Shown piece by piece: positions 1 through 64,000 of a stretch of DNA of 64,000 nucleotides (positions are counted from its first letter, which is position 1; every line of letters begins with the position of its first letter). The stretch is from an archaeon (lineage in GTDB: Archaea; B1Sed10-29; JAJRYS01). Under the pieces are notes generated by a model. That model did no database searches, had not been told where the DNA came from, and was given only the letters and a program-made list of their open reading frames with translations. Both the position numbers and the translations under genes were made by a program. The stretch covers positions 5,442-69,441 of the forward strand of contig JAJRYS010000018.1 in the NCBI GenBank assembly GCA_024275665.1, given 5' to 3'.

Positions 1-433
1 TTTCTTCAGTGGCAAGAGTGCTTGAAGGATTGATCAACTTTAGAATTTTGCCAGGGTCTTCTTTGAAGAAGTTTTTCTCTTCTAACTCTCTTTCAAGAAC
101 TTCGGTGAGAATATTTTCCATCATCACTGCTGTTTCTACTTTTTCCAACCTTGTTAAAAATTTTTTTAAGCTTCCAGGGGGTTTTAAGAATTCTTCCAAG
201 TACTCTTGATTCATCCTCACGAAGCCCCCTAATCCCTTTGGTTTATAGAAAAAAGGTTTTGTTTTCTCAAACAACTCACTGATAAATGCCTCCGTGTTAT
301 TAGAATAGTAAAAGTGATTAGTATCGCATCCAAGAGAATAAGCTTCTTGCTCAACATTATAATAACTGCCTAGTTTTTTGAACGCTTTCAACTGGTAATA
401 GTTAGGCAGCGTGTATTTCCCAGTGCTCCTGTG
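1..433 (-). CDS. hypothetical protein, 5' part only (ORF continues past window start); immediately downstream of swivel-domain gene
   Basis: Hand translation of minus strand gives an open frame from about 433 to position 1 with no stop (…GKYTLPNYYQLKAFKK…MNQEYLEEFLKPPGSLKKF…); not in ORF track because truncated. Confidence 0.35.
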
Positions 434-434
434 T

Positions 435-743
435 TTAGGAGTCAATGATTCTAAGAATTCCTTTCGTAGCATTCAACTCTACCATTGTTCCTTCTCTTAT
501 CTCAGGAACTTCTCCTGCTCCTACAATACAAGGAATGTTGAATTCTCTTGCTATTATTGCCCCGTGGCTTAGTATTCCTCCTCTTCGCATTACAAATCCC
601 TTGGTTTTTGAAGGGTTGAGGAATTCTGTTGGTTTAAGAGTGTCAAGTATGAGTATCCCTTCTTCTTCAAGCGATTTGACTACTCTTCCTCTCACTATAC
701 CAGGGCATGCTGATTTTCCAACGAAGACTTCATCCACTATCAA
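435..743 (-). CDS. stand-alone PEP-utilizing enzyme mobile (swivel phosphohistidine) domain protein, 102 aa
   Basis: Motif GGILSHGAIIAREFNIPCIVGAG matches the PEP-utilizers phosphohistidine domain signature (GGxxSHxAIxAREx GIPxVVG); no ATP-grasp or PEP-binding domain attached. Confidence 0.7.
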   Translation of the reverse strand: MIVDEVFVGKSACPGIVRGRVVKSLEEEGILILDTLKPTEFLNPSKTKGFVMRRGGILSHGAIIAREFNIPCIVGAGEVPEIREGTMVELNATKGILRIIDS

Positions 744-942
744 AGCACCTTCTATGCTGTTTGTTTAAAAATAAGGGAAAGGAGAGGGTGTTTTTTGTTT
801 TCAGAAGCCAAAGTCTCCTATGCCTTTCATTTGTTACTGCACCTCCTTGGGAATAAAAATTAAAAATAAGGCAATATATTAACCTTTCCACGGCAAACGT
901 CTAAATTAGAACCAGTCTCCGAGCATGCCATATCCCCTTCAC

Positions 943-2022
943 TTACACGTCGCGTTCTATTAAGTACTGCGCGAAAGCACGTAGTTTTTCTTTTGCTTCT
1001 GAAGGAGGGAGTACTTCATCAACTTCTTTCCAAGCTTCCTCCATTAGCTGTCTTGCTTTTTTCCTAGCATACTCAATGGAACCGTATTTTTCAAGAATAC
1101 TTATCGCTTCCCTTATTAACTCCTTGTCCTTGGTATGCATTGCCAAGATTTCCTCAAGTCTCTTCTTATCTTCTTCGCTCGCATTGTTTAATGCGTGCAC
1201 TACCATGAGTGTCCTCTTTCCTTCTGTGATGTCACTTCCGATGTATTCTTTCACGAATTGTCCTTTGCCAGAAATAGCAGTAAGGTTGAGGATGTCGTCT
1301 TGTATTTGGAAAGCTACTCCAATAGTCTCAGCGAATTTTCCTACTTTTTCTATCACGTCCTCAGAAGCCCCTGATAATAAAGCTGCCAACTTGGCGCTCA
1401 TTCTTGCAAGTGTTCCAGTCTTATAAGCGCACATTTGCAAGTAATGCTCTTCTGTAACATCCCTAGCATTGTCAGGGTGTTTGTGCCAGTAAATATCCAT
1501 TGCTTGCCCAAAACTAATGTTAATCATTTCCTGAGCATAAATATTATAAGCTTCTAACAGTGTCTTGTCGTCAAACTTCCCCCTGCTGTTCATGAAAACT
1601 TTCAAAGGCAAGTAGTAAAGAGTGTTACCACAGTTCAACGCAATATCCACACCGTATATCAAATGTGATGCTGGTCTCCCTCTCCTAGTATCACTCCCGT
1701 CTTCTATGTCATCTACGAAGAGAGTACCGTTATGCACTAGTTCAGGCACTAGGACAAAGTCTTTTACTTTTTCCTTGTCTCCCCCAAGCGCTTCCACGAG
1801 CATTAAGAACAACGCAGGCCTCCATCTCTTTCCTCCTCTTTTGAGGAACTCCCAGGTTGGCTCTGCAACTGCCTTAGTAACTGCTTTAGTATGGTAAGAG
1901 TATCTTGGTTCTCCTGCAAGGAACTTCAATACTTCTTCATCAAACTCTTCAGGAACATACTTCTTAATAGTGCTATCTATTTCTGGTTTTTTGCTTTCCA
2001 ATTCTCGTATAATGTCTATCAT
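943..2022 (-). CDS. idsA: polyprenyl (geranylgeranyl) diphosphate synthase
   Basis: Both aspartate-rich motifs present: FVDDIED (FARM) and QIQDDILN (SARM); length 359 aa typical. Confidence 0.85.
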   Translation of the reverse strand: MIDIIRELESKKPEIDSTIKKYVPEEFDEEVLKFLAGEPRYSYHTKAVTKAVAEPTWEFLKRGGKRWRPALFLMLVEALGGDKEKVKDFVLVPELVHNGTLFVDDIEDGSDTRRGRPASHLIYGVDIALNCGNTLYYLPLKVFMNSRGKFDDKTLLEAYNIYAQEMINISFGQAMDIYWHKHPDNARDVTEEHYLQMCAYKTGTLARMSAKLAALLSGASEDVIEKVGKFAETIGVAFQIQDDILNLTAISGKGQFVKEYIGSDITEGKRTLMVVHALNNASEEDKKRLEEILAMHTKDKELIREAISILEKYGSIEYARKKARQLMEEAWKEVDEVLPPSEAKEKLRAFAQYLIERDV

Positions 2023-2250
2023 GAGTTAATCACCGAGTTATTCTTCTTCTAAAAATTGTTTATAATGTTTTACTGTTCCCTTGAAATCCATCTTGCTTTC
2101 TACTTCCATTTTTAGCACTACTATTCGTAGTTGTACTACTTTTAGTAGTTGTTCTTCTAAAAAAAGTGATTTATAAACCTTTCCGCGGCATTTGACGTGA
2201 TGAAAAAACTTATTAAAGCAAAGAAGTTAACTAAGAACGAGTGAAGCAAG

Positions 2251-2898
2251 ATGAATTTTGAGGAAAAGCTTGAAAAACTTAAAAAAATTACTGAGAGGGA
2301 AATGCAGGGCAGTGGTTGTGTTGTTCACGACTGGAACCACGTGCTAAGGGTTTTCAGAAATGCGGAAATGCTGTGGAAGGAAGAAGGAGGAAACTGGGAG
2401 ATAATAGCACCAGCAGTGCTTCTTCATGACGTAGTACGCCCGGTCACGAAAGGAATCAAGAACGACCACGCGTTGCTCAGTTCTCATAAAGCAAGACCAA
2501 TCCTTGAAGAACTATGCTTTGACCACGTTGACAAGATAACGACATGCATTCTAAGGCATTCGAGTTCAAGCAGCAGGAAGCTTCCTGAAACAATTGAAGA
2601 GAAGATAGTATGGGACGCTGACAAGATTGACGGGTTCGGGTTGATGGGCGTAGCACGAACTATGATACTCTCAGGGGAGAGGAGCAAAGGAGTAGAAGAA
2701 ACAGCCAAGGAATGGCTTGAAGAGATTAAGAGAATAGCAGGAACAACAGAAGACATCGACACAGTGGTTGAGAAGTGGTTGTTCACAGACACTGCGAGGA
2801 GAAAGGCCAAGAAGAAAGTTGCTTTCTTCATCGACTTCTACAAAACTCTTCTCGGAGAATCAGAGGAAGAAAAGTATTATTCATTCTTCCAACCTTAG
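2251..2898 (+). CDS. HD-domain phosphohydrolase
   Basis: H…HD metal-binding motif (VLRVFRN…LLHDVVRP) and downstream D residue pattern typical of HD superfamily. Confidence 0.55.
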   Translation: MNFEEKLEKLKKITEREMQGSGCVVHDWNHVLRVFRNAEMLWKEEGGNWEIIAPAVLLHDVVRPVTKGIKNDHALLSSHKARPILEELCFDHVDKITTCILRHSSSSSRKLPETIEEKIVWDADKIDGFGLMGVARTMILSGERSKGVEETAKEWLEEIKRIAGTTEDIDTVVEKWLFTDTARRKAKKKVAFFIDFYKTLLGESEEEKYYSFFQP

Positions 2899-4428
2899 TC
2901 TTTTTACTACGAATTCTTTGTCAAGCGAGGCGAGGAACGGGCCTAGACGCGGGCCCCTGCTTTTGCCAAGCAGTAACTGGTAGAAGACCATGAAAGCAGT
3001 TTTTAAAGGAATCTCCTTCTCTTTTGCCTTGTTGTAAATGAATTGCTGTATTTCATCTCCTGCACGCGTTCCTGTTTCAATGAAGTCAGCAGTGTCTCTG
3101 AGGAGTTCTTTTACTTCTTCCCCCCACTCGCTCAGCATGACGTCCGGCATTTCTTCCTTGACAGTGAATTTGAATTGTTCCGGAGCGTAGTCCTGAACCC
3201 AGTTCCAAGCAAGCTTCAGCCTTTCGTCAGCATGCTCGTACGCGTGTCCTGTTTTCTTCAGGATTTTCTTGGCTTTTTCCACGTCCCCTAATGCTATCTG
3301 GATAGCGTTCACGCACACTGAGAACTGAGGAAGCTCAACATAACCGTGCTCTCCTATTCTTGAAAAGAAGTACCTGCGTGCCTCGTTTTCATCAGCACTG
3401 TTCTCCACACTGTAATACTTCTTCCTTGCTTCGTCAAAATAGTTGTAAGTGTTTAACAAGTCAGCGTCAAAGCTGATGTCAAAAGCCTTGTTGATCTTAG
3501 CAGTGTACAAATACCTTACTACTTCAGGCTCGTACACTCTCAGCAACTCAGTGACCGTGACCACATTTCCCTTCGAAGAACTCATCTTCTCCTTCTGGCC
3601 TTTCACGTTCACAAACTCGTACATTGGGCCTATTGGAGGCTCGTGTTCAAAAACCTGCCTAGCTATTAACACTCCAGTGTCCCAAGAGCCTCCTGCTGCT
3701 TTGTGGTCCTTGCCACTGCTCTCGAAGTCAACGTCATAGAAAGCCCAACGCATAGGCCAGTCAACCCTCCAAGGAAGCTTTGCATTACCAGGCTTCTTGC
3801 TGAAGTCAAGCACTGCTTTGTGACCGCAAACGCATTCGTACTCCAATTCATAGTTTCCAAGGTATTTTGCTTTCGTAGTGTCCTTGCCGCATTCCTCGCA
3901 GTACACTCTTACAGGAAGCCATCCTTCTTCTAATGGCTCTGCTCTGTACTTGTCAAGAATGTTTTTAATCAGTGAAGTGTTTTCTAATGCTTTTTTAACC
4001 ATTTCAACAAACGTTCCAGCAGGGTATTCTTTTGAAGCATGCTTGAAACTCACTTCTATTACAAGTTCTTGCATTTCTCTTATTACTGGTTCCTGGAAGT
4101 GTTCTGCGTAGGAGTCATGACAACCCCAAGGGTCAGGAGTCTTGCTAATAGGAATGCCAATGTACTTTTCCCATTCTGAAGGAACTCCTATTGGTACTTT
4201 CCTGAACCTGTCGTAATCATCCCAGAAGTACTGGTAAATTGCTTTGACTCCCTTGTCCAATAGTGCTTTGTAAACGAATTCCTGCGTGAGGATTTCCCTG
4301 AAGTTCCCAACGTGAACTATTCCAGAAGGAGTAATACCACTCTCTACTATGTACTCTTCTTTCTGTTTTCTCTTCACTATCTCGTCAGCATACTTGTCAG
4401 CCCAGTGCTTTGGTTCTTCCTCTTTCAA
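2881..4428 (-). CDS. lysK: lysyl-tRNA synthetase, class I (archaeal type)
   Basis: HVGNFRE (HIGH-like) and KMSSSKGN (KMSKS) motifs, 515 aa, class I LysRS architecture. Confidence 0.9.
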   Translation of the reverse strand: MKEEEPKHWADKYADEIVKRKQKEEYIVESGITPSGIVHVGNFREILTQEFVYKALLDKGVKAIYQYFWDDYDRFRKVPIGVPSEWEKYIGIPISKTPDPWGCHDSYAEHFQEPVIREMQELVIEVSFKHASKEYPAGTFVEMVKKALENTSLIKNILDKYRAEPLEEGWLPVRVYCEECGKDTTKAKYLGNYELEYECVCGHKAVLDFSKKPGNAKLPWRVDWPMRWAFYDVDFESSGKDHKAAGGSWDTGVLIARQVFEHEPPIGPMYEFVNVKGQKEKMSSSKGNVVTVTELLRVYEPEVVRYLYTAKINKAFDISFDADLLNTYNYFDEARKKYYSVENSADENEARRYFFSRIGEHGYVELPQFSVCVNAIQIALGDVEKAKKILKKTGHAYEHADERLKLAWNWVQDYAPEQFKFTVKEEMPDVMLSEWGEEVKELLRDTADFIETGTRAGDEIQQFIYNKAKEKEIPLKTAFMVFYQLLLGKSRGPRLGPFLASLDKEFVVKRLRLEE

Positions 4429-4638
4429 GAAAACCAGCCCCTCATGCTCTTCTTGCTCTTGCTTTCTTCAGCTTTGCTTCTCTTTCTCTTCTTGCTTTCT
4501 CAGCAATCCAGAAAGCTTCTGCTTTTTCAAACGTTATTTCTCCTTTCAACACTCTGAGTTTGAGCTCCAAAGGCCATTCTTTTGGAAAATGAATCATGAT
4601 TGTATTACTCATTACTCGTTTAAAAAAAGCAAAGCAAA

Positions 4639-4782
4639 CGGGCCCGATGGGATTTTCGTGAAGAACTGCACTAAGAGCACGTCTTCTTTCGAACCCACGA
4701 CAACCTGGTTAAGAGCCAGGCGCTCTGCCATTCCAGGGATTAAAAACGCAACACGCTTTAACCCTGACTGAGCTACGGGCCC
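4639..4782 (-). tRNA. tRNA-Lys(CTT) with two putative introns (D-loop about 35 nt, T-loop about 35 nt), none at 37/38
   Basis: Minus strand: acceptor GGGCCCG/CGGGCCC, U8A9, D-stem GCTC…GAGC interrupted, anticodon stem CCTGG/CCAGG with loop CTCTTAA, T-stem GTGGG/CCCAT with TTCGAA loop interrupted by a hairpin-forming insert. Confidence 0.6.
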
Positions 4783-4859
4783 ATGTTTTTTGTTTTAATT
4801 GTTAAGAATAATAATCCTGTGCGCTTATTTTATATTCGTCTTCGTTTTAAAACATTACC

Positions 4860-5378
4860 ATGATCACAGTACTGCGCTTGGGGCATAGGAGAGTAAGGGA
4901 TGCCAGGGTTTCCACTCACTGCGGGTTGGTTGCTCGTGCTTTCGGAGCAGACGGCATAGTGTATTCTGGTGAAAAGGATGAGAAATTGTTGGAAAGCATT
5001 GCTGACGTTAGCAGGCGTTGGGGAGGAGAATTCAAGGTTGCTTATAACAAGAACTGGCGCAAGGTGATACAGGAATTCAAAGGAGTGAAAGTGCACTTGA
5101 CAATGTACGGGCTGCCTTTCCAAGAACATGTTAGTAAACTGCGTGGAGAGGACTTGCTCGTGGTTGTTGGCGGTGAGAAAGTTCCTTGGGATGCTTACGA
5201 ATTATCTGATTTTAACCTAAGCGTTACTAGCCAGCCTCATTCTGAAATAGCTGCTCTCGCAGTGTTCTTGGATCACTTGTTCGATGGAAAAGAGCTTGGG
5301 AAAGAGTTTAAAGGAGGTTTGAAAGTAATTCCACAAGCCCGCGGCAAGATAGTGAGAACAGGGGAAGAAAAGGAATAA
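4860..5378 (+). CDS. trm56: tRNA (cytidine56-2'-O)-methyltransferase aTrm56 (SPOUT)
   Basis: N-terminal [26 protein letters not shown] is the aTrm56 signature; about 175 aa. Confidence 0.75.
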
Positions 5379-5404
5379 ATACCTTCACCTTCATAAATAA
5401 TACC

Positions 5405-5923
5405 ATGCCTTCTGTTTCTTCTCTGAAAATCGACGACCCTCTCGTGAAGAAATTCATCGAGAATAAAGTTAACAAAGACGCTTATAAAGTCATTTCTGCA
5501 ATCAAAAGGGGTAAGACTGACGAGCAAATAGCAAAATCACCAGGATTGAAAGTCAACACTATCAGGAACTTGTTGAACAGGCTTCATTACATCGGAGTAA
5601 TCCATTATACTAAGGAAAAAGCCAAGAACAGTAATTGGTATACTTATACGTGGTTTTTGAGGAAAGAACGTCTTGCAGAACTCTTGGAAGAAGAATACAG
5701 GGAAGAACTTCAAAGGCTTGAGGAAAAAATCAGTTTTGAGAAGAATTATGTTTTCTTTTCCTGCGGAAACAAATGCACTAAGCTCCCTTTCGAACTAGCA
5801 TTCGAGTATGATTTCAAGTGCCCTGAATGTGGTTCCACAATGGAGGAAATGGACAATGAGAAGGAGTTGAAGAAAATAGAACGCAAGATAAGACAAATAA
5901 GAAAACTACTTTATTCTAAATAA
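5405..5923 (+). CDS. tfe: transcription factor E (TFIIE alpha homolog)
   Basis: N-terminal winged helix plus C-terminal zinc ribbon CGNKC…CPECG, size 172 aa. Confidence 0.7.
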   Translation: MPSVSSLKIDDPLVKKFIENKVNKDAYKVISAIKRGKTDEQIAKSPGLKVNTIRNLLNRLHYIGVIHYTKEKAKNSNWYTYTWFLRKERLAELLEEEYREELQRLEEKISFEKNYVFFSCGNKCTKLPFELAFEYDFKCPECGSTMEEMDNEKELKKIERKIRQIRKLLYSK

Positions 5924-6584
5924 TTTCCCTAACTTTATGTATTTTCATGCCTTTTTTGGTTAGTTCATAAGGGTGGATTGCAGGGTCTATTCTCGTTCCT
6001 ATCATCTTTCTTACTGAGACTCCTCTTATGACTTCTGATTCTTTTCTCATCAAGTGCATTTGTATCACTCCGTCAAGCACGAATTCCTCTGACCCGAACG
6101 CGCTTAGCTTGTCAGTATTGTCAGGCGTTTCAGTAATCATAATAGCAGTTGCTCCAGTATTCTTAATCATGTTCCTCATTTCAATAAGTCCTTTCCTCAT
6201 CTTGTAAGGAGAGTCAAAGAACTGCCCAATGATGGTAAGAGAATCAAGAACTACTCTTGAAGCGCTTAGCTTGTCAATGTTGTCCTCTAAGTCTGATAAG
6301 AAGGTTTCAAACTGATACAACTCGCTTGTAACTACTGTGAATTGCTTTGACTTTATTCTTTCTTCCAAATCCCAGTCAAACAGTGACAATGCGTCTTTTA
6401 AGTAATTAGTGTCTTTTTCAAAAGTATAAAACAAGGAAGGCTCGTTAGAGTTGTACAAGTATTCTGAAGCGAAGAAAAGCTTTCCTGCACCACAAGGGCC
6501 TGTAAGCAGTACTGAAGAGCCTTTTGGAATGCCTCCTTCCACGAGGTCATCAAAGCCCTTAATACCTGTCTTTATTCGCTCCAT
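5916..6584 (-). CDS. KaiC-like/RecA-superfamily ATPase
   Basis: Walker A GPCGAGKLFFASE, single RecA-like domain of about 220 aa (KaiC/RadB-like), flanks pilus locus. Confidence 0.65.
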   Translation of the reverse strand: MERIKTGIKGFDDLVEGGIPKGSSVLLTGPCGAGKLFFASEYLYNSNEPSLFYTFEKDTNYLKDALSLFDWDLEERIKSKQFTVVTSELYQFETFLSDLEDNIDKLSASRVVLDSLTIIGQFFDSPYKMRKGLIEMRNMIKNTGATAIMITETPDNTDKLSAFGSEEFVLDGVIQMHLMRKESEVIRGVSVRKMIGTRIDPAIHPYELTKKGMKIHKVREII

Positions 6585-6671
6585 GTTTTATGAAAACTCG
6601 TGAATGGTTTAAAACTCTTGCGGTTGAATACAACTAAACCAGTTGTGAAAAAGGGAGATAAAATTAGAAAG

Positions 6672-6697
6672 AAAGGCCTTGGAAGGCCTTTTTTATT
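6672..6697 (-). terminator. hairpin plus T-tract downstream of pilin gene
   Basis: AAAGGCCTTGGAAGGCCTTT inverted repeat followed by T-rich run on the strand of gene 6703-7179. Confidence 0.4.
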
Positions 6698-6702
6698 CAG
6701 GT

Positions 6703-7179
6703 TTAACTTTCACAGTCTGCGTATATTGTTCCAGTATCTGTGTGCTGCAATCCTGATGTTGTTGTGTATATCACTTTAACTTGCACTGTTGCTGATGCTC
6801 CAGAAGTACAGCTTATGGAAGCATTAACTGTTTTTTCTTGTCCTGCTCCTACTGATGCTGTTGATGCTGTTCCAAAGTACGCTTGGTGGTATGTTGATCC
6901 TCCATCATCACTTGTTGTAATATTAACATTTCTTAGAGTTTGTCCTGCTACGTTCCTGAATACTATTTGAGAGTTAGTAACAGAGTAGTTCCCTCCGTTG
7001 GTAACTATCTTCCATTCTGCTGGTACTAACACGTCAAAACCACTTGCTCCTGTTGAACTTGTTCCAAATACTCCAGACCTCCAGAGTACGAGTCCTACTA
7101 TGACTACTACGAGTATTGCCCACCCGTAGGTCATGAGGTATTCTAGTGCTCCTTGTGCTTTTTTCATGTCATGCGTCAC
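6703..7179 (-). CDS. archaeal type IV pilin-like protein (class III signal peptide)
   Basis: N-terminus KKAQGALEYLMTYGWAILVVVIVGLV = basic residues, QGxxEY cleavage motif, hydrophobic helix. Confidence 0.6.
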   Translation of the reverse strand: MTHDMKKAQGALEYLMTYGWAILVVVIVGLVLWRSGVFGTSSTGASGFDVLVPAEWKIVTNGGNYSVTNSQIVFRNVAGQTLRNVNITTSDDGGSTYHQAYFGTASTASVGAGQEKTVNASISCTSGASATVQVKVIYTTTSGLQHTDTGTIYADCES

Positions 7180-7391
7180 CTCTTAAAACATGTTTTTATG
7201 AAGAAAGAGAACGAAAAAGCCGTTTATAAAAGTTTCTATAAACTCATTATGCTTGATAATAAACTACCAAGCCCACTTAACGCTATGAAGAACAATAACA
7301 ATGCCACGAATATGAACACTGGCACTTCTTTTATCCCTTCCTTCTCTTCCCCCGTACGTAGTACGCCTACTACTAGTGCTCCGAAGAAAGC

Positions 7392-8279
7392 CTAGATGGC
7401 AAGGTTTGCTATTGAAAACCATAACAATAAGTCTTTGCTTATTGGTTTTGACTGCGTCATTCCTCTTATTGAAGGAAGAGAAGTGCTCATTATTGGTGGT
7501 TGTTGAATGTTAGCAGAACCAACGCTTTCCCTAATGCTTGCGCTCATTCCAACGAAGTTAATGGAAGTAGCGTAAAGCACTGGCGCTGCTATGAGTATTG
7601 CAAGCATTGTAAATATGACGTAAGCCCCTATGTTTGCTTTTATTTCCTCTTGCAGTATCTCACTCATTCTAATGTCGTCTGCTGTTTTTTCAAGCAAGCT
7701 TGCTAATTCTCCTCCAGCACTCATTCCCTCTGCAATGAGATTCACTACTCTTTTCAGTACTTTTGAATCCACTCTTTCAGAAAACTCTAACAATGCTTCG
7801 TCTACGGGTTTTCCAGCCATTGCTTGCTGTCCTATGAATGTTATTTCCTCGCTTAGTATTCCGAATTCTTTCCTTGCTGATAAGAACAACGCTTTGTCAG
7901 GAGTAAGGCCTGCTCTTATGTTAGCTGCTATTAACTGCAACGCGTCTGGAAGCATTCTTTCTATTTGCCTGGCACGCTGGTAAGCAGCATAGGATAGAAG
8001 GAAGTACAATGTTAGAAAGATGGTTGAAGAAAATATTATGAACAAGAATAAGAAAACAATAGCAGTTGTTAAGCTTGATGCAAAATGATGTGTTGGAAGA
8101 GAAGAAATGATTAAGACAATTATCGCTGATATCATAACACTAAAAGAAGCTGCGAATCCAAGCCAGATGTTTTCATTCATGCTAATGCTTGAGTAAACTA
8201 ATAGTTTCTTTACTTTTTCTCTTACTCTTCTTGGGAACTTCTTCCCTATTCCCAGGTATGTTCTTTCAATTAATTTCAT
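7392..8279 (-). CDS. TadC/FlaJ-like pilus assembly membrane protein (T2SS-F domain)
   Basis: 295 aa polytopic membrane protein adjacent to secretion ATPase; paired with second paralog as in Tad systems. Confidence 0.6.
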   Translation of the reverse strand: MKLIERTYLGIGKKFPRRVREKVKKLLVYSSISMNENIWLGFAASFSVMISAIIVLIISSLPTHHFASSLTTAIVFLFLFIIFSSTIFLTLYFLLSYAAYQRARQIERMLPDALQLIAANIRAGLTPDKALFLSARKEFGILSEEITFIGQQAMAGKPVDEALLEFSERVDSKVLKRVVNLIAEGMSAGGELASLLEKTADDIRMSEILQEEIKANIGAYVIFTMLAILIAAPVLYATSINFVGMSASIRESVGSANIQQPPIMSTSLPSIRGMTQSKPISKDLLLWFSIANLAI

Positions 8280-8280
8280 T

Positions 8281-9174
8281 TCAAACCCTCAGCATCGGCC
8301 TCTTGTTTTTCAAAAACTTCACGAAGAAGAACTGGAAAGCAGCGAAAAACACTGTGAATATGAAGAACATTGACTCATTTAATTCAATAGGAGCAAGAGT
8401 AGTCAGCACTAATAACATTGCTATTCCCATTGTTGGAAATATCACTGTGAGCATTAAGTACATTAACGCCCATGGCGACAATTCTTTGCTGAATCTTTGG
8501 AGTTTTACTCTTTCTTCTTCTGAAAAATTTTTAACGAGCATTTCAATGGTTTCAGCTAAGTCAGAACCTGCTCTCAGTGCGTTTGAAATCTGCCACACTG
8601 CTCTTCTAAGATAAGAGGAGGGTGTTCTTAGAACCATGTTGTCAAGTGCTTGTGTCTGCGGCGTCCCTCCGTTTATTTCCTTGGCTGCTGTTTCAAACTC
8701 TTCTGACACTACTCCGTATCCTGCTTCGCTTACGGATATTATAGCGTTGTAAAGAGGCACCCCTGACCTTATTTGAATAAGCAGGTGTCTCAACGCGTAT
8801 AACAAGTCTTTGTTTAATTGCTCTGCTCTTCTTTTCAAAAGCACGCTTGGGTAGTAAATTGTTTGTAAGAATATGAAGAAGGAAAAAGCAAGAGAGGATA
8901 TGAAAAGGACTAACAATGCTTCTGATAATTCAGAAGGGACTAACAAAAACAATACAGCAAGTAACGAGAAGAAAATCAGCGAGAAGGAATAAATGCTTGA
9001 CAGTATTGCTATGGAAACAAATTCCGTGGGTGAAACCCCTGCTTCTATTTGCACTAATTCTGATTTCAAAGCAGGCCTTAGCATAGCCATTCGTGTTGCT
9101 ACTGGTTTGAATATTCTTGAAAAGCGTTTCACTTTTCTTATTTCCAAAGGAAAGAAAGGGAGCTTCGTAAGCAT
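8281..9174 (-). CDS. TadB/FlaJ-like pilus assembly membrane protein (T2SS-F domain)
   Basis: 297 aa membrane protein, paralog of the downstream gene, 1-nt gap, same operon as ATPase. Confidence 0.6.
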   Translation of the reverse strand: MLTKLPFFPLEIRKVKRFSRIFKPVATRMAMLRPALKSELVQIEAGVSPTEFVSIAILSSIYSFSLIFFSLLAVLFLLVPSELSEALLVLFISSLAFSFFIFLQTIYYPSVLLKRRAEQLNKDLLYALRHLLIQIRSGVPLYNAIISVSEAGYGVVSEEFETAAKEINGGTPQTQALDNMVLRTPSSYLRRAVWQISNALRAGSDLAETIEMLVKNFSEEERVKLQRFSKELSPWALMYLMLTVIFPTMGIAMLLVLTTLAPIELNESMFFIFTVFFAAFQFFFVKFLKNKRPMLRV

Positions 9175-10674
9175 TTAATCACTTTTGTATTTTTTTCCTT
9201 TCTCAACAAGGCCTATTATCTCATTTTTGTTCTTATAATAACTTGCCACTATTTTTCCCACTTCATGCACGTCATTAATGCCATTGTCAACCATCCAGTG
9301 GAGTATTTTTTTCTTTTCTTCAAGGTCTTCTGTGAGTTCTCTTTGAGTCATTCCAGTCATTAGCCCTATTTCTGAGAACAAACGCATTGATGGTTTTTCT
9401 TTCACTATCCTATCTTCTCTTGGCTTCCAGCGGTAAAGAGTCCTTATATCAACTCCTGTTTCTCCTTTTGTCTCACCAACTGGCATGACTTCGGCAACTT
9501 CTATTGTTCTTCTTATCCCTATCCTCCTGTGCCTGTATTGCACTAATATTAAGTGAAGTGATTCAAGAAGTGATTCTGGAACATTAATAGGAGGAGTGAT
9601 TAATCTTCTTTTCATTTGCTCAGCACTGTCAGCGTGGACGGTTGAGTACACTGAGTGTCCTGTGTGCATTGCCTCGAACAGTACTTCTGCTTCTCTTTGT
9701 CTTCTGATTTCCCCCACTACTATCCTGTCAGGTCTCATTCTTAAAGCATTAACCATCAAGTCAAGCATTGATACTTCTCCTTTTCCCTCTGGGTTTGGTT
9801 CTCTTGTTGTTAAAGGAACCCAGTGCTGGAATTTTGGCAAAGACAATTCCCTCGTATCCTCAATTGATATTATCCTATGGCTTGATTGTATGAAAGGAAG
9901 CACTGTATTAAGAGCGCTTGTCTTACCAGACCCTGTTCCCCCTGTTATTATCACATTCAATTCATACTGAATGCATAGCCATACCAATGCAGCTACTTCT
10001 TCATTAAGCGTGTTTAGTTTTATGAAGTCAGTAATGGTCCATGGCTTCCTAGCGAACTTTCTAATAGTAATGGTGTTCCCTTCTGTTGAAATTGGAAATA
10101 GCGTCGCGTTAACTCTGTCTCCTGTTAACAAATGAGCATCCATTAAAGGATTCAGAATCGTGATCTGCCTTCCCACTCTTCTTCCAATAAGGTTGGAGTA
10201 GTCAAGAATGCTTTCTTCTGAAGGAAGAAAAATGTTCGTCTTTAGCCACCCATACCTCTTGTGGTAAACCCATACCGGCTGCTTTGAGCCGTTGATTACT
10301 ATTTCCTCTAATTCTTCATCAGCTAACGGAACTTCTATTTCACCAAGCCCGAACATTTCATTAACAATTAGCCCTGCAAGCATTTTCTTTTGCTTTTCTT
10401 TCATTTCAGGAAAATACTGGTTTATTTTTTCTTTTGCTTTCTGGTTGAATTCTTCCTGCATTCTTTGAAAAATTCTCGGATCAAGAACTTCTTTCATTCT
10501 TATAGTTGACTCTTTTATAAGCTCTGCTTTTATCTCGTTAAGAACATTGGCAGTAGCTGGTCCTACCTTAGGAAGAGTAACTTCATAGAATGGGACAAAA
10601 TCTTCTTTCTCAATTATGTTTATCTCTGCCTCAAGCCCATGAGTGTTAACAATATAAGTTTCAAACTTTTTCAT
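9175..10674 (-). CDS. type IV pilus/archaellum-type secretion ATPase (FlaI/TadA/VirB11 family)
   Basis: Walker A ITGGTGSGKTSALN, Asp box and His box regions, 499 aa. Confidence 0.85.
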   Translation of the reverse strand: MKKFETYIVNTHGLEAEINIIEKEDFVPFYEVTLPKVGPATANVLNEIKAELIKESTIRMKEVLDPRIFQRMQEEFNQKAKEKINQYFPEMKEKQKKMLAGLIVNEMFGLGEIEVPLADEELEEIVINGSKQPVWVYHKRYGWLKTNIFLPSEESILDYSNLIGRRVGRQITILNPLMDAHLLTGDRVNATLFPISTEGNTITIRKFARKPWTITDFIKLNTLNEEVAALVWLCIQYELNVIITGGTGSGKTSALNTVLPFIQSSHRIISIEDTRELSLPKFQHWVPLTTREPNPEGKGEVSMLDLMVNALRMRPDRIVVGEIRRQREAEVLFEAMHTGHSVYSTVHADSAEQMKRRLITPPINVPESLLESLHLILVQYRHRRIGIRRTIEVAEVMPVGETKGETGVDIRTLYRWKPREDRIVKEKPSMRLFSEIGLMTGMTQRELTEDLEEKKKILHWMVDNGINDVHEVGKIVASYYKNKNEIIGLVEKGKKYKSD

Positions 10675-11640
10675 TCAAAACACCCCTAATAATAAAACAC
10701 TTATGAGAACAGCATCGACAATCAAAAGGAAGATTATTGCTTGTTTTGTTCTCCTGTTCCTAAGTTTCACCACTAACTCATCTTTTTTCTCATAATGCTT
10801 TTTTATTTGTTCTTCAATTCCTTTCATTCTGCTGCTTATTTTGCTTAATTCATCTTCTGCTTTCTTCTTAGCATCAATCATGTTTTGCTTTTTTTCAAAA
10901 GCTTGTCTCTTAGCAATAAAAAACTCCTCAATCTTTTCTTCTATTCCCTTTACTTCTTTCAAAGCCGTTGCTCTTTCCTTATTCTTATTCTCAAGCTGTT
11001 TTCCAATTTTCTTTTTTTCTTTGTTCATTTTCTTAATAAGCTCTCTATACTTCTTCTCTCTCTTCGTTCCTTTATACTTGTCCATTTTCATTTCATAATC
11101 TTTTATTTTTGCTTCTGTTTTTGATATTTTTGACTCTATTTTTTTCTTCTCCTCTTCTATTTTTCTAAGTTTTTTCCTTGCTTTTTCAAGCCCTTGTTTA
11201 AGGCTCTCTGCTTTCTCCCCTTGCTTTTTTGCTTTTTCCCCTTCTTCCACTATTCTTCTCTCATGCTCCTGTATTTTCTTTCTTATATCTTGTTTTTTCA
11301 GGAAAAGCTCTGCAACATCCTTCTCAAGTTTTTTAATAACTATCTCCTGCTGTCTTATCATTGATTTCAGAGAAGGTTGTTTTTTAGAAACAATCTTACG
11401 CAATTTTGAGGGCTTTGTCCCTTCTTTCTTTCCTTCTTTTGGGATTTGAATAAAAGGAGGGGCAAGGGGATTTGTAGGATAAACTAATTCTATAAGTCCT
11501 TCCTTGTCAAGAATTGTGCACCACTCTTCTATTTTTTCCTCAGATACTCCAGTATGCTCTGCAAGCTGTTCAAGAGTTACTTGGCCTTTCTTCTTTGCAA
11601 GAGAATAAATCTCATCAACTATGCTTGTTATTTCTTCCAA
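10675..11640 (-). CDS. coiled-coil protein with N-terminal HTH and C-terminal TM anchor
   Basis: HTH-like N-terminus (LEQLAEHTGVSEEKIEEW), long K/E-rich heptad region, C-terminal hydrophobic segment. Confidence 0.4.
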   Translation of the reverse strand: MEEITSIVDEIYSLAKKKGQVTLEQLAEHTGVSEEKIEEWCTILDKEGLIELVYPTNPLAPPFIQIPKEGKKEGTKPSKLRKIVSKKQPSLKSMIRQQEIVIKKLEKDVAELFLKKQDIRKKIQEHERRIVEEGEKAKKQGEKAESLKQGLEKARKKLRKIEEEKKKIESKISKTEAKIKDYEMKMDKYKGTKREKKYRELIKKMNKEKKKIGKQLENKNKERATALKEVKGIEEKIEEFFIAKRQAFEKKQNMIDAKKKAEDELSKISSRMKGIEEQIKKHYEKKDELVVKLRNRRTKQAIIFLLIVDAVLISVLLLGVF

Positions 11641-11646
11641 TTTTCT

Positions 11647-12714
11647 TCACCATGTTATCATTTTTTTGTCTTTTTCTTTGTAATAGTAAAGACTTAACAC
11701 ATTATCAAATGACACTGAATTTCCGTCTTGGCTTATTGTTATTAAAAAGCCCCTGCTGTTTAAAAATATTTGCGAAGCATTTGTTTTCATAAAAGAGTTT
11801 GAAAAGTTGGAATCAGCATCAATGAACACAGCATCATAATACGAGTCGTTATTATAATCTATTACTATCAGATTATAATTAACTCCATAAAGAGATACTG
11901 TGCCATAATGCTTAACAGCATTTGTTCCAGAAGGATATGAGGGCTCTGTGAAACCAGGGTTAGTTGTTGAAGAAGTATCTGCTTGGAAGTGGTTTAAATA
12001 ATGTTTGAAGCCGCTTGTTTTATCAGTGCGTATCAATAAAGAGTGAGAGATTGAAGGAATGCTTGAATAGTCAAAAATAAACCCTTGACCATCAAAATCA
12101 ATGTTTAAAACATTGCCTGAAAAATTAAGCGAAATCGTGCAAGGGAAGGAGAGGTTTTTTGAAAAATAATCCCCTGCGTTTATTTCAAGAAAAATCGCGC
12201 CTATGTTCGTACAGTTGTCATTAATCACCGAAGAATTTGAAAAGTTGAATACAAGATGAGAGTAAGAGCCATTAAGAACTAGTTTGTCTGAAGGATAATC
12301 CCACACGTATTTTATTCCCACAGCAGAGGCGTTGATGTTAGAATAGTTTAGTGCTGCAAAGTCGAATGAAAGAGAGGAGTTAATGATTGTTGAGATTTTT
12401 GAAATGAGCAGAGAGTAAGAGGAAAGCCTGTTAGAAACATTCCCAGCTTTTCCTTGAAAAAACCTCTCCTGGATCAAATAATGAGAAGAATTGTATGAGA
12501 AGTTTGTTTGAAAAACATTATTAAGGTCATTCTCAAAAGCAAAAGATAATGAGGATATTGTGTTTGCTTCGAAGAAAGAGGAAGACAATGGCTTGTGTGA
12601 ATAAGAATATAAAAACATTAATGCTAAGAGCATTAGCAGTATGAAAGAAGTCATTACAGTCATTATGAATGCCTTACTCCCATACTTGTAAGTAAACAAT
12701 TGCATAATAATCAC
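11647..12714 (-). CDS. membrane-anchored pilus-associated protein, N/S/T-rich
   Basis: N-terminal hydrophobic helix, many N-x-S/T sequons, in pilin operon. Confidence 0.35.
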   Translation of the reverse strand: MIIMQLFTYKYGSKAFIMTVMTSFILLMLLALMFLYSYSHKPLSSSFFEANTISSLSFAFENDLNNVFQTNFSYNSSHYLIQERFFQGKAGNVSNRLSSYSLLISKISTIINSSLSFDFAALNYSNINASAVGIKYVWDYPSDKLVLNGSYSHLVFNFSNSSVINDNCTNIGAIFLEINAGDYFSKNLSFPCTISLNFSGNVLNIDFDGQGFIFDYSSIPSISHSLLIRTDKTSGFKHYLNHFQADTSSTTNPGFTEPSYPSGTNAVKHYGTVSLYGVNYNLIVIDYNNDSYYDAVFIDADSNFSNSFMKTNASQIFLNSRGFLITISQDGNSVSFDNVLSLYYYKEKDKKMITW

Positions 12715-13114
12715 CGCTTACAAAAGTCTGAACATTGGAGGAAACTGTTGAATCCTTTAAAGGTCTTGCAGATGAAGGGCTCCTTGCTTGAATAGTAACT
12801 ATAGGATTCATTGATGAATCATAAACCTTAATGGTTAATTGTTTTTTATGCTTGCTTTTAAACAACGTGCTAAGAGCATTTCTTAGCAAGGTTTGCGCTT
12901 GTAATGTGTTCCCGTTCACAGCATAACTCACTGCTCTATCAAGGTCTCCTTTTGCTCTCATTGCTTGCAAAGCAGTTGAAGTTTGCAAAGCTGTTTCAAC
13001 CCCTGAAATTTGTGAAAAAGGAAAAGACTGCATGAATGCTATTGCAAATACTGAGAAAGAAGCGATTAGTAATAAGGAAACCACTGCATCAAGAGAAAAC
13101 ACAAACCCCTTCAT
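12674..13114 (-). CDS. minor pilin-like protein (class III signal peptide)
   Basis: MKGFVFSLDAVVSLLLIASF N-terminus. Confidence 0.5.
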   Translation of the reverse strand: MKGFVFSLDAVVSLLLIASFSVFAIAFMQSFPFSQISGVETALQTSTALQAMRAKGDLDRAVSYAVNGNTLQAQTLLRNALSTLFKSKHKKQLTIKVYDSSMNPIVTIQARSPSSARPLKDSTVSSNVQTFVSGDYYAIVYLQVWE

Positions 13115-13548
13115 TCAAACACCCTCACTCTAACCACTACGTAATCTCCTCCAAGGACTGCAAACCTTTCAGCAGTTGAAAGTCTTGTAGGATTCTTGAA
13201 AGAAAGCCCTGCTGATAATTGAACTGAATCAACTGATTTTGTTTTTCTTGTATGAGCGTCAATAATGCTTATTGAAAAATTATAGGATATTCCAAACATT
13301 TGGCTTAGTTGGGCATAATCTTTCGAAAACAACGCCTTCGCAGTATTCTCATCAATTACAGAATTTTGGGAAACATTGTTCATAACTTGAGAAATTAGCG
13401 CCTGCGCTGCTCTGTCAAGCCTTGAAGAAGAGTAAGAGTAGTCAATTTCCTCAAGCATTATTTGGTGAACAAACAAAGCCAAGCCTATTGCCATTATTAT
13501 CACTGCTGAAGCAGCCACTGCATCTGCTGTGAACAACTGAGCTTTCAT
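13111..13548 (-). CDS. minor pilin-like protein (class III signal peptide)
   Basis: MKAQLFTADAVAASAVIIMAIGLALFV N-terminus; 4-nt overlaps with neighbours. Confidence 0.5.
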   Translation of the reverse strand: MKAQLFTADAVAASAVIIMAIGLALFVHQIMLEEIDYSYSSSRLDRAAQALISQVMNNVSQNSVIDENTAKALFSKDYAQLSQMFGISYNFSISIIDAHTRKTKSVDSVQLSAGLSFKNPTRLSTAERFAVLGGDYVVVRVRVFE

Positions 13549-13943
13549 TTCACCACCACAGTGCCTCCAACGTTTTCAAACAACTGGTTTCCTCCTTTCC
13601 TCCATTGAATGACTTCAACACTTGAAGGAATTATCGTCGAAAAAGCCACAAAACCATTAGAAGTGTTCAACTCAAGAACATGAGCAGATGAATTAACAGT
13701 GATTGAATAATCATAACCAGCTATTTTCTCAGGCATGGTCATGTTTGTTGAAAACCCGCTCCCTGCCTTCCAAACCTTATTAACCTCTTCACCGATCATA
13801 GACGCAAGATTTCTTGCTTGCATGCGTGCGTTTTCTTCTTGCAGGTCTCCGTAATTTTTTATGAAAATTGCTGAGAAGATTGAGACAAGTAAGAAAAACA
13901 AGATAAAAATATTCATGAATTCAAGAGAAGCTTGTGCTTTCAT
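13545..13943 (-). CDS. pilin-like protein (class III signal peptide)
   Basis: MKAQASLEFMNIFILFFLLVSIF N-terminus (KAQ…E motif). Confidence 0.55.
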   Translation of the reverse strand: MKAQASLEFMNIFILFFLLVSIFSAIFIKNYGDLQEENARMQARNLASMIGEEVNKVWKAGSGFSTNMTMPEKIAGYDYSITVNSSAHVLELNTSNGFVAFSTIIPSSVEVIQWRKGGNQLFENVGGTVVVK

Positions 13944-16138
13944 ACTGGTTTCCTCAAGTAAAATGATTTCATATTTCTAATAATAACCGAAGATGAAGTG
14001 TACGCTGACACGTATATGTAATAAGTATCTTCTTCTGCTAATGTTGAAGTGTTAACAAGCGCAGAGTAATACCCATTCCCATCATCATTTACTGTAAGAG
14101 CTGTTCCGCTAACAGAAGCATAAATATTCCCTCCTAATCCTGAAACACCTTCTCCTTGCAAATCAAGAACCAAGAAGGAAACGTTAAAGATGTCCCCTTT
14201 AGTATAAACTGCTTTGTCTGGTTCAAAGGAAATGTTAATCTTCCAAACATTAGTGCCGTCTTCTCCAATCATGAAAGGAAACACTGATGAGTAGCAAGAA
14301 GTCTTCACTCTTAAATACCACTCACCGTAAGCATAAGAATCATACAAATAGAAATTACTTTGATAAGTGGGAGAAGCCCACGCGCTCTTATACTGTATTA
14401 TGTTCTTTGAAGAGTTAAGCAATTCGTAAGTAGCATATTCTGTGACTGCTTGCTCTGAATCATTATAAAAAGTTGCTGTGAAATACATTCTAGGATCGCA
14501 TGAAGAATACTGCGCATAATTAGTATTAACAGACTTCTGTGGAAAAGCAGTACAAAGAGGAGTAGTGTTGTAATAAATTGAAAGCAAAGCATAGTCAAGC
14601 AGCATTGTTCTGGTGCCTCCTCCTGAACTCGTCCTAACTCCTCTTAGTCTTAATTCAACTCTATTGGCTTTGCTTACAGTGGTTATGAAGCTGGTTAAAT
14701 CGCATGTTTCAGTAAAATCAGAAGAAGAAATGGTAAGGCTGCATGCAGGAGCCCATGATGACCCGTCAAAATAATCAACATACAAGTAATTAACATTCTC
14801 AGCATGTTCAAGAGTGATGTTAGCTTGCTGAACAGTTGCTTCTGCAGGGATAGAATTGCTCCAATTCATATAAATATAATTCTCCTGCTGCCATGAAAAC
14901 AAATAAGCCACTGCGTAAACATCATCACTCGCACTCACATCAGTAGTAGCATCTCCAAAGTCATCCTCTGCATAATCAGGAGTTTTCTGAAGCGTGCTCG
15001 TACTAATAGTATAATTGATTAAAAAAGAAGTACTTGCCTGTAGTGAATCATCATTCTGATCAACCACTGTGATGTAATAGGTTCCTGGGCAAGCGTAATT
15101 CACACCCCATGAATGGCTGAAACCACCAGTGGAATTAGTAGAAACATTCTGAGGATAACCTACTGCGTTGCTTGATAAGTTGTCTTTAATCCATAATTTT
15201 ACTATTGAATTATTACCAAACCCAGTCCCATATATTTGCACTGTTTCAGTAGCATTGTAAATACCCTTGTCAGTCCATACTTCAGGACCAATAGCTCCTA
15301 CTGTGAAGCACATCTCGTTAGTAGAATTCCAGTTGTTAGAAGTGTCATTATACCAGATTTTCCAACACACTTTGGTTCCTGTAGTAATGCTCGTGTTCTG
15401 CCAAGTGAAGTTAGACCATGTCCAAGTATTGACAGCATCCCCCATATCCATCGGAGAGCCGTAGACGCCTGAATAATTCACCCATGAACCAGTCTCGTTA
15501 GTAGAAAGAACTGCGTAATCTAATGCTGTTTCATCCTTTCCCTGAGCATACAACAACACTGGATCTCCTTCTGCTGGAGTGCTTGTGTTCTGCCCTTGAT
15601 TCTGCCAAGTTGGAGGAGTAGTGTCAGGAGGAGTATAAACTATTGTTATGTTTTCATAATCCATGTAGGCATAATAAGTAGTTAACAATGCTCCAGAACC
15701 ACTTCTTGTTGCAACCCATCTAAGAGAAATGTCATTAGCTTCACTAACGGTGTTGATATAAGCTGACAAGTCACAGCTTGCTGTTACTTCTGACAATGAT
15801 TCTGTAGGAGAACAAACAGTAACCCAACTGCTTCCATCCCACCATTCAACACTCAGATCTACTCTTGTAGTGCTTGTCTCATAATGTTCGAAATTATAAA
15901 CAACAGAGTTTATAGTTGACCCTGCAGGAATTCCATTATTACTCCAAGTTGATTCAATGTAGTCTGTTAAGTCAAAAAGGTTGACATCCAACGTTGCTCT
16001 CACATCATCACTTGCACTTACCTCTGTTAATACATTAGTCCCGTCATCTTCGAAGGCAGAGTCAGGAGACTGAGAGAAAGTAGAGGCTATTGAAATCGTC
16101 GCAAGCATCACTAATAATAATACTATTTTCAACTGCAT
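13940..16138 (-). CDS. large secreted surface/adhesin protein (732 aa) with internal duplication
   Basis: Signal peptide, S/T/N-rich, two similar segments (…SASDDVRATLDVNLFDLTDY… and …SASDDVYAVAYLFSW…). Confidence 0.5.
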   Translation of the reverse strand: MQLKIVLLLVMLATISIASTFSQSPDSAFEDDGTNVLTEVSASDDVRATLDVNLFDLTDYIESTWSNNGIPAGSTINSVVYNFEHYETSTTRVDLSVEWWDGSSWVTVCSPTESLSEVTASCDLSAYINTVSEANDISLRWVATRSGSGALLTTYYAYMDYENITIVYTPPDTTPPTWQNQGQNTSTPAEGDPVLLYAQGKDETALDYAVLSTNETGSWVNYSGVYGSPMDMGDAVNTWTWSNFTWQNTSITTGTKVCWKIWYNDTSNNWNSTNEMCFTVGAIGPEVWTDKGIYNATETVQIYGTGFGNNSIVKLWIKDNLSSNAVGYPQNVSTNSTGGFSHSWGVNYACPGTYYITVVDQNDDSLQASTSFLINYTISTSTLQKTPDYAEDDFGDATTDVSASDDVYAVAYLFSWQQENYIYMNWSNSIPAEATVQQANITLEHAENVNYLYVDYFDGSSWAPACSLTISSSDFTETCDLTSFITTVSKANRVELRLRGVRTSSGGGTRTMLLDYALLSIYYNTTPLCTAFPQKSVNTNYAQYSSCDPRMYFTATFYNDSEQAVTEYATYELLNSSKNIIQYKSAWASPTYQSNFYLYDSYAYGEWYLRVKTSCYSSVFPFMIGEDGTNVWKINISFEPDKAVYTKGDIFNVSFLVLDLQGEGVSGLGGNIYASVSGTALTVNDDGNGYYSALVNTSTLAEEDTYYIYVSAYTSSSVIIRNMKSFYLRKPV

Positions 16139-17202
16139 GGCAATACCTCGAAAGTAGTTGTAGTGGTTGTTGAAGAGTCATTCAAATAAACTGTGTAATT
16201 CCCTGAAGGCTGCAACGCAGGGTCCCATGAATCACTAACAGTGCCATTTGCACTCGCTGTGAGTGTTTTAGGATATCCTGTAACTGAGTTGTTTGAAGGA
16301 TTTTTTATGTCAATTGTTAGTGTTGAGTAAGGTTCCCAACCAGCCCCTGTAATAATAACAGGAGATCCTATCCGGAATATATAATCCTGTGTTGAGTAAG
16401 AAGAGTTGTGATAAAACCTTACTATTACATGAGTAGAGTTGCAAAGTACTCCTCCTTCTGAGTAAACAGTTATTTCAAACAAAATATCCCTTGAACTGTT
16501 AGCACTTTCAGCTACTATCTTGCCAGTGTTCAAACCATAAGAAGCAGTGGTTGGAATGCTTATGTTTCCGTAAACGACTACGCTGCTACCTGCTGACAGA
16601 TTAACAGAATCCTGTGACAGGGTGATCCAGCCCCCTACTGTCCCTGTCTTTGAAAGGTTTACATTAAGGTTGTAGTCAGATAAGCTTACAAGAGTGAAGT
16701 TAAATTCTTGAACACTTCCCCTTTTTATATTGTAAGAAAAGTAAGAAGGAACTGCATCAAACTCTAATTCATAAGGAGTTACTAATACGAAGCCATCTTC
16801 TGTCATGTAAACAGTAAATACTTGCATTCCAGAGTGATTAAGCCAAGAGCCCCTAACTTCTGGGATTGTTGTTGCGAACACATCTGTTTCTCCAGCTCGT
16901 GTTGAGACTTTTAAACCAATCTCTTTTGACTCCACTGAAGGACCTGCAGTGCTTGGTTTTCCAATATAAGAAGCAGTGAAATTAACCCCGCCAGGAACGT
17001 AAACTGATACAAGAGTTCTTGAACCAGTTCCCTGAGCATATACGTGGTCAGCTGCTGATGCCAGTGCTTCAACTGCCCTTCTTGCTTGCATTATCCTTGA
17101 TGACTCTTGTGAAGACATATAGCCGTAATAAATGAAAGGAGTTAGTATGCCTACTGCCAGAGCCACTATTAAAACATATTCTATTGCTGACTGGCCACGC
17201 AT
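16129..17202 (-). CDS. pilin-like adhesin; start re-set to internal Met giving class III signal peptide
   Basis: ORF track starts 63 codons upstream, but MRGQSAIEYVLIVALAVGILTPFIYY is a canonical class III signal peptide. Confidence 0.5.
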   Translation of the reverse strand: MRGQSAIEYVLIVALAVGILTPFIYYGYMSSQESSRIMQARRAVEALASAADHVYAQGTGSRTLVSVYVPGGVNFTASYIGKPSTAGPSVESKEIGLKVSTRAGETDVFATTIPEVRGSWLNHSGMQVFTVYMTEDGFVLVTPYELEFDAVPSYFSYNIKRGSVQEFNFTLVSLSDYNLNVNLSKTGTVGGWITLSQDSVNLSAGSSVVVYGNISIPTTASYGLNTGKIVAESANSSRDILFEITVYSEGGVLCNSTHVIVRFYHNSSYSTQDYIFRIGSPVIITGAGWEPYSTLTIDIKNPSNNSVTGYPKTLTASANGTVSDSWDPALQPSGNYTVYLNDSSTTTTTTFEVLPCS

Positions 17203-17220
17203 GCTTTTAAAAACGATGAA

Positions 17221-18042
17221 GTGGTATTTAAATCGTTGGTAGCCATGCAGCGTAAGAAAAAAGTTGTGAAAAAACGCAAGACAGCAACTGAAAAGAAAAA
17301 GAAAGAAAACAGTAATCCAAAACCTCTTCCGAGTGAAGAAGAAATTAAAAAAGCAATGCAACAAGCAATAATGAGAGAAGAGAAGATACAAGAGAATAGA
17401 ATAAGCACTGGTATTAAAAAACTTGATTATTACTTGTCAGGAGGGTATCCTTTTCCATCAGTAATCCTAGTAATAGGAAGGCCAGGAGTTGGCAAAACTC
17501 CTTTCGCAATAGCGTTCGCAGCTAAGGGAATTGAGAACGGCAATAACGTATTATACATTTGCTTAAACAACTTTCCTTCTGAAATAAAACAAATAGCTAA
17601 GAAAGTAGGATATTCGCTTGAAAAAGCAACACTAATAGATGCATACTCATGGATTATTGGAAAACAAGGAGGAGAGTACAGCATCTCTGCTTTGAACCCT
17701 ACTAAGATTCTTGAAATCTTAGAAGAGCAGTTGAAAAAGGGTAAAGTTGAAAACGTAATACTTGATTCACTTTCAACAATGTACTTATATCATGATGAAA
17801 AAACCATTCAAAGGTTTGTCCAAACATTTGTAGCAATGATAAAAGAATACGAAGCATGCGGCATTATAATAACAGAACTAGGGACTTGCTCAGAAGAAAT
17901 GAACGCAATGCTTGAATACTTGACTGACGGCACTGTGTTCATTGACAAAGGAAGGATAGTTATTGAAAAAATGGCAGGAGTTGAAGTAAAGAAAAGAGAA
18001 ATGCGTTTTGAAATAACAAAGAAAGGAATTGAAATAGAGTGA
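17221..18042 (+). CDS. KaiC-like/RecA-superfamily ATPase
   Basis: Walker A VIGRPGVGKTPFAIAFA, KaiC-like single domain; Lys-rich N-terminal 60 aa may be upstream of the true start. Confidence 0.65.
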   Translation: MVFKSLVAMQRKKKVVKKRKTATEKKKKENSNPKPLPSEEEIKKAMQQAIMREEKIQENRISTGIKKLDYYLSGGYPFPSVILVIGRPGVGKTPFAIAFAAKGIENGNNVLYICLNNFPSEIKQIAKKVGYSLEKATLIDAYSWIIGKQGGEYSISALNPTKILEILEEQLKKGKVENVILDSLSTMYLYHDEKTIQRFVQTFVAMIKEYEACGIIITELGTCSEEMNAMLEYLTDGTVFIDKGRIVIEKMAGVEVKKREMRFEITKKGIEIE

Positions 18043-18046
18043 GGTA

Positions 18047-18508
18047 ATGAAATTAAAGAAAACACTTCAATTAAAGAAGCCAAAAATTGTTGAAAAAATA
18101 GAAAAAAGCAAAAAGAAAGGAGCTTATTTCACGATAATAAAAAATGGAAAAAATATTTACTTGACACAATACGAAGCCAGAGTAATGGAAGAGATAATAA
18201 AAAAAGGAGGAAGAGCTGCTTCAATAGAAGAGATTGCTGATTCAATTAAAAAAAGACAAGGATGGGTTTCTGTAAAAATAATAAAAAGGACCATTGAAAA
18301 ATTAGAAAAAGCAGGCTACCTAAAAAAGACCAGTGAAAAAAATAAAGAAGTTGTGGTATCCATTAATTTTAACAATTCTTTGAAAGGAGAAAGAAGAAAG
18401 CTTTATGAAAAACTGTTGGAAGAACAAAAATTCCAGAAAGCAATGAAATTAAAATACGGCACTATTGAAGAAAAAAAGAGAATATTAAAAGAATACGGGC
18501 TGATTTGA
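18047..18508 (+). CDS. winged-helix DNA-binding protein
   Basis: MarR/TrmB-like wHTH segment (LTQYEARVMEEIIKKGGRAASIEEIADSI…LEKAGYL). Confidence 0.4.
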   Translation: MKLKKTLQLKKPKIVEKIEKSKKKGAYFTIIKNGKNIYLTQYEARVMEEIIKKGGRAASIEEIADSIKKRQGWVSVKIIKRTIEKLEKAGYLKKTSEKNKEVVVSINFNNSLKGERRKLYEKLLEEQKFQKAMKLKYGTIEEKKRILKEYGLI

Positions 18509-18545
18509 TAATAATTTAAAAAAGAAGAAGATTGTAAATAAACAC

Positions 18546-19757
18546 ATGAAAACTAAAATTATTTTGATAATAATTGCATTACTTAGTAATTCTCTTGCCT
18601 TAATAAGTATAGTTTCACCAATTCCTGACTACACTTATTTTTCAGGAGAAAACGTTGAGGTTCTCGGAAGCATTGGTTTTGAAAACTGCTCAGGAACAGC
18701 AGTACTCTTGGTTGACGGAGTGAAAAAAGAAGAAGCCTCATTCAAAAAAGGAATTTTTTACAAATTGGAAAAACTGTTTGAAAACGCCTCGCTTGAATTG
18801 AACGAAGGCGAGCACTATGTCACTATAACAACTGACTGTGGTGAAAAAGAAACCATTTACTTTAAAGTAAAAAACAAACTAAGCATTGTTTTCAGCACAA
18901 ATGGAGACAAGTTCATGACAGGAGACGTGTTGGAGGTATCTGCTTATGCTTTTAGAAAAGAAAAAATATCAAACATTACTGAGATAATAATAAACAATCA
19001 ATCCTTCATTGGCCACTCTTCAATAAAACTAGAAAAACCTGGAAAAACAAGTGTGTTAATAAGAGCAAAAGATGAATTAGGAAACAGTGCTGAAAAAACT
19101 CTTGACATTGAAGTGTTTAACGAACTAAAAATAGATGTAAGCGTTGGTAAAGAAGAACTGAAACCAAACGAAACCGCAAGCATAACAGTGCTGTGTTTTG
19201 ACGTGCTTGGAAATATGAGAAATTGTAATGCCAGTGCTTACTGGTTCTCTAAATGGGCTCCAATTGATTCCCTCATAATCCCTGAAAACGCTTCACCTGG
19301 AAACTATACAATAAAAATAATCACAAGCAACGGAAGCAACACAGGGGAAACAACAGTAAAAATAAAAGTATTGAGAATTCCTGTAATAAAAGACATCATA
19401 ATAAAAGATGAGTGGTTTGAAGTGATAAGCACTGACCAAAACGGCAATAGTTTCATGACAAAAGTTAATGTGTCTTTTTTTGACAATCAAGGAAGACTAG
19501 TTAAAGAGGAAAACATACTGACAAACAATAAGTACAAAATTAATTTACCTCCTGGGACTTATTCAATTGTAGTTAATACTGCTGGAAAGTCTTTTGAAAA
19601 ACAAGCATCATTAAAAACAAGGGAAAGCACTGCAACAGGAAACATAAGCGGATTAGTGGTTGCTAAGAAAAGAGCAACATTAATAGCAGGGCTTGTAATA
19701 ATTGCATTGACAATAATGGCAGTATTACTACAAAAACGAGATAAAATAAAGCGCTAA
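18546..19757 (+). CDS. secreted surface protein with C-terminal TM anchor
   Basis: N-terminal signal peptide, beta-rich repeats, C-terminal LIAGLVIIALTIMAVLL then basic tail. Confidence 0.45.
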   Translation: MKTKIILIIIALLSNSLALISIVSPIPDYTYFSGENVEVLGSIGFENCSGTAVLLVDGVKKEEASFKKGIFYKLEKLFENASLELNEGEHYVTITTDCGEKETIYFKVKNKLSIVFSTNGDKFMTGDVLEVSAYAFRKEKISNITEIIINNQSFIGHSSIKLEKPGKTSVLIRAKDELGNSAEKTLDIEVFNELKIDVSVGKEELKPNETASITVLCFDVLGNMRNCNASAYWFSKWAPIDSLIIPENASPGNYTIKIITSNGSNTGETTVKIKVLRIPVIKDIIIKDEWFEVISTDQNGNSFMTKVNVSFFDNQGRLVKEENILTNNKYKINLPPGTYSIVVNTAGKSFEKQASLKTRESTATGNISGLVVAKKRATLIAGLVIIALTIMAVLLQKRDKIKR

Positions 19758-19939
19758 AAAGCCTCAGTCCGCCTATCAATCATCATTCGCATGCCGCGGA
19801 AAAGCGTCTGATTGAGGATAATCATCATCGGCTGTTAATAATTATGAAAAATGTTGATTAAACAAACAAATGCTTTTAAATAAAATAAACTCAAACCAGT
19901 TTGAAAATTGATTTAATTATTAAAAACGAAAAAAAAGAT

Positions 19940-20526
19940 AATGAACAAAATAAGAATAAAAAAATTATCAAAAAAAAGAAGAGTACCTTCTTGAATTATT
20001 TCTAGGAGATGGGTATTTTTCAATAGATAAGAATAAGCATTACAAAACTTGTTTTTGTCTAAATCCAAAAAAAGACTTCTTGATAATGCTTAAAGTGGTA
20101 TTATTACTAAAAAAGATTGAGTTAAATTCTTATCTTATTAATAATAATGGATGTGTTGAGGTAAAAGTAAATTCAATACTATTTATGGATTATATGAAAG
20201 AAAGTTTGAAAAAATGGTGGGATGAACCGGAAAGTTATTTACTTGGAGTTATTAGTGGTCTTATTGATTCTGACGGAAATATTGGCAATGGTGAAATAGT
20301 AATAACAAATAAGAACAAAAGTATTTTAAAGAAAGTAAAAGAAATTATTAATAAGAAGAATATTCACACTAAGTTGTGGATAAAACAAAACAAAGGAAAA
20401 GAGGATAAGTGGAAGTTTAATATTTACAAATTGAGAATTGGAACTGCTTTAAAAAACCTTGATCATTGTTCTTTAAAGGTTAAGTTCTTGAATAGTGGGG
20501 ATTCCGCAGCGACTAACAGGCATTAA
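19940..20526 (+). CDS. LAGLIDADG homing endonuclease, double-motif, apparent frameshift in A8 run near 5' end
   Basis: ATG at 19940 gives MNKIRIKKLSKK then stop; the other frame, open from 19959, reads …EEYLLELFLGDGYFSIDKNKH… and continues into the listed ORF containing LGVISGLIDSDGNI: two LAGLIDADG motifs about 100 aa apart. Confidence 0.7.
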
Positions 20527-20647
20527 AAATGCTTGTTAGTTGTAAGGGTAGGGCAGCTTGGAGTGCCCGTCGGGCTCATATGCGTTCCGGTTCCAAAAGG
20601 AACGCGGAAACACCCGAAGGTCAGAGGTTCAAATCCTCTCCCCGCTA
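20508..20647 (+). tRNA. initiator tRNA-Met(CAT) with two putative introns (acceptor stem after pos 4, and 37/38)
   Basis: A1:U72, AGCG|…|GGG acceptor pairing with CCCCGCT, U8A9, D-stem GGGC/GCCC with A14 and G18G19, anticodon stem with three G:C (TCGGG/CCCGA), loop CTCATA, T-arm AGAGG-TTCAAAT-CCTCT, discriminator A. Confidence 0.6.
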
Positions 20648-20743
20648 TTTAACATAATTATAACTGCATTGTTAAGGGAAGATAGTAGAGAAAAAAACCA
20701 TAGGTATTTTAGTATTCTCTGCTGACAACTGTTTCTTGTCTTA

Positions 20744-21229
20744 TTATCTTCCAGAAATTTCATTTAATATTTTTTTCTTAACTTTTTTGTTAAGTTCATT
20801 AATATCAATTTTTTCAAAATCTTTCTTACTTAATTCTTTCCTTAGCTCTAAAATTACTTCATTTGTTGCATTTCTTATTATGCTTTTTATCTCTTTATCT
20901 ATCATTCTTTGATTATTTTGTTTTTTGATAGATTCAATTACACTCTCAATCTCCCATTCATATCTTTCTTTTAAGATATTACTTATTGTATCTTTTTCTA
21001 AATCTCTTATTCTTTTAATATTATTTTCTTCTAATCTTTTCCTCAGTTCTTCTGCCCTGCGTTGTGAGGGGGTCTTCTTAGGCTTGTTAATCTTTTTCAC
21101 TGCTTCTTCGTAAGCTTGCCTGCGTGGATCTGTTAATGGTAGTATTGCCCATTCCCTCTTAATTCCATTAGGTAATGGAGTAAGGCTTGTCTTTTTTTTC
21201 CTGTATTTTTTATGTGGTCTATACACCAT
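20744..21229 (-). CDS. hypothetical basic protein
   Basis: 161 aa K/R/E-rich ORF, no recognisable motif. Confidence 0.35.
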   Translation of the reverse strand: MVYRPHKKYRKKKTSLTPLPNGIKREWAILPLTDPRRQAYEEAVKKINKPKKTPSQRRAEELRKRLEENNIKRIRDLEKDTISNILKERYEWEIESVIESIKKQNNQRMIDKEIKSIIRNATNEVILELRKELSKKDFEKIDINELNKKVKKKILNEISGR

Positions 21230-21313
21230 GCTTTTTTTATGTTATACAATGTTTATAAAGAAAGGAGGCTCCCTTTGGTTCCAGTATTCAACGAGTTTTG
21301 ACGTTGGTTTTTG

Positions 21314-21973
21314 TTATTCGCTTATTTTTTTGATGAATTCTTCTGCTTTTTTAATACTTGGCTGAAAAGGAAAAGAATTAAAAAATTCTTGCACTGAATT
21401 GGTTTCTGTTACCACTTCCAATACTTTCTCAATCAACTCTTTTTCATCATTACTGAGATCAGAATCATAGAGAATAATTCTAACATCATCTCTTAGTACA
21501 GGACTTGAATAAGAATAAATCAAATTAAGAAGATTTAAAGAAAAATTTTCTATGTTCTTATCTTTTATTATTCTGTAGAATATTGCCACAGCATCAAGAT
21601 TTACCTCAGGGAATTTTGGGAGATTAAACATTAAAACATCATCACTTAAGTGCAAAAAATTTACATGATATAATTTTTTCAACTTTCTTGGTTTTTTCTT
21701 ACCTACTTTTGAATAATAATAAGACAAAAGAGTTCTTGCTTTGTTCCAAAAATTGTCTTTTGGAGAATATTCAAGAATTATGTTCTTTTCAACAAGTTCT
21801 CTTAGCTCTTTTTTTTCCAAAAATTTTACAACCTGCTCGCTTGGGGTTTTTCCATAAAATCCTTTTACATTCATTTTTAGCATTTCAACTATTGACTTTG
21901 GAGTCCTAGGAGCTGGAAACCTGCAAAATTCAATTATTTTCTTCCTTACTTCTTCCTTATCATAATTAGTCAT
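21314..21973 (-). CDS. hypothetical protein
   Basis: 219 aa ORF, codon usage consistent with neighbours. Confidence 0.35.
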   Translation of the reverse strand: MTNYDKEEVRKKIIEFCRFPAPRTPKSIVEMLKMNVKGFYGKTPSEQVVKFLEKKELRELVEKNIILEYSPKDNFWNKARTLLSYYYSKVGKKKPRKLKKLYHVNFLHLSDDVLMFNLPKFPEVNLDAVAIFYRIIKDKNIENFSLNLLNLIYSYSSPVLRDDVRIILYDSDLSNDEKELIEKVLEVVTETNSVQEFFNSFPFQPSIKKAEEFIKKISE

Positions 21974-22048
21974 GTTTTACAAAATAAGAAGTTTAAGTAT
22001 AAAAAAGTATTATAGTTATCTCTGGTTTTTTGTGAATATTAAAAATCT

Positions 22049-22291
22049 TTATTTTTGCACTAAAATCATGTCACTTATTGACTTCACTCTTCTGAACAGT
22101 ACGCTGTGTTTTTGAATTAGTTCTTTTGTATTTGAATCTATTCTTGTTAGTGGTTTTGTTAGTATTCTTACTGCTTCCCCTGTTTCCATATTTAGTATTA
22201 CGTCATTTACTTTTCCAATATACTTAGCGTCTGAAGTGTATATGTCCATTCCATATATTTTTGACAAGCTTACAGTCATCTGCGTCACCAT
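22049..22291 (-). CDS. PRC-barrel domain protein
   Basis: 80 aa; DAKYIGKVNDVILNMETGEAVRIL resembles PRC barrel, similar to paralog at 37599-37868. Confidence 0.45.
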   Translation of the reverse strand: MVTQMTVSLSKIYGMDIYTSDAKYIGKVNDVILNMETGEAVRILTKPLTRIDSNTKELIQKHSVLFRRVKSISDMILVQK

Positions 22292-22320
22292 TTAAGGTAA
22301 CGTGTTATTGGTTTAAAAGC

Positions 22321-22446
22321 TTATTCCTTATCTTTTATCAAGCTTACGAATATTTTTCTTTCAAGCTTGTAATCAGAACGCACGTGTCCTATTATTTCTT
22401 CAAGTTCTTTTACAGTCATTTCACCTATTTTCAAGTTTAAATTCAT
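22321..22446 (-). CDS. small ORF (41 aa) with strong Shine-Dalgarno
   Basis: GGAGGTG 7 nt upstream of ATG; MNLNLKIGEMTVKELEEIIGHVRSDYKLERKIFVSLIKDKE; below ORF-track size cut-off. Confidence 0.4.
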   Translation of the reverse strand: MNLNLKIGEMTVKELEEIIGHVRSDYKLERKIFVSLIKDKE

Positions 22447-22455
22447 CAAAACCAC

Positions 22456-22479
22456 CTCCGCATTTATCTAAATGCGGAG
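22456..22479 (-). terminator. 11-bp perfect hairpin between ATPase gene and small ORF
   Basis: CTCCGCATTTA TC TAAATGCGGAG. Confidence 0.4.
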
Positions 22480-22535
22480 CCAATGGGTAATGCTCATTGT
22501 GACTCCGCACGGCTTAACATGTTGTGAAATCACTC

Positions 22536-23795
22536 TCAGTCTGATGAGAGTATTTTTCTTACGTGAGGGGAGAGGGAGTAGATGTACCCTCTTCCCATCA
22601 TGTTTTCTCTTTCTTCTATCAAGGGATAAAGGTCTTTTATAGTGGGCCTGTTTTGTGGTTCGTTGTATTTTCCTTGCAGTCTTTTAAGCATGTGCCTCAC
22701 AGTATCATACTTGTCGTTTATTGATTTTGCTATTTCTACTGCTGTTTTAGGCTCTTCTTCAAACAAGAAAAGGAGTATTCTTCTTTGAAGAGGAGATATT
22801 GCTGTTAATAACTCGTGTTTTTCAAGATTGTAAGTTTGTTTTGGTACAAACTTGGGTGGTTCTCCTTCAACTAATTTTTCAAGGGTGCTTGTTTTTTCTT
22901 CAACTACCTCTATTGCTGGTTCTTCTTTTAACTCTTCTTTTATTGTTGAAAAACTCGGCTCATATATTGGTGTTGCTTCATCTCTTTTCATTTTAAAAAA
23001 TCTTTCAACATCTTCTTTTCTTATCTCATGCTTGTTGTTTTCAATAGCAAACTCTATCATGCGTGAGCAGTTTTCAATTATTTCTCTTGGAATATATTTT
23101 GAGTGTTCTGCTATTTTTTTCATAGCGTTTTCAGTAAATAAGTAATTGTTTGACTTCGCGAGCACTTCTATTCTTTTTTTAATCATGCCTATTGATTCTT
23201 TTTCTGTAAGTGGTCTTAGGCTTTCACATAATTCAAGCCTGTCAATTAAATATTCAGGTATCTTTTTATTTCCTTTTACTAATTCTGTTTTTCCAGCAAA
23301 TATTATTGAGAAGGAGGTTCCGCTTTCTGATAAATTTCTTAAGTATGAAAAAATGTGTTCATCTAATGCGTGAGCTTCGTCAATTATTAATAGTGTTTTT
23401 TTTCTTATTTGTTTGTTTATTTTTTCATAATCATTTTCATCTATTCTTATTAATCCTATTTTTTGAAGTAATTGGTTTCCACATAGCTCTTTTATTTTTT
23501 TTATTAAGTATGTTTTTTCAGGTGGTTCTTCAAATAAAATAACATTGTATTTGTTTTTGAAGTCTTCTGCTATTTTTTTTATCAGGGCTGTTTTTCCAAA
23601 TCCGTACTGCCCGTATATTACTGCGTAGTTTTTGTTCAGTTCTATGAATGAATAAACTTTACTTAGTATGTCTTCGAATCCTACGAATAATTCTGGCATA
23701 GTTACGTGAGTAAAAGGGTTTTTTACTTCCCATCCTTGTTTCTGCTGCCATTCTTCTATTTTTTTTATTTTTTCTTCAAAAAACATGTTTTTCAT
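22536..23795 (-). CDS. AAA+ ATPase with C-terminal winged helix (archaeal ATPase / AAA_22-like), not Orc1/Cdc6
   Basis: Walker A GQYGFGKTAL, Walker B LIIDEAHALD, C-terminal wHTH (LQRRILLFLFEEEPKTAVEIAKSIN…VRHMLKRL); lacks the Orc1 N-terminal LPxRE motif. Confidence 0.7.
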   Translation of the reverse strand: MKNMFFEEKIKKIEEWQQKQGWEVKNPFTHVTMPELFVGFEDILSKVYSFIELNKNYAVIYGQYGFGKTALIKKIAEDFKNKYNVILFEEPPEKTYLIKKIKELCGNQLLQKIGLIRIDENDYEKINKQIRKKTLLIIDEAHALDEHIFSYLRNLSESGTSFSIIFAGKTELVKGNKKIPEYLIDRLELCESLRPLTEKESIGMIKKRIEVLAKSNNYLFTENAMKKIAEHSKYIPREIIENCSRMIEFAIENNKHEIRKEDVERFFKMKRDEATPIYEPSFSTIKEELKEEPAIEVVEEKTSTLEKLVEGEPPKFVPKQTYNLEKHELLTAISPLQRRILLFLFEEEPKTAVEIAKSINDKYDTVRHMLKRLQGKYNEPQNRPTIKDLYPLIEERENMMGRGYIYSLSPHVRKILSSD

Positions 23796-23832
23796 AGTGT
23801 TTGTAATATTCTCTATTCTACTATATAAAAGT

Positions 23833-23976
23833 AACGAGTATTTCCGAGTAATTTATACTCGTTTTACTCGTTAATACTCGTTTAATTACTCGGTATTACT
23901 CGGTGATTTTACAATAATTACTCGTTTTTACCCGTTAGTTTTACTCGTTAATACCCGTTGAATTACTCGTTTACTC
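23833..23976. repeat. iteron array: about 13 copies of TACTCGTT (variants TACTCGG, TACCCGTT), spaced 9-12 bp, first two copies inverted
   Basis: Read directly: AACGAGTA…CGAGTAA…TACTCGTTT TACTCGTTAA TACTCGTTTAAT TACTCGG… TACCCGTT… TACTCGTT TACTC. Confidence 0.75.
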
Positions 23977-24147
23977 TTTTGAATTTAGACAGTCAGGTTC
24001 AGAGCTAACATAATACAAGAAGTAAGCCCCCCCTCTATACTGTTTTTGAAAAATAATTTTTGTTATTGTTTGAAAAATAGCGTTCCTTGTATTGGTTTTT
24101 TACTTATGTGAACAGCCTTTTTTCCTTAAATGCGTCACTGTTTTTTT

Positions 24148-24413
24148 GTGAGGGTTTGTTCTCACTTTAATTTGTGAGAGAAAAACCCTCACTTTTTGTG
24201 AGGATCGTTGAATCCTCACTTTTTTACAAGAGGTTTTTTGCCTTGCTTTCCTCTTGTTTTGTTTTTAATGCGTCACCACACCTGTTTATTGTGTTTCTCT
24301 CACTTTTTAAAACTTTATGCTTTTTTTATATCTCCTTTTTAAACTCTTTTTGTTTTCTCTCACTTTTTTCAAACAAAACCAATTGCAATTATTTTACACT
24401 AATTTCTCTCACT
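24148..24413. repeat. second repeat family: GTGAG(N)CTCAC palindromes followed by direct TTCTCTCACT(T/A)5-7 repeats
   Basis: GTGAGGGTTTGTTCTCAC, GTGAGAGAAAAACCCTCAC, GTGAGGATCGTTGAATCCTCAC, then TTCTCTCACTTTTT x2 and TTCTCTCACTAAAAAAA. Confidence 0.65.
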
Positions 24414-24579
24414 AAAAAAACAAAGATTAATACTTTTTAGTTTATATTAAAAAATTTATTAATTAATGTTAAAATTTTAATTATATTGCATTGTTAATAT
24501 ATATTTCTGTTAATAATATTTTTGGAAATCCTTAAATATGAAAACTCATTAATATAAATTACAATTAACAGGTGAGGCT

Positions 24580-24861
24580 ATGATTACCACTATTTTCTTC
24601 AAGGAAAAACCACTCCGTACCCTAGTATCTTTGGCTGACAATGAAAAAGTTTGGTATGCTTCAATGTTGTGTAAAGAAACAGACTGCACTTATCCTCATA
24701 TGCTGAAAATTCTCGGAATGTTTGAAAAAGAAGGACTGGTTAGAGCAGAGGGGCAGGGAAGGATTAGGATAGTAAGGTTGACTGAGAAAGGAGAAGATCT
24801 GGCTACTGAAGTGAAGGCACTGCTTAGGAGAATTGAAAAGCTTGAAGGTGGGAAAGAGTGA
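24580..24861 (+). CDS. winged-helix DNA-binding protein (93 aa)
   Basis: HTH-like YPHMLKILGMFEKEGLVRAEGQGRIRIVRLTEKG; 4-nt overlap with downstream GNAT-like gene. Confidence 0.5.
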   Translation: MITTIFFKEKPLRTLVSLADNEKVWYASMLCKETDCTYPHMLKILGMFEKEGLVRAEGQGRIRIVRLTEKGEDLATEVKALLRRIEKLEGGKE

Positions 24862-25427
24862 TTAGGGAAGCAGGAATAGAAGACCTTGATGCTTTGGTTG
24901 ATGTTTATCAAAAGGATGGTAGGAAGCATTCAAAGCCGTTAGGAGCTTATCCTGTTGCTGATTGGATTCTGCGCAAGACTGCTGTAGTAGTTCTTCATGA
25001 GAACAAGAAGGGAAAACCAGATGCTTTCATAGTAGTAAGGCCGAAGGGAGAGACAGCGAGCATTGACATGCTTAGTGTTAAGAGGTCTTGTAAAGAAGCT
25101 AATGAGGTTAAGAAGAGGTTGGTTGAGGAAGCTGGTAAGAAGTCAGGAGCGCGTGTGCTTACTGTTTATGTTTCTAAGAGGGACAAGCTTGTTGATTTTT
25201 TCAAGAAGAATGGGTTCAAGTTGGTTGAGGAGATCAAGGAGAGCAAGCAACTATTCTTTGCAAAAACTTTACGTTTATCCAGGAGGAAAAAACCTACAAG
25301 AATATTGCACAAAAAAGGGGTTTTTAAAAAACAGTTGAAAGAAAACCTAAGAAAACTTGAAGAAACATCAGGAGATGAGTTTGGGCCTGACTTGATTGAC
25401 TTGCTTGAAGAGCAAGGAAAATTATAA
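24858..25427 (+). CDS. GNAT-like acetyltransferase fold protein with Lys-rich tail
   Basis: Weak GNAT core (…IVVRPKGETASIDMLSV…KKRLVEEAGKKSGARVLTVYV…FFKKNGFKLVEE). Confidence 0.4.
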   Translation: MIREAGIEDLDALVDVYQKDGRKHSKPLGAYPVADWILRKTAVVVLHENKKGKPDAFIVVRPKGETASIDMLSVKRSCKEANEVKKRLVEEAGKKSGARVLTVYVSKRDKLVDFFKKNGFKLVEEIKESKQLFFAKTLRLSRRKKPTRILHKKGVFKKQLKENLRKLEETSGDEFGPDLIDLLEEQGKL

Positions 25428-25787
25428 GTTTATGCTTAGTTTTTGTTCGTCAAATTCTATTACTTTATTGTTAGCAAGGGTTTTCCAAGCTTCTCCAAGT
25501 CTTCTCACAGCAGTTGAGAATTCAGTGTTTAAGTAGTACTTCATTTGCCTGCGTTCAACCAAACCTAGCGACCTTAAGCGTTTGAATACTTTGTGCATTG
25601 TTGCTTTTGGAATTCCTTTTTCTTTGCAAAGCCTGGCAATGTCATAACCATCTGCTCCTTTCTTTTCTTGTATTGTTTTTAAAAACCAAGCAGCTGCTAT
25701 CCTGTACTTATCTTGTTTTGGATAAATAACTCTGATGAAACCCTCAAAGCTCATTCCTGTTGAAATGCGTTCATGATGAAAGTCCAT
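25422..25787 (-). CDS. winged-helix transcription regulator
   Basis: GYDIARLCKEKGIPKATMHKVFKRLRSLGLVERR. Confidence 0.5.
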   Translation of the reverse strand: MDFHHERISTGMSFEGFIRVIYPKQDKYRIAAAWFLKTIQEKKGADGYDIARLCKEKGIPKATMHKVFKRLRSLGLVERRQMKYYLNTEFSTAVRRLGEAWKTLANNKVIEFDEQKLSINL

Positions 25788-25966
25788 GTCAAAATCTCCT
25801 TTTTAGTAAACCAGTAAGTGGTTTGTAGGATTTCCACAAACAACTTGTTATACTAATAAGTAAACTTATATAAATACTCCTCTGTTGTACTTGCTCAACA
25901 ACCAGTTAAAAGCTAGAAAATAAGAGTTTTAAGGAGTTTGAGTTGGAAATTGCAAGGGTTTACTTT

Positions 25967-26590
25967 TTAGGAGAACATCTTTAGTCTTTGTCCATGAGAG
26001 TAAATCATTAAAATGAACAAGCCTGCTGTGAAGAAAATTAGGAACAAAGGGAATAAGAAGCTTGCAATTGATGGGAACCCTATTGCTTCTGCCACTTGGC
26101 TTATGCTTGAATTCTGCACGCTTACTACGAGTATTGGGGTTGTCTTACTTGTTATTGTTTCCTTGTTTGTTTGTTCAAGTCCCTTAATGCTTCCTATTTC
26201 AAAGAAGTTGGTTTGCGGTTGTGCTTTTTCTATTTTGTATTTTGGTATCACCATTGCAAAAGTTGTTAATAAAAAGAAGAGGATTACAACAGCAAACACA
26301 GGTTTTAATATTTCCACATGGCTTGCTCTTCTTCTGCGTGTTTTCCACTCTTTTTTCAAGAGTTTTACCTTAGTAGTTTTTAAGTTTTTTTCATCTAATT
26401 CTATTATGATTGAGCCAGTATAACCACAATCAGAGCAATAGTATTTTTCTGGTATCCCAAGTCCTACTATTTCTCCTGATTCTGGGTGCAGGGAAGCATA
26501 ATCAATGTTCCTGCTCCCGCATTTGGGGCAGATTAATGCTTTTCTTGTTGTTCTTGTTTTTATTGGCTTTTTTTTCTTTTTTGCAACCAT
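25967..26590 (-). CDS. zinc-ribbon membrane protein
   Basis: CPKCGSRN…CSDCGYTG then 3-4 TM helices. Confidence 0.45.
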   Translation of the reverse strand: MVAKKKKKPIKTRTTRKALICPKCGSRNIDYASLHPESGEIVGLGIPEKYYCSDCGYTGSIIIELDEKNLKTTKVKLLKKEWKTRRRRASHVEILKPVFAVVILFFLLTTFAMVIPKYKIEKAQPQTNFFEIGSIKGLEQTNKETITSKTTPILVVSVQNSSISQVAEAIGFPSIASFLFPLFLIFFTAGLFILMIYSHGQRLKMFS

Positions 26591-26591
26591 T

Positions 26592-26963
26592 TTAATCCCT
26601 GCTTATAACTCTCAATATAGTGTAAGTGTCGTAAATGTTTTTAGTTTTGTCATAACGGCTTTCATCATGCTCTATCACTCTTATGTTTATTTTATACTCT
26701 CCTGGCTGTATTGAATGCTTTCCGTACAATGGTATTGGTATTGTTTTTTCAGTTTTTGGTTTTATGAACCCTATTCTTTTTACTGCTTCTCTTTCCAAAC
26801 CAATCTTGTTAAAGCCAAGAGAGAAAGGAATTTTCACTATGAGCGAAACAAGTTTTGATTCATCTGAGTCATTTTTCACATACACGTTTAGCACTACTGG
26901 TTCTTTTTGTCCAGCAACCATTCTTATTGGAAGGAAGCTTGTAGTGATTTTCATGATAATCAA
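26592..26963 (-). CDS. hypothetical protein
   Basis: 123 aa ORF directly abutting upstream gene. Confidence 0.3.
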   Translation of the reverse strand: MIIMKITTSFLPIRMVAGQKEPVVLNVYVKNDSDESKLVSLIVKIPFSLGFNKIGLEREAVKRIGFIKPKTEKTIPIPLYGKHSIQPGEYKINIRVIEHDESRYDKTKNIYDTYTILRVISRD

Positions 26964-27192
26964 TTACTTATTATGTGTTTTTAACTCTTTTCATACGGGC
27001 ATATTTTGCATGAAAATATAGCACATAGTAAACATAATATTATTGCTTTTTGTTAATAATAACAATAGTATTAACAAAATAATATTATATTTTGGTTATC
27101 TTTTTTATTTTATTGTTTTTTATTAATATTTAACATTTTTTGAAACATTATTGCACTGAATTTTTTGTCTCACAAAAACAAAAACCATAAAA

Positions 27193-27783
27193 TTATTGCA
27201 AAAATTGTTTGTGGATACGGAAATTCAATAACTGCTCGCTGAAAGCATTCAAAACACGCCTAGCAGTGTCTTGTTTTTGCTTCAACCCAGGCACTATGCT
27301 ATTAGGATATACAAACTCAGAGAATTTGTAGTATAATTCCTCAAGCTCGTCGTATAATCCTTCAGCTTCCCTGATTCTTCCTTCTGCAAGAAACTGCATT
27401 CCCACTCGCTTCAACTCTCCGATGGCATCTCCTAAGCCAAGCAAGTAATATTCTGCAGGAATGCTCAAGACAGGTAGTTTTTTGTTCTTCAAATAATTCA
27501 GAAATATCATCAGCTCTGCGTATTCCTGGTAAGCAGTTCCAAGCACTGGTTTCACCATGTCAGGGTGTTTTTTCAACAGCTTCTCAATCCTCTTAATCTT
27601 CATGTCAATCTTCTTAGCACTCTTCCAAGCCTTATCAACCTTCCCCTTCTGCACGTCCCTAATAGCCTGAGCGCACAAGGGAATGATCTCACGCTGTGCT
27701 TTAAGCGCTTCTTCTCTTACCTTGACTTTTTCATCAAGCTCGCTGATAATTTTTTTCATCATTCCAACAACTCCTTTGTTCAT
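27193..27783 (-). CDS. translin-family protein
   Basis: All-helical 196 aa; YLLGLGDAIGELKRVGMQF matches the translin/TRAX YLxGLADLTGELMR motif. Confidence 0.55.
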   Translation of the reverse strand: MNKGVVGMMKKIISELDEKVKVREEALKAQREIIPLCAQAIRDVQKGKVDKAWKSAKKIDMKIKRIEKLLKKHPDMVKPVLGTAYQEYAELMIFLNYLKNKKLPVLSIPAEYYLLGLGDAIGELKRVGMQFLAEGRIREAEGLYDELEELYYKFSEFVYPNSIVPGLKQKQDTARRVLNAFSEQLLNFRIHKQFLQ

Positions 27784-28316
27784 AATTCTTTTACTAAAAA
27801 GTTCCTCTTTTTCTCATCTTTTTTAAAGCCCATTTTTTCATAAAAACCAACAGATTTTCTTAAGCTTTTCACAAAAACCTTCCTCACGCCTCTTTTTTTT
27901 AGTTCTTTTAACATGAAGTTAAGTGCTTTTGCTCCGACACCTTTGTCCCTCAGCTCTTCAGGAGCCCCTGCATTATTTGTTAATGCTTCAAAAGGAAAAA
28001 AATAATCTATTATTGCTGTTTTTCCATCTTTTTTTATCATTACTGAAACATTGCCAACAGGAACGCCTTTCTTATGAAATAACTTTTTCCTATAGTTTAA
28101 TTCATTGACAAGGCTTGTTTTTTTTCTCATTTGGTTAATTACTTTTTCATCAACAAAAACTAAGGAAATTAATTCAGTAGACCCATCAATTTTTTTAAAT
28201 TCCATTGGAGAATCAATCCAAGCAATTCCAGGGTTCTTAATTCTATCCTTCATTCTCAGCCTTTTTTTCTCAGCAATCTTACCCCAGGGTGTTTTTGAAC
28301 GATGTTTGTTAGTCAT
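27780..28316 (-). CDS. GNAT family N-acetyltransferase
   Basis: Motif A RDKGVGAKALNFMLKELKKRG and …VGFYEKMGFK. Confidence 0.6.
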   Translation of the reverse strand: MTNKHRSKTPWGKIAEKKRLRMKDRIKNPGIAWIDSPMEFKKIDGSTELISLVFVDEKVINQMRKKTSLVNELNYRKKLFHKKGVPVGNVSVMIKKDGKTAIIDYFFPFEALTNNAGAPEELRDKGVGAKALNFMLKELKKRGVRKVFVKSLRKSVGFYEKMGFKKDEKKRNFLVKEL

Positions 28317-28645
28317 TTTTTCGCCTTCTTCCTGACCACATAATATTTGTTGCGCCTGCCAATGACTTCCTCAACTTCGTGAACCCATTCATTCACTTGC
28401 CGCATTTTCCTTGGAATGAACCAGATGTTGTACATGCCGATTATCAGTACTGCTAAGTTCAAGTATATGAAGATAGAATCACCTAATAACAAGCTATAAG
28501 CAAGCAACAAAGCCACTCCACTACACAAGAGCAGAGAATAAGCTAAAGGCATGTCGCTTTCCTTCTTTTTCCATACTCTTATGGTTGAAGGAAGCCAGGC
28601 TACTACTAGCAATAATGAACCTATAATTCCAATAATTTTAATCAA
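28313..28645 (-). CDS. small membrane protein (3 TM)
   Basis: IGIIGSLLLVVAWL…LLLCSGVALLLAYSLLL…YLNLAVLIIGMY. Confidence 0.4.
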   Translation of the reverse strand: MIKIIGIIGSLLLVVAWLPSTIRVWKKKESDMPLAYSLLLCSGVALLLAYSLLLGDSIFIYLNLAVLIIGMYNIWFIPRKMRQVNEWVHEVEEVIGRRNKYYVVRKKAKK

Positions 28646-29166
28646 AGCTCTTTCCTCCTGTATGTCCCAGTGCTATGAAGTGATATGTTACTTTCATATT
28701 TTCCTTTTTTTTCTCTTAGTATTTCCCCAGATTTTTCTTTTAACATTCTGGCAATAGGTTTTGGGATTTCTTTAAACTTCTTGCGTAGAATAGATAATTT
28801 TTGCCCACTGATATACACTTTTTTCAGAATAACTTTATTCTTATTTCCTCTTGCTATCAAGCACAAAGCATCATATTCTTCAGGAGAAAGTTCTAATGTT
28901 TTTTCTTTATTGAGAGGGATTAGTACAACTTCTCTTTTTCTTATTTTTTTCCTATTATTTTTATGAATTATTTCTTCTTCGAGAGTAGTATGTATTGGAA
29001 AAGGAAATAATATTGGCCGCATGATGTTTTCTTTTTTTATTTCAGGAAGGTTTTTTGCGTTCTTAACATTCTTTGTTAAATATGAGCTTAAGTTTGACTT
29101 TTTACCTATTAAGAGTTGATGGAGCCCCCTTTTCCGCGTTTTCATATGCTCATCTCCTTTTAACAC
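28642..29166 (-). CDS. hypothetical protein with possible GerE/LuxR-like HTH
   Basis: LSPEEYDALCLIARGNKNKVILKKVYISGQKLSILRKKF resembles LuxR-type HTH. Confidence 0.3.
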   Translation of the reverse strand: MLKGDEHMKTRKRGLHQLLIGKKSNLSSYLTKNVKNAKNLPEIKKENIMRPILFPFPIHTTLEEEIIHKNNRKKIRKREVVLIPLNKEKTLELSPEEYDALCLIARGNKNKVILKKVYISGQKLSILRKKFKEIPKPIARMLKEKSGEILREKKGKYESNISLHSTGTYRRKEL

Positions 29167-29668
29167 TTTTCCAAGCTTCTTTTTTTCTCTTTTTAATTTC
29201 CTCTTCTTGTTTTTTAATCAAGTCCCTGAAATAATTTTTAACCCTCTTTGATTGGAATGAATCATCTAATTTAAGAAACATTGCTGCTTGTTCCAACAGT
29301 TCCTGCTTCCTTTTATCAATGCTAAACTTTCTTGCAAGTTTTTTTCCTTTCTTAATGTCTGTTAACATCGTTCCAAATACCTTTTCTTCTTTACCAGGTC
29401 TTATTACTAAACCTTTCCCCTTTGGAAGAAAGAATACTCTTCGCACTCCCCCCTTTTCGTCAAGGTAGGTTTCTATGAAAAGAGGTTGCATGAAAACATT
29501 TTTTTCAAGGCCTCTTTCCATCATCTTTGCTTTTATCTCCTTATCTTTTGCAAGGTCTTTTATTATTGTGCGGGAAACTACAGTTTTTTTTCCTTTAAGT
29601 ATTCTTCCTATATCTGTGAATATGCGAGTATATTGTGTTAGTTTAGGATTTTTTTTAACTCTCCTCAT
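29150..29668 (-). CDS. hypothetical basic protein
   Basis: 172 aa; first gene of overlapping five-gene operon. Confidence 0.35.
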   Translation of the reverse strand: MRRVKKNPKLTQYTRIFTDIGRILKGKKTVVSRTIIKDLAKDKEIKAKMMERGLEKNVFMQPLFIETYLDEKGGVRRVFFLPKGKGLVIRPGKEEKVFGTMLTDIKKGKKLARKFSIDKRKQELLEQAAMFLKLDDSFQSKRVKNYFRDLIKKQEEEIKKRKKEAWKSVKRR

Positions 29669-29754
29669 TTAATCAACCTTTTTTGGTAGTGTCTTTTTAA
29701 ATCTTGTTTTTCTTTGCTCATTATTTTTATTCTTTTCTTATTATAAAATAAGGC

Positions 29755-30513
29755 ATGGTGATTAATGAAGAGGAGTTTCAAGAAGTAAGAAAAGCTGTTG
29801 AAGGAAAGAAAACCCTGATCCTTGTTGGTAATTGTTATGCAGAATATTATGGGCGTGCTACTTCTAAGATTGCTGAAGGAGACCGCATAGTAATCATAAA
29901 ACGTGATGGGAGTTTCTTAGTGCATCAGAACAAAAAACTAGCAGCCATCAATTACCAACCCCCGAATTCCAGAGTGTCATGCGAATTGCTTGACGGGTGC
30001 TTGTTGCTGCAAGCGAGGAATCCTAAGAAGAAGGAAATGCTGAAGGTTCTCTTCAATAAATTGTATTATGCCGGCTCTTTTGAATTGAAAGATGATGAAA
30101 ACATCACAGTGTTTGCTACGGAGGAAGACCTTGCCAGGGATTTGATGCAGGACTTGTCAGTAATAGAAGAAGGACTGGTTCCTTTGAAGAACGAGGCAAT
30201 GGTATTGAAAGGGTTCATTGACATCCTGGCAGAAGACAAGCAAGGAAGGCTCGTAGTGATAGAAGTTAAGAGAAGGGTAGCTACTCTTGACGCTGTTTCG
30301 CAGTTGAAAAGGTATGTTGCAGAAGTAATGAAGGAGAAGAACAAGCCAGTGCGCGGCATTCTCTGTGCTCCCAGCATTTCCCCCAATGCTCATGCGTACC
30401 TACTGAGAGAAGGGTTTGAGTACAGGAAAATAGAATACGACCCTCTTAACAAGGAGAAATGGATTAAAGGAGTTTCAAAAAAACAAAAACCATTAGCAGA
30501 GTTCATGAGCTGA
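29755..30513 (+). CDS. nucS: endonuclease NucS (EndoMS)
   Basis: RecB-like nuclease motifs IDILAED…LVVIEVKRR…QLKRY; 252 aa two-domain size. Confidence 0.75.
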   Translation: MVINEEEFQEVRKAVEGKKTLILVGNCYAEYYGRATSKIAEGDRIVIIKRDGSFLVHQNKKLAAINYQPPNSRVSCELLDGCLLLQARNPKKKEMLKVLFNKLYYAGSFELKDDENITVFATEEDLARDLMQDLSVIEEGLVPLKNEAMVLKGFIDILAEDKQGRLVVIEVKRRVATLDAVSQLKRYVAEVMKEKNKPVRGILCAPSISPNAHAYLLREGFEYRKIEYDPLNKEKWIKGVSKKQKPLAEFMS

Positions 30514-30516
30514 GCA

Positions 30517-31308
30517 ATGATGACTGTTTGTGTGGTTTTCTCAACCAAAGACGTTGCAAGCATGAACATTTTCAACAACATTACTTCAATCACTGAGTTT
30601 GAACCTACTGGTTATCCTTTTGACGGCTTTGAAGTATTGAAACACGGCAAGGTTGAATTACTGCGCACTAACGAACAATTAGTGTTCTTCGAGAGAATTA
30701 ACAGCCTTGATTATGACGAATTCATATTCGCAAGCAAGCATTCTTCCCAAAGCAAGAAACCAACACTCACAGTGCATGCTTGCGGTAATTTCGGGCCAGC
30801 TGACTTAGGAGGAAAGCCTAATACTCTTTCTAATGCTAACGCATTACGCATGCTTTCATTGTACAAAGGATTAATAGAGAAGCAGTTGAGTGGTTTTGAG
30901 GTTTCTCTTGAAGTAACTCATCACGGTCCTTTCGTGGAAAAGCCCCATGCTTGGATTGAAATAGGTTCAAGCATAGAACAGTGGGAAAATGAAAAAGTGG
31001 GGGGAACAGTTGCTGAAGTGATACTTAATTCTTTGAAAAAACCACTGCCAACAGCTCCCGTTGTGATAGGGATTGGAGGAGGACATTATGCTGTTAAGTT
31101 TTCTGAAATGGAAGGAGGGTATGCATTTGGTCACATCATGCCGAAGTACGCGCAAAACTATTTTAACAAGGACATTCTTGAACAAATGATTAACAAAACC
31201 ATTTCTAAGCCAGAGAGGATAATAATTGAAAAGAAGGGAGTAAAAGCACAGCAAGAGTTAAGGGAAAAGATAAGCAAATGGACAGAACTTGAGATTGTAA
31301 CAGTGTGA
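30517..31308 (+). CDS. dtdA: D-aminoacyl-tRNA deacylase, archaeal type
   Basis: 263 aa, N-terminus MMTVCVVFSTKDVASMNI typical of DtdA/GEK1 family. Confidence 0.5.
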   Translation: MMTVCVVFSTKDVASMNIFNNITSITEFEPTGYPFDGFEVLKHGKVELLRTNEQLVFFERINSLDYDEFIFASKHSSQSKKPTLTVHACGNFGPADLGGKPNTLSNANALRMLSLYKGLIEKQLSGFEVSLEVTHHGPFVEKPHAWIEIGSSIEQWENEKVGGTVAEVILNSLKKPLPTAPVVIGIGGGHYAVKFSEMEGGYAFGHIMPKYAQNYFNKDILEQMINKTISKPERIIIEKKGVKAQQELREKISKWTELEIVTV

Positions 31309-31315
31309 GGTGTGA

Positions 31316-32467
31316 TTGTTGCATTTGTCTTACTTGTATTTCATCACGCGCACAAAGATGAAGGAGACAATGATAGAACTTTACACTACTAGAATGCTTA
31401 GGGCAATGGCTTATTCCCTTATCGGAGTATTCATTCCAATATACTTGCTTAATCTTGGTTTTTCCTTTCAACAAGTAGTATTATACCTGCTGGTGAAGTA
31501 TGTGGTTGCTGGTGTTGTTTCTCCTGTCGTTCCTTTCATTCAGAGGAAGACAGGAGTGAAGCACACTATATTCCTGTCAACATTGTTCTTGTCGGTTTTT
31601 TTCTTAATGCTTTATTCCATTCAGCAGTATCATTGGAACATCTTCTTATTAGCAGTATTGCAGGGTTTTGATCTGATGTTTTTTTGGGTTCCTCTTAATT
31701 CAGAGTTTGTTTCACGTTCTTCTTCAAAACACGTTGGCAAGCAGATGAGCGTGTTGCTCGCTATTCCAAGAGTAATTTCAATATCAGCTCCTTTCATAGG
31801 GGCTTTGGTGATTTCTTACTTCAATTTTGACGTCCTGCTGATAATTTCTTTACTTATAATAATAAGCTCTTCTTTCCCATTATTCTTAAGCAGGGAGGAT
31901 TTTTTCAAAACAAAGAGGATTAAAAAAGTTTTTTCTTCGAAAATCAACAAGAAGTATTCTCTTCTTTACTTCTCAAAAGGAATGATCTCAGTCTCTTTAT
32001 ACCTGTGGCCTTTGTTTGCTTATTATGCTTTGAAAGAATACTTATTCGTTGGAGGCGTTTCTACTTTCAGGAGCGTCGCAGGCCTTTTAATAACCTTGCT
32101 AATGGGATGGCTTTCTGACGAAACAAGCCTTCCAAAACTTGTTAGGATAACTTCTGCGTTGTCTTTCTTTTCATGGTTAGTAGTAATTGCAGTTCCTTCT
32201 TCTCCTCTCACAGTTGCTTTGCTTTCTTTCCTGGTTGGCTCTTCTTTCATTGCTTTCTCAATACCCACTTTTTCTTTAGTATGCAGGGATAAAGTCAAGG
32301 GAGAAGAACTGGACATGATGACTTTTAGGGAAGTTGTTTTGAACGTTGGAAGAGCAGTGTCTTTAATGCTGGTATTGTTGGTTCCTTTTGAAAAAGCTTT
32401 TGCAACTGCTTTCATAGCGTCTGCTGCTGCTTCTGCATTACTGTTTTTATGGGCTAAGCATTTTTAA
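31316..32467 (+). CDS. polytopic membrane transporter-like protein (about 11-12 TM)
   Basis: Hydrophobicity pattern; MFS-like. Confidence 0.4.
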   Translation: MLHLSYLYFITRTKMKETMIELYTTRMLRAMAYSLIGVFIPIYLLNLGFSFQQVVLYLLVKYVVAGVVSPVVPFIQRKTGVKHTIFLSTLFLSVFFLMLYSIQQYHWNIFLLAVLQGFDLMFFWVPLNSEFVSRSSSKHVGKQMSVLLAIPRVISISAPFIGALVISYFNFDVLLIISLLIIISSSFPLFLSREDFFKTKRIKKVFSSKINKKYSLLYFSKGMISVSLYLWPLFAYYALKEYLFVGGVSTFRSVAGLLITLLMGWLSDETSLPKLVRITSALSFFSWLVVIAVPSSPLTVALLSFLVGSSFIAFSIPTFSLVCRDKVKGEELDMMTFREVVLNVGRAVSLMLVLLVPFEKAFATAFIASAAASALLFLWAKHF

Positions 32468-33827
32468 GCTGTTCTCCTATTTTTTTGTTAAGCTCTTCTA
32501 AGAATTCTTTCACTTTGTTTGCTGGAATGGTTGCTCCTGCTGCTATATCGTGCCCTCCTCCTGCACCTTCAAAACAAGAAGTTATTTCTTTCAAAGCCTT
32601 GCCTAAGTCAAGGCCTTTGCTTACCAAGCGCTTGGTACCGCGTGCTGATATTTTTATAGTGCCGTCTTCTTTCACTGCAAGAGTGATTATTGGTTTATCC
32701 TGCTTTATTTCTCTTGTTCCGTAAAGCATTCCAGCAATAGTCCCAACTATGCTGTCTTTTATGTTTAAACCAGCATTGAAGTAATAAATGTTTTCTTTTT
32801 CTTTCACTCCTTGTTTTTGAACAAATTCAATACCATCCCTTAGCATTTTCCTATGCTTTTGAAGGAGTTTTTCCGCTTTTCTAAGAGCCTCTCCTCTATC
32901 TCCCATTAACACTCTGACTCCTAATTCTCCTGCTTCATGCCTGCCACATGCATTCAGTATTGTTGAAAACTCTTTAGCATCTTTCAAAGGAGTCTTGTCA
33001 GGTTCTTTAACAAGCTCGTACACTTCTCCTATAAGCCCTTTTAACAAGAACTCAGGAGCCCCATGCTCTTTAGCATAAATATAAATTGCAGTTACTAATC
33101 TTTTTTTTTCATCCTCTGTCAAGTCGCAGTAATACCTCCATTCTTTCTTTTCATTAACAAGATTTATTCCTATTTTTTTCAAGAACCCTGCGCATGCTTC
33201 TTCGTTAGCAGTTAAACCAGGAAGGAAGGGGTCAGTAGAGTAGGATAAGAATTGTATTAATGGGCGTGAATGTCTTCCATACATTCGAATGTCTTTCTTA
33301 ACTATTACTTCTCCTGCTTCTTCTGCTTCTTTTAACAATTCCCTGTTCTTGCCTATCAACCTTCCTTCTTTGTCTTGCTGGTCTCCAACAGCACCTATTA
33401 TTGCAAGTTTTGCAAGGTCTTTGTTGTTTCCAAAAGAACGAGCTAGTAAGTAAACCATTCCAGCTCCGCTTATTTCAGTTGATCCATCAAAACCTTCCAA
33501 ATGAGCATTGTAATGAGGGATTGTTGTTTGTTTTTCAGGCTGGTGGTGGTCTATTATTGCTATTTCTTTTCCTTTTAGTTTTTCCTCTATTCTTGAAATA
33601 CTGCTTGAACCAAGGTCAACAAATAGCAAAGTCTCATTTTTTTCTTTTATTTTGTCTAACTCATTCGGCTCCAATGATTTTAGTATTATGAATGAGTACT
33701 TTTTGTTAAGTCTTTCAAGCATCAAGCAAGCAATAGCAGTGCTTGACAAACCATCAGCATCATAATGCCCTACTACTAAGAAGCAGTTGTTTTTTTCTAT
33801 GAATTTTTTAACATCTTGTAACCCCAT
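32454..33827 (-). CDS. DHH-family phosphoesterase, RecJ/GAN-like
   Basis: Motifs GHYDADGLSS, DHH (IIDHHQP), GGGH near C-terminus (GAGGGHDIAAG). Confidence 0.7.
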   Translation of the reverse strand: MGLQDVKKFIEKNNCFLVVGHYDADGLSSTAIACLMLERLNKKYSFIILKSLEPNELDKIKEKNETLLFVDLGSSSISRIEEKLKGKEIAIIDHHQPEKQTTIPHYNAHLEGFDGSTEISGAGMVYLLARSFGNNKDLAKLAIIGAVGDQQDKEGRLIGKNRELLKEAEEAGEVIVKKDIRMYGRHSRPLIQFLSYSTDPFLPGLTANEEACAGFLKKIGINLVNEKKEWRYYCDLTEDEKKRLVTAIYIYAKEHGAPEFLLKGLIGEVYELVKEPDKTPLKDAKEFSTILNACGRHEAGELGVRVLMGDRGEALRKAEKLLQKHRKMLRDGIEFVQKQGVKEKENIYYFNAGLNIKDSIVGTIAGMLYGTREIKQDKPIITLAVKEDGTIKISARGTKRLVSKGLDLGKALKEITSCFEGAGGGHDIAAGATIPANKVKEFLEELNKKIGEQLKNA

Positions 33828-33879
33828 AACTCTTTTTTTAGTATTTTATTCTATTTATTCCCTGCACAACTGTTTTTAA

Positions 33880-34536
33880 ATGATTAAAAAGAAAAATAAT
33901 AATAGTATGGAAGAAAAGAGTTTGGAAGAACAGTTAGAGGAATGCAGGCAAAAAATGAAGCAATATTACTACAAAAACCTGCTTTTTGACTTGTTGATTG
34001 AGAGATATGGAGATTACATAAGAACGAATGAAGCAAAAACAATTCAAGACCTTAAGAGAATGATACAGCCTGAAGAAGAAGGGATAAGAAACATAGCTAA
34101 TGATATAATAAGAAGCATTCCTGACTACAATCCGGAAAAAGACTTGGAAAAAACACTGAATAAAGCATACGAATATGTGTGTGAAAACATACAATCTGTG
34201 CCTTCTCTTGGGATTAACTTTTGGATGACTGTTAAAGAAATATTAAAACATAAAGTGTCTGACTATGAAGATAAAGCGATTTTTACCTGTTCTCTTTTCA
34301 GAGCATTAGGAGCCGATGCAAGCGTGCTTATAGTGAAAATGCAAGGAGGTACCAATAGGCCATTAGTGTTAGTTCGTTTGAAAGATTCTGATTTACTATG
34401 CGACCCTAATCACAGACACGATTTTTTCAAGTACAAAAAACCATTGCCAATAGCCATAAAAGAATTTGAAGAAGAAGGAAGAATTGAAAAAGTGTTGTAT
34501 GAGTTTAATGACGAGAAGTACGTTGACTATGAGTAA
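33880..34536 (+). CDS. transglutaminase-like putative cysteine protease
   Basis: FTCSLFRALGADASVLIV…CDPNHRHD suggests a Cys-His-Asp core. Confidence 0.35.
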   Translation: MIKKKNNNSMEEKSLEEQLEECRQKMKQYYYKNLLFDLLIERYGDYIRTNEAKTIQDLKRMIQPEEEGIRNIANDIIRSIPDYNPEKDLEKTLNKAYEYVCENIQSVPSLGINFWMTVKEILKHKVSDYEDKAIFTCSLFRALGADASVLIVKMQGGTNRPLVLVRLKDSDLLCDPNHRHDFFKYKKPLPIAIKEFEEEGRIEKVLYEFNDEKYVDYE

Positions 34537-34603
34537 GTTGTTGTTTTGAAAACAAAAAGTTTATATGCTGTTGTTTTGAAAACTTACAAGAAGGTGTTTT
34601 ATA

Positions 34604-34786
34604 ATGGCTGTCAAAGCAGATAGGGATAAATGCATTTATTGTGGTGGGTGCACTGCAGTATGCCCTGTTAATGCGCTTACCCTTAAAGAAACCAGGATTG
34701 AGTGTGATGCTTCTAAATGCACTGATTGTGGGCTATGCATTAAGTTCTGTCCAGTAGGTGCTTTAAGCAAAGTAAAAAAGGAATGA
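34604..34786 (+). CDS. 2x[4Fe-4S] ferredoxin
   Basis: CIYCGGCTAVCP and CTDCGLCIKFCP. Confidence 0.8.
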   Translation: MAVKADRDKCIYCGGCTAVCPVNALTLKETRIECDASKCTDCGLCIKFCPVGALSKVKKE

Positions 34787-36000
34787 TGATTATTATGAGG
34801 TTTGAAGAGGAATATGATGTAGTGATAGTGGGAGCAGGCCCAGGAGGAAGCATAGCTGCCCGCGAGTTTGCGAAAAGAGGATTAAGTACTCTCGTAATAG
34901 AAAGAAGGCAAGAGATAGGAGCACCAGTACGCTGTGGAGAAGGTCTTGGAGAAGTATGGATGAAAAAAGCAGAACTGGAATACGACCCTACTTGGTGCTT
35001 GCAGGAAATGAGAGGAGCAGTGTTATATGCTCCTAATGGAAAGCCAGTGAAAATACCAACAGATAACAAGGGCTACGTGATTGAGAGGAAAATGTTTGAG
35101 AAAAAACTAGCAGCACAAGCAATAAGAGAAGGAGCACAATACCTTGTAAAAACACAAGTTTATGACGTTATAAAAGACGAGAAAGGTTTTGTAGCAGGAG
35201 TAAAAACAAAAGGAGGCTTGCTTGGAGCAAGAGACTTCAAAGCAAAACTGGTAATAGCAGCTGACGGAGTGGATTCTCAGACAGCAAAATATGCTGGTAT
35301 TAACACTTTCAACCCATTATCAGAAGTAGACTCAGGCTATGAGTATGAAATGGCTGGCTTGAAAATGGATGATCCTCACATGATCCACTTATACGTTGGA
35401 ACCGAAATAGCTCCAAGAGGATATGTTTGGATCTTCCCGAAAGGAAAAGACACTGCAAACGTTGGAATAGGAATAGCAGGAGACAACCAGCAGACAGCAA
35501 AGCACTATTTGGACAAGTTCATAGCAAGCCATCCTGAGATTTTTGAAAAAGCAGGAGCTTACGAAGAGAAAGGAGGATGCGTTCCAGTAGGAGCTCCTCT
35601 TGAAAAGCCTTATGCTGACGGCTTGATGATAATAGGAGACGCTGCTCACATGGTCAACCCTATTCACGGAGGAGGAATGGGCACTGCAATGGAAGCAGCA
35701 GTAATAGCAGCAAGAATAGGAGCAGAAGCAGTAAGCAGAGGAGATGTGTCAGAACAAGCCTTGAAACCTTTTGCTGATGAATGGTTTAAAGAGAGAGGGG
35801 AACAGCTTAAGAGAGTATTGAAAGTGAGGAAGTTCTTTGAAAAGCTATCAGACGATGACATGAATTACTTGGCAGACGTGTTCATAAACGACACTGACTT
35901 ATTACTGCGTTTCAGTGATGGTGACAAGTTCTCTTCAGCAGTAAAACTCTTCGCCAAACACCCTAAATTAGCATTACTTGCTGCGAAAATGCTGGTATGA
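34783..36000 (+). CDS. geranylgeranyl reductase (digeranylgeranylglycerophospholipid reductase family)
   Basis: FAD-binding VVIVGAGPGGSIAAREFAKRG, 405 aa, coupled to ferredoxin by 4-nt overlap. Confidence 0.8.
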   Translation: MMIIMRFEEEYDVVIVGAGPGGSIAAREFAKRGLSTLVIERRQEIGAPVRCGEGLGEVWMKKAELEYDPTWCLQEMRGAVLYAPNGKPVKIPTDNKGYVIERKMFEKKLAAQAIREGAQYLVKTQVYDVIKDEKGFVAGVKTKGGLLGARDFKAKLVIAADGVDSQTAKYAGINTFNPLSEVDSGYEYEMAGLKMDDPHMIHLYVGTEIAPRGYVWIFPKGKDTANVGIGIAGDNQQTAKHYLDKFIASHPEIFEKAGAYEEKGGCVPVGAPLEKPYADGLMIIGDAAHMVNPIHGGGMGTAMEAAVIAARIGAEAVSRGDVSEQALKPFADEWFKERGEQLKRVLKVRKFFEKLSDDDMNYLADVFINDTDLLLRFSDGDKFSSAVKLFAKHPKLALLAAKMLV

Positions 36001-36805
36001 AGCCATGAAAGCAAAAGACACTGCTTCATTATGTCTTCTGATAACTCTTGCTTATTTAGTGCTTTCAAAAGATTATGTTTATATCCCATGGCAGTACTTG
36101 AAAGAATACGGTTTCTTGTTATCAAATCCTTTAACTGTTTTTTCTTATGCGTTCTTGCACATAAGCCCAACTCACTTAATAAGCAACTTGTTACTTTTAG
36201 TGCTTGTAGGAGTAATAGCAGAAGAAAAAATAAGTTCAAAAGAATACTACGCAGTGTTTTTTTCATCAGCAATAATAGCTGCTGTTGTCTTTGCCTTGCT
36301 TGTTCCCAACACTATTCTCGTAGGAGCTTCTGCTGCTATTTCAGGAGTATTAGCAATAGCATTTTTCGTGGATTTTAAAAAGACGATAATAACAGTGTTA
36401 ATATTTTCTCTTGTTCTCCCTCCTGTTACTTCTGTGATAAACACTCAAGTTCAACATTATTACTCTTCATTAGTAGTTGAAAAGCAGTCACTTGAAGAAA
36501 AGCAAAAAACAATAGAGATAGAAATATCAAAAGCTGTTAAGGAGAATAACACAGCGCTTGTTGAAAAACTACATGAGGAAAAACAAAAAATAATTGTTGA
36601 AAAACAGAAAAAAGAAGCGTTAACTACTGCAATAGAAGAAGGCAAGGAAAGAGAAAAGCAAGCAGTAGTAATGCAAGTAGTTCACGTGGCAGGAGCTCTT
36701 ACAGGAGTAGTGTTTTTGCTGTTGTTTAGGAAAGACATATTGATTAATATCCCAGAACAGTTTGAGGATTTATTGAATCATGTTTTTATTCAGAGAAAAA
36801 CTTAA
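35978..36805 (+). CDS. rhomboid-family intramembrane protease with C-terminal coiled coil
   Basis: GASAAISGVLAIAF (GxSG) and VHVAGALTGV (AHxxGxxxG). Confidence 0.55.
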   Translation: MLRKCWYEAMKAKDTASLCLLITLAYLVLSKDYVYIPWQYLKEYGFLLSNPLTVFSYAFLHISPTHLISNLLLLVLVGVIAEEKISSKEYYAVFFSSAIIAAVVFALLVPNTILVGASAAISGVLAIAFFVDFKKTIITVLIFSLVLPPVTSVINTQVQHYYSSLVVEKQSLEEKQKTIEIEISKAVKENNTALVEKLHEEKQKIIVEKQKKEALTTAIEEGKEREKQAVVMQVVHVAGALTGVVFLLLFRKDILINIPEQFEDLLNHVFIQRKT

Positions 36806-36813
36806 TACACCAC

Positions 36814-37602
36814 ATGAAGAAGCAGTCAATCTCAAACCACTTACTCGGACTGGTTGTAAGAGAATTAAATGAATGCCTTGTTGGAAAAAGACTTGACAAA
36901 GTGCAGCAAGTAGGAGCAGAATTGTTCAAATTTTCTTTTTCTCCTGGAAGCAAAAAGCTCTTAATAGAACCAGGGGTGAGAATCCACTTGACGGAGTATG
37001 ATTATAAAGCACCATTACAAGCTTCTAATGCTGCGATGTTCTTAAGGAAGAGGCTAAAGGGAAAGAAGTTATTATCAGTTGAAAAAAAGACGAATGACAG
37101 AGTAGTAGTGTTTGACTTCGAAGAATACTTCCTAATAGCAGAGTTTTTCTCTCACGGGAATCTCGTGCTTACTGACAAGGATTACAACATTTTGTTCACT
37201 TTTAGGAAAGAGCAGTGGAAAGACAGAGAGCTTAAGAAGGGAGTTGATTACAAGTTTCCTTCAAACCCTGTCAAGCCAAAAAAAGACTACTCTCCCTTGT
37301 TGAGAGAGGTTGTTGAAAAAGCAGAAAGCATTAACAAGGCTCTCGACCAATACTATTCAGAGAAAGCAGTTGAAAAAGAAAACCCTCAGCTCCAAAAGCT
37401 GCGTAGAAGGCTTGAAATGCAGGAAAAAACAATAAAAGAGTATGAAAAACAAGCAGATGAAGAAAAAGCCAAAGCTGATTGGATTTACGAGAAGTACGAA
37501 CTTGTTGAAAAAGCCTTGCAGTTATTCAAGCAAGGGAAGAAGAAAGAACTTGAAGAAATAGGCGTGAAAATAATTAATGGTAAAATGGTGTTCGAGGTTT
37601 AA
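36814..37602 (+). CDS. NFACT-N domain protein (Rqc2/FbpA-like, short form)
   Basis: N-terminal LLGLVVRELNECLVGKRLDKVQQVGAELFKFSF pattern. Confidence 0.4.
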   Translation: MKKQSISNHLLGLVVRELNECLVGKRLDKVQQVGAELFKFSFSPGSKKLLIEPGVRIHLTEYDYKAPLQASNAAMFLRKRLKGKKLLSVEKKTNDRVVVFDFEEYFLIAEFFSHGNLVLTDKDYNILFTFRKEQWKDRELKKGVDYKFPSNPVKPKKDYSPLLREVVEKAESINKALDQYYSEKAVEKENPQLQKLRRRLEMQEKTIKEYEKQADEEKAKADWIYEKYELVEKALQLFKQGKKKELEEIGVKIINGKMVFEV

Positions 37603-37868
37603 ACAAGCATTCCTTCATCAACGACTATAACGTCGCTTACTGCGAACACTGACTTGAAAGGAACCATTTCCATTCCATCATGCTTCATGAGGTTCCTCGC
37701 CACTCTTGAATCAGCATTTGGTTCTATTATGAATGCTTCTATCTTGCTGTTTGTTTCATCAATGAGCACGTCTTTTACTCTTCCTATTTCTTCTCCCTTG
37801 TTAGTTATTACTCTCTTTCCGCCTAGTTGTCTTGCGATTACGAATTTTTTAGCAGCCATTACTAACAC
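37599..37868 (-). CDS. PRC-barrel domain protein
   Basis: GEEIGRVKDVLIDETNSKIEAFII. Confidence 0.5.
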   Translation of the reverse strand: MLVMAAKKFVIARQLGGKRVITNKGEEIGRVKDVLIDETNSKIEAFIIEPNADSRVARNLMKHDGMEMVPFKSVFAVSDVIVVDEGMLV

Positions 37869-37944
37869 CTTTTCTACTTGTTTTTTAACATACGAAAAGA
37901 TTCTTTATAAACTTATCTGTTCAAAATAAGAATAACACAAGGGA

Positions 37945-38874
37945 ATGATGGAAATGAAAGAGTATGTGCAACAATTATTCAAACAGCATTATGCTGTAGT
38001 AGGCAAACACCAACATTCAGCAGTAAAACCCTGCACTTGGCTGAAGAAGTCACTTAAAAACGAAGGAGTATGCTACAAGCAAAAGTTCTACGGAATACAA
38101 TCGCATCGCTGTCTTCAAATGACTCCTAACATTTACTGCAACCAGCAATGCGTGTTCTGCTGGCGTTCCTGGGAAAAACAAGAATCCTGGCCAAATGCAT
38201 GGGACTCTCCTGAGGAAATAATAGAAGAAAGCGTAAAAGCACACAGAAAACTCATATCAGGGCTTGGTGGGAATGAAAAAGTTGGCAAGGAAAAGTTCAA
38301 AGAAGCACAAAACCCAAACCAAGCAGCAATATCCCTGACAGGCGAGCCCACTGGTTATCCCTTCATAAGCGAACTCGTTGAAGAACTCCACAAGAGAAAG
38401 TTCACAACCTTCGTCGTCACAAACGCCTTGTTTCCCAGAACTCTTGCAAGCATGACTCTCCCAACACAGTTATATTATTCTCTGGATACTCCTAATGAGG
38501 AGATTCATAAGAAAATAAACCAGCCAATGCCAAGCAATTCATGGCAGTTGATAAACGAATCACTCGAGTTAATGCCTTCTCTTGACACTAGGAAAGCCAT
38601 AAGAATAACTCTTGTGAAAAGATTAAACGACGTGAAACCAGAAGCATACGCAGAGCTGATTGAAAAAGCAAGCCCGGACTTCGTGGAAGTCAAGGGATAC
38701 ATGTTCGTAGGAGGAAGCAGGCAAAGGCTCAGTATTGCCAATATGCCCAGGCACGAAGAAGTCAAGCAATTTGCAGAGAAAATCAACGAGCGTTTATCAT
38801 ACGAGTTAGCTGGAGAACAACCAATAAGCAGAGCAGTATTATTATCAGCTGGAAAGAAGAAGATGAGAATATGA
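37945..38874 (+). CDS. taw1: tRNA 4-demethylwyosine synthase (TYW1/Taw1, radical SAM)
   Basis: AVKPCTW…CYKQKFYGIQSHRCLQMTP…CNQQCVFCWR signature. Confidence 0.7.
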   Translation: MMEMKEYVQQLFKQHYAVVGKHQHSAVKPCTWLKKSLKNEGVCYKQKFYGIQSHRCLQMTPNIYCNQQCVFCWRSWEKQESWPNAWDSPEEIIEESVKAHRKLISGLGGNEKVGKEKFKEAQNPNQAAISLTGEPTGYPFISELVEELHKRKFTTFVVTNALFPRTLASMTLPTQLYYSLDTPNEEIHKKINQPMPSNSWQLINESLELMPSLDTRKAIRITLVKRLNDVKPEAYAELIEKASPDFVEVKGYMFVGGSRQRLSIANMPRHEEVKQFAEKINERLSYELAGEQPISRAVLLSAGKKKMRI

Positions 38875-39503
38875 AGAAACCAAAATTCAAGGAAGAAATG
38901 CTCAAAGAGGATGATTATAAGAAAGTAGTTGAAAGAGCAAGAGAGATAGCAGAAAAAACCAAGCACTTGATAAATAAAGACACTCTAATAATCTACTTGG
39001 ATGTTTCAGGAAGGCTTGCAAGAGTTCCCTTAGAACAAGCATGGAAAGAACTAGGAGTTAAAATTCCTAAAAAACGCTTCTTCTTCAACTTCTCTGTTTA
39101 CAAAGGAGAAGGGAGAATGTCAAAACAGCAAAAAGAAGCATTGAAGAGAATAATAGAGAAAAACAAACAAGCGAAAAATGTTTTAATAATAGACACTGTT
39201 TCTTACAGGGGGGTATCCCTTGGATTAACCAAGAAAGAATTGGAAAAGATAACGAACAAGAAAGTGTCAACAGTTTCAATGCTTGACGTTGAAGGAGTAG
39301 TAAGAAAGCCATTTGGGAAACCAGACTACGCTCATTCAAAACCGTTTGATGTTAAAAAAGGAGATGTAATGGCTGTACTGGATTATCAAGACATACATGT
39401 TAGCTCAAAAGAAGGAAAAACAGTAAGACACGAGGAAGGGTTAAAAACTTATGACTCGATAGTAAAGAAAGTAAAGAAAGCATTCAGGAGGAGACGCAGG
39501 TGA
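38871..39503 (+). CDS. hypothetical protein, weak phosphoribosyltransferase-like motif
   Basis: VLIIDTVSYRGVSL. Confidence 0.3.
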   Translation: MKKPKFKEEMLKEDDYKKVVERAREIAEKTKHLINKDTLIIYLDVSGRLARVPLEQAWKELGVKIPKKRFFFNFSVYKGEGRMSKQQKEALKRIIEKNKQAKNVLIIDTVSYRGVSLGLTKKELEKITNKKVSTVSMLDVEGVVRKPFGKPDYAHSKPFDVKKGDVMAVLDYQDIHVSSKEGKTVRHEEGLKTYDSIVKKVKKAFRRRRR

Positions 39504-39697
39504 GTATTCTCGGAAAACTGTTCAAGAAAAAACCAGAAGAAAAACATGAAGCAAAGCAACCGGAGATAAAACCAGAATACGCTGATAATATTTGCTCAGT
39601 CTGCGGGCAGCCAGGAGCTGACAAGAAATTCGCCGGCCAATGGTTTCACAAAAAATGTTTAAGGAAAGCACGCAAAATGGCTAAGAGTATGATTTAA
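39500..39697 (+). CDS. small zinc-ribbon protein
   Basis: CSVCGQPG…HKKC. Confidence 0.35.
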   Translation: MSILGKLFKKKPEEKHEAKQPEIKPEYADNICSVCGQPGADKKFAGQWFHKKCLRKARKMAKSMI

Positions 39698-39710
39698 GAA
39701 ATGCTTCTAC

Positions 39711-39730
39711 TTGGGTAATTAATTACCCAA
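39711..39730. terminator. perfect 20-nt palindrome between convergent genes
   Basis: TTGGGTAATTAATTACCCAA. Confidence 0.45.
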
Positions 39731-39756
39731 TCTTTATAACTGTTTCCTTTTTTGTT

Positions 39757-40311
39757 TCACTCTTCTTTGAATATCTGGCCTTCGAACCTGTAGAAGGTAA
39801 CGTTAGGGTCAAGCCATTTGCTTGGCTCTAAGCCTGCTTTCCAACAGGTCTGCGCTAGGAAGGTTTCAGCATCCCATCCTTCTTCGACAGCTACCTGTGG
39901 CAAGAGCAATCCACTGAAGGGGCTCCATTCTGCGATGAGTCCGTGTTTGCCGATTTCAACGTGTTTCACGAGTTCTCTTCCGTGAGCGTTTATCTTCTCA
40001 GGTGTTGTAAGCACTGTTACCTCTATCCTAATGTCTTTTAACTCTTCCTCGCGTAACGGTGGGAAGCGAGGGTCTTGAAAAGCAGCTGCTACTGCTGCTT
40101 TCCTAACAGCTTCTATCAATGGAAGCATTGGGTAAGGATAACCAATGCATCCTCTCAGTTCCCCGTTCTTGTACAGTGTAACGAAAGCTCCTCTCTTCTC
40201 GTAAAGCCTTCCAGGGATTTCTTCTTCTGTTGCTTTCTTCCCTAATTTTTTCTCAATGATTCTTCTTGCTTCTCTTACTAATAGCATTCCGTCTTCTTTG
40301 CTTAACAACAT
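39757..40311 (-). CDS. AMMECR1-domain protein
   Basis: LRGCIG motif and overall AMMECR1 pattern (GAFVTLYKNGELRGCIGYPYP). Confidence 0.8.
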   Translation of the reverse strand: MLLSKEDGMLLVREARRIIEKKLGKKATEEEIPGRLYEKRGAFVTLYKNGELRGCIGYPYPMLPLIEAVRKAAVAAAFQDPRFPPLREEELKDIRIEVTVLTTPEKINAHGRELVKHVEIGKHGLIAEWSPFSGLLLPQVAVEEGWDAETFLAQTCWKAGLEPSKWLDPNVTFYRFEGQIFKEE

Positions 40312-40422
40312 ATAATATAATGAAAGGTTTTTTTGTTTTAAACTTTTCCACGGTTTTGACTTGTTAAAACCAACAATGTTTGCAAAAATGTTTTATACTT
40401 TTTTGTTTGTGAAAAAATAAAC

Positions 40423-42963
40423 ATGGACTTAGCTTCTTTGTTTGTAATCTCTCTTGTTTTTAACTCGAATATTTTCTATCCTCTGGACTTATCGAATCCA
40501 ACAATAATACCAACGCAAGTATGGGAGTTGTATCATGCCAGTGCTTCTCTTAAAATCTACGATGCTACGCAGGCCAACGGGTTTGAGGAGGCGTTTTTTC
40601 TGAAAAACGCTTGGAGCAATGCTCGTAAGGCAAAAGAGATCTCCTCACAATTAAAAGACGACGTGTTTTCTTATTATATCTACTTATTCTCTCCTAAAAC
40701 GTTTTCCCAGTTCACTCCTTTTTATCAGAAATACAAACAAGCAGAGGCTTATTATAGGATGAGTATTGGCAATGCTTCTATGGTTTTTTCTCTTCTTAGA
40801 AATCGTTTTGCTGAAGACATGCAAACTCTTGACTTAATAGGAGTAGACAAGACCAACTCGACTGCAAGGGCTTTTTTTGAAGAGGGAAAAAGAGTGATAG
40901 AAGCTTTCAGAGGAGCAATAAGCTCTTCTTGTTCTTCTAACAAGCTTTCTTTCAAAACAGCGTGCGCTTTGAATTCTTTGAAATCCAAAGAGAAGCTACC
41001 GATTTTTTATAACTCAGTAGTAAGCCTTGACAACAATTCTTTACTCTTCTTGTTCAAAAACTTTCATGACAAGACGAATGAAATAAAAAAAGACATGGAG
41101 AATAGGTGTTTAAAATTAAAAGAAAAGTCAATTGAGCAAATCAATAAAGCAAATAAATTACTGCAATGGCTTGATAGGCAAGAAGCGTTCATGGTAAGTC
41201 CTGCTGACGAAGCAAGATTCTTGAAATCTTCAGGAAGAGAAGTAACCATGGGAGATGCTTTCTCTTTTCAGAATTTAATTTATGATGCGAGAAGAAGGAT
41301 TTTGAAACTTAAGGAAGAAGTGATAAAAGTCAATGACGTTTTCGAAAGAAAAGCAGATGATTACTTGCTTGAAACTATTATAAAGCTTAGTGGTGTTTCT
41401 TCAGAAGCAAAAATGCTAACCTACAACCTGGAAAGAGCAAAAGATAAACTTAAAAATGTTAATGGCAATGCAAAGCAAGAAGCATTGCTTAAAAGACAAG
41501 AAAATGAAAAAGAATCATTTTTCACCAAGAAAGCTGATTATTTTATTAAAAAAGCAGAAGAAGCGCCTCTTGGGCTTTCAGTAGTTTATTACTCTAAAGC
41601 ATTAGACTTCCTTGAAGTGATTCATGAGGAGGAAGAATTCCTGAAAATGCTTACCAATGCTGATAAAATATTAAGAGAGCTGAAAAAATTAGGAGTTAAT
41701 ATAAGGGCAGAAGAGGAGAAGCTAGAAAAATTGAAAAAACCAGGTTTAAATGAATTTGACATGTTTTTAGCAGAATCTGATTTGTTGTTGTCTTCGGTGA
41801 AGCTAAAAGCCATGCCCTTTAAAGAAAAAGTTGAAAAGGAAAGAAAGGAGATAAAAAACATGTTTAAGGTTATTGATGAATTATCAAAGCTGCCTTTTTT
41901 TGAAAAACCAGACAACATGCTTAGGGAAAAATTTGAAGCTTCTCTTGTCGATGATGATTTTGAAACTCTTTATGAAGACATTAAACTATATGAAGAGATT
42001 AAAAATAAACTAACAAGAACCATAAAGCCGTTTGTTAACAAGTTATTAGAAGATAAGATAAGGCAAGAGTTGATAATTCCAAGAGCGCGTTGTAATGAGG
42101 AAATAACAACAGTTGAAAAAGTAATAATAAGCAACCCTTTTGACATCACGCTTGAAAATATTTCCATTACAATAAAGCCTTTTGGAGAAATAGCCGAACA
42201 GTTTGAAGGAAAAAAATTCATAAAGATAAAAATATTGAAGCCGCGAGAAATTAAGGAGTTTGAGATAAATTCTTCTCTTGTTCCTGTTGTATGCTCTGCT
42301 CAGCATGATGAAAGAACAGGCAATGTAATAACGTCTATTAGAAAAATAGAAGTTTTTTACCCTGCTGACAGTATTGAAGTTGTTTTCAAAAAACCGTTTG
42401 AAAACGCTTCTGTTATGAGAACACAGTTTCCTGCTATTGACAAAAAGGAAGAAGTTGTTATTAATGCTCCCCCTGCCAATGGAAGTGTTTTTGTAACTTT
42501 CTTCAACAATTCTCTTTCACTTCCTGTTCCTCTGAATCACAATGAAAGCATATTAATGAAAGAGGATGCAGTTCAAAACCAATCCTCTATTTTAACAAAC
42601 ATCAGCCATGATAATAATTCATATTATGAAGAAGAAAAAACAACAGTGGAAAAGCAAGTATTGCTTGAGGAAGCGAATTCAACAGTTTCTTTACTGGAAG
42701 AAAAAGCAAGGCAAGAATTAGAGTTCGCTAAGAACCACTATTATTCCAGGGAAATGCTTGAAAAAGCGGCAGACGCATTTGAAAAAGGAAACTACCTTGA
42801 TTCCATTTATTACTCAAGAAAATCAACAGAACAAAACAAACCTAATTATTTTCCTTTCATATTATTGTTTTTTTCTTCTCTGACAATTTTCTTTTTCATA
42901 TTGTTAAAAAAGCCCAAGAAAAAGCCTCCGAGGAGAGTAATGTCTTACTCCTTTCCAGAGTGA
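40423..42963 (+). CDS. large surface protein (846 aa), signal peptide plus C-terminal TM anchor
   Basis: N-terminal hydrophobic segment, K/E-rich helical body, C-terminal FPFILLFFSSLTIFFFILL then basic tail. Confidence 0.45.
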   Translation: MDLASLFVISLVFNSNIFYPLDLSNPTIIPTQVWELYHASASLKIYDATQANGFEEAFFLKNAWSNARKAKEISSQLKDDVFSYYIYLFSPKTFSQFTPFYQKYKQAEAYYRMSIGNASMVFSLLRNRFAEDMQTLDLIGVDKTNSTARAFFEEGKRVIEAFRGAISSSCSSNKLSFKTACALNSLKSKEKLPIFYNSVVSLDNNSLLFLFKNFHDKTNEIKKDMENRCLKLKEKSIEQINKANKLLQWLDRQEAFMVSPADEARFLKSSGREVTMGDAFSFQNLIYDARRRILKLKEEVIKVNDVFERKADDYLLETIIKLSGVSSEAKMLTYNLERAKDKLKNVNGNAKQEALLKRQENEKESFFTKKADYFIKKAEEAPLGLSVVYYSKALDFLEVIHEEEEFLKMLTNADKILRELKKLGVNIRAEEEKLEKLKKPGLNEFDMFLAESDLLLSSVKLKAMPFKEKVEKERKEIKNMFKVIDELSKLPFFEKPDNMLREKFEASLVDDDFETLYEDIKLYEEIKNKLTRTIKPFVNKLLEDKIRQELIIPRARCNEEITTVEKVIISNPFDITLENISITIKPFGEIAEQFEGKKFIKIKILKPREIKEFEINSSLVPVVCSAQHDERTGNVITSIRKIEVFYPADSIEVVFKKPFENASVMRTQFPAIDKKEEVVINAPPANGSVFVTFFNNSLSLPVPLNHNESILMKEDAVQNQSSILTNISHDNNSYYEEEKTTVEKQVLLEEANSTVSLLEEKARQELEFAKNHYYSREMLEKAADAFEKGNYLDSIYYSRKSTEQNKPNYFPFILLFFSSLTIFFFILLKKPKKKPPRRVMSYSFPE

Positions 42964-42965
42964 GA

Positions 42966-43577
42966 TTATTTTTTTGTTTTTTTCTTTGTTTTCTTAATTG
43001 TTTGTTTTTTCTTGGCTACTTTCTTCTTTGTTTTGCCAGGTGATTGTTTTTCAAGGTAAGAAGAGAAATCAACGTCGTCTCCTTGTGAAGTTCCGTAAAT
43101 TATTTTCAAGGCTTTTTCAAAGGTTTCTTTCGGCTTCTTGTTAGTAGTGTCTATTTCAAAAACCGCTTTGTAATTCTGTCTTGCCATCTGAGTGCAGTAG
43201 TCAAGAGCCTCTGCTTCAACATTCTCTTTTATCTTCTTAGTGGAATACCCTCTCTTTTTCAATCTTTTCTTCAATTCTTCAGGATGGCATCTTAGTACTA
43301 ACACAAAGCTGTTGCGAAGTTTGAATTCGCATGCCAAGTGCCCTTCTATTATGCCTGTTTCTTTGTTAAGCATGTTACGAAGTTCTTTCATTTTAGGTAT
43401 TATAGTGCCATCTCTTAGCTTTTTCTCAATTAATTCGTTTTCTTTAATGTAATCAGTAATGTGAATAACCCTAGTCATAAAATGCTCTCCGAGCATGTTA
43501 GCTATTGTGGTCTTTCCAGTTCCAGGCACTCCTGTGATTATTATCTTCTCATACATGCTTTTCTTAAAAGAAGGCAA
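42966..43577 (-). CDS. Fap7-like adenylate kinase / NTPase
   Basis: P-loop ITGVPGTGKTTIAN, about 180 aa core plus Lys-rich tail. Confidence 0.6.
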   Translation of the reverse strand: MPSFKKSMYEKIIITGVPGTGKTTIANMLGEHFMTRVIHITDYIKENELIEKKLRDGTIIPKMKELRNMLNKETGIIEGHLACEFKLRNSFVLVLRCHPEELKKRLKKRGYSTKKIKENVEAEALDYCTQMARQNYKAVFEIDTTNKKPKETFEKALKIIYGTSQGDDVDFSSYLEKQSPGKTKKKVAKKKQTIKKTKKKTKK

Positions 43578-43620
43578 GGTATTTAAATCAATTCTGTTCT
43601 AACTTATCAAGGTGGTATTA

Positions 43621-43758
43621 ATGGCTAGTTTTAGAAGGACATGCAGACAGTGTTTTATTGAAAGAGGAGAAACAATCCTCTTAGTAAAACAAGGGGACAA
43701 ATGGGTTTGCCCAGTAAACCAAAACCATAAAACAGTTGATGACGTACAAGTAGCATGA
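43621..43758 (+). CDS. small zinc-ribbon ORF (45 aa) with Shine-Dalgarno
   Basis: AAGGTGGT 5 nt upstream of ATG; CRQC…CPVNQNH. Confidence 0.4.
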   Translation: MASFRRTCRQCFIERGETILLVKQGDKWVCPVNQNHKTVDDVQVA

Positions 43759-43835
43759 GGGTTTTTGAACGAATCCTCCTGCTCACTATCCCTGCATTTT
43801 ATTAAAAAACGATTACTTATTTTAAAAACAAGGTT

Positions 43836-44261
43836 TTGAAGATGAAAACTCTAGTGGTTGGAATTGGTAATCCTTTGAAAAAAGATGACAACATAGGAAA
43901 CGTAATAGCTATTGAAATAAGCAAGGAGTATGACACCATCATAGCAGAAGTTAATCCAGAAGCGTTCTTGAATAAGATGAAAGATTATGATGTTATAATA
44001 TTCCTGGATGCTGTTGAGTTCAATTCGCTCCCAGGAGACGTTCGTCTGTTCTCTTTAGAGGAAGTAACTGACAGGGCTTTTTCAACTCACTCAACTCCTT
44101 TTTCATTAATATCTTCAATGCTTAAAAGTAAGAAAGCAGTGGTCATAGGAATACAACCGAAAGACACTGGTTATGGAATAGGGTTATCAGAGGAGTTAAA
44201 ATCAATGAAAGAAGACATAAAAAAGAAGACAAAAAAGTTACTAAACGAGATTCTTTCTTAA
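43836..44261 (+). CDS. hycI: hydrogenase maturation protease (HycI/HyaD family)
   Basis: GIGNPLKKDDNIGNVIA signature. Confidence 0.7.
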   Translation: MKMKTLVVGIGNPLKKDDNIGNVIAIEISKEYDTIIAEVNPEAFLNKMKDYDVIIFLDAVEFNSLPGDVRLFSLEEVTDRAFSTHSTPFSLISSMLKSKKAVVIGIQPKDTGYGIGLSEELKSMKEDIKKKTKKLLNEILS

Positions 44262-44567
44262 CTTTTCTTTATTAGAACTTGCATATTCAAATGCATGAGT
44301 ATAATGAATGCACTTAACAGGACAGACATCCCTGCATAAGCCACAGTAAATGCATTTTCCCATGTCAAAATCAATCCTTCCTTTTTCATGAAAATCAACA
44401 GCTTTCACTGGACAGTACTTCTCACACAGTCTGCATCCAATGCACCTATCAGCTTCGTACAAAATTCTCCCCCTGAACCTTTCTTTAGGCTTTTTCTTCA
44501 CGAAAGGATGCAGTTCTGTGAAAGGCTCTTTGAAAAAGTTTATTATTATTTCTTTTAAAACACCCAT
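44241..44567 (-). CDS. group 4 hydrogenase 2x[4Fe-4S] subunit (NuoI/MbhN-like)
   Basis: CIGCRLCEKYCP and CIYCGLCRDVCP. Confidence 0.8.
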   Translation of the reverse strand: MGVLKEIIINFFKEPFTELHPFVKKKPKERFRGRILYEADRCIGCRLCEKYCPVKAVDFHEKGRIDFDMGKCIYCGLCRDVCPVKCIHYTHAFEYASSNKEKLRKNLV

Positions 44568-45427
44568 ACTAATCCACTCAATACTCTTATGAATTCTATT
44601 AATGCAATAATCATTATGAAGAACAATGACTTAAACGCCTGATCTACCCTGTAACGAGGGGTGCTTGCCTGGCTAAGTGACAGCCCTATCAAAGTGAAAA
44701 AACCACCAGTGACGTAGAGGAAAGGAGAACGCAGTCCAAACAACAATAAAGGAACTAGTAATACGTAGAATAGTCTTCTCATGTAGTTAGTTAATTCCAT
44801 GAAGAAAAGCCTTCTCCCAGAATACTCTGTTTCCACTGAAGTCAGCACTTCTGGTTCTGCTTCTGCAGTGTCGAAAGGAGTAATTTTCAACTCTACTACA
44901 CTCACAGCTATTAATGCGAAAGAAGCAAGAGGAAGGCTGAAAGCCAAGTAGTGGCTGCTTATGCTTGACAATGACAAGCCCCCTGAAACTATTACAAAAG
45001 AGAACACGCTTACAGCAAGCACTACTTCATAGCACACCATTAACACCATTTCTCTCATCGCTGCTGTTATTGAGAAAGGAGAGTCAGAACTGACTCCTGC
45101 TAAGACATAAAAACCACTACTGAGAATTGTTAAGTAAATCAAAAAAATGAAATCGTAATCAAACGCCAGCAAAGAAAAGGGAATAATCAAAAATAAAGCA
45201 TAAGTTGACAAGAAGTAGAAGAAAGGAGCGTTTTTGAAAAAAGGGTCGTTATTATCTTCAAGGGTTTGCTTGTGCCACAACTTTCTTAAATCATAAAAAG
45301 GCTGGACTACAGGAGGCCCTATCCTATGTTGGAACATTGCCATAAATTTCCTGTGCATTCCTTCAAACACTATTGCTATTATTGGAATTGTTAAGAAGAA
45401 AACAATTCTAAGGATTTCGCTTAACAT
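44555..45427 (-). CDS. group 4 hydrogenase membrane subunit (NuoH/MbhM-like)
   Basis: 290 aa, 8 TM, operon position between large subunit and FeS subunit. Confidence 0.6.
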   Translation of the reverse strand: MLSEILRIVFFLTIPIIAIVFEGMHRKFMAMFQHRIGPPVVQPFYDLRKLWHKQTLEDNNDPFFKNAPFFYFLSTYALFLIIPFSLLAFDYDFIFLIYLTILSSGFYVLAGVSSDSPFSITAAMREMVLMVCYEVVLAVSVFSFVIVSGGLSLSSISSHYLAFSLPLASFALIAVSVVELKITPFDTAEAEPEVLTSVETEYSGRRLFFMELTNYMRRLFYVLLVPLLLFGLRSPFLYVTGGFFTLIGLSLSQASTPRYRVDQAFKSLFFIMIIALIEFIRVLSGLVWVF

Positions 45428-46578
45428 GAATACTTCCTCCTGAATTCTGCTTCAGTCATCCACTCCTCTCTGTCTTCTTTTGCCACGAGCACTCTTTCCA
45501 TGCATGAAAAACAAGGGTCAAGAGAAGCAACTATTACTGGCACGTCCCCTATTTTCACTCCTTTTAATATTTTTTCAAGTATTTTTATGAATGCAAAAGT
45601 AGGAGTTCTTACTTTAGCTCTTCTTATCAACCCGTCTTCCACTTTCAAAAAGTAAAACAACTCTCCTCTTGGAGCCTCAACTCTTCCAATCGCTTCCCCT
45701 TCCTTGATGTTAGTTAATGAAAACTTTGGAATCTTCTCACTGGGAAGCATTTCAACACACTGCCTTATTATCCCCATTGACTCATGCACTTCTCTCATCC
45801 TAAGCAGGGTTCTTTCCATGGCATCTCCTTTCTTAATCACTATGGTTTTGAAATTTATATCAGCATAGGAATCATAGGGATCAATTCTTCTAACGTCATT
45901 ATCAATCCCACTTGCTCTTGCATTAGGGCCTATCAAACCGTATTCTATCGCAGTCTTCTTACTAATCTTTCCTACTCCTTTAAGCCTTTCCTTTATAACT
46001 TTGTTTTTCTTTATCTCGTCTTCATAATCTTTTAATTTTTCTTGCATGCTGTCAAGACAGTCAAGCACTTCTCTTTCCTGCACTGGAGCAATGTCATACC
46101 TGAGAGAACCAATCTTACAAATGTTTTTATGAACCCTGTTACCGCAAATGCTTTCAAACAAGTCAAGCACTCCTTCCCTCTCTCTCCACAAGTACTGGAA
46201 CAAAGTATCAAAGCCTATTTCATGCATCATGAAACCAGCCCATAGCAAGTGGGAAGAAATACGCTCTAACTCAAACAAAATTGTTCTTATCAGTTTCACT
46301 CTTTCATTAACTTCTTTCTTCATCATGTCTTCAACAGTGCGTATGAAAGCGCGTTCATGAGAAATAGAGCAAATTCCGCAAATTCGCGAAGCAACATACA
46401 TTGCTTGATCCACGTTCTTTCCTTCAAGCAGGCCTTCTACTCCTTTATGAGTGTAACCAAGTCTCATGTCAACGCTTCTTACTTCTTCTCCTTCAAGCTT
46501 TAGTTTTAACAGCATGGGTTCTTTCAAAGCAGGAGACTGAGGCCCTACAGGCATTACAAAATCATGCATTCTTCTCAC
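45421..46578 (-). CDS. [NiFe] hydrogenase large subunit, group 4 (NuoD/MbhL-like)
   Basis: N-terminal RICGICSISH and C-terminal DPCFSCMER nickel-binding cysteine motifs both present. Confidence 0.85.
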   Translation of the reverse strand: MRRMHDFVMPVGPQSPALKEPMLLKLKLEGEEVRSVDMRLGYTHKGVEGLLEGKNVDQAMYVASRICGICSISHERAFIRTVEDMMKKEVNERVKLIRTILFELERISSHLLWAGFMMHEIGFDTLFQYLWREREGVLDLFESICGNRVHKNICKIGSLRYDIAPVQEREVLDCLDSMQEKLKDYEDEIKKNKVIKERLKGVGKISKKTAIEYGLIGPNARASGIDNDVRRIDPYDSYADINFKTIVIKKGDAMERTLLRMREVHESMGIIRQCVEMLPSEKIPKFSLTNIKEGEAIGRVEAPRGELFYFLKVEDGLIRRAKVRTPTFAFIKILEKILKGVKIGDVPVIVASLDPCFSCMERVLVAKEDREEWMTEAEFRRKYSC

Positions 46579-46864
46579 CTTTCAACAACGGGTGTTTGTT
46601 TTTTTCTTCTTCAGGAAGGAACAAAGGAACATGAAGATTAGGATTGCCCTCGAACTCCACGCCGTAATAATCATGGATCTCCCTCTCGAACAAATCAGCC
46701 ACTGGATGTTCTCTTATAATGCTCTTAGTCCTCATGCTCCTCCTACCAACCTTCCTGATTCTTTTAATAAGCTTTCCATCGCCTTTATCAAAATAATACA
46801 ATAACCTGAAATCCTCTTTCTTAGGTCCTTGGTCTTGAACGCAAACAATAGCCACTAACCTCAT
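46562..46864 (-). CDS. NuoC/MbhK-like subunit
   Basis: HPVADLFEREIHDYYGVEFEGNP. Confidence 0.55.
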   Translation of the reverse strand: MRLVAIVCVQDQGPKKEDFRLLYYFDKGDGKLIKRIRKVGRRSMRTKSIIREHPVADLFEREIHDYYGVEFEGNPNLHVPLFLPEEEKNKHPLLKGEKNA

Positions 46865-47283
46865 TCTTCTTTCACCATCCTCAACGCTTTAAGCAAACCA
46901 TCAATAATAGCTTCTGGTCTCGGAGGACATCCTGGCACGTAAACGCTTACCGGGATGTGTTTGTCTACTGGTCCTGCGAAGTTATAAGCTTCTGCAAAAG
47001 GCCCTCCTGTGATAGCGCAAGAACCAACAGCCATCACTACTTTCTTTTCAGCCATTTGAGAGTAAATCTTTTTCAGCCTCTTCACTGCTTTTTTGTTCAA
47101 ACAACCCTGCACTATTAGCACGTCAGCATTCTTAGGACTGCTCTTGTAAACCACTCCAAACCTCTCCACGTCATACCTTGGAGTGAGAGTAGCAAGCACT
47201 TCCAAGTTGCATCCGTTGCAACCACCGACATCGTAGTCAATCACCCAAGGACTTTTCTTAACGTAGTTGTGTTTCTTCTTCAT
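46861..47283 (-). CDS. hydrogenase small subunit (NuoB/MbhJ-like)
   Basis: GGCNGC, GSCAITGGPF, VPGCPPRPE cysteine motifs. Confidence 0.8.
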   Translation of the reverse strand: MKKKHNYVKKSPWVIDYDVGGCNGCNLEVLATLTPRYDVERFGVVYKSSPKNADVLIVQGCLNKKAVKRLKKIYSQMAEKKVVMAVGSCAITGGPFAEAYNFAGPVDKHIPVSVYVPGCPPRPEAIIDGLLKALRMVKEE

Positions 47284-47441
47284 AATAACACCTTCACAGC
47301 TTCTGCAAGCAAGAGAAAGAAAAACACTACGGAAAGTACTTTCAGCAAGTTTTTCTTATTGAAGAAGTGCTCGTAATGTTTTGGAGTCCTGTAACCCACG
47401 TAATCCGCTTCTTCTCCACTGAGGTAAATATCTGGCTTCAT
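47280..47441 (-). CDS. small membrane-anchored hydrogenase-operon ORF (53 aa), not in ORF track
   Basis: Starts 1 nt after stop of upstream gene (TAGTATG), stop overlaps NuoB-like start (ATGA); C-terminal TM LSVVFFFLLLAEAV. Confidence 0.45.
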   Translation of the reverse strand: MKPDIYLSGEEADYVGYRTPKHYEHFFNKKNLLKVLSVVFFFLLLAEAVKVLL

Positions 47442-47442
47442 A

Positions 47443-48321
47443 CTATGCCACCATCGAAAGCAATCTCCAAGTTATTTGAGGAACAAGGCCAAGGATTATT
47501 ATGCTCCCTGCAAGCACTCCGTTTAGGAAAGTAACTGGTTTTGGCACTTTCCTCTTTTCCCCTTCCCCGACTAATAATACATACACTATTTTGTAATACA
47601 TTATGAACAATAATAATGCTGCGAATACTCCCAGCAGAGAGATTGAAGGGCTTGTTTTGAAAGCAGTAGTGAACAACACCCATTCTGATATGAATATATT
47701 GAAACCAGGCAATCCTGCTAATGACAAACAAGCAATAGTAGCAAAAGCATCATTCCACTTGTTGTAGAACACGAATCCTCTTAACTCATGAACATATTCC
47801 TTGCCTCTTGCAAACACGCCAATAGTCAAAAACAAGCAGAGCCCTGCTATGGAATAGTGAAATACTTGAGCTGTTTTTATGATGATTTCTGCCCCTGTCA
47901 TCATGCCAACACTTAAATCTAAGAAGACGAAGGTTACTTGAGCAGCGTTTGAAATAAGCAAGTACTTCCTCAGGTTTTTTTCAAAAACGCCAGCCACTGC
48001 AAGTAGACAGATAACCATGAGAGAAGCGAAAGCAGCTAGTTTGTAAGGAAAGAAAATAGATTCAAACAAATGAAGTAACAAGAAGGAGAAAGAAACAGCA
48101 GCAAGCATGCTTGAGCCAGCGAACAAGCCGTAAGGAAGTTTTTTGTAGTATAATAAAGGAAGGAACAGGAATAATGACAATGAAGGGAGGCTCAAACTTG
48201 CAAATGAAACAGCACCTAGTAAAACCAGCCACGTGAGGCTTTTCCTGTCATAGTAAAAGCAGTAAACTCCTGTGAACAAGAGAACCATTCCAAGCAACGT
48301 GGCGAATAAGGCCTCAACCAT
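47443..48321 (-). CDS. hydrogenase-associated polytopic membrane subunit (Mrp/NuoL-like fragment size)
   Basis: 292 aa, about 9 TM, first gene of operon. Confidence 0.4.
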   Translation of the reverse strand: MVEALFATLLGMVLLFTGVYCFYYDRKSLTWLVLLGAVSFASLSLPSLSLFLFLPLLYYKKLPYGLFAGSSMLAAVSFSFLLLHLFESIFFPYKLAAFASLMVICLLAVAGVFEKNLRKYLLISNAAQVTFVFLDLSVGMMTGAEIIIKTAQVFHYSIAGLCLFLTIGVFARGKEYVHELRGFVFYNKWNDAFATIACLSLAGLPGFNIFISEWVLFTTAFKTSPSISLLGVFAALLLFIMYYKIVYVLLVGEGEKRKVPKPVTFLNGVLAGSIIILGLVPQITWRLLSMVA

Positions 48322-48357
48322 GCTATTACTAAAACCCAGCGAGGTTTATATTTCAAA

Positions 48358-48527
48358 CGCCTCGGGCAGGATTTTCTCACCGTCCAGTTGGCTTTTTTCC
48401 GCTGTGAAGCGGAAACCAGGCCACTTCAGCTTCAGCTGAATGTGGTCTCAGCCAGCCGGATACGGATGTTCGAACCTGCGGTCTCACGGTTAACAGCCGT
48501 GCGCTTTAGCCACTAAGCTACCGAGGC
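48358..48527 (-). tRNA. tRNA-Asn(GTT) with about 100-nt intron in T-loop (59/60)
   Basis: Minus strand: GCCTCGG TA GCTT AGTGGCTA AAGC G CACGG CTGTTAA CCGTG AGAC CGCAGG TTCGAA [insert] T CCTGC CCGAGGC G. Confidence 0.6.
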
Positions 48528-48598
48528 GTTGTTTGTTCAGTGTCTGAGAATGTTTGTGTGTAGTGTTTGTTTCTTTAGAATTGGTTTTATTTAAAACA

Positions 48599-49876
48599 TT
48601 AAGGATAGTATCTTTCAGGTGTTCTTGGGAATGGTATTGCGTCTTTTATAGAGTCAAGCTTGCAAATCCACTGGATCAAGCGCTCTACTCCCATTCCGAA
48701 TCCAGCGTGAGGCACTGCTCCGTACTTCCTGAGGTCGAAGTACCATTCGTAGTGTTTTGGATCTTCTCCTTTTTCAATGAGTGCTTTCTTCATTTCCTCG
48801 ATGTCAAGGTCTCTTTCACTCCCTCCTATTACTTCGAATCCCACTTCTGGGAGTAAGACGTCTAGGCATCTTGCTACTTCAGGGTCTTCAGGATCTCTTG
48901 GTTTGTAGAAAGCCATTGCTGATTTCGGGTAATGAGTTACTATTAACGGCTTGTCGTAGTGAGTCATTAATTGTTTTTCTTCCTTGGTTCTGAGGTCTTT
49001 CCCGAAAGGAACACTTATTCCATCTTTTTCAAGAATCTTCAAAGCTTCTCTGTAAGTGATTCTTGGAAAAGGAGGTTTTATTCTGAGCATTTCTTCAGGG
49101 TCTCTTCCCAGGAGTTTGAGTTCTTCAGGGTATTCTTCTGCAACGTATTCGCATACGTATGAGATTAGTTCTTCACTTGTCTTTGCAAGCTCGTCCAAGT
49201 CCATCCAAGCTGCTTCCATCTCAGCGTGCCAGTATTCTGTCAAGTGGCGTGCTGTTTTTGACTTCTCAGCTCTGAACGAAGGGTTTATAGTGTATATTCT
49301 TTCAAGAGCAGGGAGTAATGCTTCTGCGTAGAACTGCCATGTTTGTGACAATCTTAGTTTTTTCCCAAAGTAGTCTACTTCAAATAATTCCAAACCACTT
49401 TCAGAAGTCATGGTGATGAAAGGAGCGTGAGTCTCGTAGTATCCTTTTTTCTTGAAGTATTCCCTAATGGCCCAGAACACAGCGCTTCTAACCTTCCACA
49501 CTGCTGTCAGCTTTCTTGACCTGACTGCCAAGTGCCTTACGTCAAGAAGGAATTCTTCTGAATAGTCTTTCGTAATCGGGAATCTTTCAGCAAGTTGCAC
49601 TACTTCGTATTCTTCTACTCTTACTTCGTAGCCTCCTGGCGCTCTCTCATCTTTGACTACTTTTCCTTTTAGTTTGATGCTTGATTCTATGGTTGTTTTT
49701 TCTGCTTTTTCAAAGAAAGGAGAGTCTTTTTTCACAGTGCATTGGATTATGCCGCTTGAGTCTCGCAGGATTATGAAAACTACTTCTTTCGTGGCTCTGT
49801 GTCTGTAAACCCAGCCACGCAACCACACGCTTTCTCCTTCGTGTTCCGGCACTTCAGAAACTTTTATGAAATCCAT
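48599..49876 (-). CDS. asnS: asparaginyl-tRNA synthetase (class IIb)
   Basis: OB-fold N-terminus, motif 2 FRAE, RHLTEYWHAEME and SQTWQFYAEA fit AsnRS rather than AspRS, motif 3 GFGMGVERL. Confidence 0.7.
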   Translation of the reverse strand: MDFIKVSEVPEHEGESVWLRGWVYRHRATKEVVFIILRDSSGIIQCTVKKDSPFFEKAEKTTIESSIKLKGKVVKDERAPGGYEVRVEEYEVVQLAERFPITKDYSEEFLLDVRHLAVRSRKLTAVWKVRSAVFWAIREYFKKKGYYETHAPFITMTSESGLELFEVDYFGKKLRLSQTWQFYAEALLPALERIYTINPSFRAEKSKTARHLTEYWHAEMEAAWMDLDELAKTSEELISYVCEYVAEEYPEELKLLGRDPEEMLRIKPPFPRITYREALKILEKDGISVPFGKDLRTKEEKQLMTHYDKPLIVTHYPKSAMAFYKPRDPEDPEVARCLDVLLPEVGFEVIGGSERDLDIEEMKKALIEKGEDPKHYEWYFDLRKYGAVPHAGFGMGVERLIQWICKLDSIKDAIPFPRTPERYYP

Positions 49877-50084
49877 GTTGTTTATTGAGAATGCTTTCCT
49901 TTATAACGATTTTGGTGGAAGTATTAGAGTGCTTACGCTGTGGAAAGAGCTTCATGCTCTGAGTCTTGAGACTAAAGAATTCACTCCTGCCCCTTGCGGG
50001 GCATTATTAGACTCATTCATCTTCATCATCACTGGTTATTGTCTTCGTCCTGGTTTAAAAACATTGCTTGTATAATGAAAAATC

Positions 50085-50663
50085 ATGTGGTCAAAGCATG
50101 AGATAAGCGAGTTAGTGAAGAAAGCGTTGGAAGCAGGAGCAGTGCTTGAACTTACTGATTCTCAGGTTGTTTCTTTGCTGTCTTTTGAAAAATCACCTGC
50201 TAGTGACGTGGGGGGGAATGTAATGAACAGGGTTAAAGAAGCTGTTTTCCTGCATGCTGATAAGAAAGCACCAGTGCGTTTGAAAGTGTTTGAAAAACAA
50301 TGGCCTGAGAAAAAGTTTGAAGTGTTCCTCTTTTCTAACGAAGGAAAGCTTGCAGGTCCTGATGCTTTTGACGAGTTGTACTTGTTCAAAGGTAATGTTT
50401 ACTCAGTCCCTCCTACTCCTGGCAAGGAACTGCAAATAGTAAAAGAAAAAGGAAGCAGGATAACAAGTTTTGTTGAAGCGTTCGCTGCAAGGATAGGAGC
50501 AGGGTTGGAGGAATTGAAAGAAGATTTTGAAACAATTGAAATGAGCAGGATTGGAAGCTTGGAACAAGCAAACATAATGGTTCCTAAGTTTTTGAAGAAG
50601 TTTATAAAAACAGAATTCATAGACGCTGATGTTGGCTTGCATGCAGAATTAAGAGTGGTTTGA
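50085..50663 (+). CDS. hypothetical protein
   Basis: 192 aa ORF, no motif recognised. Confidence 0.35.
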   Translation: MWSKHEISELVKKALEAGAVLELTDSQVVSLLSFEKSPASDVGGNVMNRVKEAVFLHADKKAPVRLKVFEKQWPEKKFEVFLFSNEGKLAGPDAFDELYLFKGNVYSVPPTPGKELQIVKEKGSRITSFVEAFAARIGAGLEELKEDFETIEMSRIGSLEQANIMVPKFLKKFIKTEFIDADVGLHAELRVV

Positions 50664-50668
50664 TGAAA

Positions 50669-52573
50669 TTATTTCAGCCTTATTGAGTCAAGGTTTCTTG
50701 GAGCTGTTGCTTCTACTTTGAACTTGTAAGCAATTGAGCGCGCTAGGTTCATGCATTTCTTTTCTTCCCCGTGAACAGTTAATACTCTTTCTGGCTTTGG
50801 GTTAAGCTTCTTGTAATATCCTAATAGTTGGTTGAGGTCAGCGTGCCCTGAAAAACCCTCGATTGTCTCCACTCTTGCTTTTATCTTGAATTCTTGAGTG
50901 CGCCCGTTTTCTTCCAGCACAGCTTCTTTTGCTCCTCTTTGTATTTTTCTTCCAAGGCTTCCTTCTGCTTGGTATCCTACGAACACTAACGCGTTCTTCT
51001 CGTCTTCTGCTATTGCTTTGAAGTATTCAAGCACTGGACCTCCGTTCATCATTCCAGCAGGAGCAAGTATTACGCATCTCCCGTCTTCTGCTATCTGCCT
51101 TCTTTGCTTTGGATCTGCGTTTTGGAATATGTTTGAGTTGAAAGGAGAATTATTGTGAAGTATTCTTCTTTGAAGTGACCTTTTCAAGTACTCAGGGTAT
51201 ATGGCGTGCATTGCAGAAGCTTCTTTAGTCATTCCGTCTAAGTAAACTGGTATGTCCCAGCCTCCTTTTTGCCTGGCGTACGACTCTATCACCATCATAA
51301 CTTCTTGCGCTCTTCCAACAGCGAATGAAGGAATGAGAACTGTGCCATTATTTTCAGTTACTTCAAGGATTAAGTTTATTAGTTCTTTTTCAGCAACGTA
51401 TCTTGGTTTTTGAATATCCTGTGGTCCTCCGTAAGTTGATTCTATTATTAGTGTTTCAAGTCTTGGGAAGCTGGGGTCTGCTGAGTCAAACAACTCTGCG
51501 TAGCCGAATTTCAAGTCGCCGGTGTACACTAAATTGTGTGCCCCTTCTCCTATGTGCAAGTGCACTATTGAAGAACCAAGAATGTGCCCTGCGTTGTGAA
51601 GAGTAAGCCTCACGTCAGGGGCTATGTCAGTCACTTCTCCGTACGCTCTTGGTATTACGTGTTTTAATTCTTCTTTTATATCTTTTTCAGAGTATAAGGG
51701 TGTTTTTGCGTTTCTTTCAAGTACGCTTATGTAGTCTTTTTGAAGTAAGACCATGACGTCTCTTGTTGCTGGAGTAACGTATACTGGCCCGTCGTACCCG
51801 TATTGGAACAAGTATGGCAGGAAGCCGCTGTGGTCTAAGTGCCCGTGCGTGATAACCACTGCATCCAGTTCTTCTAATGAGAAGTCAACTGATGACAAAT
51901 AAGGAAACATTTTATCTGAATTGCCTGCTACGCTTACTCCGCAGTCAAGCATTATCTTGCTTTCAGGAGTCTCTACTAAGATGCATGACCTTCCTACTTC
52001 CCTCCATCCTCCTAATCCTGTTATTCTAATCCAGTCTGTTGGTTTCTTGTCTTCTTTGTAAATCCTCTTACCTACTCTTTTAAGTATTTTTTTCCTGTCA
52101 GCGCTTTCCTTTATCAAGAGTTCTCTTATTGCTCTTATTGTCTTGGCTTCTTCAGGAGCTGCTCTTAATAATCTTACTCCCCATCCTGTTTCCTGTGTTA
52201 TTTTTTTGAGAGTAGAACCTCCTTTTCCTATTACTAAGCCTAGTTTTTCAGCCTCTATTACTGCTTCATTAAAACTAGTGTCAAAATAAATGTTTTTCAC
52301 TCCTGCTTCCAATGGTATTATTTCTTCTATTCTTTTCTTAGCTTCCTCTGGTTCTGTTAGTATTGAAGAAGCAGGCCTTATGATGAATTTTTTCTTAAAA
52401 GTGCTTGCAAGTCTTTTAATTATGGTTTCATCGCTTAGAAACTTGTTAATAGTGCTCGTGTAAATGACTATGTCTGGCCCTTCGTATTCCAATGAGGATA
52501 TTTCACACTCTTCTGGTAATACTTCTTTCATTTTTTTCTCAAGTTCTTTTAAAAACTGCGTCAAAACAAGCAC
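50669..52573 (-). CDS. aCPSF1 (KH-KH-metallo-beta-lactamase-beta-CASP RNase)
   Basis: HGHLDHSG, N-terminal KH-like domains, 634 aa. Confidence 0.85.
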   Translation of the reverse strand: MLVLTQFLKELEKKMKEVLPEECEISSLEYEGPDIVIYTSTINKFLSDETIIKRLASTFKKKFIIRPASSILTEPEEAKKRIEEIIPLEAGVKNIYFDTSFNEAVIEAEKLGLVIGKGGSTLKKITQETGWGVRLLRAAPEEAKTIRAIRELLIKESADRKKILKRVGKRIYKEDKKPTDWIRITGLGGWREVGRSCILVETPESKIMLDCGVSVAGNSDKMFPYLSSVDFSLEELDAVVITHGHLDHSGFLPYLFQYGYDGPVYVTPATRDVMVLLQKDYISVLERNAKTPLYSEKDIKEELKHVIPRAYGEVTDIAPDVRLTLHNAGHILGSSIVHLHIGEGAHNLVYTGDLKFGYAELFDSADPSFPRLETLIIESTYGGPQDIQKPRYVAEKELINLILEVTENNGTVLIPSFAVGRAQEVMMVIESYARQKGGWDIPVYLDGMTKEASAMHAIYPEYLKRSLQRRILHNNSPFNSNIFQNADPKQRRQIAEDGRCVILAPAGMMNGGPVLEYFKAIAEDEKNALVFVGYQAEGSLGRKIQRGAKEAVLEENGRTQEFKIKARVETIEGFSGHADLNQLLGYYKKLNPKPERVLTVHGEEKKCMNLARSIAYKFKVEATAPRNLDSIRLK

Positions 52574-52618
52574 CTGCTATTTAGTATTTGGTGAACAGTA
52601 AAGGTTTTTTTAATCATT

Positions 52619-53242
52619 TTATTCTTTTTTCAAGTATTGTTGTATCTCTTTTTTCTCAAGCATTCTAATTCCTTTCTTGTTTATGATTGCTATATCAAAC
52701 CCTGTTCCTCCAGAGTATATGTCTCTTTCTGTAGCTGATTTCAGAGCCTTAACTGCTGTTGGAATGTTTTCTTTCACTGTTCTCCCTTCTTCGTATTTGT
52801 CTTCTATTACACCATAAGCCACTGGTGACCCTGAACCTGTTGCCACGCTTTTCTCCGGAAGCAGTCCTCCGAATGCGTCAACAGAGAACAACCTTGGCTG
52901 GGTGTCATAACCTCCTATTAGGAGTTGAACGTAATAAGGGAAGAATTTGTTGTTCTGAAGAATGTTAGCAAGAAGCGTTGCAGCGCTTTCAACGCTTATT
53001 TTTTTCTTTCTCTGAATTTCATATAAGGCGCATTGCGCTCTTAGTACTTTAATAAGCCTTTGAGCGTCTCCTACTCCTCCTGCTATTGACATGACTATGC
53101 TGTCAGTTATTTTGAACACTTTCTGAGCTTCTTTGTTAGCTATTAATGAGCCCATTGTTGCTTTTCTCTCTGCTCCTATTATTACTCCGTCAGAGCAAAG
53201 AAGTCCAACATTCGTGGTTCCTTTTTTTGGTTGTTCTTCCAT
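52619..53242 (-). CDS. psmB: proteasome beta subunit
   Basis: Propeptide then GTTNVGL active-site Thr; start moved to internal Met (MEEQPKKG) to remove overlap with FKBP gene. Confidence 0.8.
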   Translation of the reverse strand: MEEQPKKGTTNVGLLCSDGVIIGAERKATMGSLIANKEAQKVFKITDSIVMSIAGGVGDAQRLIKVLRAQCALYEIQRKKKISVESAATLLANILQNNKFFPYYVQLLIGGYDTQPRLFSVDAFGGLLPEKSVATGSGSPVAYGVIEDKYEEGRTVKENIPTAVKALKSATERDIYSGGTGFDIAIINKKGIRMLEKKEIQQYLKKE

Positions 53243-53327
53243 TAACTCTACTCCTTTTAAATTCTCTAAAATAAGGGTTTGCTGGGTTGCTTTATTAGTG
53301 TTCCTTTTTATATTTAAATGTTTGTTT

Positions 53328-54011
53328 TTAGTATTCTTCGTTGAATTTAACTTTTTCAACACCAACGTACTTCTTCAGGTCTTTTGTTACCATGAGTTTT
53401 CTTGTTTGAATGTCTTTTAATTTCGTGGCTTCTTTTGAAAGGCTTACTATTGCTTCTTTGTCTTTTATTTCTACTTTCACTTCTCCAGGGAAGAAGGATT
53501 CTGTTATTGCTTTTGCTATATCTTCTTTCTTCTCAAGTTTTTCAACCACTTTAATATCAAATATCAAAGTCTTGCCAGCAAGAGGGTGATTGAAATCTAT
53601 TCTCACTCTTCCTCCGCTTACTGATTGAATTCTTGCAGGCATTCCTTCAATGTCTATTACCATTCCAGGATAAGGAGTGATGTTATTGTCTTTGAAAGTT
53701 TTCAAAGGAACAAGCTTTACCAGTTCTTCTTTCCTTTCTCCATAAGCCTTGTCAGGGCTTATTTCAACTGTCTTGCTTTCACCTGGTTTCATTCCTTTCA
53801 ATGCTTCTTCAAACCCAGGAATGAGTTGGTTGTCTCCTATTATCATCAAAATAGGCTCGTATTTCTTTCCAGGAGTAAGTACTCCTTCTTTCTTAGCGAC
53901 TTCTTCATCATTAGTGTCGAATATTTTGTTGTTTGTTTTATCCCTCCCAGTGTATATTACTTTGAAGAACTCCATCAAATCACCAGTTAGTTTATTAAAA
54001 CTCTTCTGCAT
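53328..54011 (-). CDS. FKBP-type peptidyl-prolyl isomerase, long archaeal form with IF domain
   Basis: FKBP core plus insert and C-terminal domain, 227 aa. Confidence 0.7.
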   Translation of the reverse strand: MQKSFNKLTGDLMEFFKVIYTGRDKTNNKIFDTNDEEVAKKEGVLTPGKKYEPILMIIGDNQLIPGFEEALKGMKPGESKTVEISPDKAYGERKEELVKLVPLKTFKDNNITPYPGMVIDIEGMPARIQSVSGGRVRIDFNHPLAGKTLIFDIKVVEKLEKKEDIAKAITESFFPGEVKVEIKDKEAIVSLSKEATKLKDIQTRKLMVTKDLKKYVGVEKVKFNEEY

Positions 54012-54040
54012 TATAAATAAAGCAGGAGGTTTGTATTATT

Positions 54041-55117
54041 ATGAAAACTTCTTTTAAAACATTACTGCTCATCATTATTGCTATTATAATTCTATCAGCA
54101 GGTCCTCTTATTTATTTTACGAGAACGCCTGCGCAAATCAACTTGAATCAGTCGAGTGAAAACTTTCTAAGAGTTTTCAGTGGTAATGTCACTGGAAAAG
54201 TGGTATTTATCCCAACCTCCTTGTCCTATGTGGGTGTGTCAAACCGTAATGATGATTTTTTTGTGAGAGAAGTGAATGAAACAGCATCAGGGATTAGTCC
54301 AGGATGCACTATGCGGCTTCCTACTCTTAATCCTTACGGAAATGGATACAGGTATGAGATTGTTTGTTCTCTTGTTTCATCTGATGATGTTCTCAGTGTT
54401 GGATTCAAGCTTTACAACAGGCTTCATTATTTGTTCAATCAGGATTTTTTCCCTAATTATATTGGCAGGGTTAAGCTTCCTCTTTCTTTTAACATGAGCG
54501 GGGAAGTAATTAAAACAACCAATACTACGGATACTGCTTCAGCTATTTTATACTACTCTGAATTGAATGAAACTAATGTAGTGATTGAATGTCCTCAAAT
54601 AGTGGTAAACCCCTCGAATGTAGTGGTGAAGAGTCCTGGTTTATGCGTTGACGTTACTCCTAAGGGAAAGCTCGGATTGTCTCCTCTTCAGGAATTATTC
54701 TATGCCAAGAATTTCAACAAAACCCTTGAGCTTAATGTCACGGATTACTACGCATATGGTTTGAGAGCAGAAGCAGAAGGCAACAAGACTAATGAAACAA
54801 AGTCAGATTTAATTACCTATTCTAGTTATTCCCCTTCCACTGGCAAGACTGTTGTTTATGCTGAAGACTTTAACAAGTCAAAGGTTGATGAGCTTGCAGA
54901 TGAGCTTGAGTCAAAAGGATTCACAGTAGAAGAGTACAGGATAGGAATAGCTTCAATGCCTTCAAGAATAAGCACTGATTACTCCTCTTACTTTGTTCCA
55001 AACAGGTTGAGAAGGATAAAAGTAAAACTAGGGTTGGATGAGGAACTAGGAGTCAAGACTGTAACACTAGTAGTCCAAGCAATATTTGATGACGTTGTAA
55101 ACATTTATACTTATTAA
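54041..55117 (+). CDS. secreted hypothetical protein
   Basis: N-terminal signal/TM helix, N-x-S/T rich. Confidence 0.4.
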   Translation: MKTSFKTLLLIIIAIIILSAGPLIYFTRTPAQINLNQSSENFLRVFSGNVTGKVVFIPTSLSYVGVSNRNDDFFVREVNETASGISPGCTMRLPTLNPYGNGYRYEIVCSLVSSDDVLSVGFKLYNRLHYLFNQDFFPNYIGRVKLPLSFNMSGEVIKTTNTTDTASAILYYSELNETNVVIECPQIVVNPSNVVVKSPGLCVDVTPKGKLGLSPLQELFYAKNFNKTLELNVTDYYAYGLRAEAEGNKTNETKSDLITYSSYSPSTGKTVVYAEDFNKSKVDELADELESKGFTVEEYRIGIASMPSRISTDYSSYFVPNRLRRIKVKLGLDEELGVKTVTLVVQAIFDDVVNIYTY

Positions 55118-55458
55118 CTCTCTTTTTCTTTCAGCATTAGAATAGCTTCTGCGATGTCCCCGTTTTTCTCTTCAAGCGCTTTTCTTGCTTCTTCCTCACT
55201 TACTCCTGCTTGCCCTGCTACTATTTTCACATCTTCTTCTGATACTGTTTCTTCCTCAACATCCCCGGTTATCTGAAAACTTTTGTTCCCTTGCATTTCA
55301 ACTACTGTCACTGAAGGATTCTTAATCCTGATGGTTTTTTCCCCTTTTATTATGACTTCTTCTGCTTCTATTTGAGTTGTTTTCACTCCCATTTTCTTCA
55401 TCAATGCTTCTACTTGCTTAGGATTGAACATACCACCACCTATGTGTTTTTTTAACAA
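55114..55458 (-). CDS. nac: nascent polypeptide-associated complex alpha subunit
   Basis: NAC domain plus C-terminal UBA (EEEARKALEEKNGDIAEAILML). Confidence 0.7.
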   Translation of the reverse strand: MLKKHIGGGMFNPKQVEALMKKMGVKTTQIEAEEVIIKGEKTIRIKNPSVTVVEMQGNKSFQITGDVEEETVSEEDVKIVAGQAGVSEEEARKALEEKNGDIAEAILMLKEKES

Positions 55459-55479
55459 AGTATTCCTTTATTAAACAAC

Positions 55480-56070
55480 ATGCAAGAAGAACAGTTAAAA
55501 GGACTTGATGAACAAGCTAGAAGAATAGTAGAGGAGTATTTGAAAATAGGGGGTGTTGTAAGAATCAAAGAAGGTAGGATAATTTACCCTGATAAGAAAA
55601 GAATAGTTTCCCAACTTGAACAAGTAAAGAAAAGGATTGAAGCAATAAAACAACAGCAATTGGAGCTTAATAAAAAAAAGAAAGAATACGACTACAAGAC
55701 AGTTCTTTCTGAGATGGTTTGTTTCACTGATCCCCTTTACTGGAAGCACTTGTTGAAAATGCTTACTGACAAAGGATACAGGGAAGTGTTTGAAACAGTA
55801 GAACCTCCTGTTAACAGGGTTAAGGACCCTAAGTGGAGGAACATGATTAGAATGTTTGTGAAAAGCGAAGAATACAGGCAAAGGTTGTTAGAAGCTAAGA
55901 CAAGCAAGCTTGGAAAACACAGGAAGACAATCCGAGAAACAGTGGAGAAAAATCTTGAAGCAACACAAGAGTTGATAAAGCACAGGCTTGAAAAGCTTGA
56001 AAAAGAAAAGCAACAATTAATGAGAAAAGAAAAAGCACTTTCTTCTATGACAAGACTGTTACAAACTTAA
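55480..56070 (+). CDS. coiled-coil hypothetical protein
   Basis: K/E/R-rich helical ORF. Confidence 0.3.
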   Translation: MQEEQLKGLDEQARRIVEEYLKIGGVVRIKEGRIIYPDKKRIVSQLEQVKKRIEAIKQQQLELNKKKKEYDYKTVLSEMVCFTDPLYWKHLLKMLTDKGYREVFETVEPPVNRVKDPKWRNMIRMFVKSEEYRQRLLEAKTSKLGKHRKTIRETVEKNLEATQELIKHRLEKLEKEKQQLMRKEKALSSMTRLLQT

Positions 56071-56274
56071 GGGCTTAAAAGCAACATGAAAGGTTGTGAA
56101 AAATATTTATAGCTAAGGTATTCTATTAATGTTGGTATGAAAAGAATTAAGAAAGCAGCAAGAGCCTGATTGTTCTCTATTCTCGTTTTGAAAGCCTCGT
56201 CGAATAGTGCTATTGCTAGTGAGATTATGAAAAAATCAATCAACCAGCTCAAAACGTATAACAGCATTGCTTAA

Positions 56275-56901
56275 TCACATCATTGTAGGAGTTCTTACGA
56301 AGAGCATTAAGACAGCCATTAATAAGAAAAACACAGCCATTAAGGCCCCTGTCGTTGCTCCGTAAACCATTCCTGCTTTTGGAAGGCTTGTTTTCTGCAC
56401 TCTTGATAGTGATTGAAGCATCACTGCATTAACAATGCTTCCTGCAATAGAAGTTATTAAAACACCAATTCCCATTGCAAGGTAATAAACTGGAATGTTT
56501 TTAGTGACCGCTCCTATTACTCCTAAAAGCATTGCCGGGGCGCTTGCTATGGCAATCATGGGGATTACTATTCCAAACAATCCCATTATTTTGCCAGAGT
56601 TAGCCTTCCCTCCAGTTGCTTTGCTTATCAAACTCAGCACAACACTGAAAATACCAAGCCCTATCATACTTATGAATGGAAGTAGTATGAGACTAAAAAT
56701 TAATATCATTATTGTTGATTGAATGTTTTTAGAAAATGGAACAATTAAAGCGCTGAATATTACTCCTATGATTAGCGAAAACAACCCTATTGAGATTAGT
56801 CCTTCTTTTGAGTTGAGTTTTCCTCTTTCAAGTTTCTTAGCAACCTTGTCAGCGTCTATTATTCCTTTAAACCACAAAGATATGTACTCCTTCACATTCA
56901 T
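56275..56901 (-). CDS. polytopic membrane protein
   Basis: 5-6 TM helices. Confidence 0.4.
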   Translation of the reverse strand: MNVKEYISLWFKGIIDADKVAKKLERGKLNSKEGLISIGLFSLIIGVIFSALIVPFSKNIQSTIMILIFSLILLPFISMIGLGIFSVVLSLISKATGGKANSGKIMGLFGIVIPMIAIASAPAMLLGVIGAVTKNIPVYYLAMGIGVLITSIAGSIVNAVMLQSLSRVQKTSLPKAGMVYGATTGALMAVFFLLMAVLMLFVRTPTMM

Positions 56902-56950
56902 TTCTCATCACCTTAAGCCTATTTGAAACAAGCACTATTTTTATTGGTTT

Positions 56951-58162
56951 TCATTGCTCGTTTTCAAAACTTTTTTCAACAACTCTCTTAATATTATCAG
57001 CTGGGAAAGCAAGCCTTATCAGGGTAGTATTCCCTCTTACGCCTTTTCCTGATATTGAAGTGGTTATCAAGCCAAGCATTTCAAGCTCGTTCAAGTACTC
57101 CCTCACCCACCTGGCGCTCCTAGCATCCTTGCCAAATAAGTGACACAGCATTTCGTATTTTTCGTAAACCTCTCCTGAGAATAACACTTTCTCGTCATAA
57201 GAGCCGTCCAAGCGAGCGTATTTCTTCCCTTCCTTGGTCAAGAGAGCTATTGCGTATAATGTTACTCTCTGGTGTTCTGGCAGAGTGCTTACAATATCAT
57301 AAACTATTTCTTCTTCAACGCTTTTCCTTGCTTTTTTCACATGCTTTTCAACTACTTTGCTTGCTTCTTCAGAGTCAGCTATTTCCCCTGCTTTTTGCAG
57401 TAGTTTCAAAGCATACCTAGCGTCTCCTGATTCCTGCGCTGCCAAGGCAGCTGCATAGCTCAACGCGCTTTCCTCAACTACTCCTTTTTTGAAACCTTCA
57501 ACTGCTCTTTGTTTCAGTATCTCTTTTAACTGCTCTGCGTTGTAAGGAGCAAAAACTATTTCTTCTTCGCAAAGAGTGGATTTTGTTCTTGGGTCTAATT
57601 TTTTCTTAAAAGTAATGTTATTAGTAATCCCTATTATTCCAACGTGCCCGTGCTTTAATTCGTCATTCATCCTGGTCAAAGTATACATTAAATCGTCTAA
57701 TTGTTTTACCTTGTCAAGCTCATCAAGGACTACTATCATGTTCAATTTTTTTTCATTAATGAACCTTATAAGCTTGTCAACCAAGTGTTGTAAAGGAAAT
57801 CCTAAGAAGTTTTCTTCAGGATAATGGTGTTCGGCGAACTTCAACATTACTTGATATTTTGTGTTAATGATGCGGCAGTTCACGTAAACCGCATCCACGT
57901 TGGCATTGTATTTTTCCTTCACTTGCATCAGTCTTTCCAACACATACTTAGTAACTGACGTCTTCCCAGTTCCTGTTTTCCCGTAAATGAATAAGTTGTT
58001 GTAATTCTTCCCCCTGAGAGAAGGAGCCAGCACTTTCATCACTTTCTCTATTTCTTTTTCCCTATGAGGAAGAGTCTCTGGCAAGTAGTGCGGGCTAAGC
58101 ACGTCCCTGTTCTTGAATACTGTTTGTTTCTGCATTTCTTTTTCAAAAATATCCATGAACAT
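56951..58162 (-). CDS. cdc6: Orc1/Cdc6 replication initiator
   Basis: HYLPETLPHRE, Walker A GKTGTGKTS, Walker B VVLDELD, C-terminal wHTH. Confidence 0.9.
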   Translation of the reverse strand: MFMDIFEKEMQKQTVFKNRDVLSPHYLPETLPHREKEIEKVMKVLAPSLRGKNYNNLFIYGKTGTGKTSVTKYVLERLMQVKEKYNANVDAVYVNCRIINTKYQVMLKFAEHHYPEENFLGFPLQHLVDKLIRFINEKKLNMIVVLDELDKVKQLDDLMYTLTRMNDELKHGHVGIIGITNNITFKKKLDPRTKSTLCEEEIVFAPYNAEQLKEILKQRAVEGFKKGVVEESALSYAAALAAQESGDARYALKLLQKAGEIADSEEASKVVEKHVKKARKSVEEEIVYDIVSTLPEHQRVTLYAIALLTKEGKKYARLDGSYDEKVLFSGEVYEKYEMLCHLFGKDARSARWVREYLNELEMLGLITTSISGKGVRGNTTLIRLAFPADNIKRVVEKSFENEQ

Positions 58163-58250
58163 CTCCTTAACAATTAAATTAAAATACTGGAATAGTATAA
58201 CTATTAACAGTTATTGTATTTGTTAAATAAAAACTTAGGAGGTCTATGAA

Positions 58251-58601
58251 ATGGCAATACTTGACAAGTTTAAGATAGGTGGGAAACAAGAAGCAGACAT
58301 AGAAGAGTATTTAAACACTCTTGGGCTCGAGGAAGATGACTTAATGGTGGAACACGCTGACATGTGGGTAAGGCCATACTCTTTAGAGGACATAATGGAT
58401 GTTGAAAAAGTTTCATCAGAGCTGAAGAAAGGAAACATTGTAATACTAAACATTGAACCATTATACAAGAGGAATGCCATAAAACTAAGGCAAGCAATCT
58501 CCGAATTAAAAGGAACAGTGCAAGATATTAACGGAGACATTGCAAGAATAACAGAACAAAAAGTGCTCTTAACACCGTCAGGAGTTAAAATAGCAAAGTA
58601 A
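58251..58601 (+). CDS. sepF: SepF-like cell division protein
   Basis: 116 aa; C-terminal GNIVILNIEPL…ISELKGTVQDINGDIARITEQKVLLTPSGVKI resembles DUF552. Confidence 0.45.
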   Translation: MAILDKFKIGGKQEADIEEYLNTLGLEEDDLMVEHADMWVRPYSLEDIMDVEKVSSELKKGNIVILNIEPLYKRNAIKLRQAISELKGTVQDINGDIARITEQKVLLTPSGVKIAK

Positions 58602-58643
58602 GAAAACCCCTTTGTTTCCTTTTAATCCCTTACTAAAGGTGCT

Positions 58644-59426
58644 TTGATGATATTAGACAATCCTGCATTAGTGCTTAATATTAGAATGCAGGATATTCTT
58701 GATATTCTTGAAAGCACTCTCAAAGAAAGAAACTGGCAGCATTTTGACGTGGCAAACCTCAAACTATCTTACTTGCCTTATTACATTTTCAACTACGATG
58801 TTCTCGTAGAACAAAAAGCAGGCGAGCAGACTTATTCTCAAGGTTTTTCAGGCACAATGGCAATGAGCGCTGTTGACGGCAAACTCGAACCACTCTTAAC
58901 CCAGATAATGGAACAGCAACCAGTAGACTACGAGAAGAAAGTATCACATGACCTGAAATACGAACTCAACCCACCTGCTTTGAAACCAGACGAAGCAAAG
59001 CAGACAGCAATACTCAAGCTTGCAGCAAAGTTTGGTACAGGAAAGGATTCTATTGCTGTTACTGGTTTCAGGCTTGTTTACTGGCCTGTTTGGAAAGTGT
59101 TTGTAACCCTTCCTAACAAACACATTCAACGCATTCTAGTGGAAGGCGTTTCTGGTTATCCTCTTAACATTGAAGAAGTCCCAGAGAGGGAACTCACTTG
59201 GATGGAAGTAACGCAGGAAACGCTTGAAAAACTAAGAACTCCTAAAGGATGGGCTGAATTGTCAGGAAAACTACTGAACCTCACGGCTTCTGCTGCCAAG
59301 TCAGCAGCTGGGAAAAAGCAGAAAGGATTCGTAAGCGAACTCGTGCACTGGCTTCTTCACACAAAACTTGGTAGATGGACTTTGCTAGGGATAGCAGTTA
59401 TAATACTGATAATCTTGTTCTTCTAG
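58644..59426 (+). CDS. hypothetical protein with C-terminal TM anchor
   Basis: 260 aa; TLLGIAVIILIILFF at C-terminus; 42 nt after sepF-like gene. Confidence 0.4.
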   Translation: MMILDNPALVLNIRMQDILDILESTLKERNWQHFDVANLKLSYLPYYIFNYDVLVEQKAGEQTYSQGFSGTMAMSAVDGKLEPLLTQIMEQQPVDYEKKVSHDLKYELNPPALKPDEAKQTAILKLAAKFGTGKDSIAVTGFRLVYWPVWKVFVTLPNKHIQRILVEGVSGYPLNIEEVPERELTWMEVTQETLEKLRTPKGWAELSGKLLNLTASAAKSAAGKKQKGFVSELVHWLLHTKLGRWTLLGIAVIILIILFF

Positions 59427-59440
59427 GGAGTGTTCTACGG

Positions 59441-59767
59441 TCAATCTTCTATAGTTATAATGGCATCTAATCCATTAGTTTTCAATTTTACCTTTGCTCC
59501 ATCTTTAATTTCATTTAACACATTTTTCACATTTATAATACATGGAATGCCAAGCTCTCTTGATACTATTGCAGCATGGGACAGCATTCCTCCTTTTTCT
59601 ATTATTAATGCAGCTGTTTTACTTAAGTAAGGTACATGGGCAGGAGTTAATTGTAGTAATATTAAGATATCTCCCTCTTTTAGTTCTTTGATATTTTTAC
59701 ATGCTCTTCCTTTAGCTTCTCCTGGAAAAGCAGTTTTTCCTTTAAGTATTTTCATCATATTATTCAC
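59441..59767 (-). CDS. stand-alone PEP-utilizing enzyme mobile (swivel phosphohistidine) domain protein, 108 aa
   Basis: GGMLSHAAIVSRELGIPCIIN; overlaps upstream radical SAM gene by 8 nt. Confidence 0.7.
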   Translation of the reverse strand: MNNMMKILKGKTAFPGEAKGRACKNIKELKEGDILILLQLTPAHVPYLSKTAALIIEKGGMLSHAAIVSRELGIPCIINVKNVLNEIKDGAKVKLKTNGLDAIITIED

Positions 59768-61694
59768 TAACCTTTAACCTTTTTATGTTTATTTTATTTT
59801 TTGTTAGGTAGCAGGCAAGCCATGGGTAAAATTTTTTGTAAAATGGACATAATGGATCTGGCTTGTTTAGTTCCTTATAATGATAATAAACTGCGCATGT
59901 TCTCCCGCCTCCACATATTCCTCTTATATCGCAGTCTTTACATGAGCCAATTATTTCAGTTCTTCTGTTTCTTAATTTTTCAAATTTTTCTGAGAATAAG
60001 GCTTCTTCCAAGGGTTTTCTTGTGCTCCATTCAGCAAAACTTGGGCATGGTGCAATGTTTCCATTAGGTAATATTGCAAGTATTCTTTTACCTGCTCCAC
60101 AAGGATTTTCAAAACACATATTTTTTCGTTCCCAAGGGGGGTTAGTAAGATTATTTATATAATCATAGATATTCTCAAATAGAATCTTTTTTTCCCACTC
60201 TTTTTTGAAGTAAGTGATAGTTGCGCTTTTCATAAATTTAAAAAAGATTTCAGGTTCAATTTCAAATTGTTTATTTGCTCTTCCTCCTGCTTTAACAGGG
60301 TTTATCCTTATTCCTACAGCACCAATTTCATGAGCCCATTTAAAAAGAGTTTCAGGCATTATTTCAGCTTTTCTTTTTGTTAGCGTACTTTTTGTAAGGG
60401 TAGAGATTATTGAAAACCTTATTTTATTTTTCTTCAGTAATTTTATCCCTTCTATTATTCTGCTATAAGAACCAGAACCATCGGGAAAAATCCTATTAAT
60501 ATCATTATACTTTTTTGGTCCGTCAATTGAAATTCCTATATTAATATTTCTCTTATACTCTTTTAAAAAATCGCAAACTTCTTGTGTTATGAGCGTGCCG
60601 TTTGTTTGGATCGAATATTTGAAGTTTTCAGAAGGAAACTCTTTAACAATTTGTTTTATTTCTTTGAAATGAAGTAATGGTTCTCCTCCAAAGAACTGAA
60701 TTTTGCTGACCCCTGTTATTCTATTAACCTCTTTAATTCTTGAGATAATCTTTTCGATGTCTGTTTTTTTCTTGTCACTGGTATGTGTAAAGCAATATTT
60801 GCAACTTAAATTACATTCATTGCCAAGGAAAACTACTAATAGAGAAGGTTTTATTCTGACAGAGTAATTTATTTTAGCTGAAAGGCTTTCAAAAGCTTCT
60901 TTTTCTTCTTTTGATAAAATAATATTTGGGATAGGTATTCCAATTGGAAATTTTTCTTCTTTATCAGTGCAAACCCATCTACCTGTTTTTTTGTTTATTA
61001 TCAATGTTAAACTACCTACTTTTATTCTTGAAAATAGGTTTTTTGATAAATAAGCATTACCATACTCTTTTGTGACTAAAGGAAGAATGTTGTCCTTTTC
61101 TTCATAAAGTAATTGACAAGCTCTTGCAAGTTTAGCAGCTTCCCTTAAAAAGGGATCCTTTATTTTTTTTCTGTTACCTCTTTTCTTAGGCTTTACTTTA
61201 TTAGGAGTTACATTTGTGGCATGGACTACTCTCCAGAAAGGATGATATTCATCTTCTTGAATTCTCAGAAAAAAGCTTTCTTTATCAGGAACTATTAATC
61301 CCCAATCTTTTGTCTCTTTGATAATCATTTCTATTAATTTATTTCCTATTAATACTGTCAAGATTATTGATGCCCAAAAGTCTTCATATTCAGAGAGTTT
61401 TAATTTTTTGTTTTTTATTTTTTTGCGTAATTTAGGGGTATTTTTAAAAGTATGCTCTAGTATCCTATTAAGTCTTTTCAATTTACCTGTCTCTCTTGTT
61501 TCAAATAAGTTTTTTATAAAAAGAGAAGCTTCTTGTTCAGGGGAATTAGTTTTGTTAATTTTTAGATAAGATAATGCTTTTTTTAGAGCTCTTTGTCTTA
61601 ATTCTTTTTCTTGAATAGATGTCTTTAGCGGGACCTCTTTCCCATCAGAAAATTTTCTAACTAATTTGATACCCAAAACAGTGTCTAGTGTCAT
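59760..61694 (-). CDS. radical SAM / SPASM-domain enzyme with 280-aa N-terminal extension
   Basis: CNLSCKYC (CxxxCxxC), GGEPLL, C-terminal Cys cluster CGAGKR…CPSF…CKDCDIRGICGGGRTC. Confidence 0.8.
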   Translation of the reverse strand: MTLDTVLGIKLVRKFSDGKEVPLKTSIQEKELRQRALKKALSYLKINKTNSPEQEASLFIKNLFETRETGKLKRLNRILEHTFKNTPKLRKKIKNKKLKLSEYEDFWASIILTVLIGNKLIEMIIKETKDWGLIVPDKESFFLRIQEDEYHPFWRVVHATNVTPNKVKPKKRGNRKKIKDPFLREAAKLARACQLLYEEKDNILPLVTKEYGNAYLSKNLFSRIKVGSLTLIINKKTGRWVCTDKEEKFPIGIPIPNIILSKEEKEAFESLSAKINYSVRIKPSLLVVFLGNECNLSCKYCFTHTSDKKKTDIEKIISRIKEVNRITGVSKIQFFGGEPLLHFKEIKQIVKEFPSENFKYSIQTNGTLITQEVCDFLKEYKRNINIGISIDGPKKYNDINRIFPDGSGSYSRIIEGIKLLKKNKIRFSIISTLTKSTLTKRKAEIMPETLFKWAHEIGAVGIRINPVKAGGRANKQFEIEPEIFFKFMKSATITYFKKEWEKKILFENIYDYINNLTNPPWERKNMCFENPCGAGKRILAILPNGNIAPCPSFAEWSTRKPLEEALFSEKFEKLRNRRTEIIGSCKDCDIRGICGGGRTCAVYYHYKELNKPDPLCPFYKKFYPWLACYLTKNKINIKRLKVSE

Positions 61695-61707
61695 TAATGT
61701 TTGCCCC

Positions 61708-61821
61708 TTATCTATACGCTATGTCATCATCATATTCGTCCCAAGTTATGTTAGTGTGTTGTCTATAACTATCCTCAAAGCTTGTTGGTTTTTCTTCTAA
61801 ATCTTTAATATACGCAAACAT
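61708..61821 (-). CDS. small acidic ORF (37 aa), candidate precursor peptide
   Basis: MFAYIKDLEEKPTSFEDSYRQHTNITWDEYDDDIAYR; stop 13 nt upstream of the radical SAM start codon, same strand. Confidence 0.35.
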   Translation of the reverse strand: MFAYIKDLEEKPTSFEDSYRQHTNITWDEYDDDIAYR

Positions 61822-61896
61822 ATCCTCCACCACCAATGTTCATGTAAAATTTGTTATTATTAATTATTTTGGTTGGACAACTGTCGTACTGGTCTT

Positions 61897-64000
61897 TCAC
61901 ACAAAATCAGCAAGAGATGATTGGTTCTTGTCGATTTTTTCTTCTTCTTTTTCTCCGAAAATACTGTTCAAGTCAATTTCCACTAGTTTCAGTCTTTGTT
62001 TTATGTAATCCTCCAACCCGTACTTGTCAGCTATTTCTTGTGAGACTTTCAAGTACTTTTCAATGCTTCCCCTGTGCACTGTTAATAAGAGTTTGCCACC
62101 GCATTTCAAACACTTCCCACTTATGGGAGCGCGTCTGTACTTCGCGTTACAATCAACGCATCTGAAGGACTGTTGTCCGAAAGAACGCAGGTTTCCGTAA
62201 ATATCACGGATGAAGTGGAAGTTAATCACTCTCCTGGCAACGTCTTTCTCATCAACTGCTCTTATCTTCTCAGCTAGTCTTAATTGTTTTTCCACTTTAT
62301 CACTCATTGATTTTATTTGCTTGTAAGCAGTTACTAACACACCTTCGTCAATGCTCGTAGTGTCAAAGAAAAAACCTAATCCATTGTTATGTTCAGGAGT
62401 GCCTAGCTTGTTCTTCACTATTGGTATTTTCACTTCTGAAGGCATTACTATTTTCTGTGTTGCTTCGTAGAATTCTAACGGAAGCTTGCAAGTGGTTTCA
62501 ATGTCATGTGCTTGGTCATCTACTTCAGCAGGATTCATCTTAGTAGTAAGTACTAGAAAAATGTCTTCTGTTGCTCCTGCCTTGTCAGGAACGTATTTTC
62601 TTGAAAAGTTTATCAAAGCGTCAAGCATTAATGTTACTGAGTTCTCGTCACCATCACAATCTCGTCTCGTAGCGCAGTGGAAGTAAGGGTGAGCGTATAA
62701 ACCGTTGGCTTTGGAAAAGCCTATTACCCTTCCAAGTACTCCTGCTGATATGTGAGGAGCCATTCCAATGACCAAGTGTCCTATTAAGTCTTCTTTCTTC
62801 TCAGCGTTGTAAAAACGTGGCAAGCCGTAGAATTTTTCCAGCAAGTCATCAATGAACTGAGAGACTCTTAGCAAGTACTCTCCTGCTCTTTCAGACAATA
62901 CGAGGTCTTGAGGCCATAATTCTACTACTTGCTCTTCGCTTGTCAAAGGCTTGCCAGTATAATCCTCTTCGTATCCTAGTTCTCTTAGTTTTTCAATGCT
63001 TGTTCCTATCTCTCTTGGTTTGAAATGAGTTAACGGAAGGTTAGTAGCGTCAAACCTCGAAGTTCCATCCTTGAACACGTACACGTCATGCTTTGCCCGT
63101 AGTATTACTTTTTCAAGAGGCTCGAAGTACTTCTCCTTATTAACAGTTCCCTTAACTCCTTTCATCTTGCTTGGCATTCTTTCCTCTAGTTTTCTGAGCG
63201 TTTCTTCTACTTCTTTTTTCAAGTTTACTACTTGCTTGTGGTATGGTACTGCTCTTGCCTTGCAACGAGAGCATTCCTCAGAATCAACGACCCTCCCGCA
63301 CTTAGTGCAAACGTATTTCTGTACTGCTCTGCCACCGCACTCGCACTTGTAACTCGTTAACTCCTTGCCACACTTCTCGCATACGAGTACTGGCATGTCC
63401 AGTACTATTTTTTCTTTTTCAATTGCTTTTACAATATCTCTTGTCTTGCCGCCGTAATTGCTTATAGGGTATAATCCGTGTGGAGCAGGGCTCATCAGTC
63501 TTTCTTTTGCTTTCTCAGGCCTCCCCATCCTCGCTCCTATGTATGTGGGTGCTTTGTCATACACTGGAAAAGGAGCAACAGAGTTTACCACTTCCAACAC
63601 GTTTTCTTTTTCTTCGCATAGTTTTTTATAATCAACTTTTTCATCAAGTCCCAATGTTTTTATGAGTGCTTTGTGCCCTTCTCTTATTATTACGAAGTCG
63701 TCTCTGAGCAAGTGCTGGACGCATAGTTTTTCAAGAAGCCTCTTCTCAGGAGCGTTTCTTACTTTGAATTGTGTTGTTTCCACCCCTTCAAGAGTATTTA
63801 TTTTCTCTTCTTCTCCTTTTTTCAACCATTCTACTAATAGTAGTAGTTCTTTTTTTGACAAGTCGTTGTAGAAGAAAGTATACTTAGGATGAAGAGGAAT
63901 ATCATGCTCTTCTGACAGTCTTATTGCTTGTTCCTCACTTATACCCCAGGCGTTAACATTAATTCCTTTTGATTCAGCAATTTGCTGCCACCACTCCTCG
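61897..64000 (-). CDS. polC: DNA polymerase II (PolD) large subunit DP2, C-terminal about 700 aa; gene continues past window end
   Basis: Frame stays open upstream of listed start to position 64000; GMAPHISAGVLGRVIGF, RRDCDGDE catalytic-like acidic motif, C-terminal zinc finger RCVDC…CLKCGG, internal Cys4 cluster. Confidence 0.6.
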   Translation of the reverse strand, partial: EEWWQQIAESKGINVNAWGISEEQAIRLSEEHDIPLHPKYTFFYNDLSKKELLLLVEWLKKGEEEKINTLEGVETTQFKVRNAPEKRLLEKLCVQHLLRDDFVIIREGHKALIKTLGLDEKVDYKKLCEEKENVLEVVNSVAPFPVYDKAPTYIGARMGRPEKAKERLMSPAPHGLYPISNYGGKTRDIVKAIEKEKIVLDMPVLVCEKCGKELTSYKCECGGRAVQKYVCTKCGRVVDSEECSRCKARAVPYHKQVVNLKKEVEETLRKLEERMPSKMKGVKGTVNKEKYFEPLEKVILRAKHDVYVFKDGTSRFDATNLPLTHFKPREIGTSIEKLRELGYEEDYTGKPLTSEEQVVELWPQDLVLSERAGEYLLRVSQFIDDLLEKFYGLPRFYNAEKKEDLIGHLVIGMAPHISAGVLGRVIGFSKANGLYAHPYFHCATRRDCDGDENSVTLMLDALINFSRKYVPDKAGATEDIFLVLTTKMNPAEVDDQAHDIETTCKLPLEFYEATQKIVMPSEVKIPIVKNKLGTPEHNNGLGFFFDTTSIDEGVLVTAYKQIKSMSDKVEKQLRLAEKIRAVDEKDVARRVINFHFIRDIYGNLRSFGQQSFRCVDCNAKYRRAPISGKCLKCGGKLLLTVHRGSIEKYLKVSQEIADKYGLEDYIKQRLKLVEIDLNSIFGEKEEEKIDKNQSSLADFV

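Follow-up and report, generated by a model that had tools for sequence, protein, structure and literature searches.

The window analysed here, a stretch of 64,000 nucleotides, is very compact, and nearly all of its intergenic gaps are shorter than 250 bp. Its longest non-coding stretch is a gap of 784 bp (23796-24579) between two divergent operons. This gap contains an ORF of 88 aa that is conserved in no relative; the ORF was therefore discounted, and the gap was counted as non-coding. GC content is 0.29-0.35 over about 18-30 kb of the window, compared with 0.37-0.45 in the flanks, and a LAGLIDADG ORF and a tRNA lie near the locus. The genes and features are listed below.

21314-21973, minus strand: gene for a 219-aa protein of no recognised family, downstream in the ATPase operon
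22049-22291, minus strand: gene for an 80-aa PRC-barrel protein (PRC match at 1.3e-9), downstream in the ATPase operon
22536-23795, minus strand: gene for a 419-aa AAA+ ATPase (AAA+ base, lid, disordered linker, C-terminal winged helix)
23822-23830, minus strand: TATA box of the ATPase operon, TTTTATATA, with an A copy 3-4 nt upstream, at the BRE position
23833-23979, plus strand: array A, 13 copies of tTACTCGkT spaced 8-13 bp, two facing the ATPase gene and 11 facing away
23833 (minus), 23844 (minus), 23856, 23865, 23875, 23887, 23897, 23919, 23929, 23942, 23952, 23964, 23972: starts of the A copies
24014-24033, plus strand: composite site, TACAAGAAGTAAG plus C7, made up of a degenerate A copy and a subsequent C-run
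24110-24138, plus strand: conserved block, GAACAGCCTTTTTTCC followed by AATGCGTCAC
24148-24412, plus strand: array B, (C/T)TCTCAC(T)TTT, three palindromic pairs followed by direct copies
24148-24165, 24174-24192 and 24198-24219: GTGAG..CTCAC palindromes of array B, the last a perfect 8+8
24294-24308, 24354-24368 and 24403-24412, plus strand: direct copies of array B
24174-24440: 88-aa ORF inside the gap
24354-24421, plus strand: terminal module, CTCAC-T6-CAAAC..TTGCAATTATTTTA..N..TCTCTCAC-A7-CAA
24413-24530: AT-rich segment, candidate unwinding element, GC 8-20%
24531-24579, plus strand: promoter of the wHTH-GNAT operon, with TATA box CTTAAATAT (24531-24539) and Shine-Dalgarno motif AGGTGA (24570-24575)
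24580-24861, plus strand: gene for a 93-aa winged-helix protein (wHTH) with weak Pfam wHTH matches
24858-25427, plus strand: gene for a 189-aa GNAT-like protein, sharing 4 nt with the wHTH gene
56951-58162: Orc1/Cdc6 gene, 33 kb from the gap, with Pfam Cdc6_lid and Cdc6_C domains

Exact matches to TACYCGKT were counted in the whole window. Twelve were found where 2.0 were expected, none of 100 shuffles reached twelve, and 11 of the 12 were located within 23833-23971. Two copies with one mismatch (23844-23851 on the minus strand and 23972-23979) bring array A to 13. The copies are spaced 8-13 bp apart, with one additional gap of 22 bp, and the first two are inverted. All nine near-consensus pairs with a spacing of 8-13 bp that the window contains fall in array A (0.26 expected). 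A pair of TTACTCATTACTCGTT at 4606-4620 was rejected as not significant, given its spacing of 7 bp and the 74 one-mismatch sites in the window. The core of array B, YCTCAC, is not enriched in the window as a whole (55 matches vs 49 expected), and nine copies are present within 24148-24412, compared with an expectation of about 0.2. Two of the direct copies, at 24294 and 24354, are identical 15-mers, TTTCTCTCACTTTTT, and the third lies at 24403-24412. In 50-bp windows, a GC content of 8-20% was measured over roughly 24400-24545, and the AT-rich segment includes a tandem TGTTAATA..TAT repeat at 24492-24521.

The preliminary description of this DNA, made from the sequence by inspection, had reported a first array of about 13 copies with the first two inverted, a second array of three GTGAG/CTCAC palindromes (one a perfect 8+8) continued by direct repeats, and an extremely AT-rich stretch behind both. 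Motif counts, coordinates and GC values bear out all three, with a measured spacing of 8-13 bp in the first array. A third short repeat was also claimed; two copies exist as the 10-mer AATGCGTCAC, which occurs exactly twice (24129-24138 and 24267-24276), and the copies of the 12-mer originally given differ at one base.

The locus was then compared with eight orthologous loci from other Micrarchaeota, giving a set of nine. The neighbouring ATPase is 46-61% identical in these eight loci, and in 8/8 of them the gap measures 740-1100 bp and lies in the same gene order. In the eight other genomes this order extends over no less than 4-6 kb to either side, and the contigs reach a length of 568 kb. 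Among the long contigs with the locus are JGI1358J11329_10000001 (568 kb, locus near 172 kb), Ga0190313_1000005 (238 kb), contig CAZBZN010000008.1 of GCA_964496415.1 and the source contig of 76 kb. Absence of the repeats from the orthologous position had been named beforehand as evidence against a functional site; both motif families were found in all eight loci. In the nine gaps, whose other sequence has diverged, no k-mers besides those of arrays A and B are recurrently enriched. The shared layout runs from array A with the ATPase TATA box through the composite site, the B sites and the AT-rich stretch to the wHTH promoter. Array A consists of 6-13 copies per locus, most often spaced 10 bp apart (21 of 50 intervals), and is helically phased in a register of 10-12 bp. 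Array B has 6-8 plus-strand copies in each of the nine loci, at irregular spacings of 7-127 bp (median 42 bp). In the other loci nearly all B copies have one orientation; the minus-strand copies come from the three palindromes of the window. The AT-rich segment has the same position in the other loci, after the last B site, and is weaker in L005, which has a higher GC content.

Three smaller elements also recur. The pattern TAC..GAA-N-C(4-7) of the composite site is present in six of the nine loci, in five at the distal end of array A and in L005 inside the array; it is the sole match in each whole locus, except that L036 has two, both within the gap. The sequence GCGTCACC was also found in L001 and L004. 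The terminal module is near-identical in the window and L001 and is recognisable in L004, L036, L040 and L041. Judged by its letters, it may comprise a distal BRE/TATA and a start site, the distal element being GCAATTATTTTA at about 24384-24395.

Both ends of the gap carry putative promoters that are conserved. A TATA-like element lies inside or beside array A in 9/9 loci, and the module A-copy-N3-4-TTTATATA was found in six, with an exact A copy in five and a one-mismatch copy in L040. In several loci, further A copies are located between the TATA box and the ATPase start codon. On the opposite side, TTTAAATA and AGGTGA are kept at a constant distance from the wHTH start codon in all loci. 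A regulatory hub was one option of the preliminary description, and it is directly supported, because the A copies of every locus extend across the BRE/TATA that serves the ATPase operon.

The ATPase had been described as a Walker A/B AAA+ protein with a C-terminal winged helix, correctly so: the motifs GFGKT (Walker A) and IIDEAH (Walker B) are present, and the disordered linker comprises about 55 aa (residues 271-325) and leads to the winged helix at residues 326-419. The NCBI protein starts at M4 (position 23786), which is the likely start. The ATPase matches Pfam AAA_22 with 50.7 bits (gathering cut-off 27), and AAA_22 combined with a BlaI-like winged helix is the architecture of all orthologues and about 100 wider relatives. 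Its score with TIGR03015, the XrtA/PEP-CTERM-associated ExeA-type family, is 59.7 bits, far under the cut-off of 324.5. It also differs from these ExeA/GspA-like AAA_22 proteins, and from TnsC/MuB, in its C-terminal winged helix, its fixed chromosomal context and the lack of a peptidoglycan-binding or transposase partner. An assignment to Orc1/Cdc6 by sequence was ruled out in favour of AAA_22/ExeA-like. Neither Cdc6_lid nor Cdc6_C was matched at E<=0.01 in Pfam, and an hhalign comparison of the family profile with the Cdc6 of the window aligned 34 columns with a probability of 41%, confined to the P-loop.

The predicted fold of the ATPase, by contrast with its sequence, is that of the initiator clade, with an AAA+ base, a lid and a C-terminal winged helix. 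Its nearest structural matches are Cdc6/Orc1, TnsC/MuB and DnaA, proteins that share ATP-dependent polymerisation on DNA. The catalytic residues and the recognition helix of the winged helix are invariant across the clade. No homologue was detected in 72,556 plasmids and 50,697 phage records, and PADLOC defence models gave weak P-loop and winged-helix matches only. In distant homologues (27% identity) the upstream gap is just 90-130 bp long and a few inverted TTCAC sites surround the TATA box, the arrangement of an ordinary autoregulated promoter; therefore, membership in the ATPase family does not in itself entail arrays of origin size. Elsewhere in DPANN, in a distant lineage, a homologue is encoded 4.4 kb from an ORB-like gap adjacent to cdc6.

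Orthologues of the 93-aa wHTH are 59-69% identical, and their recognition helix DCTYPH is invariant in 9/9 loci. The GNAT-like orthologues match Acetyltransf_1/7/10, whereas the copy in the window has no Pfam match. With its 4-nt overlap the wHTH-GNAT pair resembles a GNAT toxin/antitoxin module, with GNAT matches only in the orthologues; mobile toxin-antitoxin loci, however, do not typically keep a fixed place in the gene order of a whole clade, as this pair does. In all loci with enough flank, and also in the distant lineage, the ATPase gene is followed by the PRC-barrel gene. A role in archaeal cell division is documented for PRC-barrel proteins (bioRxiv 10.1101/2023.03.28.534520), and the literature on their gene neighbourhoods does not mention an AAA_22 partner. 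For the 219-aa protein, whose orthologues in the compared loci are 39-46% identical to it, no Pfam, NCBIfam or PDB match was found, a homologue search returned only itself, and a single-sequence AF2 model (pLDDT 46) gave no usable fold.

The Orc1/Cdc6 gene, reported earlier as lying 33 kb away without obvious ORB-like repeats in its flanks, was confirmed with Pfam and is the only Pfam-verified one. Its upstream gap is 88 bp long and has no repeats; in one relative the corresponding gap is 101 bp. As cdc6 thus lacks an origin-like gap, the origin must lie elsewhere. The suggestion that the locus is a second origin is not borne out, as a first one is not visible beside cdc6, here or in a relative. 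The core of ORB and mini-ORB elements is a TTCC...GAA dyad, e.g., TTCCAGTGGAA (PMC1904270). A search with TTCCNNNGGAA, allowing one mismatch, gave no match in 23796-24579 and no ORB cluster anywhere in the window, and the consensuses of A and B both lack the TTCC..GAA core. Raw cumulative GC skew merely tracks gene orientation over the window; a codon-third-position test was used instead. Its skew-switch scan peaked at 20-23 kb with the polarity of an origin (permutation p=0.02). This signal is driven by the right-hand genes only, forms a broad plateau (16-25 kb) and falls when the ATPase gene is put on the left side, and it is weakly suggestive. No mapped or described Micrarchaeota origin was found in the literature searched.

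The gap looks built to assemble a large protein-DNA complex, as a conserved chromosomal region of one Micrarchaeota (DPANN) clade. Its most likely function is that of an origin: a clade-specific, non-ORB chromosomal origin that is also the control region of both divergent operons, a reading to which we assign a probability of about 0.4. The arrays are far beyond chance and are the sole recurrent k-mers of nine diverged gaps, and the longest gap of a compact window is 740-1100 bp in all relatives. A is phased, B is held at 6-8 copies, and the AT-rich segment comes after the last B site. The modelled ATPase resembles Cdc6/Orc1, TnsC/MuB and DnaA and its catalytic and recognition residues are invariant. 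The small gap at cdc6, the absence of an ORB cluster from the window and the distant DPANN homologue near an ORB-like gap point in the same direction, and the skew-switch peak does so weakly.

Under this reading, one winged-helix protein would coat a single face of the DNA helix throughout the phased array A. As an A copy sits at the BRE/TATA, the coating would also set the transcription of the ATPase operon. The ATPase, probably an intact initiator-clade AAA+ protein with its winged helix tethered by the flexible linker of about 55 aa, would bind the other array and oligomerise head-to-tail in its ATP form. The complex would abut the AT-rich segment, which melts easily; there the duplex would open and MCM would be loaded. 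The canonical Orc1/Cdc6, whose gene is 33 kb away, may participate. We lean towards the ATPase as the reader of B and the 93-aa wHTH as the reader of A.

With archaeal oriC regions, in which ORBs lie beside orc1/cdc6 (Pyrococcus, Sulfolobus, Methanothermobacter, Haloferax), the locus shares a long conserved gap, a repeated short motif, an AT-rich segment and an adjacent gene for an AAA+-lid-winged-helix protein with Cdc6/Orc1 as best structural matches. In addition, the unique composite site of a motif and a C/G-run recalls the full ORB, that is, a mini-ORB with a G-string. It differs in having two distinct motif families and in that the true cdc6 is not directly adjacent. Two further differences count against an origin: neither motif family contains the ORB core, and the adjacent ATPase fails all Orc1/Cdc6 sequence tests and is AAA_22/ExeA-like by sequence. 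Classical archaeal origins have inverted ORBs on both sides of the unwinding element, whereas the B sites flank the AT-rich segment on one side only, the other side being the wHTH promoter. The autoregulated promoters of 90-130 bp in distant homologues also speak against an origin, and to our knowledge the PRC barrel, the 219-aa protein and GNAT have no known replication role.

Two rivals stand out, pure transcriptional control and a centromere-like role. Under the former, the gap would be a transcriptional hub without a role in replication or segregation, with A and B as operators at which both winged-helix proteins control their own operon and each other's, ATPase-PRC-219aa on one side and the divergent wHTH-GNAT on the other. 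An A copy at the BRE, 3-4 nt upstream of the ATPase TATA box, and further copies between TATA and start codon in several loci are what such a hub would show. So are the TTCAC inverted repeats around the TATA box in the small promoters of distant homologues, a classic autoregulation layout, the two DNA-binding proteins with invariant recognition helices, and a wHTH-GNAT pair that resembles an autoregulated antitoxin-toxin module. The scale of the region is harder to accommodate. Its 6-13 phased and 6-8 further sites over 740-1100 bp go far above the usual archaeal operator need, and this extent has been kept though nearly all other gaps in the window are below 250 bp. The AT-rich block and the constant number of B sites are left unexplained, and an oligomerising initiator-clade AAA+ protein would not be needed. 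As a complete account we consider pure regulation somewhat unlikely.

A centromere-like or chromosome-organising site is improbable. In that case the winged-helix adaptor would polymerise on array A, as ParR does on parC and TubR on tubC, and the ATPase, possibly with the PRC-barrel protein, would link the complex to segregation or division. Centromeres of the parC and tubC types are typified by short direct repeats that keep a register of 10-12 bp and extend into the promoter of the neighbouring operon, and array A matches this layout in all loci (modal spacing 10 bp, TATA box within the array or at its margin). With parC-ParR (R1/pSK41) and tubC-TubR (pBtoxis), it shares 6-13 direct repeats at about one per helical turn, straddling the operon promoter, and a small DNA-binding adaptor, which is a winged helix in the case of TubR. 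The constant presence of the PRC-barrel gene after the ATPase gene, given the role of PRC barrels in archaeal cell division, fits as well. A ParA/MinD-like gene lies about 1.3 kb downstream, on the opposite strand, in L004 and L038; it is absent from the window and the other loci, and the operon itself encodes no cytomotive or ParA-type NTPase (ParM, TubZ, ParA). The locus further differs from these plasmid systems in being chromosomal and conserved and in having the additional array B and the AT-rich block, to which a centromere gives no role, and AAA+ proteins of the Cdc6/TnsC/DnaA type are not known as partition motors.

It is very unlikely that the gap encodes an RNA or a micro-protein, for example a minus-strand GUGAGAG-repeat protein sponge or a small ORF, with the repeats acting at the RNA or protein level. 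The terminal module does resemble a BRE/TATA with a start site, hairpin-then-T-run structures are enriched (4 vs 0.4 expected), and the B sites vary in spacing and number like the motifs of sponge RNAs. However, no Rfam family matched the gap at gathering thresholds or even at E<=5, and a conserved small ORF was rejected: matches were found only between the closest locus pairs, in several frames and on both strands, and conservation is therefore at the DNA level. The helical phasing of array A across a TATA box is likewise a property of DNA.

An integrated plasmid or virus with its origin or partition site, for which the lower GC content of the region and the LAGLIDADG ORF and tRNA close by might speak, is largely refuted, since gene order is the same for at least 4-6 kb on each side in eight other genomes (contigs to 568 kb), no integrase was noticed among the neighbouring genes examined, the ATPase is unmatched in the plasmid and phage records, which also contradicts the plasmid-derived origin once proposed, a scan of viral contigs for A-motif pairs gave at least 120 loci that were nearly all isolated single pairs and read as chance (the few multi-copy loci being L053, L078 and L105), and the locus lacks the 17-22-bp direct iterons at about 22-bp spacing, the rep gene and the mobile replicon of iteron plasmids, having motifs of 8-12 bp, an irregular B spacing of 7-127 bp and no Rep gene.

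For the reading as a combined origin and control region, a possible bacterial counterpart is oriC, as in E. coli, where low-affinity DnaA boxes, 9-mers of the same orientation in a register of about 11 bp, template a DnaA-ATP filament beside the unwinding element. The present locus differs from it in belonging to an archaeon, which has no DnaA, and in the ATPase, which has no HTH domain IV and whose DNA-binding module is a winged helix attached through a flexible linker (about 55 aa). A more far-reaching proposal, which we regard as speculative and rather improbable, is that this Micrarchaeota clade has shifted origin recognition off ORB and Orc1-Cdc6. Phased 8-mers similar to DnaA-oriC and about seven oriented sites would then be read by a lineage-specific ExeA-like AAA+ protein with a tethered winged helix and by the 93-aa wHTH, and Cdc6 would act only downstream as MCM loader. 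If true, the locus would represent a novel type of archaeal initiator-origin pair.

With its clear motifs and its pair of candidate binding proteins, the locus can be tested in vitro without cultivation. Even as a regulatory or centromere-like hub, it would stand out in a streamlined genome as a cis-element of unusual elaboration and deep conservation. If the gap is an origin, it would provide a landmark for orienting metagenome-assembled genomes and for growth-rate estimates in uncultured DPANN, and it would link DNA transactions with an uncharacterised ATPase family, AAA_22 with a winged helix, of about 100 clusters at 50% identity. Archaeal origins, in that case, need not be ORB-based.

The gap between the ATPase and wHTH genes is the longest non-coding stretch of the window under a crude gene model, which left seven gaps of more than 250 bp; an unconserved 88-aa ORF within it (24174-24440) was discounted. 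The locus comprises the following features:

23796-24579, intergenic gap of 784 bp between divergent genes
22536-23795, minus strand, P-loop ATPase of 419 aa
24580-24861, plus strand, winged-helix protein (wHTH) of 93 aa
24858-25427, plus strand, GNAT-like gene with a four nucleotide overlap with the wHTH gene

The neighbouring proteins and the names on homologues point to Micrarchaeota (DPANN archaea) as the host clade. From about 18000 to 30000 the GC content is 0.29-0.35, compared with 0.37-0.45 in the flanks; this is not a recent insertion, because relatives keep the gene order there.

Two repeat arrays lie in the gap. For array A, the motif TACYCGKT had 12 matches across the window, 11 of them within 23833-23971, whereas 2.0 were expected window-wide, and a count of 12 was reached in none of 100 shuffles. 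Including two one-mismatch copies, the array consists of 13 units spaced by 8-13 bp, with a single 22-bp gap and with units 1 and 2 inverted. All nine near-consensus pairs with this spacing in the window lie inside array A (0.26 expected). The sequence TACTCATTACTCGTT at 4606-4620, which lies a few nucleotides upstream of a possible small minus-strand ORF, contains two A-like motifs that overlap, with a spacing of 7 bp; statistically, this pair could not be told from chance in the window-wide comparison of A motifs. For array B, nine copies of YCTCAC were found in 24148-24412, compared with about 0.2 expected there; three GTGAG..CTCAC palindromes are followed by three direct TTTCTCTCAC units. 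AATGCGTCAC is present twice in the gap, and the GC content drops to 8-20% from the last B unit up to the wHTH promoter. When motif counts, positions, and GC were recomputed, the preliminary description of repeats and gap proved accurate, except that its repeated 12-mer, while present in two copies, differs between them by one base.

Elsewhere in the window, the following features were recorded:

20546-20642, plus strand, tRNA match (Rfam, 32.0 bits)
48455-48520, minus strand, tRNA match (Rfam, 32.7 bits)
20080-20526, plus strand, free-standing LAGLIDADG_3 homing-endonuclease-like ORF (1.8e-8)
4640-4782, minus strand, tRNA-Lys(CTT)-like gene within a 431-bp gap (Rfam 22.8 bits, below threshold)
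16129-17391, ORF with an archaeal pilin-like signal (QSAIEYVLIVALAVGIL)
17221-18042, strand opposite to the pilin-like ORF, KaiC/RecA-like P-loop gene

The first two matches scored just over the gathering score and were missed by ARAGORN. The first probably contains an intron, because it spans 97 nt, and the LAGLIDADG_3 ORF stops 20 nt short of it. The tRNA-Lys(CTT)-like gene is interrupted in both the D and the T region (GGGCCCGTAGCTCAG ... CCTGGCTCTTAACCAGG ... GGGTTCGAA ... CGGGCCCG) and could be a multi-intron tRNA, which occur in DPANN archaea. The pilin-like ORF overlaps the start of the KaiC/RecA-like gene, and the boundaries are provisional.

Close relatives of the ATPase are rare, with only about a dozen among 5.8 billion clustered proteins, all from uncultured archaea, the named one being labelled Micrarchaeota. 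The window was compared with eight distinct orthologous loci whose upstream gap is complete (L001, L004, L005, L034, L036, L038, L040, and L041), located on contigs that reach 568 kb. Their ATPases are 46-61% identical to that of the window. In all eight, the ATPase gene is followed by genes for a PRC barrel and a protein of ~220 aa, while the wHTH gene on the other side is followed by genes for GNAT and a 121-aa protein and, further on, for proteins of ~200 and 119 aa. The gap measures 737-1098 bp in all eight (GC 0.20 to 0.39). An unbiased count of k-mers recurring at least three times per gap yielded two families only, TTACTCG.. and CTCTCACTT.., and both families, whose absence from the orthologous position would have refuted the preliminary description by its own account, were present in eight of eight loci. 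Motif density in the gaps exceeded that in the flanks by a factor of about ten to several hundred.

Array A occurs in every locus with 6-13 copies inside the first 200-340 nt beside the ATPase gene; copies are most often 10 bp apart (21 of 50 intervals), and next most often 12-14 bp or 19-23 bp. The TATA-like element of the ATPase operon lies within this array or at its edge in every locus. An A copy occupies the BRE position 3-4 nt upstream of the TATA in most loci, and additional copies lie between TATA and start codon in several. A composite site, TAC..GAA-N-C(4-7), was found in six of the nine loci including the window, at the distal end of array A in five of these; it matches once per whole locus, except for two matches in L036, both in the gap. 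Array B comprises 6-8 copies in every locus, nearly all in the same orientation, with irregular spacing (median 42 bp) and weak phasing at 10.5-11 bp. It is followed by a conserved terminal module (CTCAC-T6-(C/G)AAAC..GCAAT-ATTTT..CTCTCAC-A-run), the AT-rich block, and the wHTH promoter (TTTAAATA) with the Shine-Dalgarno motif AGGTGA.

By sequence, the ATPase belongs to AAA_22 (3e-13); its best NCBIfam match, ExeA-type TIGR03015, is far under the cut-off. In the AF2 model (pLDDT 82), an AAA+ base and lid are joined by a disordered linker of ~55 residues to a C-terminal winged helix, and in Foldseek Cdc6 and RuvB were tied; the model thus suggests an initiator-clade-like AAA+ protein of the DNA-polymerising kind. 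Membership in the Orc1/Cdc6 family was ruled out, because a domain search of the protein found no Cdc6 domains and the family profile aligned with the window's own Cdc6 at the P-loop only. Across 11 orthologues there is no variation in Walker A, Walker B, R186, R237, or the recognition helix of the winged helix, YDTVRHMLKRLQGKY. A full HMMER scan yielded about 100 clusters of related ~350-aa proteins that combine AAA_22 with a BlaI-like winged helix; a further 12,000 or so ExeA-like proteins are more distant.

Two distant relatives (L043 and L046, 27% identity) were inspected. The gaps upstream of their ATPase genes measure just 90-130 bp, and the TATA box is surrounded by a few inverted TTCAC(G/A) sites, the layout of an ordinary autoregulated promoter; neither has a small wHTH gene beside the ATPase or an A array in the short gap. 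In L043, from a DPANN archaeon, the PRC-barrel gene is kept downstream, and 4.4 kb separate the ATPase gene from a canonical cdc6, whose own 427-bp gap (1569-1994) holds the ORB-like dyads TTCTCCTGTAGAAAT, GTTTCTCGTAGAAAT, and TTTCTGTTGGAAAA. That gap also holds a CCCTCTCACCCC element with the B motif as its core, which may be coincidence. Together, the TTCAC(G/A) sites and the missing A array and small wHTH suggest, but do not prove, that the TCAC-type motif (B) is the target of the ATPase winged helix, and that the clade-specific A array would pair with the clade-specific 93-aa wHTH, whose recognition helix DCTYPH is invariant among the orthologues compared. Two invariant readers would fit together with two invariant motifs. 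We put the probability at roughly 90% that the gap is a two-array binding-site hub for both flanking winged-helix proteins and that the ATPase operon has its core promoter within it.

Its function is proposed tentatively, at somewhat under even odds, to be that of a non-ORB chromosomal origin that is also the control region of the operons. In favour are the region's size, conservation, and architecture and the adjacent AAA+ protein of DNA-polymerising type, as well as the lack of an ORB cluster anywhere in the 64-kb window. The genes cdc6 and sepF form a conserved divergent pair in two genomes, with these spacers:

58163-58250 of the window, between divergent cdc6 and SepF-family genes
2900-3000 of L167 (a relative's cdc6 locus), the same divergent pair

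The pair joins a replication gene with a division gene but has no origin-like spacer; because the spacer is only 88-101 bp long and lacks repeats, the origin must be elsewhere. In L167, PolD DP2 is close to the pair. GC and AT skew at third codon positions (coding sense) was regressed on strand and side for every candidate switch point, which sets replication skew apart from gene-orientation skew. The combined statistic had a broad peak at 20-23 kb with origin polarity, the leading strand being richer in G and T (scan-corrected permutation p=0.02), with asymmetry only in the genes right of the gap; this switch weakly supports an origin. Against an origin, we know of no replication role for any operon partner, the ATPase falls outside the Orc family, the AT-rich block has B sites on a single side, and distant family members resemble plain autoregulators. 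In addition, the array motifs are not ORBs, which have the core TTCC..GAA (PMC1904270).

A purely transcriptional hub is a live but rather unlikely alternative: A copies at BRE/TATA and the autoregulatory layout in distant homologues agree with it, but it leaves about 20 sites, the constant number of B copies, and the retention of 0.75-1.1 kb in a streamlined genome without explanation. A centromere-like site is live as well, though improbable. Array A is phased over a promoter like the repeats of parC/tubC, and the operon encodes a PRC barrel, a type of protein that functions in archaeal division (bioRxiv 10.1101/2023.03.28.534520); however, the operon lacks a motor NTPase. In two of the orthologous loci, L004 (12496-13272) and L038 (7627-8409), the strand opposite to the ATPase gene carries a ParA/MinD-like (CbiA) gene ~1.3 kb downstream of it; the window has none there. 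That the gap encodes an RNA or micro-protein is very unlikely, since its promoter-like terminal module and hairpins with T-runs are accompanied by neither an Rfam match in the gap nor a conserved ORF across the loci. An integrated plasmid or virus, the plasmid-derived option of the preliminary description, is hardly credible despite the lower GC at 18-30 kb, as chromosomal gene order is conserved and ATPase homologues are absent from plasmid and phage collections. In summary, the gap feature is genuine, is not a product of chance, and shows deep conservation within a single Micrarchaeota clade; it is best classed with origin- or centromere-type iterated-site regions.

Follow-up and report, generated by a model that had tools for sequence, protein, structure and literature searches.

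Organisation of the locus

The locus lies on the minus strand of the window, i.e., the whole 64,000-nucleotide stretch of archaeal DNA analysed here, and comprises five genes in the same orientation. From upstream to downstream, they encode a lysine-rich protein (g5, 29150..29668, 172 aa), a basic protein with a weak LuxR/GerE-like helix-turn-helix (g4, 28642..29145, 167 aa), a protein with three transmembrane helices of the SemiSWEET/PQ-loop clan (g3, 28313..28645, 110 aa), a divergent GNAT acetyltransferase (27780..28316, 178 aa), and a TRAX-like translin, the subunit of archaeal C3PO (27193..27762, 189 aa). The original prediction, made from the sequence, had presented them as a string of genes overlapping by 4 to 17 nt. 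The read-out of open reading frames (ORFs) confirmed the five frames where they had been placed (172, 174, 110, 178 and 196 aa, from g5 to translin), but the 17-nt overlap between g5 and g4 and the 4-nt overlap between the GNAT and the translin are probably artefacts of taking the longest ORF. In g4, a GGAG ribosome-binding site precedes an ATG at 29145, and the recorded protein has the corresponding 167 aa (174 aa from the GTG at 29166). In the translin, AGGAG precedes an ATG at 27762 (the longest form, of 196 aa, starts at 27783). The homologue in L081, the closest relative compared, has its start and its ribosome-binding site at the same places of the alignment and is likewise 189 aa long. 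Given these starts, the likely junctions differ from the longest-ORF overlaps: a 4-nt gap between g5 and g4, 4-nt overlaps between g4 and g3 (TTGA) and between g3 and the GNAT gene (ATGA), and a 17-nt gap between the GNAT and translin genes.

Codon usage supports the coding status of all five ORFs: in every gene, frame 0 has a positive log-likelihood (+0.15 to +0.53) and the two remaining frames have negative ones. The length of an ORF says little by itself in this DNA, as mononucleotide shuffles of 14 kb produce stop-free runs of 114 codons on average, with a maximum of 199. The GC3 of g5, g4 and the GNAT gene is 0.26-0.28, whereas that of the membrane, translin and NucS genes is 0.46-0.48. 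Searches of the rest of the window revealed no paralogues of the five genes. A second GNAT-like gene in the window (24858-25427) is unrelated to the one in the cluster.

Upstream of g5, a divergent intergenic region (29669..29754) separates the cluster from NucS, encoded on the plus strand, and is the putative promoter region. It contains two TATA-like boxes on the minus (sense) strand, TTTAAAA from 29701 and TTTATAA from 29747; g5 starts about 30 nt past a TATA-like box. At the other end, two T5 tracts on the minus strand just past the translin stop codon (27174..27184) are likely the archaeal oligo-T termination signal that ends the unit. The sense strand of the GNAT gene has five internal T5-T7 tracts, among them a T7 at 27996-28002, and the translin ATG is preceded by a TATA-like box at a distance of 65 nt, so the translin may also be expressed independently. 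A scan for sigma-70 promoters and hairpin terminators, which is unsuited to archaea, gave background-level counts.

The translin is an archaeal C3PO subunit with an intact active site

The predicted translin/TRAX assignment was borne out by a match to Pfam PF01997 above cutoff (40.1 bits for a cutoff of 25.9, E = 5e-10), and among solved structures its closest relatives are C3PO nucleases of archaea. The profile of the translin family (A1) matches AfTRAX (PDB 3zc1) with E = 3.4e-36 at positions 4-187 and NEQ131 (5jr9) with E = 1.8e-19, and the match of the protein to NCBIfam PRK14562.1-6 has E = 3.9e-46, yet lies under the equivalog cutoff. The family signature, YLLGLGDAIGELKR, spans residues 113-126 of the ORF in its 196-aa form, the numbering of which we use below.

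In NeC3PO, Glu82, Glu85, Asp117 and Glu121 coordinate cations, and Arg124 binds the substrate (PMC5100593). All these acidic residues are retained: the tetrad, E-x-x-E ... D-x-x-x-E, aligns with the residues of AfTRAX and NeC3PO, with E87, E90, D119 and E123 at the positions of the four cation ligands of NeC3PO and a conserved R126 at that of Arg124, whereas R164 of NeC3PO is replaced by Q169. Across 21 aligned homologues, three of the four (E90, D119 and E123) never vary and E87 hardly does.

The known archaeal C3PO complexes are homo-octamers, i.e., AfTRAX of A. fulgidus (3zc0/3zc1) and NEQ131 of N. equitans (5jr9/5jrc/5jre), and the translin of the window is homologous to them over its full length and similar in size, albeit with an identity of ~30-35% (judged by eye from the profile alignment) and in a different gene context, which here includes a SemiSWEET-like partner and lineage-specific inserts. 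By homology, it most likely forms a homo-oligomeric C3PO barrel like those of A. fulgidus and N. equitans. Such barrels take single-stranded RNA or DNA inside and cleave it with two divalent cations held by the tetrad. In eukaryotes, C3PO combines Translin and TRAX in a hetero-oligomer with ties to RNAi and tRNA processing. It shares the Pfam family with the protein of the window, and in its structures (human 3pja/3qb5, Drosophila 3riu/3axj) the region of the TRAX-type catalytic motif aligns with the translin profile (E = 2e-13 to 5e-8), but the window has a single TRAX-like gene and no RNAi context. The translin gene is widespread in archaea and its neighbours are variable; to our knowledge, archaeal C3PO has no established in vivo role.

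The membrane gene encodes a SemiSWEET-like protein

The three-helix membrane protein is also real, and the profile of its family (A6) against solved structures marks it as SemiSWEET-like, with matches to 4qnc (1.7e-9), 5uhq (5e-9), 4rng (1.6e-8) and 4x5m (2.6e-8). The single sequence falls under the cutoffs of NCBIfam SemiSWEET_2 (6e-7, 29.5 bits for a cutoff of 80), Pfam LAB_N (3e-5, 24.3 bits for 26.7) and Pfam MtN3_slv (1e-3, 19.1 bits for 23.7), and 11 of the 15 family members match MtN3_slv (10 match LAB_N). About 75 residues align with these bacterial transporters, in the three-helix bundle that they have in common, and g3 keeps the proline of the first helix and the invariant asparagine (N63). 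It differs from them in the PQ motif, where the proline is kept but the glutamine is replaced (AWLPSTI), and in an extra C-terminal tail that is basic, cytoplasmic and conserved (GRR-NKYYVVRKK). It also has a leucine at the position that aligns with the sugar-binding tryptophan of LbSemiSWEET.

The GNAT, g4 and g5 proteins are divergent

The acetyltransferase matches the Pfam profiles Acetyltransf_10 (31.6 bits, cutoff 23.6) and Acetyltransf_1 (30.1 bits, cutoff 20.7), and the intact motif A claimed for it is indeed present: R123-D-K-G126-V-G128-A conforms to R/Q-x-x-G-x-G/A, the loop that holds the pyrophosphate of acetyl-CoA. The Pfam alignments cover residues 120-171 only, in the C-terminal half. 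A basic stretch of ~35 aa extends the protein at its N-terminus, and a conserved insert of ~10 aa precedes motif A. It shares motifs A and B and the beta4-alpha3-beta5-alpha4 core with GNATs (RimI, Naa50, GCN5 and TacT being the nearest), but unlike the known ones is recognisable by sequence only in its C-terminal half and fits no subfamily. An AF2 single-sequence model has a mean pLDDT of 54.6, under 50 in the N-terminal half and mostly 70-83 in the last 50 residues. Searched with Foldseek, this low-confidence model matches GNATs exclusively (probability 1.0, E ~2e-4), with TM-scores of just 0.43-0.54; the tRNA-acetylating toxin TacT (E = 4e-4) is among these otherwise generic GNATs.

The profile evidence for the GerE-like helix-turn-helix proposed for g4 is weak, with no Pfam match at E<=1, NCBIfam matches to the LuxR-type MctR, NarL and MadR at E = 0.007-0.16 (all at residues 79-132) and a PDB match to NarL at E = 0.37, but the motif, ELSPEEYDALCLIARG, is kept in the one orthologue found. 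Pfam and NCBIfam gave no RHH/DUF1778 signal in g4, and its AF2 single-sequence model (pLDDT 45) is uninformative.

The g5 protein (20% lysine, pI 10.4) has no significant match in Pfam or NCBIfam, and searching 1.84 billion representative proteins exhaustively with HMMER recovered nothing but itself. It is also absent from L081, from L083 (the only other carrier of g4 and the GNAT gene) and from every other locus compared; on these searches, g5 is an orphan gene. We rejected the same status for g4 and the GNAT because both have clear orthologues in L083: that of g4 (L083:2923-3417) is 30% identical (E = 8e-15) and that of the GNAT (L083:3424-3978) is 43% identical (E = 2e-37) and keeps motif A. 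Word-indexed protein searches with g4 and the GNAT returned only the query proteins, and missed these orthologues; their negatives are thus unreliable and further instances may exist. A metagenome scan with the GNAT alignment gave only generic matches to motifs A and B, none of them near a translin.

Relatives share the membrane and translin genes around a variable slot

The comparison includes one close relative of the lineage of the window, L081, in which NucS, the membrane protein and the translin have 79%, 76% and 83% amino-acid identity, respectively. Blastn and junction alignments show the two DNAs to be colinear except for two stretches of the minus strand that L081 lacks. The first (28634..29705, ~1.07 kb) carries g5, g4 and their leader. 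On one side of it lies the ancestral NucS/SemiSWEET promoter region, whose part nearest to NucS (29706-29754) has its homologue in the corresponding intergenic region of L081, and on the other the start codon of the SemiSWEET-like gene; L081 has ~50 nt in its place. The second (27776..28326, ~0.55 kb) carries the GNAT gene and sits between the 3' end of the SemiSWEET-like gene and the translin ribosome-binding site, where the 443-nt spacer of L081, which contains a 44-aa ORF, is unrelated.

The comparison covered 16 relatives whose translin is at least 52% identical and whose upstream region is readable. In 13 of them, the membrane gene is found upstream of the translin. The SemiSWEET-like gene is within 10 nt of the translin, or overlaps it by 4 nt, in L002, L003, L099, L100 and L101; a 4-nt overlap often joins the pair. 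In related DPANN lineages the pair usually lies beside DNA-repair genes, e.g., NucS, Lhr, DtdA and RecJ. Judging from these gene orders, the conserved core in this DPANN clade is a SemiSWEET-like three-helix gene followed by a TRAX-like translin. Between the two, other relatives have unrelated genes: a 138-aa cysteine-rich protein (L001), an M16 peptidase (L005 and L006), a SAM methyltransferase (L103) or a 60-aa ORF (L085). The g5/g4 region has no similarity to Lhr helicase, M16 peptidase or the small ORFs of the slot, and we discarded the idea that it is a decayed relic of such a gene.

The pair formed by g4 and the GNAT gene occurs in one of the 16 relatives (L083), and g5 in none. In L083, whose translin is 63% identical to that of the window, the order is different (membrane gene, g4, GNAT, translin), g4 abuts the GNAT gene with a 6-nt gap, and the GC3 contrast is weaker (0.25-0.30 vs 0.32-0.38). 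Its sisters L002 and L099 have neither gene.

A probable evolutionary mosaic around a C3PO gene

An ordinary nuclease gene of the archaeal TRAX/C3PO type and the small membrane partner that usually goes with it make up the cluster, together with three fast-evolving extra genes in this one DPANN lineage. We consider it probable that it is an evolutionary mosaic rather than a dedicated five-part system. In such a history, g5 and g4 would have come in after the ancestral divergent promoter and ahead of the membrane gene, and the divergent GNAT gene after the membrane gene and ahead of the ribosome-binding site of the translin. This placement makes a common transcript from the old promoter probable, so that all five genes would be transcribed from it and end at the T-tracts after the translin. 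Within this mosaic, g4 and the GNAT gene seem to behave as a patchily distributed, fast-evolving pair, and nothing mechanistic ties the added genes to the nuclease. The recurrence in L083, at 63% translin identity, fits an ancestral cluster of membrane gene, g4, GNAT and translin followed by repeated loss as well as it fits two insertions; such an ancestral cluster would imply some functional link among the genes.

It is rather unlikely that g4 and the GNAT gene form a self-contained accessory cassette, i.e., a regulator and its enzyme or something akin to a GNAT toxin with a helix-turn-helix antitoxin, that lands in the slot or is lost from it and is unlinked to the nuclease. The patchy distribution among sister lineages, the adjacency of the two genes in L083, their low GC3 and the conserved helix-turn-helix-like motif of g4 would suit such a cassette, as would the presence of TacT among the structural matches of the GNAT, although GCN5 and other generic GNATs match equally well. 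However, the SemiSWEET-like gene parts g4 from the GNAT gene in the window, which is atypical of toxin-antitoxin pairs; systems like TacAT or AtaRT have a small RHH/DUF1778 antitoxin directly upstream of the GNAT, where the window has the SemiSWEET-like gene, and g4, of ~165 aa, is not an antitoxin of that type. Signs of mobility are also lacking: we found no integrase at the cluster and no noteworthy repeats, direct or inverted, on its flanks, PHROG profiles matched the five proteins only with generic acetyltransferase families, viral contigs gave no relatives, and phage records gave one weak, partial match to the GNAT. PADLOC-DB defence models also gave no match with the five proteins at E<=1.

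A second alternative places the functional link in the conserved core. The SemiSWEET-like protein and the catalytically intact C3PO would be a real functional couple in the DPANN clade, with the slot between them acting as a hotspot for accessory enzymes in one transcript; we regard this as quite unlikely.

The original prediction had proposed a stress, defence or RNA-turnover module of five genes around the TRAX nuclease. Shared orientation and near-zero spacing speak for it, as does the lack of a separate ancestral translin promoter (homology with L081 upstream of the translin starts just 13 nt before the ATG) and the clustering of g4, the GNAT, the membrane gene and the translin in L083 too. 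Yet this single module is very unlikely and is largely refuted by absent co-conservation: L081 lacks g5, g4 and the GNAT gene, g4 and the GNAT are missing in 15 of the 16 relatives and g5 in all 16, and the order of the genes differs between the sole two carriers. The coupling of GNAT and translin that it supposed finds no echo among the neighbours of translin homologues (77 upstream and 76 downstream, 153 in all), since the 25 commonest Pfam families of these tallies include no acetyltransferase; on the upstream side, OGG/HhH-GPD leads with 26 of 77. The PADLOC result gives no backing to the defence role. Neither is the surrounding DNA the accessory stretch rich in hypothetical genes that it was taken for, as the block from RecJ to a wHTH gene (~24.5-33.8 kb of the window) is syntenic with L002, except for an MFS gene without a match there. 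Finally, that g5, and possibly other added ORFs, are chance open frames in purine-rich, AT-rich DNA is scarcely credible, for even if local shuffles reach 199 codons without a stop and g5 lacks homologues and family matches, its frame-0 codon signal (+0.53) is the strongest of the five with the other frames negative, it begins ~30 nt past a TATA-like box, 4 nt separate its end from the RBS-led start of g4, and the orthologues of g4 and the GNAT mark these as real genes.

The mosaic corrects a tempting over-reading, in which the five-gene string resembles an undescribed translin system; set beside its relatives, the locus shows a variable slot around an archaeal C3PO gene of the housekeeping kind. 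The two additional stretches lie exactly between promoter and start codon and between stop codon and ribosome-binding site, and may illustrate a way for DPANN archaea with reduced genomes to gain genes without new promoters. The neighbours of C3PO in DPANN are consistently genes of DNA repair or nucleic acids (NucS, Lhr, OGG, Endo IV, Endo V, RecJ) together with the SemiSWEET-like protein, and suggest testable hypotheses on the role of C3PO. The pairing of SemiSWEET-like protein and translin is the sole mildly new lead from the cluster itself. If the couple were true, a membrane-associated nuclease and a transporter may salvage the products of nucleic-acid breakdown in host-dependent archaea, and the slot could plug accessory enzymes (GNAT, methyltransferase, peptidase) into their shared transcript.

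Gene organisation of the cluster

The original prediction described five co-directional genes on the minus strand, and their ORFs were found at exactly the coordinates it gave. In order of transcription, they are g5 (29150-29668), g4 (28642-29166 as the longest ORF), a membrane protein (g3, 28313-28645), a GNAT acetyltransferase (g2, 27780-28316), and a translin (g1, 27193-27783 as the longest ORF). The DNA around the cluster is purine-skewed (34% GC) and its shuffles give up to 199 stop-free codons, so that ORF length alone is weak evidence of coding. The codon-usage log-likelihood of every ORF is positive in its own frame and negative in the other two, and all five look coding. The genes are tightly packed, with TTGA and ATGA junctions, but two of the overlaps initially reported probably result from the choice of the longest ORF. 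The most likely start of g4 is the ATG at 29145 (GGAG upstream; recorded protein of 167 aa), and that of g1 is the ATG at 27762, which is preceded by AGGAG and aligns, as does this ribosome-binding site, with the closest homologue. Given these starts, the first and last junctions are likely gaps, of 4 nt and 17 nt, with TTGA and ATGA at the two in between.

Families of the encoded proteins

Profile searches upheld the assignment of g1 to the translins: it matches PF01997 (40.1 bits, cutoff 25.9) and the NCBIfam PRK14562 models (E down to 3.9e-46), and a profile of g1 with 20 homologues matches the C3PO subunits of A. fulgidus (AfTRAX, 3zc1, E=3e-36) and N. equitans (NEQ131, 5jr9, E=2e-19), with weaker matches to eukaryotic TRAX than to these archaeal subunits. 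The catalytic acidic residues, which the original prediction had proposed to check, are present (E87, E90, D119, E123). In the alignment with homologues, E90, D119, E123, and R126 do not vary and E87 hardly does; together, E87, E90, D119, E123, and R126 align with Glu82, Glu85, Asp117, Glu121, and Arg124 of the N. equitans enzyme (NeC3PO), where the four acidic residues hold two catalytic cations and their mutation impairs cleavage (PMC5100593). The catalytic apparatus of g1 is thus intact. By its sequence, g1 is a new member of the archaeal C3PO family, which was already known, and by homology it would form an oligomeric barrel enclosing single-stranded nucleic acid for two-metal cleavage. 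On a JGI contig (P0026, 3533 nt), a called protein of 316 aa has a Translin domain as well as NucS_N (PF21003). Gene calling probably joined the two across the NucS/translin neighbourhood, though the fusion could also be real.

Alone, g3 scores under the family cutoffs; a profile of 15 members of its family matches solved SemiSWEET transporters (e.g., 4qnc at 1.7e-9). Unlike these, the family carries a conserved basic tail at its C-terminus, and its PQ motif is altered. In the alignment of the SemiSWEET-like proteins encoded upstream of translin (A6, including g3), the conserved cytoplasmic tail reads HE[IV]EEI.GRKGKKYYH[VI]KK. It is missing in the canonical PQ-loop homologues of loci L010 and L012, and is enlarged to long K/T/R-rich tracts in L005, L006, and L104.

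Two Pfam GNAT models match g2 above cutoff, aligned over residues 120-171 only, and its motif A (R-D-K-G-V-G-A) is intact, as had been proposed. Its AF2 model, of low confidence (pLDDT 54.6), has secondary-structure elements in GNAT order, and its Foldseek matches are GNATs. A very weak GNAT-like ORF of 189 aa (Acetyltransf_10, E=0.036), 2 kb downstream of the cluster (24858-25427, plus strand) and kept in locus L002 (38% identity), is unrelated to g2. In g4, to which a GerE-like helix-turn-helix had been ascribed, the LuxR/GerE-like signals are only weak. For g5, family searches gave no significant match, and 1.84 billion representatives, searched exhaustively with HMMER, held no homologue. 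Word-indexed searches with g4 and GNAT returned only the query, despite orthologues of both in locus L083 (2923-3978, ENA contig), which rule out that they are singletons. Such searches are thus not reliable negatives; lysine-rich, low-complexity words may crowd their candidate list, and negatives for proteins of this kind call for caution.

Conservation of the cluster in relatives

In the closest relative, L081 (amino-acid identity of 79% for NucS, 76% for the membrane protein, and 83% for translin), the DNA departs from colinearity at only two points. Positions 28634-29705, with g5 and g4, correspond there to about 50 nt and intervene exactly between the SemiSWEET start codon and the promoter region retained next to NucS; positions 27776-28326, with the GNAT, correspond to an unrelated 443-nt spacer and separate the SemiSWEET 3' end from the ribosome-binding site of translin. 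In the wider clade (16 relatives with translin identity of at least 52% and a readable upstream region), a SemiSWEET-like gene precedes translin on the same strand in 13, and in five loci (L002, L003, L099, L100, L101) it is at most 10 nt away or overlaps by 4 nt. The slot between the two holds unrelated genes that vary by lineage: a Cys-rich protein, an M16 peptidase, a SAM methyltransferase, or small ORFs. Among the loci compared, orthologues of g4 (30% identical, E=8e-15) and of the GNAT (43%, E=2e-37) were found only in L083, where the order is NucS, membrane protein, g4, GNAT, translin, unlike that of the window; both are absent in its sister lineages L002 and L099.

The cluster is probably a mosaic: a conserved SemiSWEET-like/translin pair, in a neighbourhood of nucleic-acid repair, and three added genes. 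Fast-evolving and lysine-rich, g5, g4, and the GNAT would have joined the pair in the window lineage; their GC3 is 0.26-0.28, against 0.46-0.48 in the flanking conserved genes. Co-transcription of all five genes is plausible, given that the added genes come after the old promoter and that translin retains no ancestral promoter of its own, but it is not assured: the sense strand of the GNAT has five T5-T7 tracts, the translin ATG is preceded at 65 nt by a TATA-like box, and there are T-tracts past the stop codon of translin. No evidence ties g4, g5, or the GNAT to the mechanism of the nuclease. None of the three matches a defence-system profile, their PHROG matches are limited to generic acetyltransferase families, and no orthologue turned up when viral, phage, and metagenome collections were scanned.

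On present sampling, there may instead have been an ancestral membrane protein-g4-GNAT-translin cluster, with repeated losses. That g4 and the GNAT form a self-contained accessory cassette, possibly regulator-enzyme or toxin-antitoxin-like, agrees with their patchy distribution and their adjacency in L083, but toxin-antitoxin hallmarks are lacking and the SemiSWEET gene splits the two in the window, and we regard it as unlikely. The five-gene stress, defence, or RNA-turnover module originally proposed is very improbable, being contradicted by the distribution across relatives: g5 occurs in none of them, and g4 and the GNAT in L083 alone. The supposed undescribed system is not a conserved entity. 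A full-text literature search found no paper joining translin, GNAT, and archaea. Least credible of all is a spurious g5, given its frame signal and position.

Genomic neighbourhood

Judged by its translin relatives, whose records are labelled Micrarchaeota, Iainarchaeum, or 'archaeon' (best GTDB match 67% identical), the window is placed in a DPANN lineage. The cluster is flanked by genes for NucS, D-aminoacyl-tRNA deacylase, an MFS transporter, and a RecJ/DHH protein. From RecJ to a small wHTH gene (about 24.5-33.8 kb) the window is syntenic with L002, where the MFS gene has no match; what had been described as a hypothetical-rich accessory stretch is conserved core genome. The hypothetical block downstream of translin (25967-26963 and 25422-25787), also found in L001, L002, and L004-L007, consists of clade-specific core genes, not accessory ones, and encodes a 123-aa protein with a marginal Pfam match (Transglut_C Ig-like domain, E=0.096), a 207-aa zinc-ribbon membrane protein, and a 121-aa wHTH protein. 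Farther away, a low-GC stretch (18-24 kb) encodes a 419-aa AAA_22/STAND-like ATPase (22536-23795, minus strand), and L082 has a similar AAA_22 gene (4476-4605) at a comparable distance from translin. Rfam places two tRNAs just over the gathering score (20546-20642, 32.0 bits; 48455-48520, 32.7 bits), neither found by ARAGORN; the first, of 97 nt, immediately follows a LAGLIDADG-domain ORF (20080-20526) and may be an archaeal tRNA with an intron or some other atypical feature.

In a Pfam scan of the neighbours of more distant translin homologues (77 upstream, 76 downstream), acetyltransferases are missing from the 25 commonest families both upstream and downstream. An OGG_N/HhH-GPD 8-oxoguanine glycosylase heads the upstream neighbours (26/77), lying next to translin and on the same strand in more distant Micrarchaeota (L019-L080; e.g., L025:9097-9975 and L030:9090-9968, with translin at about 10001). 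Downstream, five of these loci have Endonuclease V and three have the MJ1316 RNA-end recognition domain; both recur near translin homologues, as do Lhr, NucS, and Endo IV. Archaeal translin tends to lie among nucleic-acid repair genes. The pairing of a SemiSWEET-like gene with C3PO and the variable slot between them are modest, previously unremarked observations.

Follow-up and report, generated by a model that had tools for sequence, protein, structure and literature searches.

Locus and host

The precursor gene for tRNA-Asn(GUU) is located at positions 48527..48358 on the minus strand of the window, a term which refers here to the whole 64-kb stretch of DNA that was analysed. It is 170 nt long and contains all the arms of a class I tRNA, the sole anomaly being 97 nt that stand between T-loop positions 6 and 7. 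The preliminary description of this DNA had given the same coordinates without a strand, and its reading of a tRNA-Asn(GTT) directly downstream of asnS with a T-loop intron of about 100 nt agrees with what is found: the insert is exactly 97 nt long, asnS ends 71 nt upstream of the tRNA, and a 73-nt tRNA-Asn is left after excision. The features of the locus are as follows.

48599..49876, minus strand: asnS, asparaginyl-tRNA synthetase (AsnRS), 425 aa, with Pfam domains tRNA-synt_2 (5e-71) and tRNA_anti-codon
48588..48595, minus strand: candidate archaeal TATA box TTTAAATA, read from the sequence, ~64 nt upstream of tRNA position 1
48469..48527, minus strand: tRNA-Asn exon 1, tRNA positions 1-59, from the acceptor 5' strand through T-loop U54-A59 (sequence and Rfam tRNA model)
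48372..48468, minus strand: predicted tRNA-Asn intron, 97 nt, at T-loop position 59/60
48358..48371, minus strand: tRNA-Asn exon 2, positions 60-73, with U60, the T-stem 3' strand CCUGC, the acceptor 3' strand CCGAGGC and G73

Judged by its position, TTTAAATA might provide the tRNA with a promoter of its own and a leader of ~35-40 nt. Directly downstream of the tRNA, a complex I or group-4 hydrogenase-like module extends over 44555..48321 on the minus strand, comprising antiporter-like subunit, NuoB-like, NuoD/NiFe large-subunit-like, and NuoH-like proteins. DPANN metagenome-assembled genomes (MAGs) are usually described as metabolically reduced. Such a module is unexpected here because the nearest AsnRS relatives come from DPANN MAGs.

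FttA/aCPSF1, the PolD large subunit DP2, TFE-alpha, Cdc6/Orc1, class I LysRS, and aTrm56, all encoded in the window, identify the host as an archaeon, and PolD speaks against Crenarchaeota. Proteasome and a Taw1-like radical SAM protein are encoded as well. The DP2 ORF (61897..63861, minus strand) begins at position 186 of the central-domain profile and lacks the N-terminal part, which may lie upstream; alternatively, a split of the gene or a frameshift may account for the gap. In DPANN MAGs, the homologues of the AsnRS carry the annotation asparagine--tRNA ligase; none of them is close, the identity being 72% at most. The best matches belong to hot-spring MAGs labelled 'archaeon' and Candidatus Aenigmatarchaeota, and the more distant ones to other DPANN groups. 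The host is a DPANN-type archaeon, probably related to Aenigmatarchaeota and probably thermophilic.

Structure and detection of the tRNA-Asn gene

Read 5' to 3', the gene is GCCTCGG-TA-GCTT-AGTGGCTA-AAGC-G-CACGG-CTGTTAA-CCGTG-AGACC-GCAGG-TTCGAA-[97 nt]-T-CCTGC-CCGAGGC-G. The acceptor stem (GCCTCGG/CCGAGGC) is followed by the discriminator G73, the D arm is GCTT-AGTGGCTA-AAGC, and the anticodon arm CACGG-CTGTTAA-CCGTG carries GTT, the anticodon for Asn. The variable region is AGACC, the T stem is GCAGG/CCTGC, and the T loop consists of TTCGAA, the 97 nt, and T. Exon 1 hence holds the acceptor 5' strand, the D arm, the anticodon arm, the variable region, the T-stem 5' strand, and U54-A59. The canonical arms named earlier, including the acceptor and the anticodon loop CTGTTAA, can all be read in the sequence. 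CCA is not encoded by the gene.

The Rfam tRNA model matches 48520..48455 at 32.7 bits (gathering score 29) and is aligned only up to the T loop. ARAGORN run with its intron options makes no call on the unspliced locus. When the 97 nt are excised in silico, the same program calls a 73-nt tRNA-Asn(gtt) whose stems are all Watson-Crick paired. Excision thereby restores a complete cloverleaf with its conserved bases: U8, A14, G18G19, U33, G53, U54U55C56, A58, and C61 are present by eye in the spliced form, and G15 is able to pair with C48. The 12-nt segment formed by the 3' T-stem and acceptor strands stands 97 nt from its partner and occurs once in the window, as compared with 0.04 occurrences expected when one mismatch at most is allowed. 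As a rough estimate, such a segment would turn up by chance within 300 nt with a probability of 300 x 4^-12, or ~2e-5.

Predicted splice position and BHB motif

Owing to the run of A at the junction, excision after position 57, 58 or 59 gives an identical mature T loop, UUCGAAU, and splicing at 57/58, 58/59 or 59/60 would consequently yield the same product. The archaeal bulge-helix-bulge (BHB) motif is a 4-bp helix with a 3-nt bulge on either side, the splice sites lying in the bulges (PMC4090602), and the modelled geometry of tRNA-Asn fits it best at 59/60. By inspection, splicing at 57/58 or 58/59 leaves the mature RNA unchanged and makes the BHB geometry worse, while splicing at 60/61 would put C61 into the bulge and break the T stem. 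The elements of the motif are placed as follows, with ^ marking a splice site.

48471..48474, minus strand: central BHB helix, exon strand, U54 U55 C56 G57, opposite intron nt 95, 94, 93 and 92
48374..48377, minus strand: central BHB helix, intron strand, A92 G93 A94 A95
48468..48470, minus strand: predicted 5' splice-site bulge, A58 A59 ^ C (intron nt 1), placed by BHB symmetry and the motif definition in PMC4090602
48371..48373, minus strand: predicted 3' splice-site bulge, A96 A97 ^ U60, between the T stem and the central helix

The central helix consists of three Watson-Crick pairs and a G.A (U54-A95, U55-A94, C56-G93, and G57.A92). In this conformer the T stem serves as the outer helix and the intron closing helix of ~15 bp as the inner one. 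The unconstrained minimum free energy (MFE) of the junction fold in ViennaRNA is -49.0 kcal/mol, with the 9x9 region wholly open; forcing the three Watson-Crick pairs gives -48.7 kcal/mol, only 0.3 kcal/mol above the MFE. On the 3' side the motif is canonical, with the T stem, the AA^U bulge, and the helix. The 5' side is imperfect, since the fourth pair is G57.A92 and C1-G91 can pair, which makes the 5' bulge smaller. The motif is thus a relaxed BHB and not the strict 3-4-3 form, which is found in the same-site introns of the window tRNA-Lys and of a metagenomic tRNA-Asn (L116). A k-turn was considered as well, as the tandem G57.A92 and A58.G91 could be sheared pairs, but by eye the loop lies on the wrong strand.

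By analogy with the family, the precursor, ~170 nt plus leader and trailer, would be transcribed first. U54-G57 would then pair with intron A92-A95 and, together with the T stem and the long closing helix, would form the relaxed BHB. The archaeal tRNA-splicing endonuclease (EndA) would cut after A59 and before U60, and an RtcB-type ligase would join the exons, whereas the freed 97-nt intron would probably be circularised and degraded. The normal tertiary contacts and modifications of the T loop would be expected only once the tRNA is spliced. The predicted spliced junction (A59-U60) is ...GGUUCGAA joined to UCCUGCCCGAGGCG. A Pfam scan of 38 ORFs from the window detected neither an EndA nor an RtcB domain. 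For relaxed motifs, an endonuclease of the (alpha-beta)2, epsilon2 or loop-bearing type is required (PMC3239211, PMC5829648), and DPANN lineages with a loop-bearing EndA have many disrupted tRNAs (PMC5829648).

Other interrupted tRNAs in the window

Two further tRNA genes lie in the window, one of them next to its cognate synthetase gene.

4639..4782, minus strand: tRNA-Lys(CUU), two introns
2881..4428, minus strand: lysS, class I lysyl-tRNA synthetase, with tRNA-Lys directly upstream
4860..5378, plus strand: aTrm56, tRNA C56 2'-O-methyltransferase, Pfam E = 7e-44, divergent and beside tRNA-Lys
20508..20647, plus strand: tRNAi-Met(CAT), alternative 5' end 20494
19762..19832, minus strand: C/D box sRNA by its appearance, with terminal stem, C AUGAUGA, D' CAGA, C' AUGAUGA, and D CUGA

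The T-loop intron of tRNA-Lys is 35 nt long (4653..4687, minus strand) and follows TTCGAA at position 59/60. Its unconstrained MFE fold is a textbook BHB with the T stem, a UUCG:CGAA helix including G57-C, and the bulges AAA and AAU. The second intron of this gene, ~33 nt, lies in the D loop. The tRNAi-Met gene carries a ~34-nt insert in the acceptor stem (between AGCG and GGG, ~position 4/5) along with a canonical 31-nt 37/38 intron, and ARAGORN calls a tRNA-Met when both are removed. The three tRNAs therefore hold five introns, four of which are at non-canonical positions. The preliminary description had stated that all three carry introns at positions other than 37/38; they do, though the initiator tRNA possesses a 37/38 intron too. 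Its remark that two tRNAs sit beside the cognate synthetase gene is borne out by tRNA-Asn with asnS and tRNA-Lys with the class I lysS. On the 64-kb window ARAGORN reports 0 tRNA genes, though three are present, and Rfam gives partial matches at the gathering score for two of them and 22.8 bits for the third.

In the precursors of both tRNAs with a T-loop intron, tRNA-Asn and tRNA-Lys, C56 takes part in the central BHB helix. Being sequestered there, it would presumably receive its Cm56 modification after splicing.

An ORF with a LAGLIDADG_3 domain (19987..20526, plus strand; Pfam E = 1.8e-8) runs into the 5' exon and intron of tRNAi-Met. By hand translation, the LAGLIDADG-like motif LLELFLGDGYF stands upstream of the first standard start codon of this ORF, which may encode a homing endonuclease that is either in decay or co-transcribed with tRNAi-Met. 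The element at 19762..19832 resembles a canonical archaeal C/D box sRNA; its Rfam sR1 score of 18.7 bits is below the gathering score. A weak C/D-box-family match to SNORD102 is located at 12825..12892 on the plus strand (33.4 bits; gathering score 47).

Comparative evidence

The closest locus (L001), with an AsnRS 72% identical to that of the window, has an intron-less tRNA-Asn 40 nt downstream of asnS. The acceptor stem and G73 of this tRNA are as in the window, and its T loop is TTCAAAT. The spliced window tRNA-Asn is 80% identical to it. Two T-stem pairs differ, and both sides of each have changed across the insert: 50:64 from C-G to U-A and 51:63 from A-U to C-G. Compensatory changes of this sort would be expected if selection acted on the gene for a joined T arm.

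Among the 20 nearest asnS loci, only this one has a tRNA-Asn directly downstream, so that gain or loss of the intron can be compared in just one close relative. Outside the window, tRNA-Asn adjoins asnS in three DPANN-type MAG loci, L001 included, and all of these genes are intron-less.

L001, 4312..4386: tRNA-Asn, downstream of asnS
L078 (Woesearchaeota MAG), 4338..4414: tRNA-Asn, downstream of asnS
L035 (Undinarchaeota MAG), 2845..2919: tRNA-Asn, just upstream of asnS

The linkage between the cognate tRNA and synthetase genes hence recurs.

A metagenome scan with a pattern for the 5' part of tRNA-Asn yielded 92 genes. The great majority (86) are uninterrupted, five have T-loop inserts, and one (L086) seems to have an acceptor insert. 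The five T-loop inserts follow TTCRAR and are unrelated in sequence to the window intron.

L116: tRNA-Asn, T-loop insert of 49 nt, perfect hBHBh' with A57-U, intron strand UGGA
L160: tRNA-Asn, T-loop insert of 52 nt, G57.A as in the window, intron strand AGAA
L092: tRNA-Asn, T-loop insert of 53 nt, G57.A as in the window, intron strand AGAA
L095, from 722, plus strand: tRNA-Asn, T-loop insert of 219 nt
L125, minus strand: tRNA-Asn, T-loop insert of >200 nt that ends at the contig end, its 3' junction unseen

Pairing to positions 54-57 is kept in all four of the complete metagenomic T-loop inserts. Co-varying pairing of the central helix is also seen in the window tRNA-Lys (CGAA), in L116 (UGGA), and in L092 and L160 (AGAA). 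All six 59/60 introns compared have AA^U as the 3' bulge except L095, where it is AG^U. Furthermore, a scan for T-loop introns in the fetched loci found an AT-rich 110-nt insert at 59/60 in a tRNA-Lys(CTT) of an Aenigmatarchaeota MAG (L008, from 6512, plus strand), where the AA^U bulge is again present by eye. Besides tRNA-Asn of the window, a 59/60 insert is thus found in the window tRNA-Lys, L008, L092, L095, L116, and L160.

Some further observations were made in these scans. The L095 insert ends in GGGAG before T and its pairing with 54-57 is weak (U.G, U.G, C-G, and G.U); its 219 nt exceed the range of 11-129 nt quoted in a 2014 review (PMC4090602). In the tRNA-Asn of L086 (minus strand, ~574..700 of the reverse strand), the T arm is normal, and the 3' acceptor strand seems to be broken by a ~55-nt insert, CC/GGGATTAG...TTTTCT/GAGGC. 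Scanner matches in L027, L123, and L159 were false positives in which an intact tRNA is followed by a duplicated 3' end, and the tRNA-Ser matches of L113, L121, L127, and L155 are possibly of the same type; none of them was counted. In L113, L127, L155 (171-nt 'insert'), L121 (35 nt), L123, and L159, a tRNA (Ser-GCT, Met or Ile) is followed by a second copy of its T-stem/acceptor 3' end, which could be due to a T-loop intron or, equally, to the duplicated attachment site of an integrated element.

The cloverleaf, the relaxed BHB, the comparison with L001, and the shared 59/60 site all agree with the preliminary reading of a functional, intron-containing tRNA gene. The locus is very likely such a gene, encoding tRNA-Asn(GUU) in an uncultured DPANN archaeon and spliced through a relaxed BHB motif.

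Composition, fold, and possible function of the insert

The insert is GC-rich, as noted earlier, with 54% GC as compared with 37% for the window. It is predicted to fold into a three-way junction made of the closing helix and two hairpins.

48418..48448, minus strand: hairpin A, intron nt 21-51, in both the MFE and the centroid structure; includes UUCAGC-UGAA-GCUGAA (the CAGCTGAAGCTGAAG stretch)
48396..48415, minus strand: hairpin B, intron nt 54-73, UUUCCGCU-UCAC-AGCGGAAA, which holds CCGCTGTGAAGCGG

The CCGCTGTGAAGCGG hairpin pointed out in the preliminary description is hairpin B (plus strand 48399..48412, unique in the window), and the CAGCTGAAGCTGAAG repeat lies inside hairpin A. The simplest reading of the fold is that a long GC-rich helix holds both splice sites together.

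The same features invite the proposal that the intron is spliced and in addition carries a functional small RNA, either a guide or a new structured, probably circular, non-coding RNA. Its length lies inside the range of archaeal tRNA introns (11-129 nt) and far above their medians of 12-25 nt (PMC4090602), and one class of long introns, that of tRNA-Trp with a median of 65 nt, hosts a C/D box sRNA (PMC4090602). The fold is significantly stable (-41.6 kcal/mol, z = -4.2), none of 200 shuffled sequences being as stable, and its GC content stands out from the surroundings. However, neither RUGAUGA nor even UGAUG is present in the intron as a C box, a C' box is lacking as well, and CUGA occurs just three times, whereas the genuine C/D sRNA of the window has canonical boxes; the absence of C/D boxes had been recorded correctly from the start. 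The intron is therefore not a C/D box sRNA of the tRNA-Trp type. A circularly permuted C/D arrangement fails by eye on spacer length and likewise has no C box, and an H/ACA reading fails by eye for want of a 3' ACA element. No Rfam family matches the intron at E <= 10, and no snoRNA-family match occurs in 48200..48700 at that threshold.

Homologues of the intron are equally absent from the window, 170 related loci, viral contigs, and phage records. Within the 64-kb window there is no second copy; blastn-short against 80 asnS loci and the window returned chance 9-11-mers only; two segments of the intron had no exact match in viral contigs; and in phage records blastn matched exon 1 only, in annotated tRNA-Asn genes. 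The T-loop introns of other tRNA-Asn genes differ from it in sequence and range from 49 to 219 nt. Moreover, a long GC-rich closing helix is accounted for well enough if, in a probable thermophile, it serves to keep the two splice sites together. A homing endonuclease could not be encoded in the intron because it is only 97 nt long. An additional small RNA in the spliced intron is accordingly unlikely.

There is likewise only a slight chance that the intron forms a stable, probably circularised, non-coding RNA with a function of its own or, more broadly, that the recurrent long 59/60 introns are kept adaptively. Such introns measure 49-219 nt in tRNA-Asn and 35-110 nt in tRNA-Lys in this DPANN lineage and similar metagenomic genes. 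If they were adaptive, they could destroy the T-arm attachment sites of integrating elements, or could order T-loop modification and end processing.

A second alternative is an unspliced tRNA pseudogene, inactivated by a short mobile or foreign segment, for instance a MITE-like one. The ends of the insert are imperfect inverted repeats (intron nt 1-19 and 76-91), the run of A at both junctions can be read as a short target-site duplication, and the gene is not called by ARAGORN. Against this, both exons are intact, with no mismatch in any stem and with all the checked conserved bases, and the T stem has changed in a compensatory manner across the insert relative to L001. The insert ends exactly at the places required by a BHB, inserts that keep the pairing fill the same site in the window tRNA-Lys and in independent lineages, and the 64 kb hold no further copy of the insert. 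A pseudogene of this kind is very improbable.

Known group I and group II introns are much longer than 97 nt, typically above 200 nt. Group I introns do occur in archaea, and the paper concerned also mentions Aenigmarchaeota (PMC6125680), but a self-splicing intron of either group, or a split or permuted tRNA fragment in need of trans-splicing, is barely conceivable here and is effectively refuted by the short length and the absence of any Intron_gpI or group II match in Rfam at E <= 10. As the minus strand carries the two exons as one contiguous gene in the usual order, neither trans-splicing nor permutation is needed.

Comparison with known systems

A functional, spliced tRNA-Asn is the favoured reading, and its intron can be compared with several known types. 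Introns of tRNA genes recur at certain non-canonical sites, of which 59/60 is one (PMC4090602). T-loop introns at this position have already been described, DPANN archaea included (PMC3239211, PMC4090602), and the novelty implied in the preliminary description is not sustained.

The nearest parallel is ARMAN-2 (Ca. Micrarchaeum acidiphilum), where an intron of 13 nt interrupts pre-tRNA-Cys(GCA) at 59/60 and the junction is a relaxed hBH motif (Fujishima et al. 2011, PMC3239211). The epsilon2 EndA of ARMAN-2 cleaves this intron in vitro, and the tRNA-Pro(GGG) of the same organism has introns at 53/54 and 59/60 (PMC3239211). Both cases share a DPANN host, a 59/60 T-loop intron, a relaxed BHB-type junction, and the T stem as outer helix. 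As in the ARMAN-2 genome, where many other tRNAs are disrupted, further interrupted tRNAs are found in the window. The two differ in tRNA identity (Asn and Cys) and in the intron itself, which is a 97-nt three-way junction in one and 13 nt in the other. Moreover, cleavage has been observed in vitro for the ARMAN-2 intron and is predicted for that of tRNA-Asn.

In Thermoproteales and other Crenarchaeota, introns with BHB, hBH or HBh' motifs occur at 53/54, 56/57, and 59/60, up to three per gene (Sugahara et al. 2008, Fujishima et al. 2010, as summarised in PMC4090602), and are processed by broad-specificity endonucleases (PMC4090602). The window resembles these genomes in its non-canonical and multiple introns, five over three tRNAs, but its host is a DPANN archaeon with PolD. 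In Thermoproteales, families of intron sequences suggest transposition; the tRNA-Asn intron gives no sign of it, with no second copy in the window.

The euryarchaeal tRNA-Trp intron is likewise unusually long and structured and is removed via a BHB motif. It differs in lying at 37/38 and in guiding 2'-O-methylation through its C, D', C', and D boxes, whereas the tRNA-Asn intron lies at 59/60 and lacks both a C and a C' box. T-arm introns of algal nucleomorphs and Cyanidioschyzon merolae also interrupt an otherwise normal tRNA in the T arm (PMC4090602), but their hosts are eukaryotes, the nucleomorph inserts are very short (3-24 nt), and the genes are unrelated to the tRNA-Asn gene of the window. 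At the level of its sequence, the tRNA-Asn gene appears to be a member of the non-canonical archaeal BHB-type intron class.

Significance

The intron type is already known, and what is unusual in tRNA-Asn is the length of 97 nt and the GC-rich fold with a three-way junction. Knowledge of how such introns work is unchanged by the finding. A full-text literature search turned up no description of tRNA introns in Aenigmarchaeota specifically. The chief value lies in annotation, as standard tRNA finders miss such genes. With ARAGORN calling none of the three tRNAs and Rfam giving fragments of two at the gathering score, genomes of this kind look short of tRNAs, for example of tRNA-Asn, unless intron-aware archaeal methods are used. 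The same annotation point was made for DPANN and Asgard genomes in a 2018 survey (PMC5829648). For the biology of the group, an Aenigmatarchaeota-like lineage joins the archaea with heavily interrupted tRNA genes, and the 59/60 site can hold long, structured inserts. Together, these two features imply an endonuclease of relaxed specificity in the lineage.
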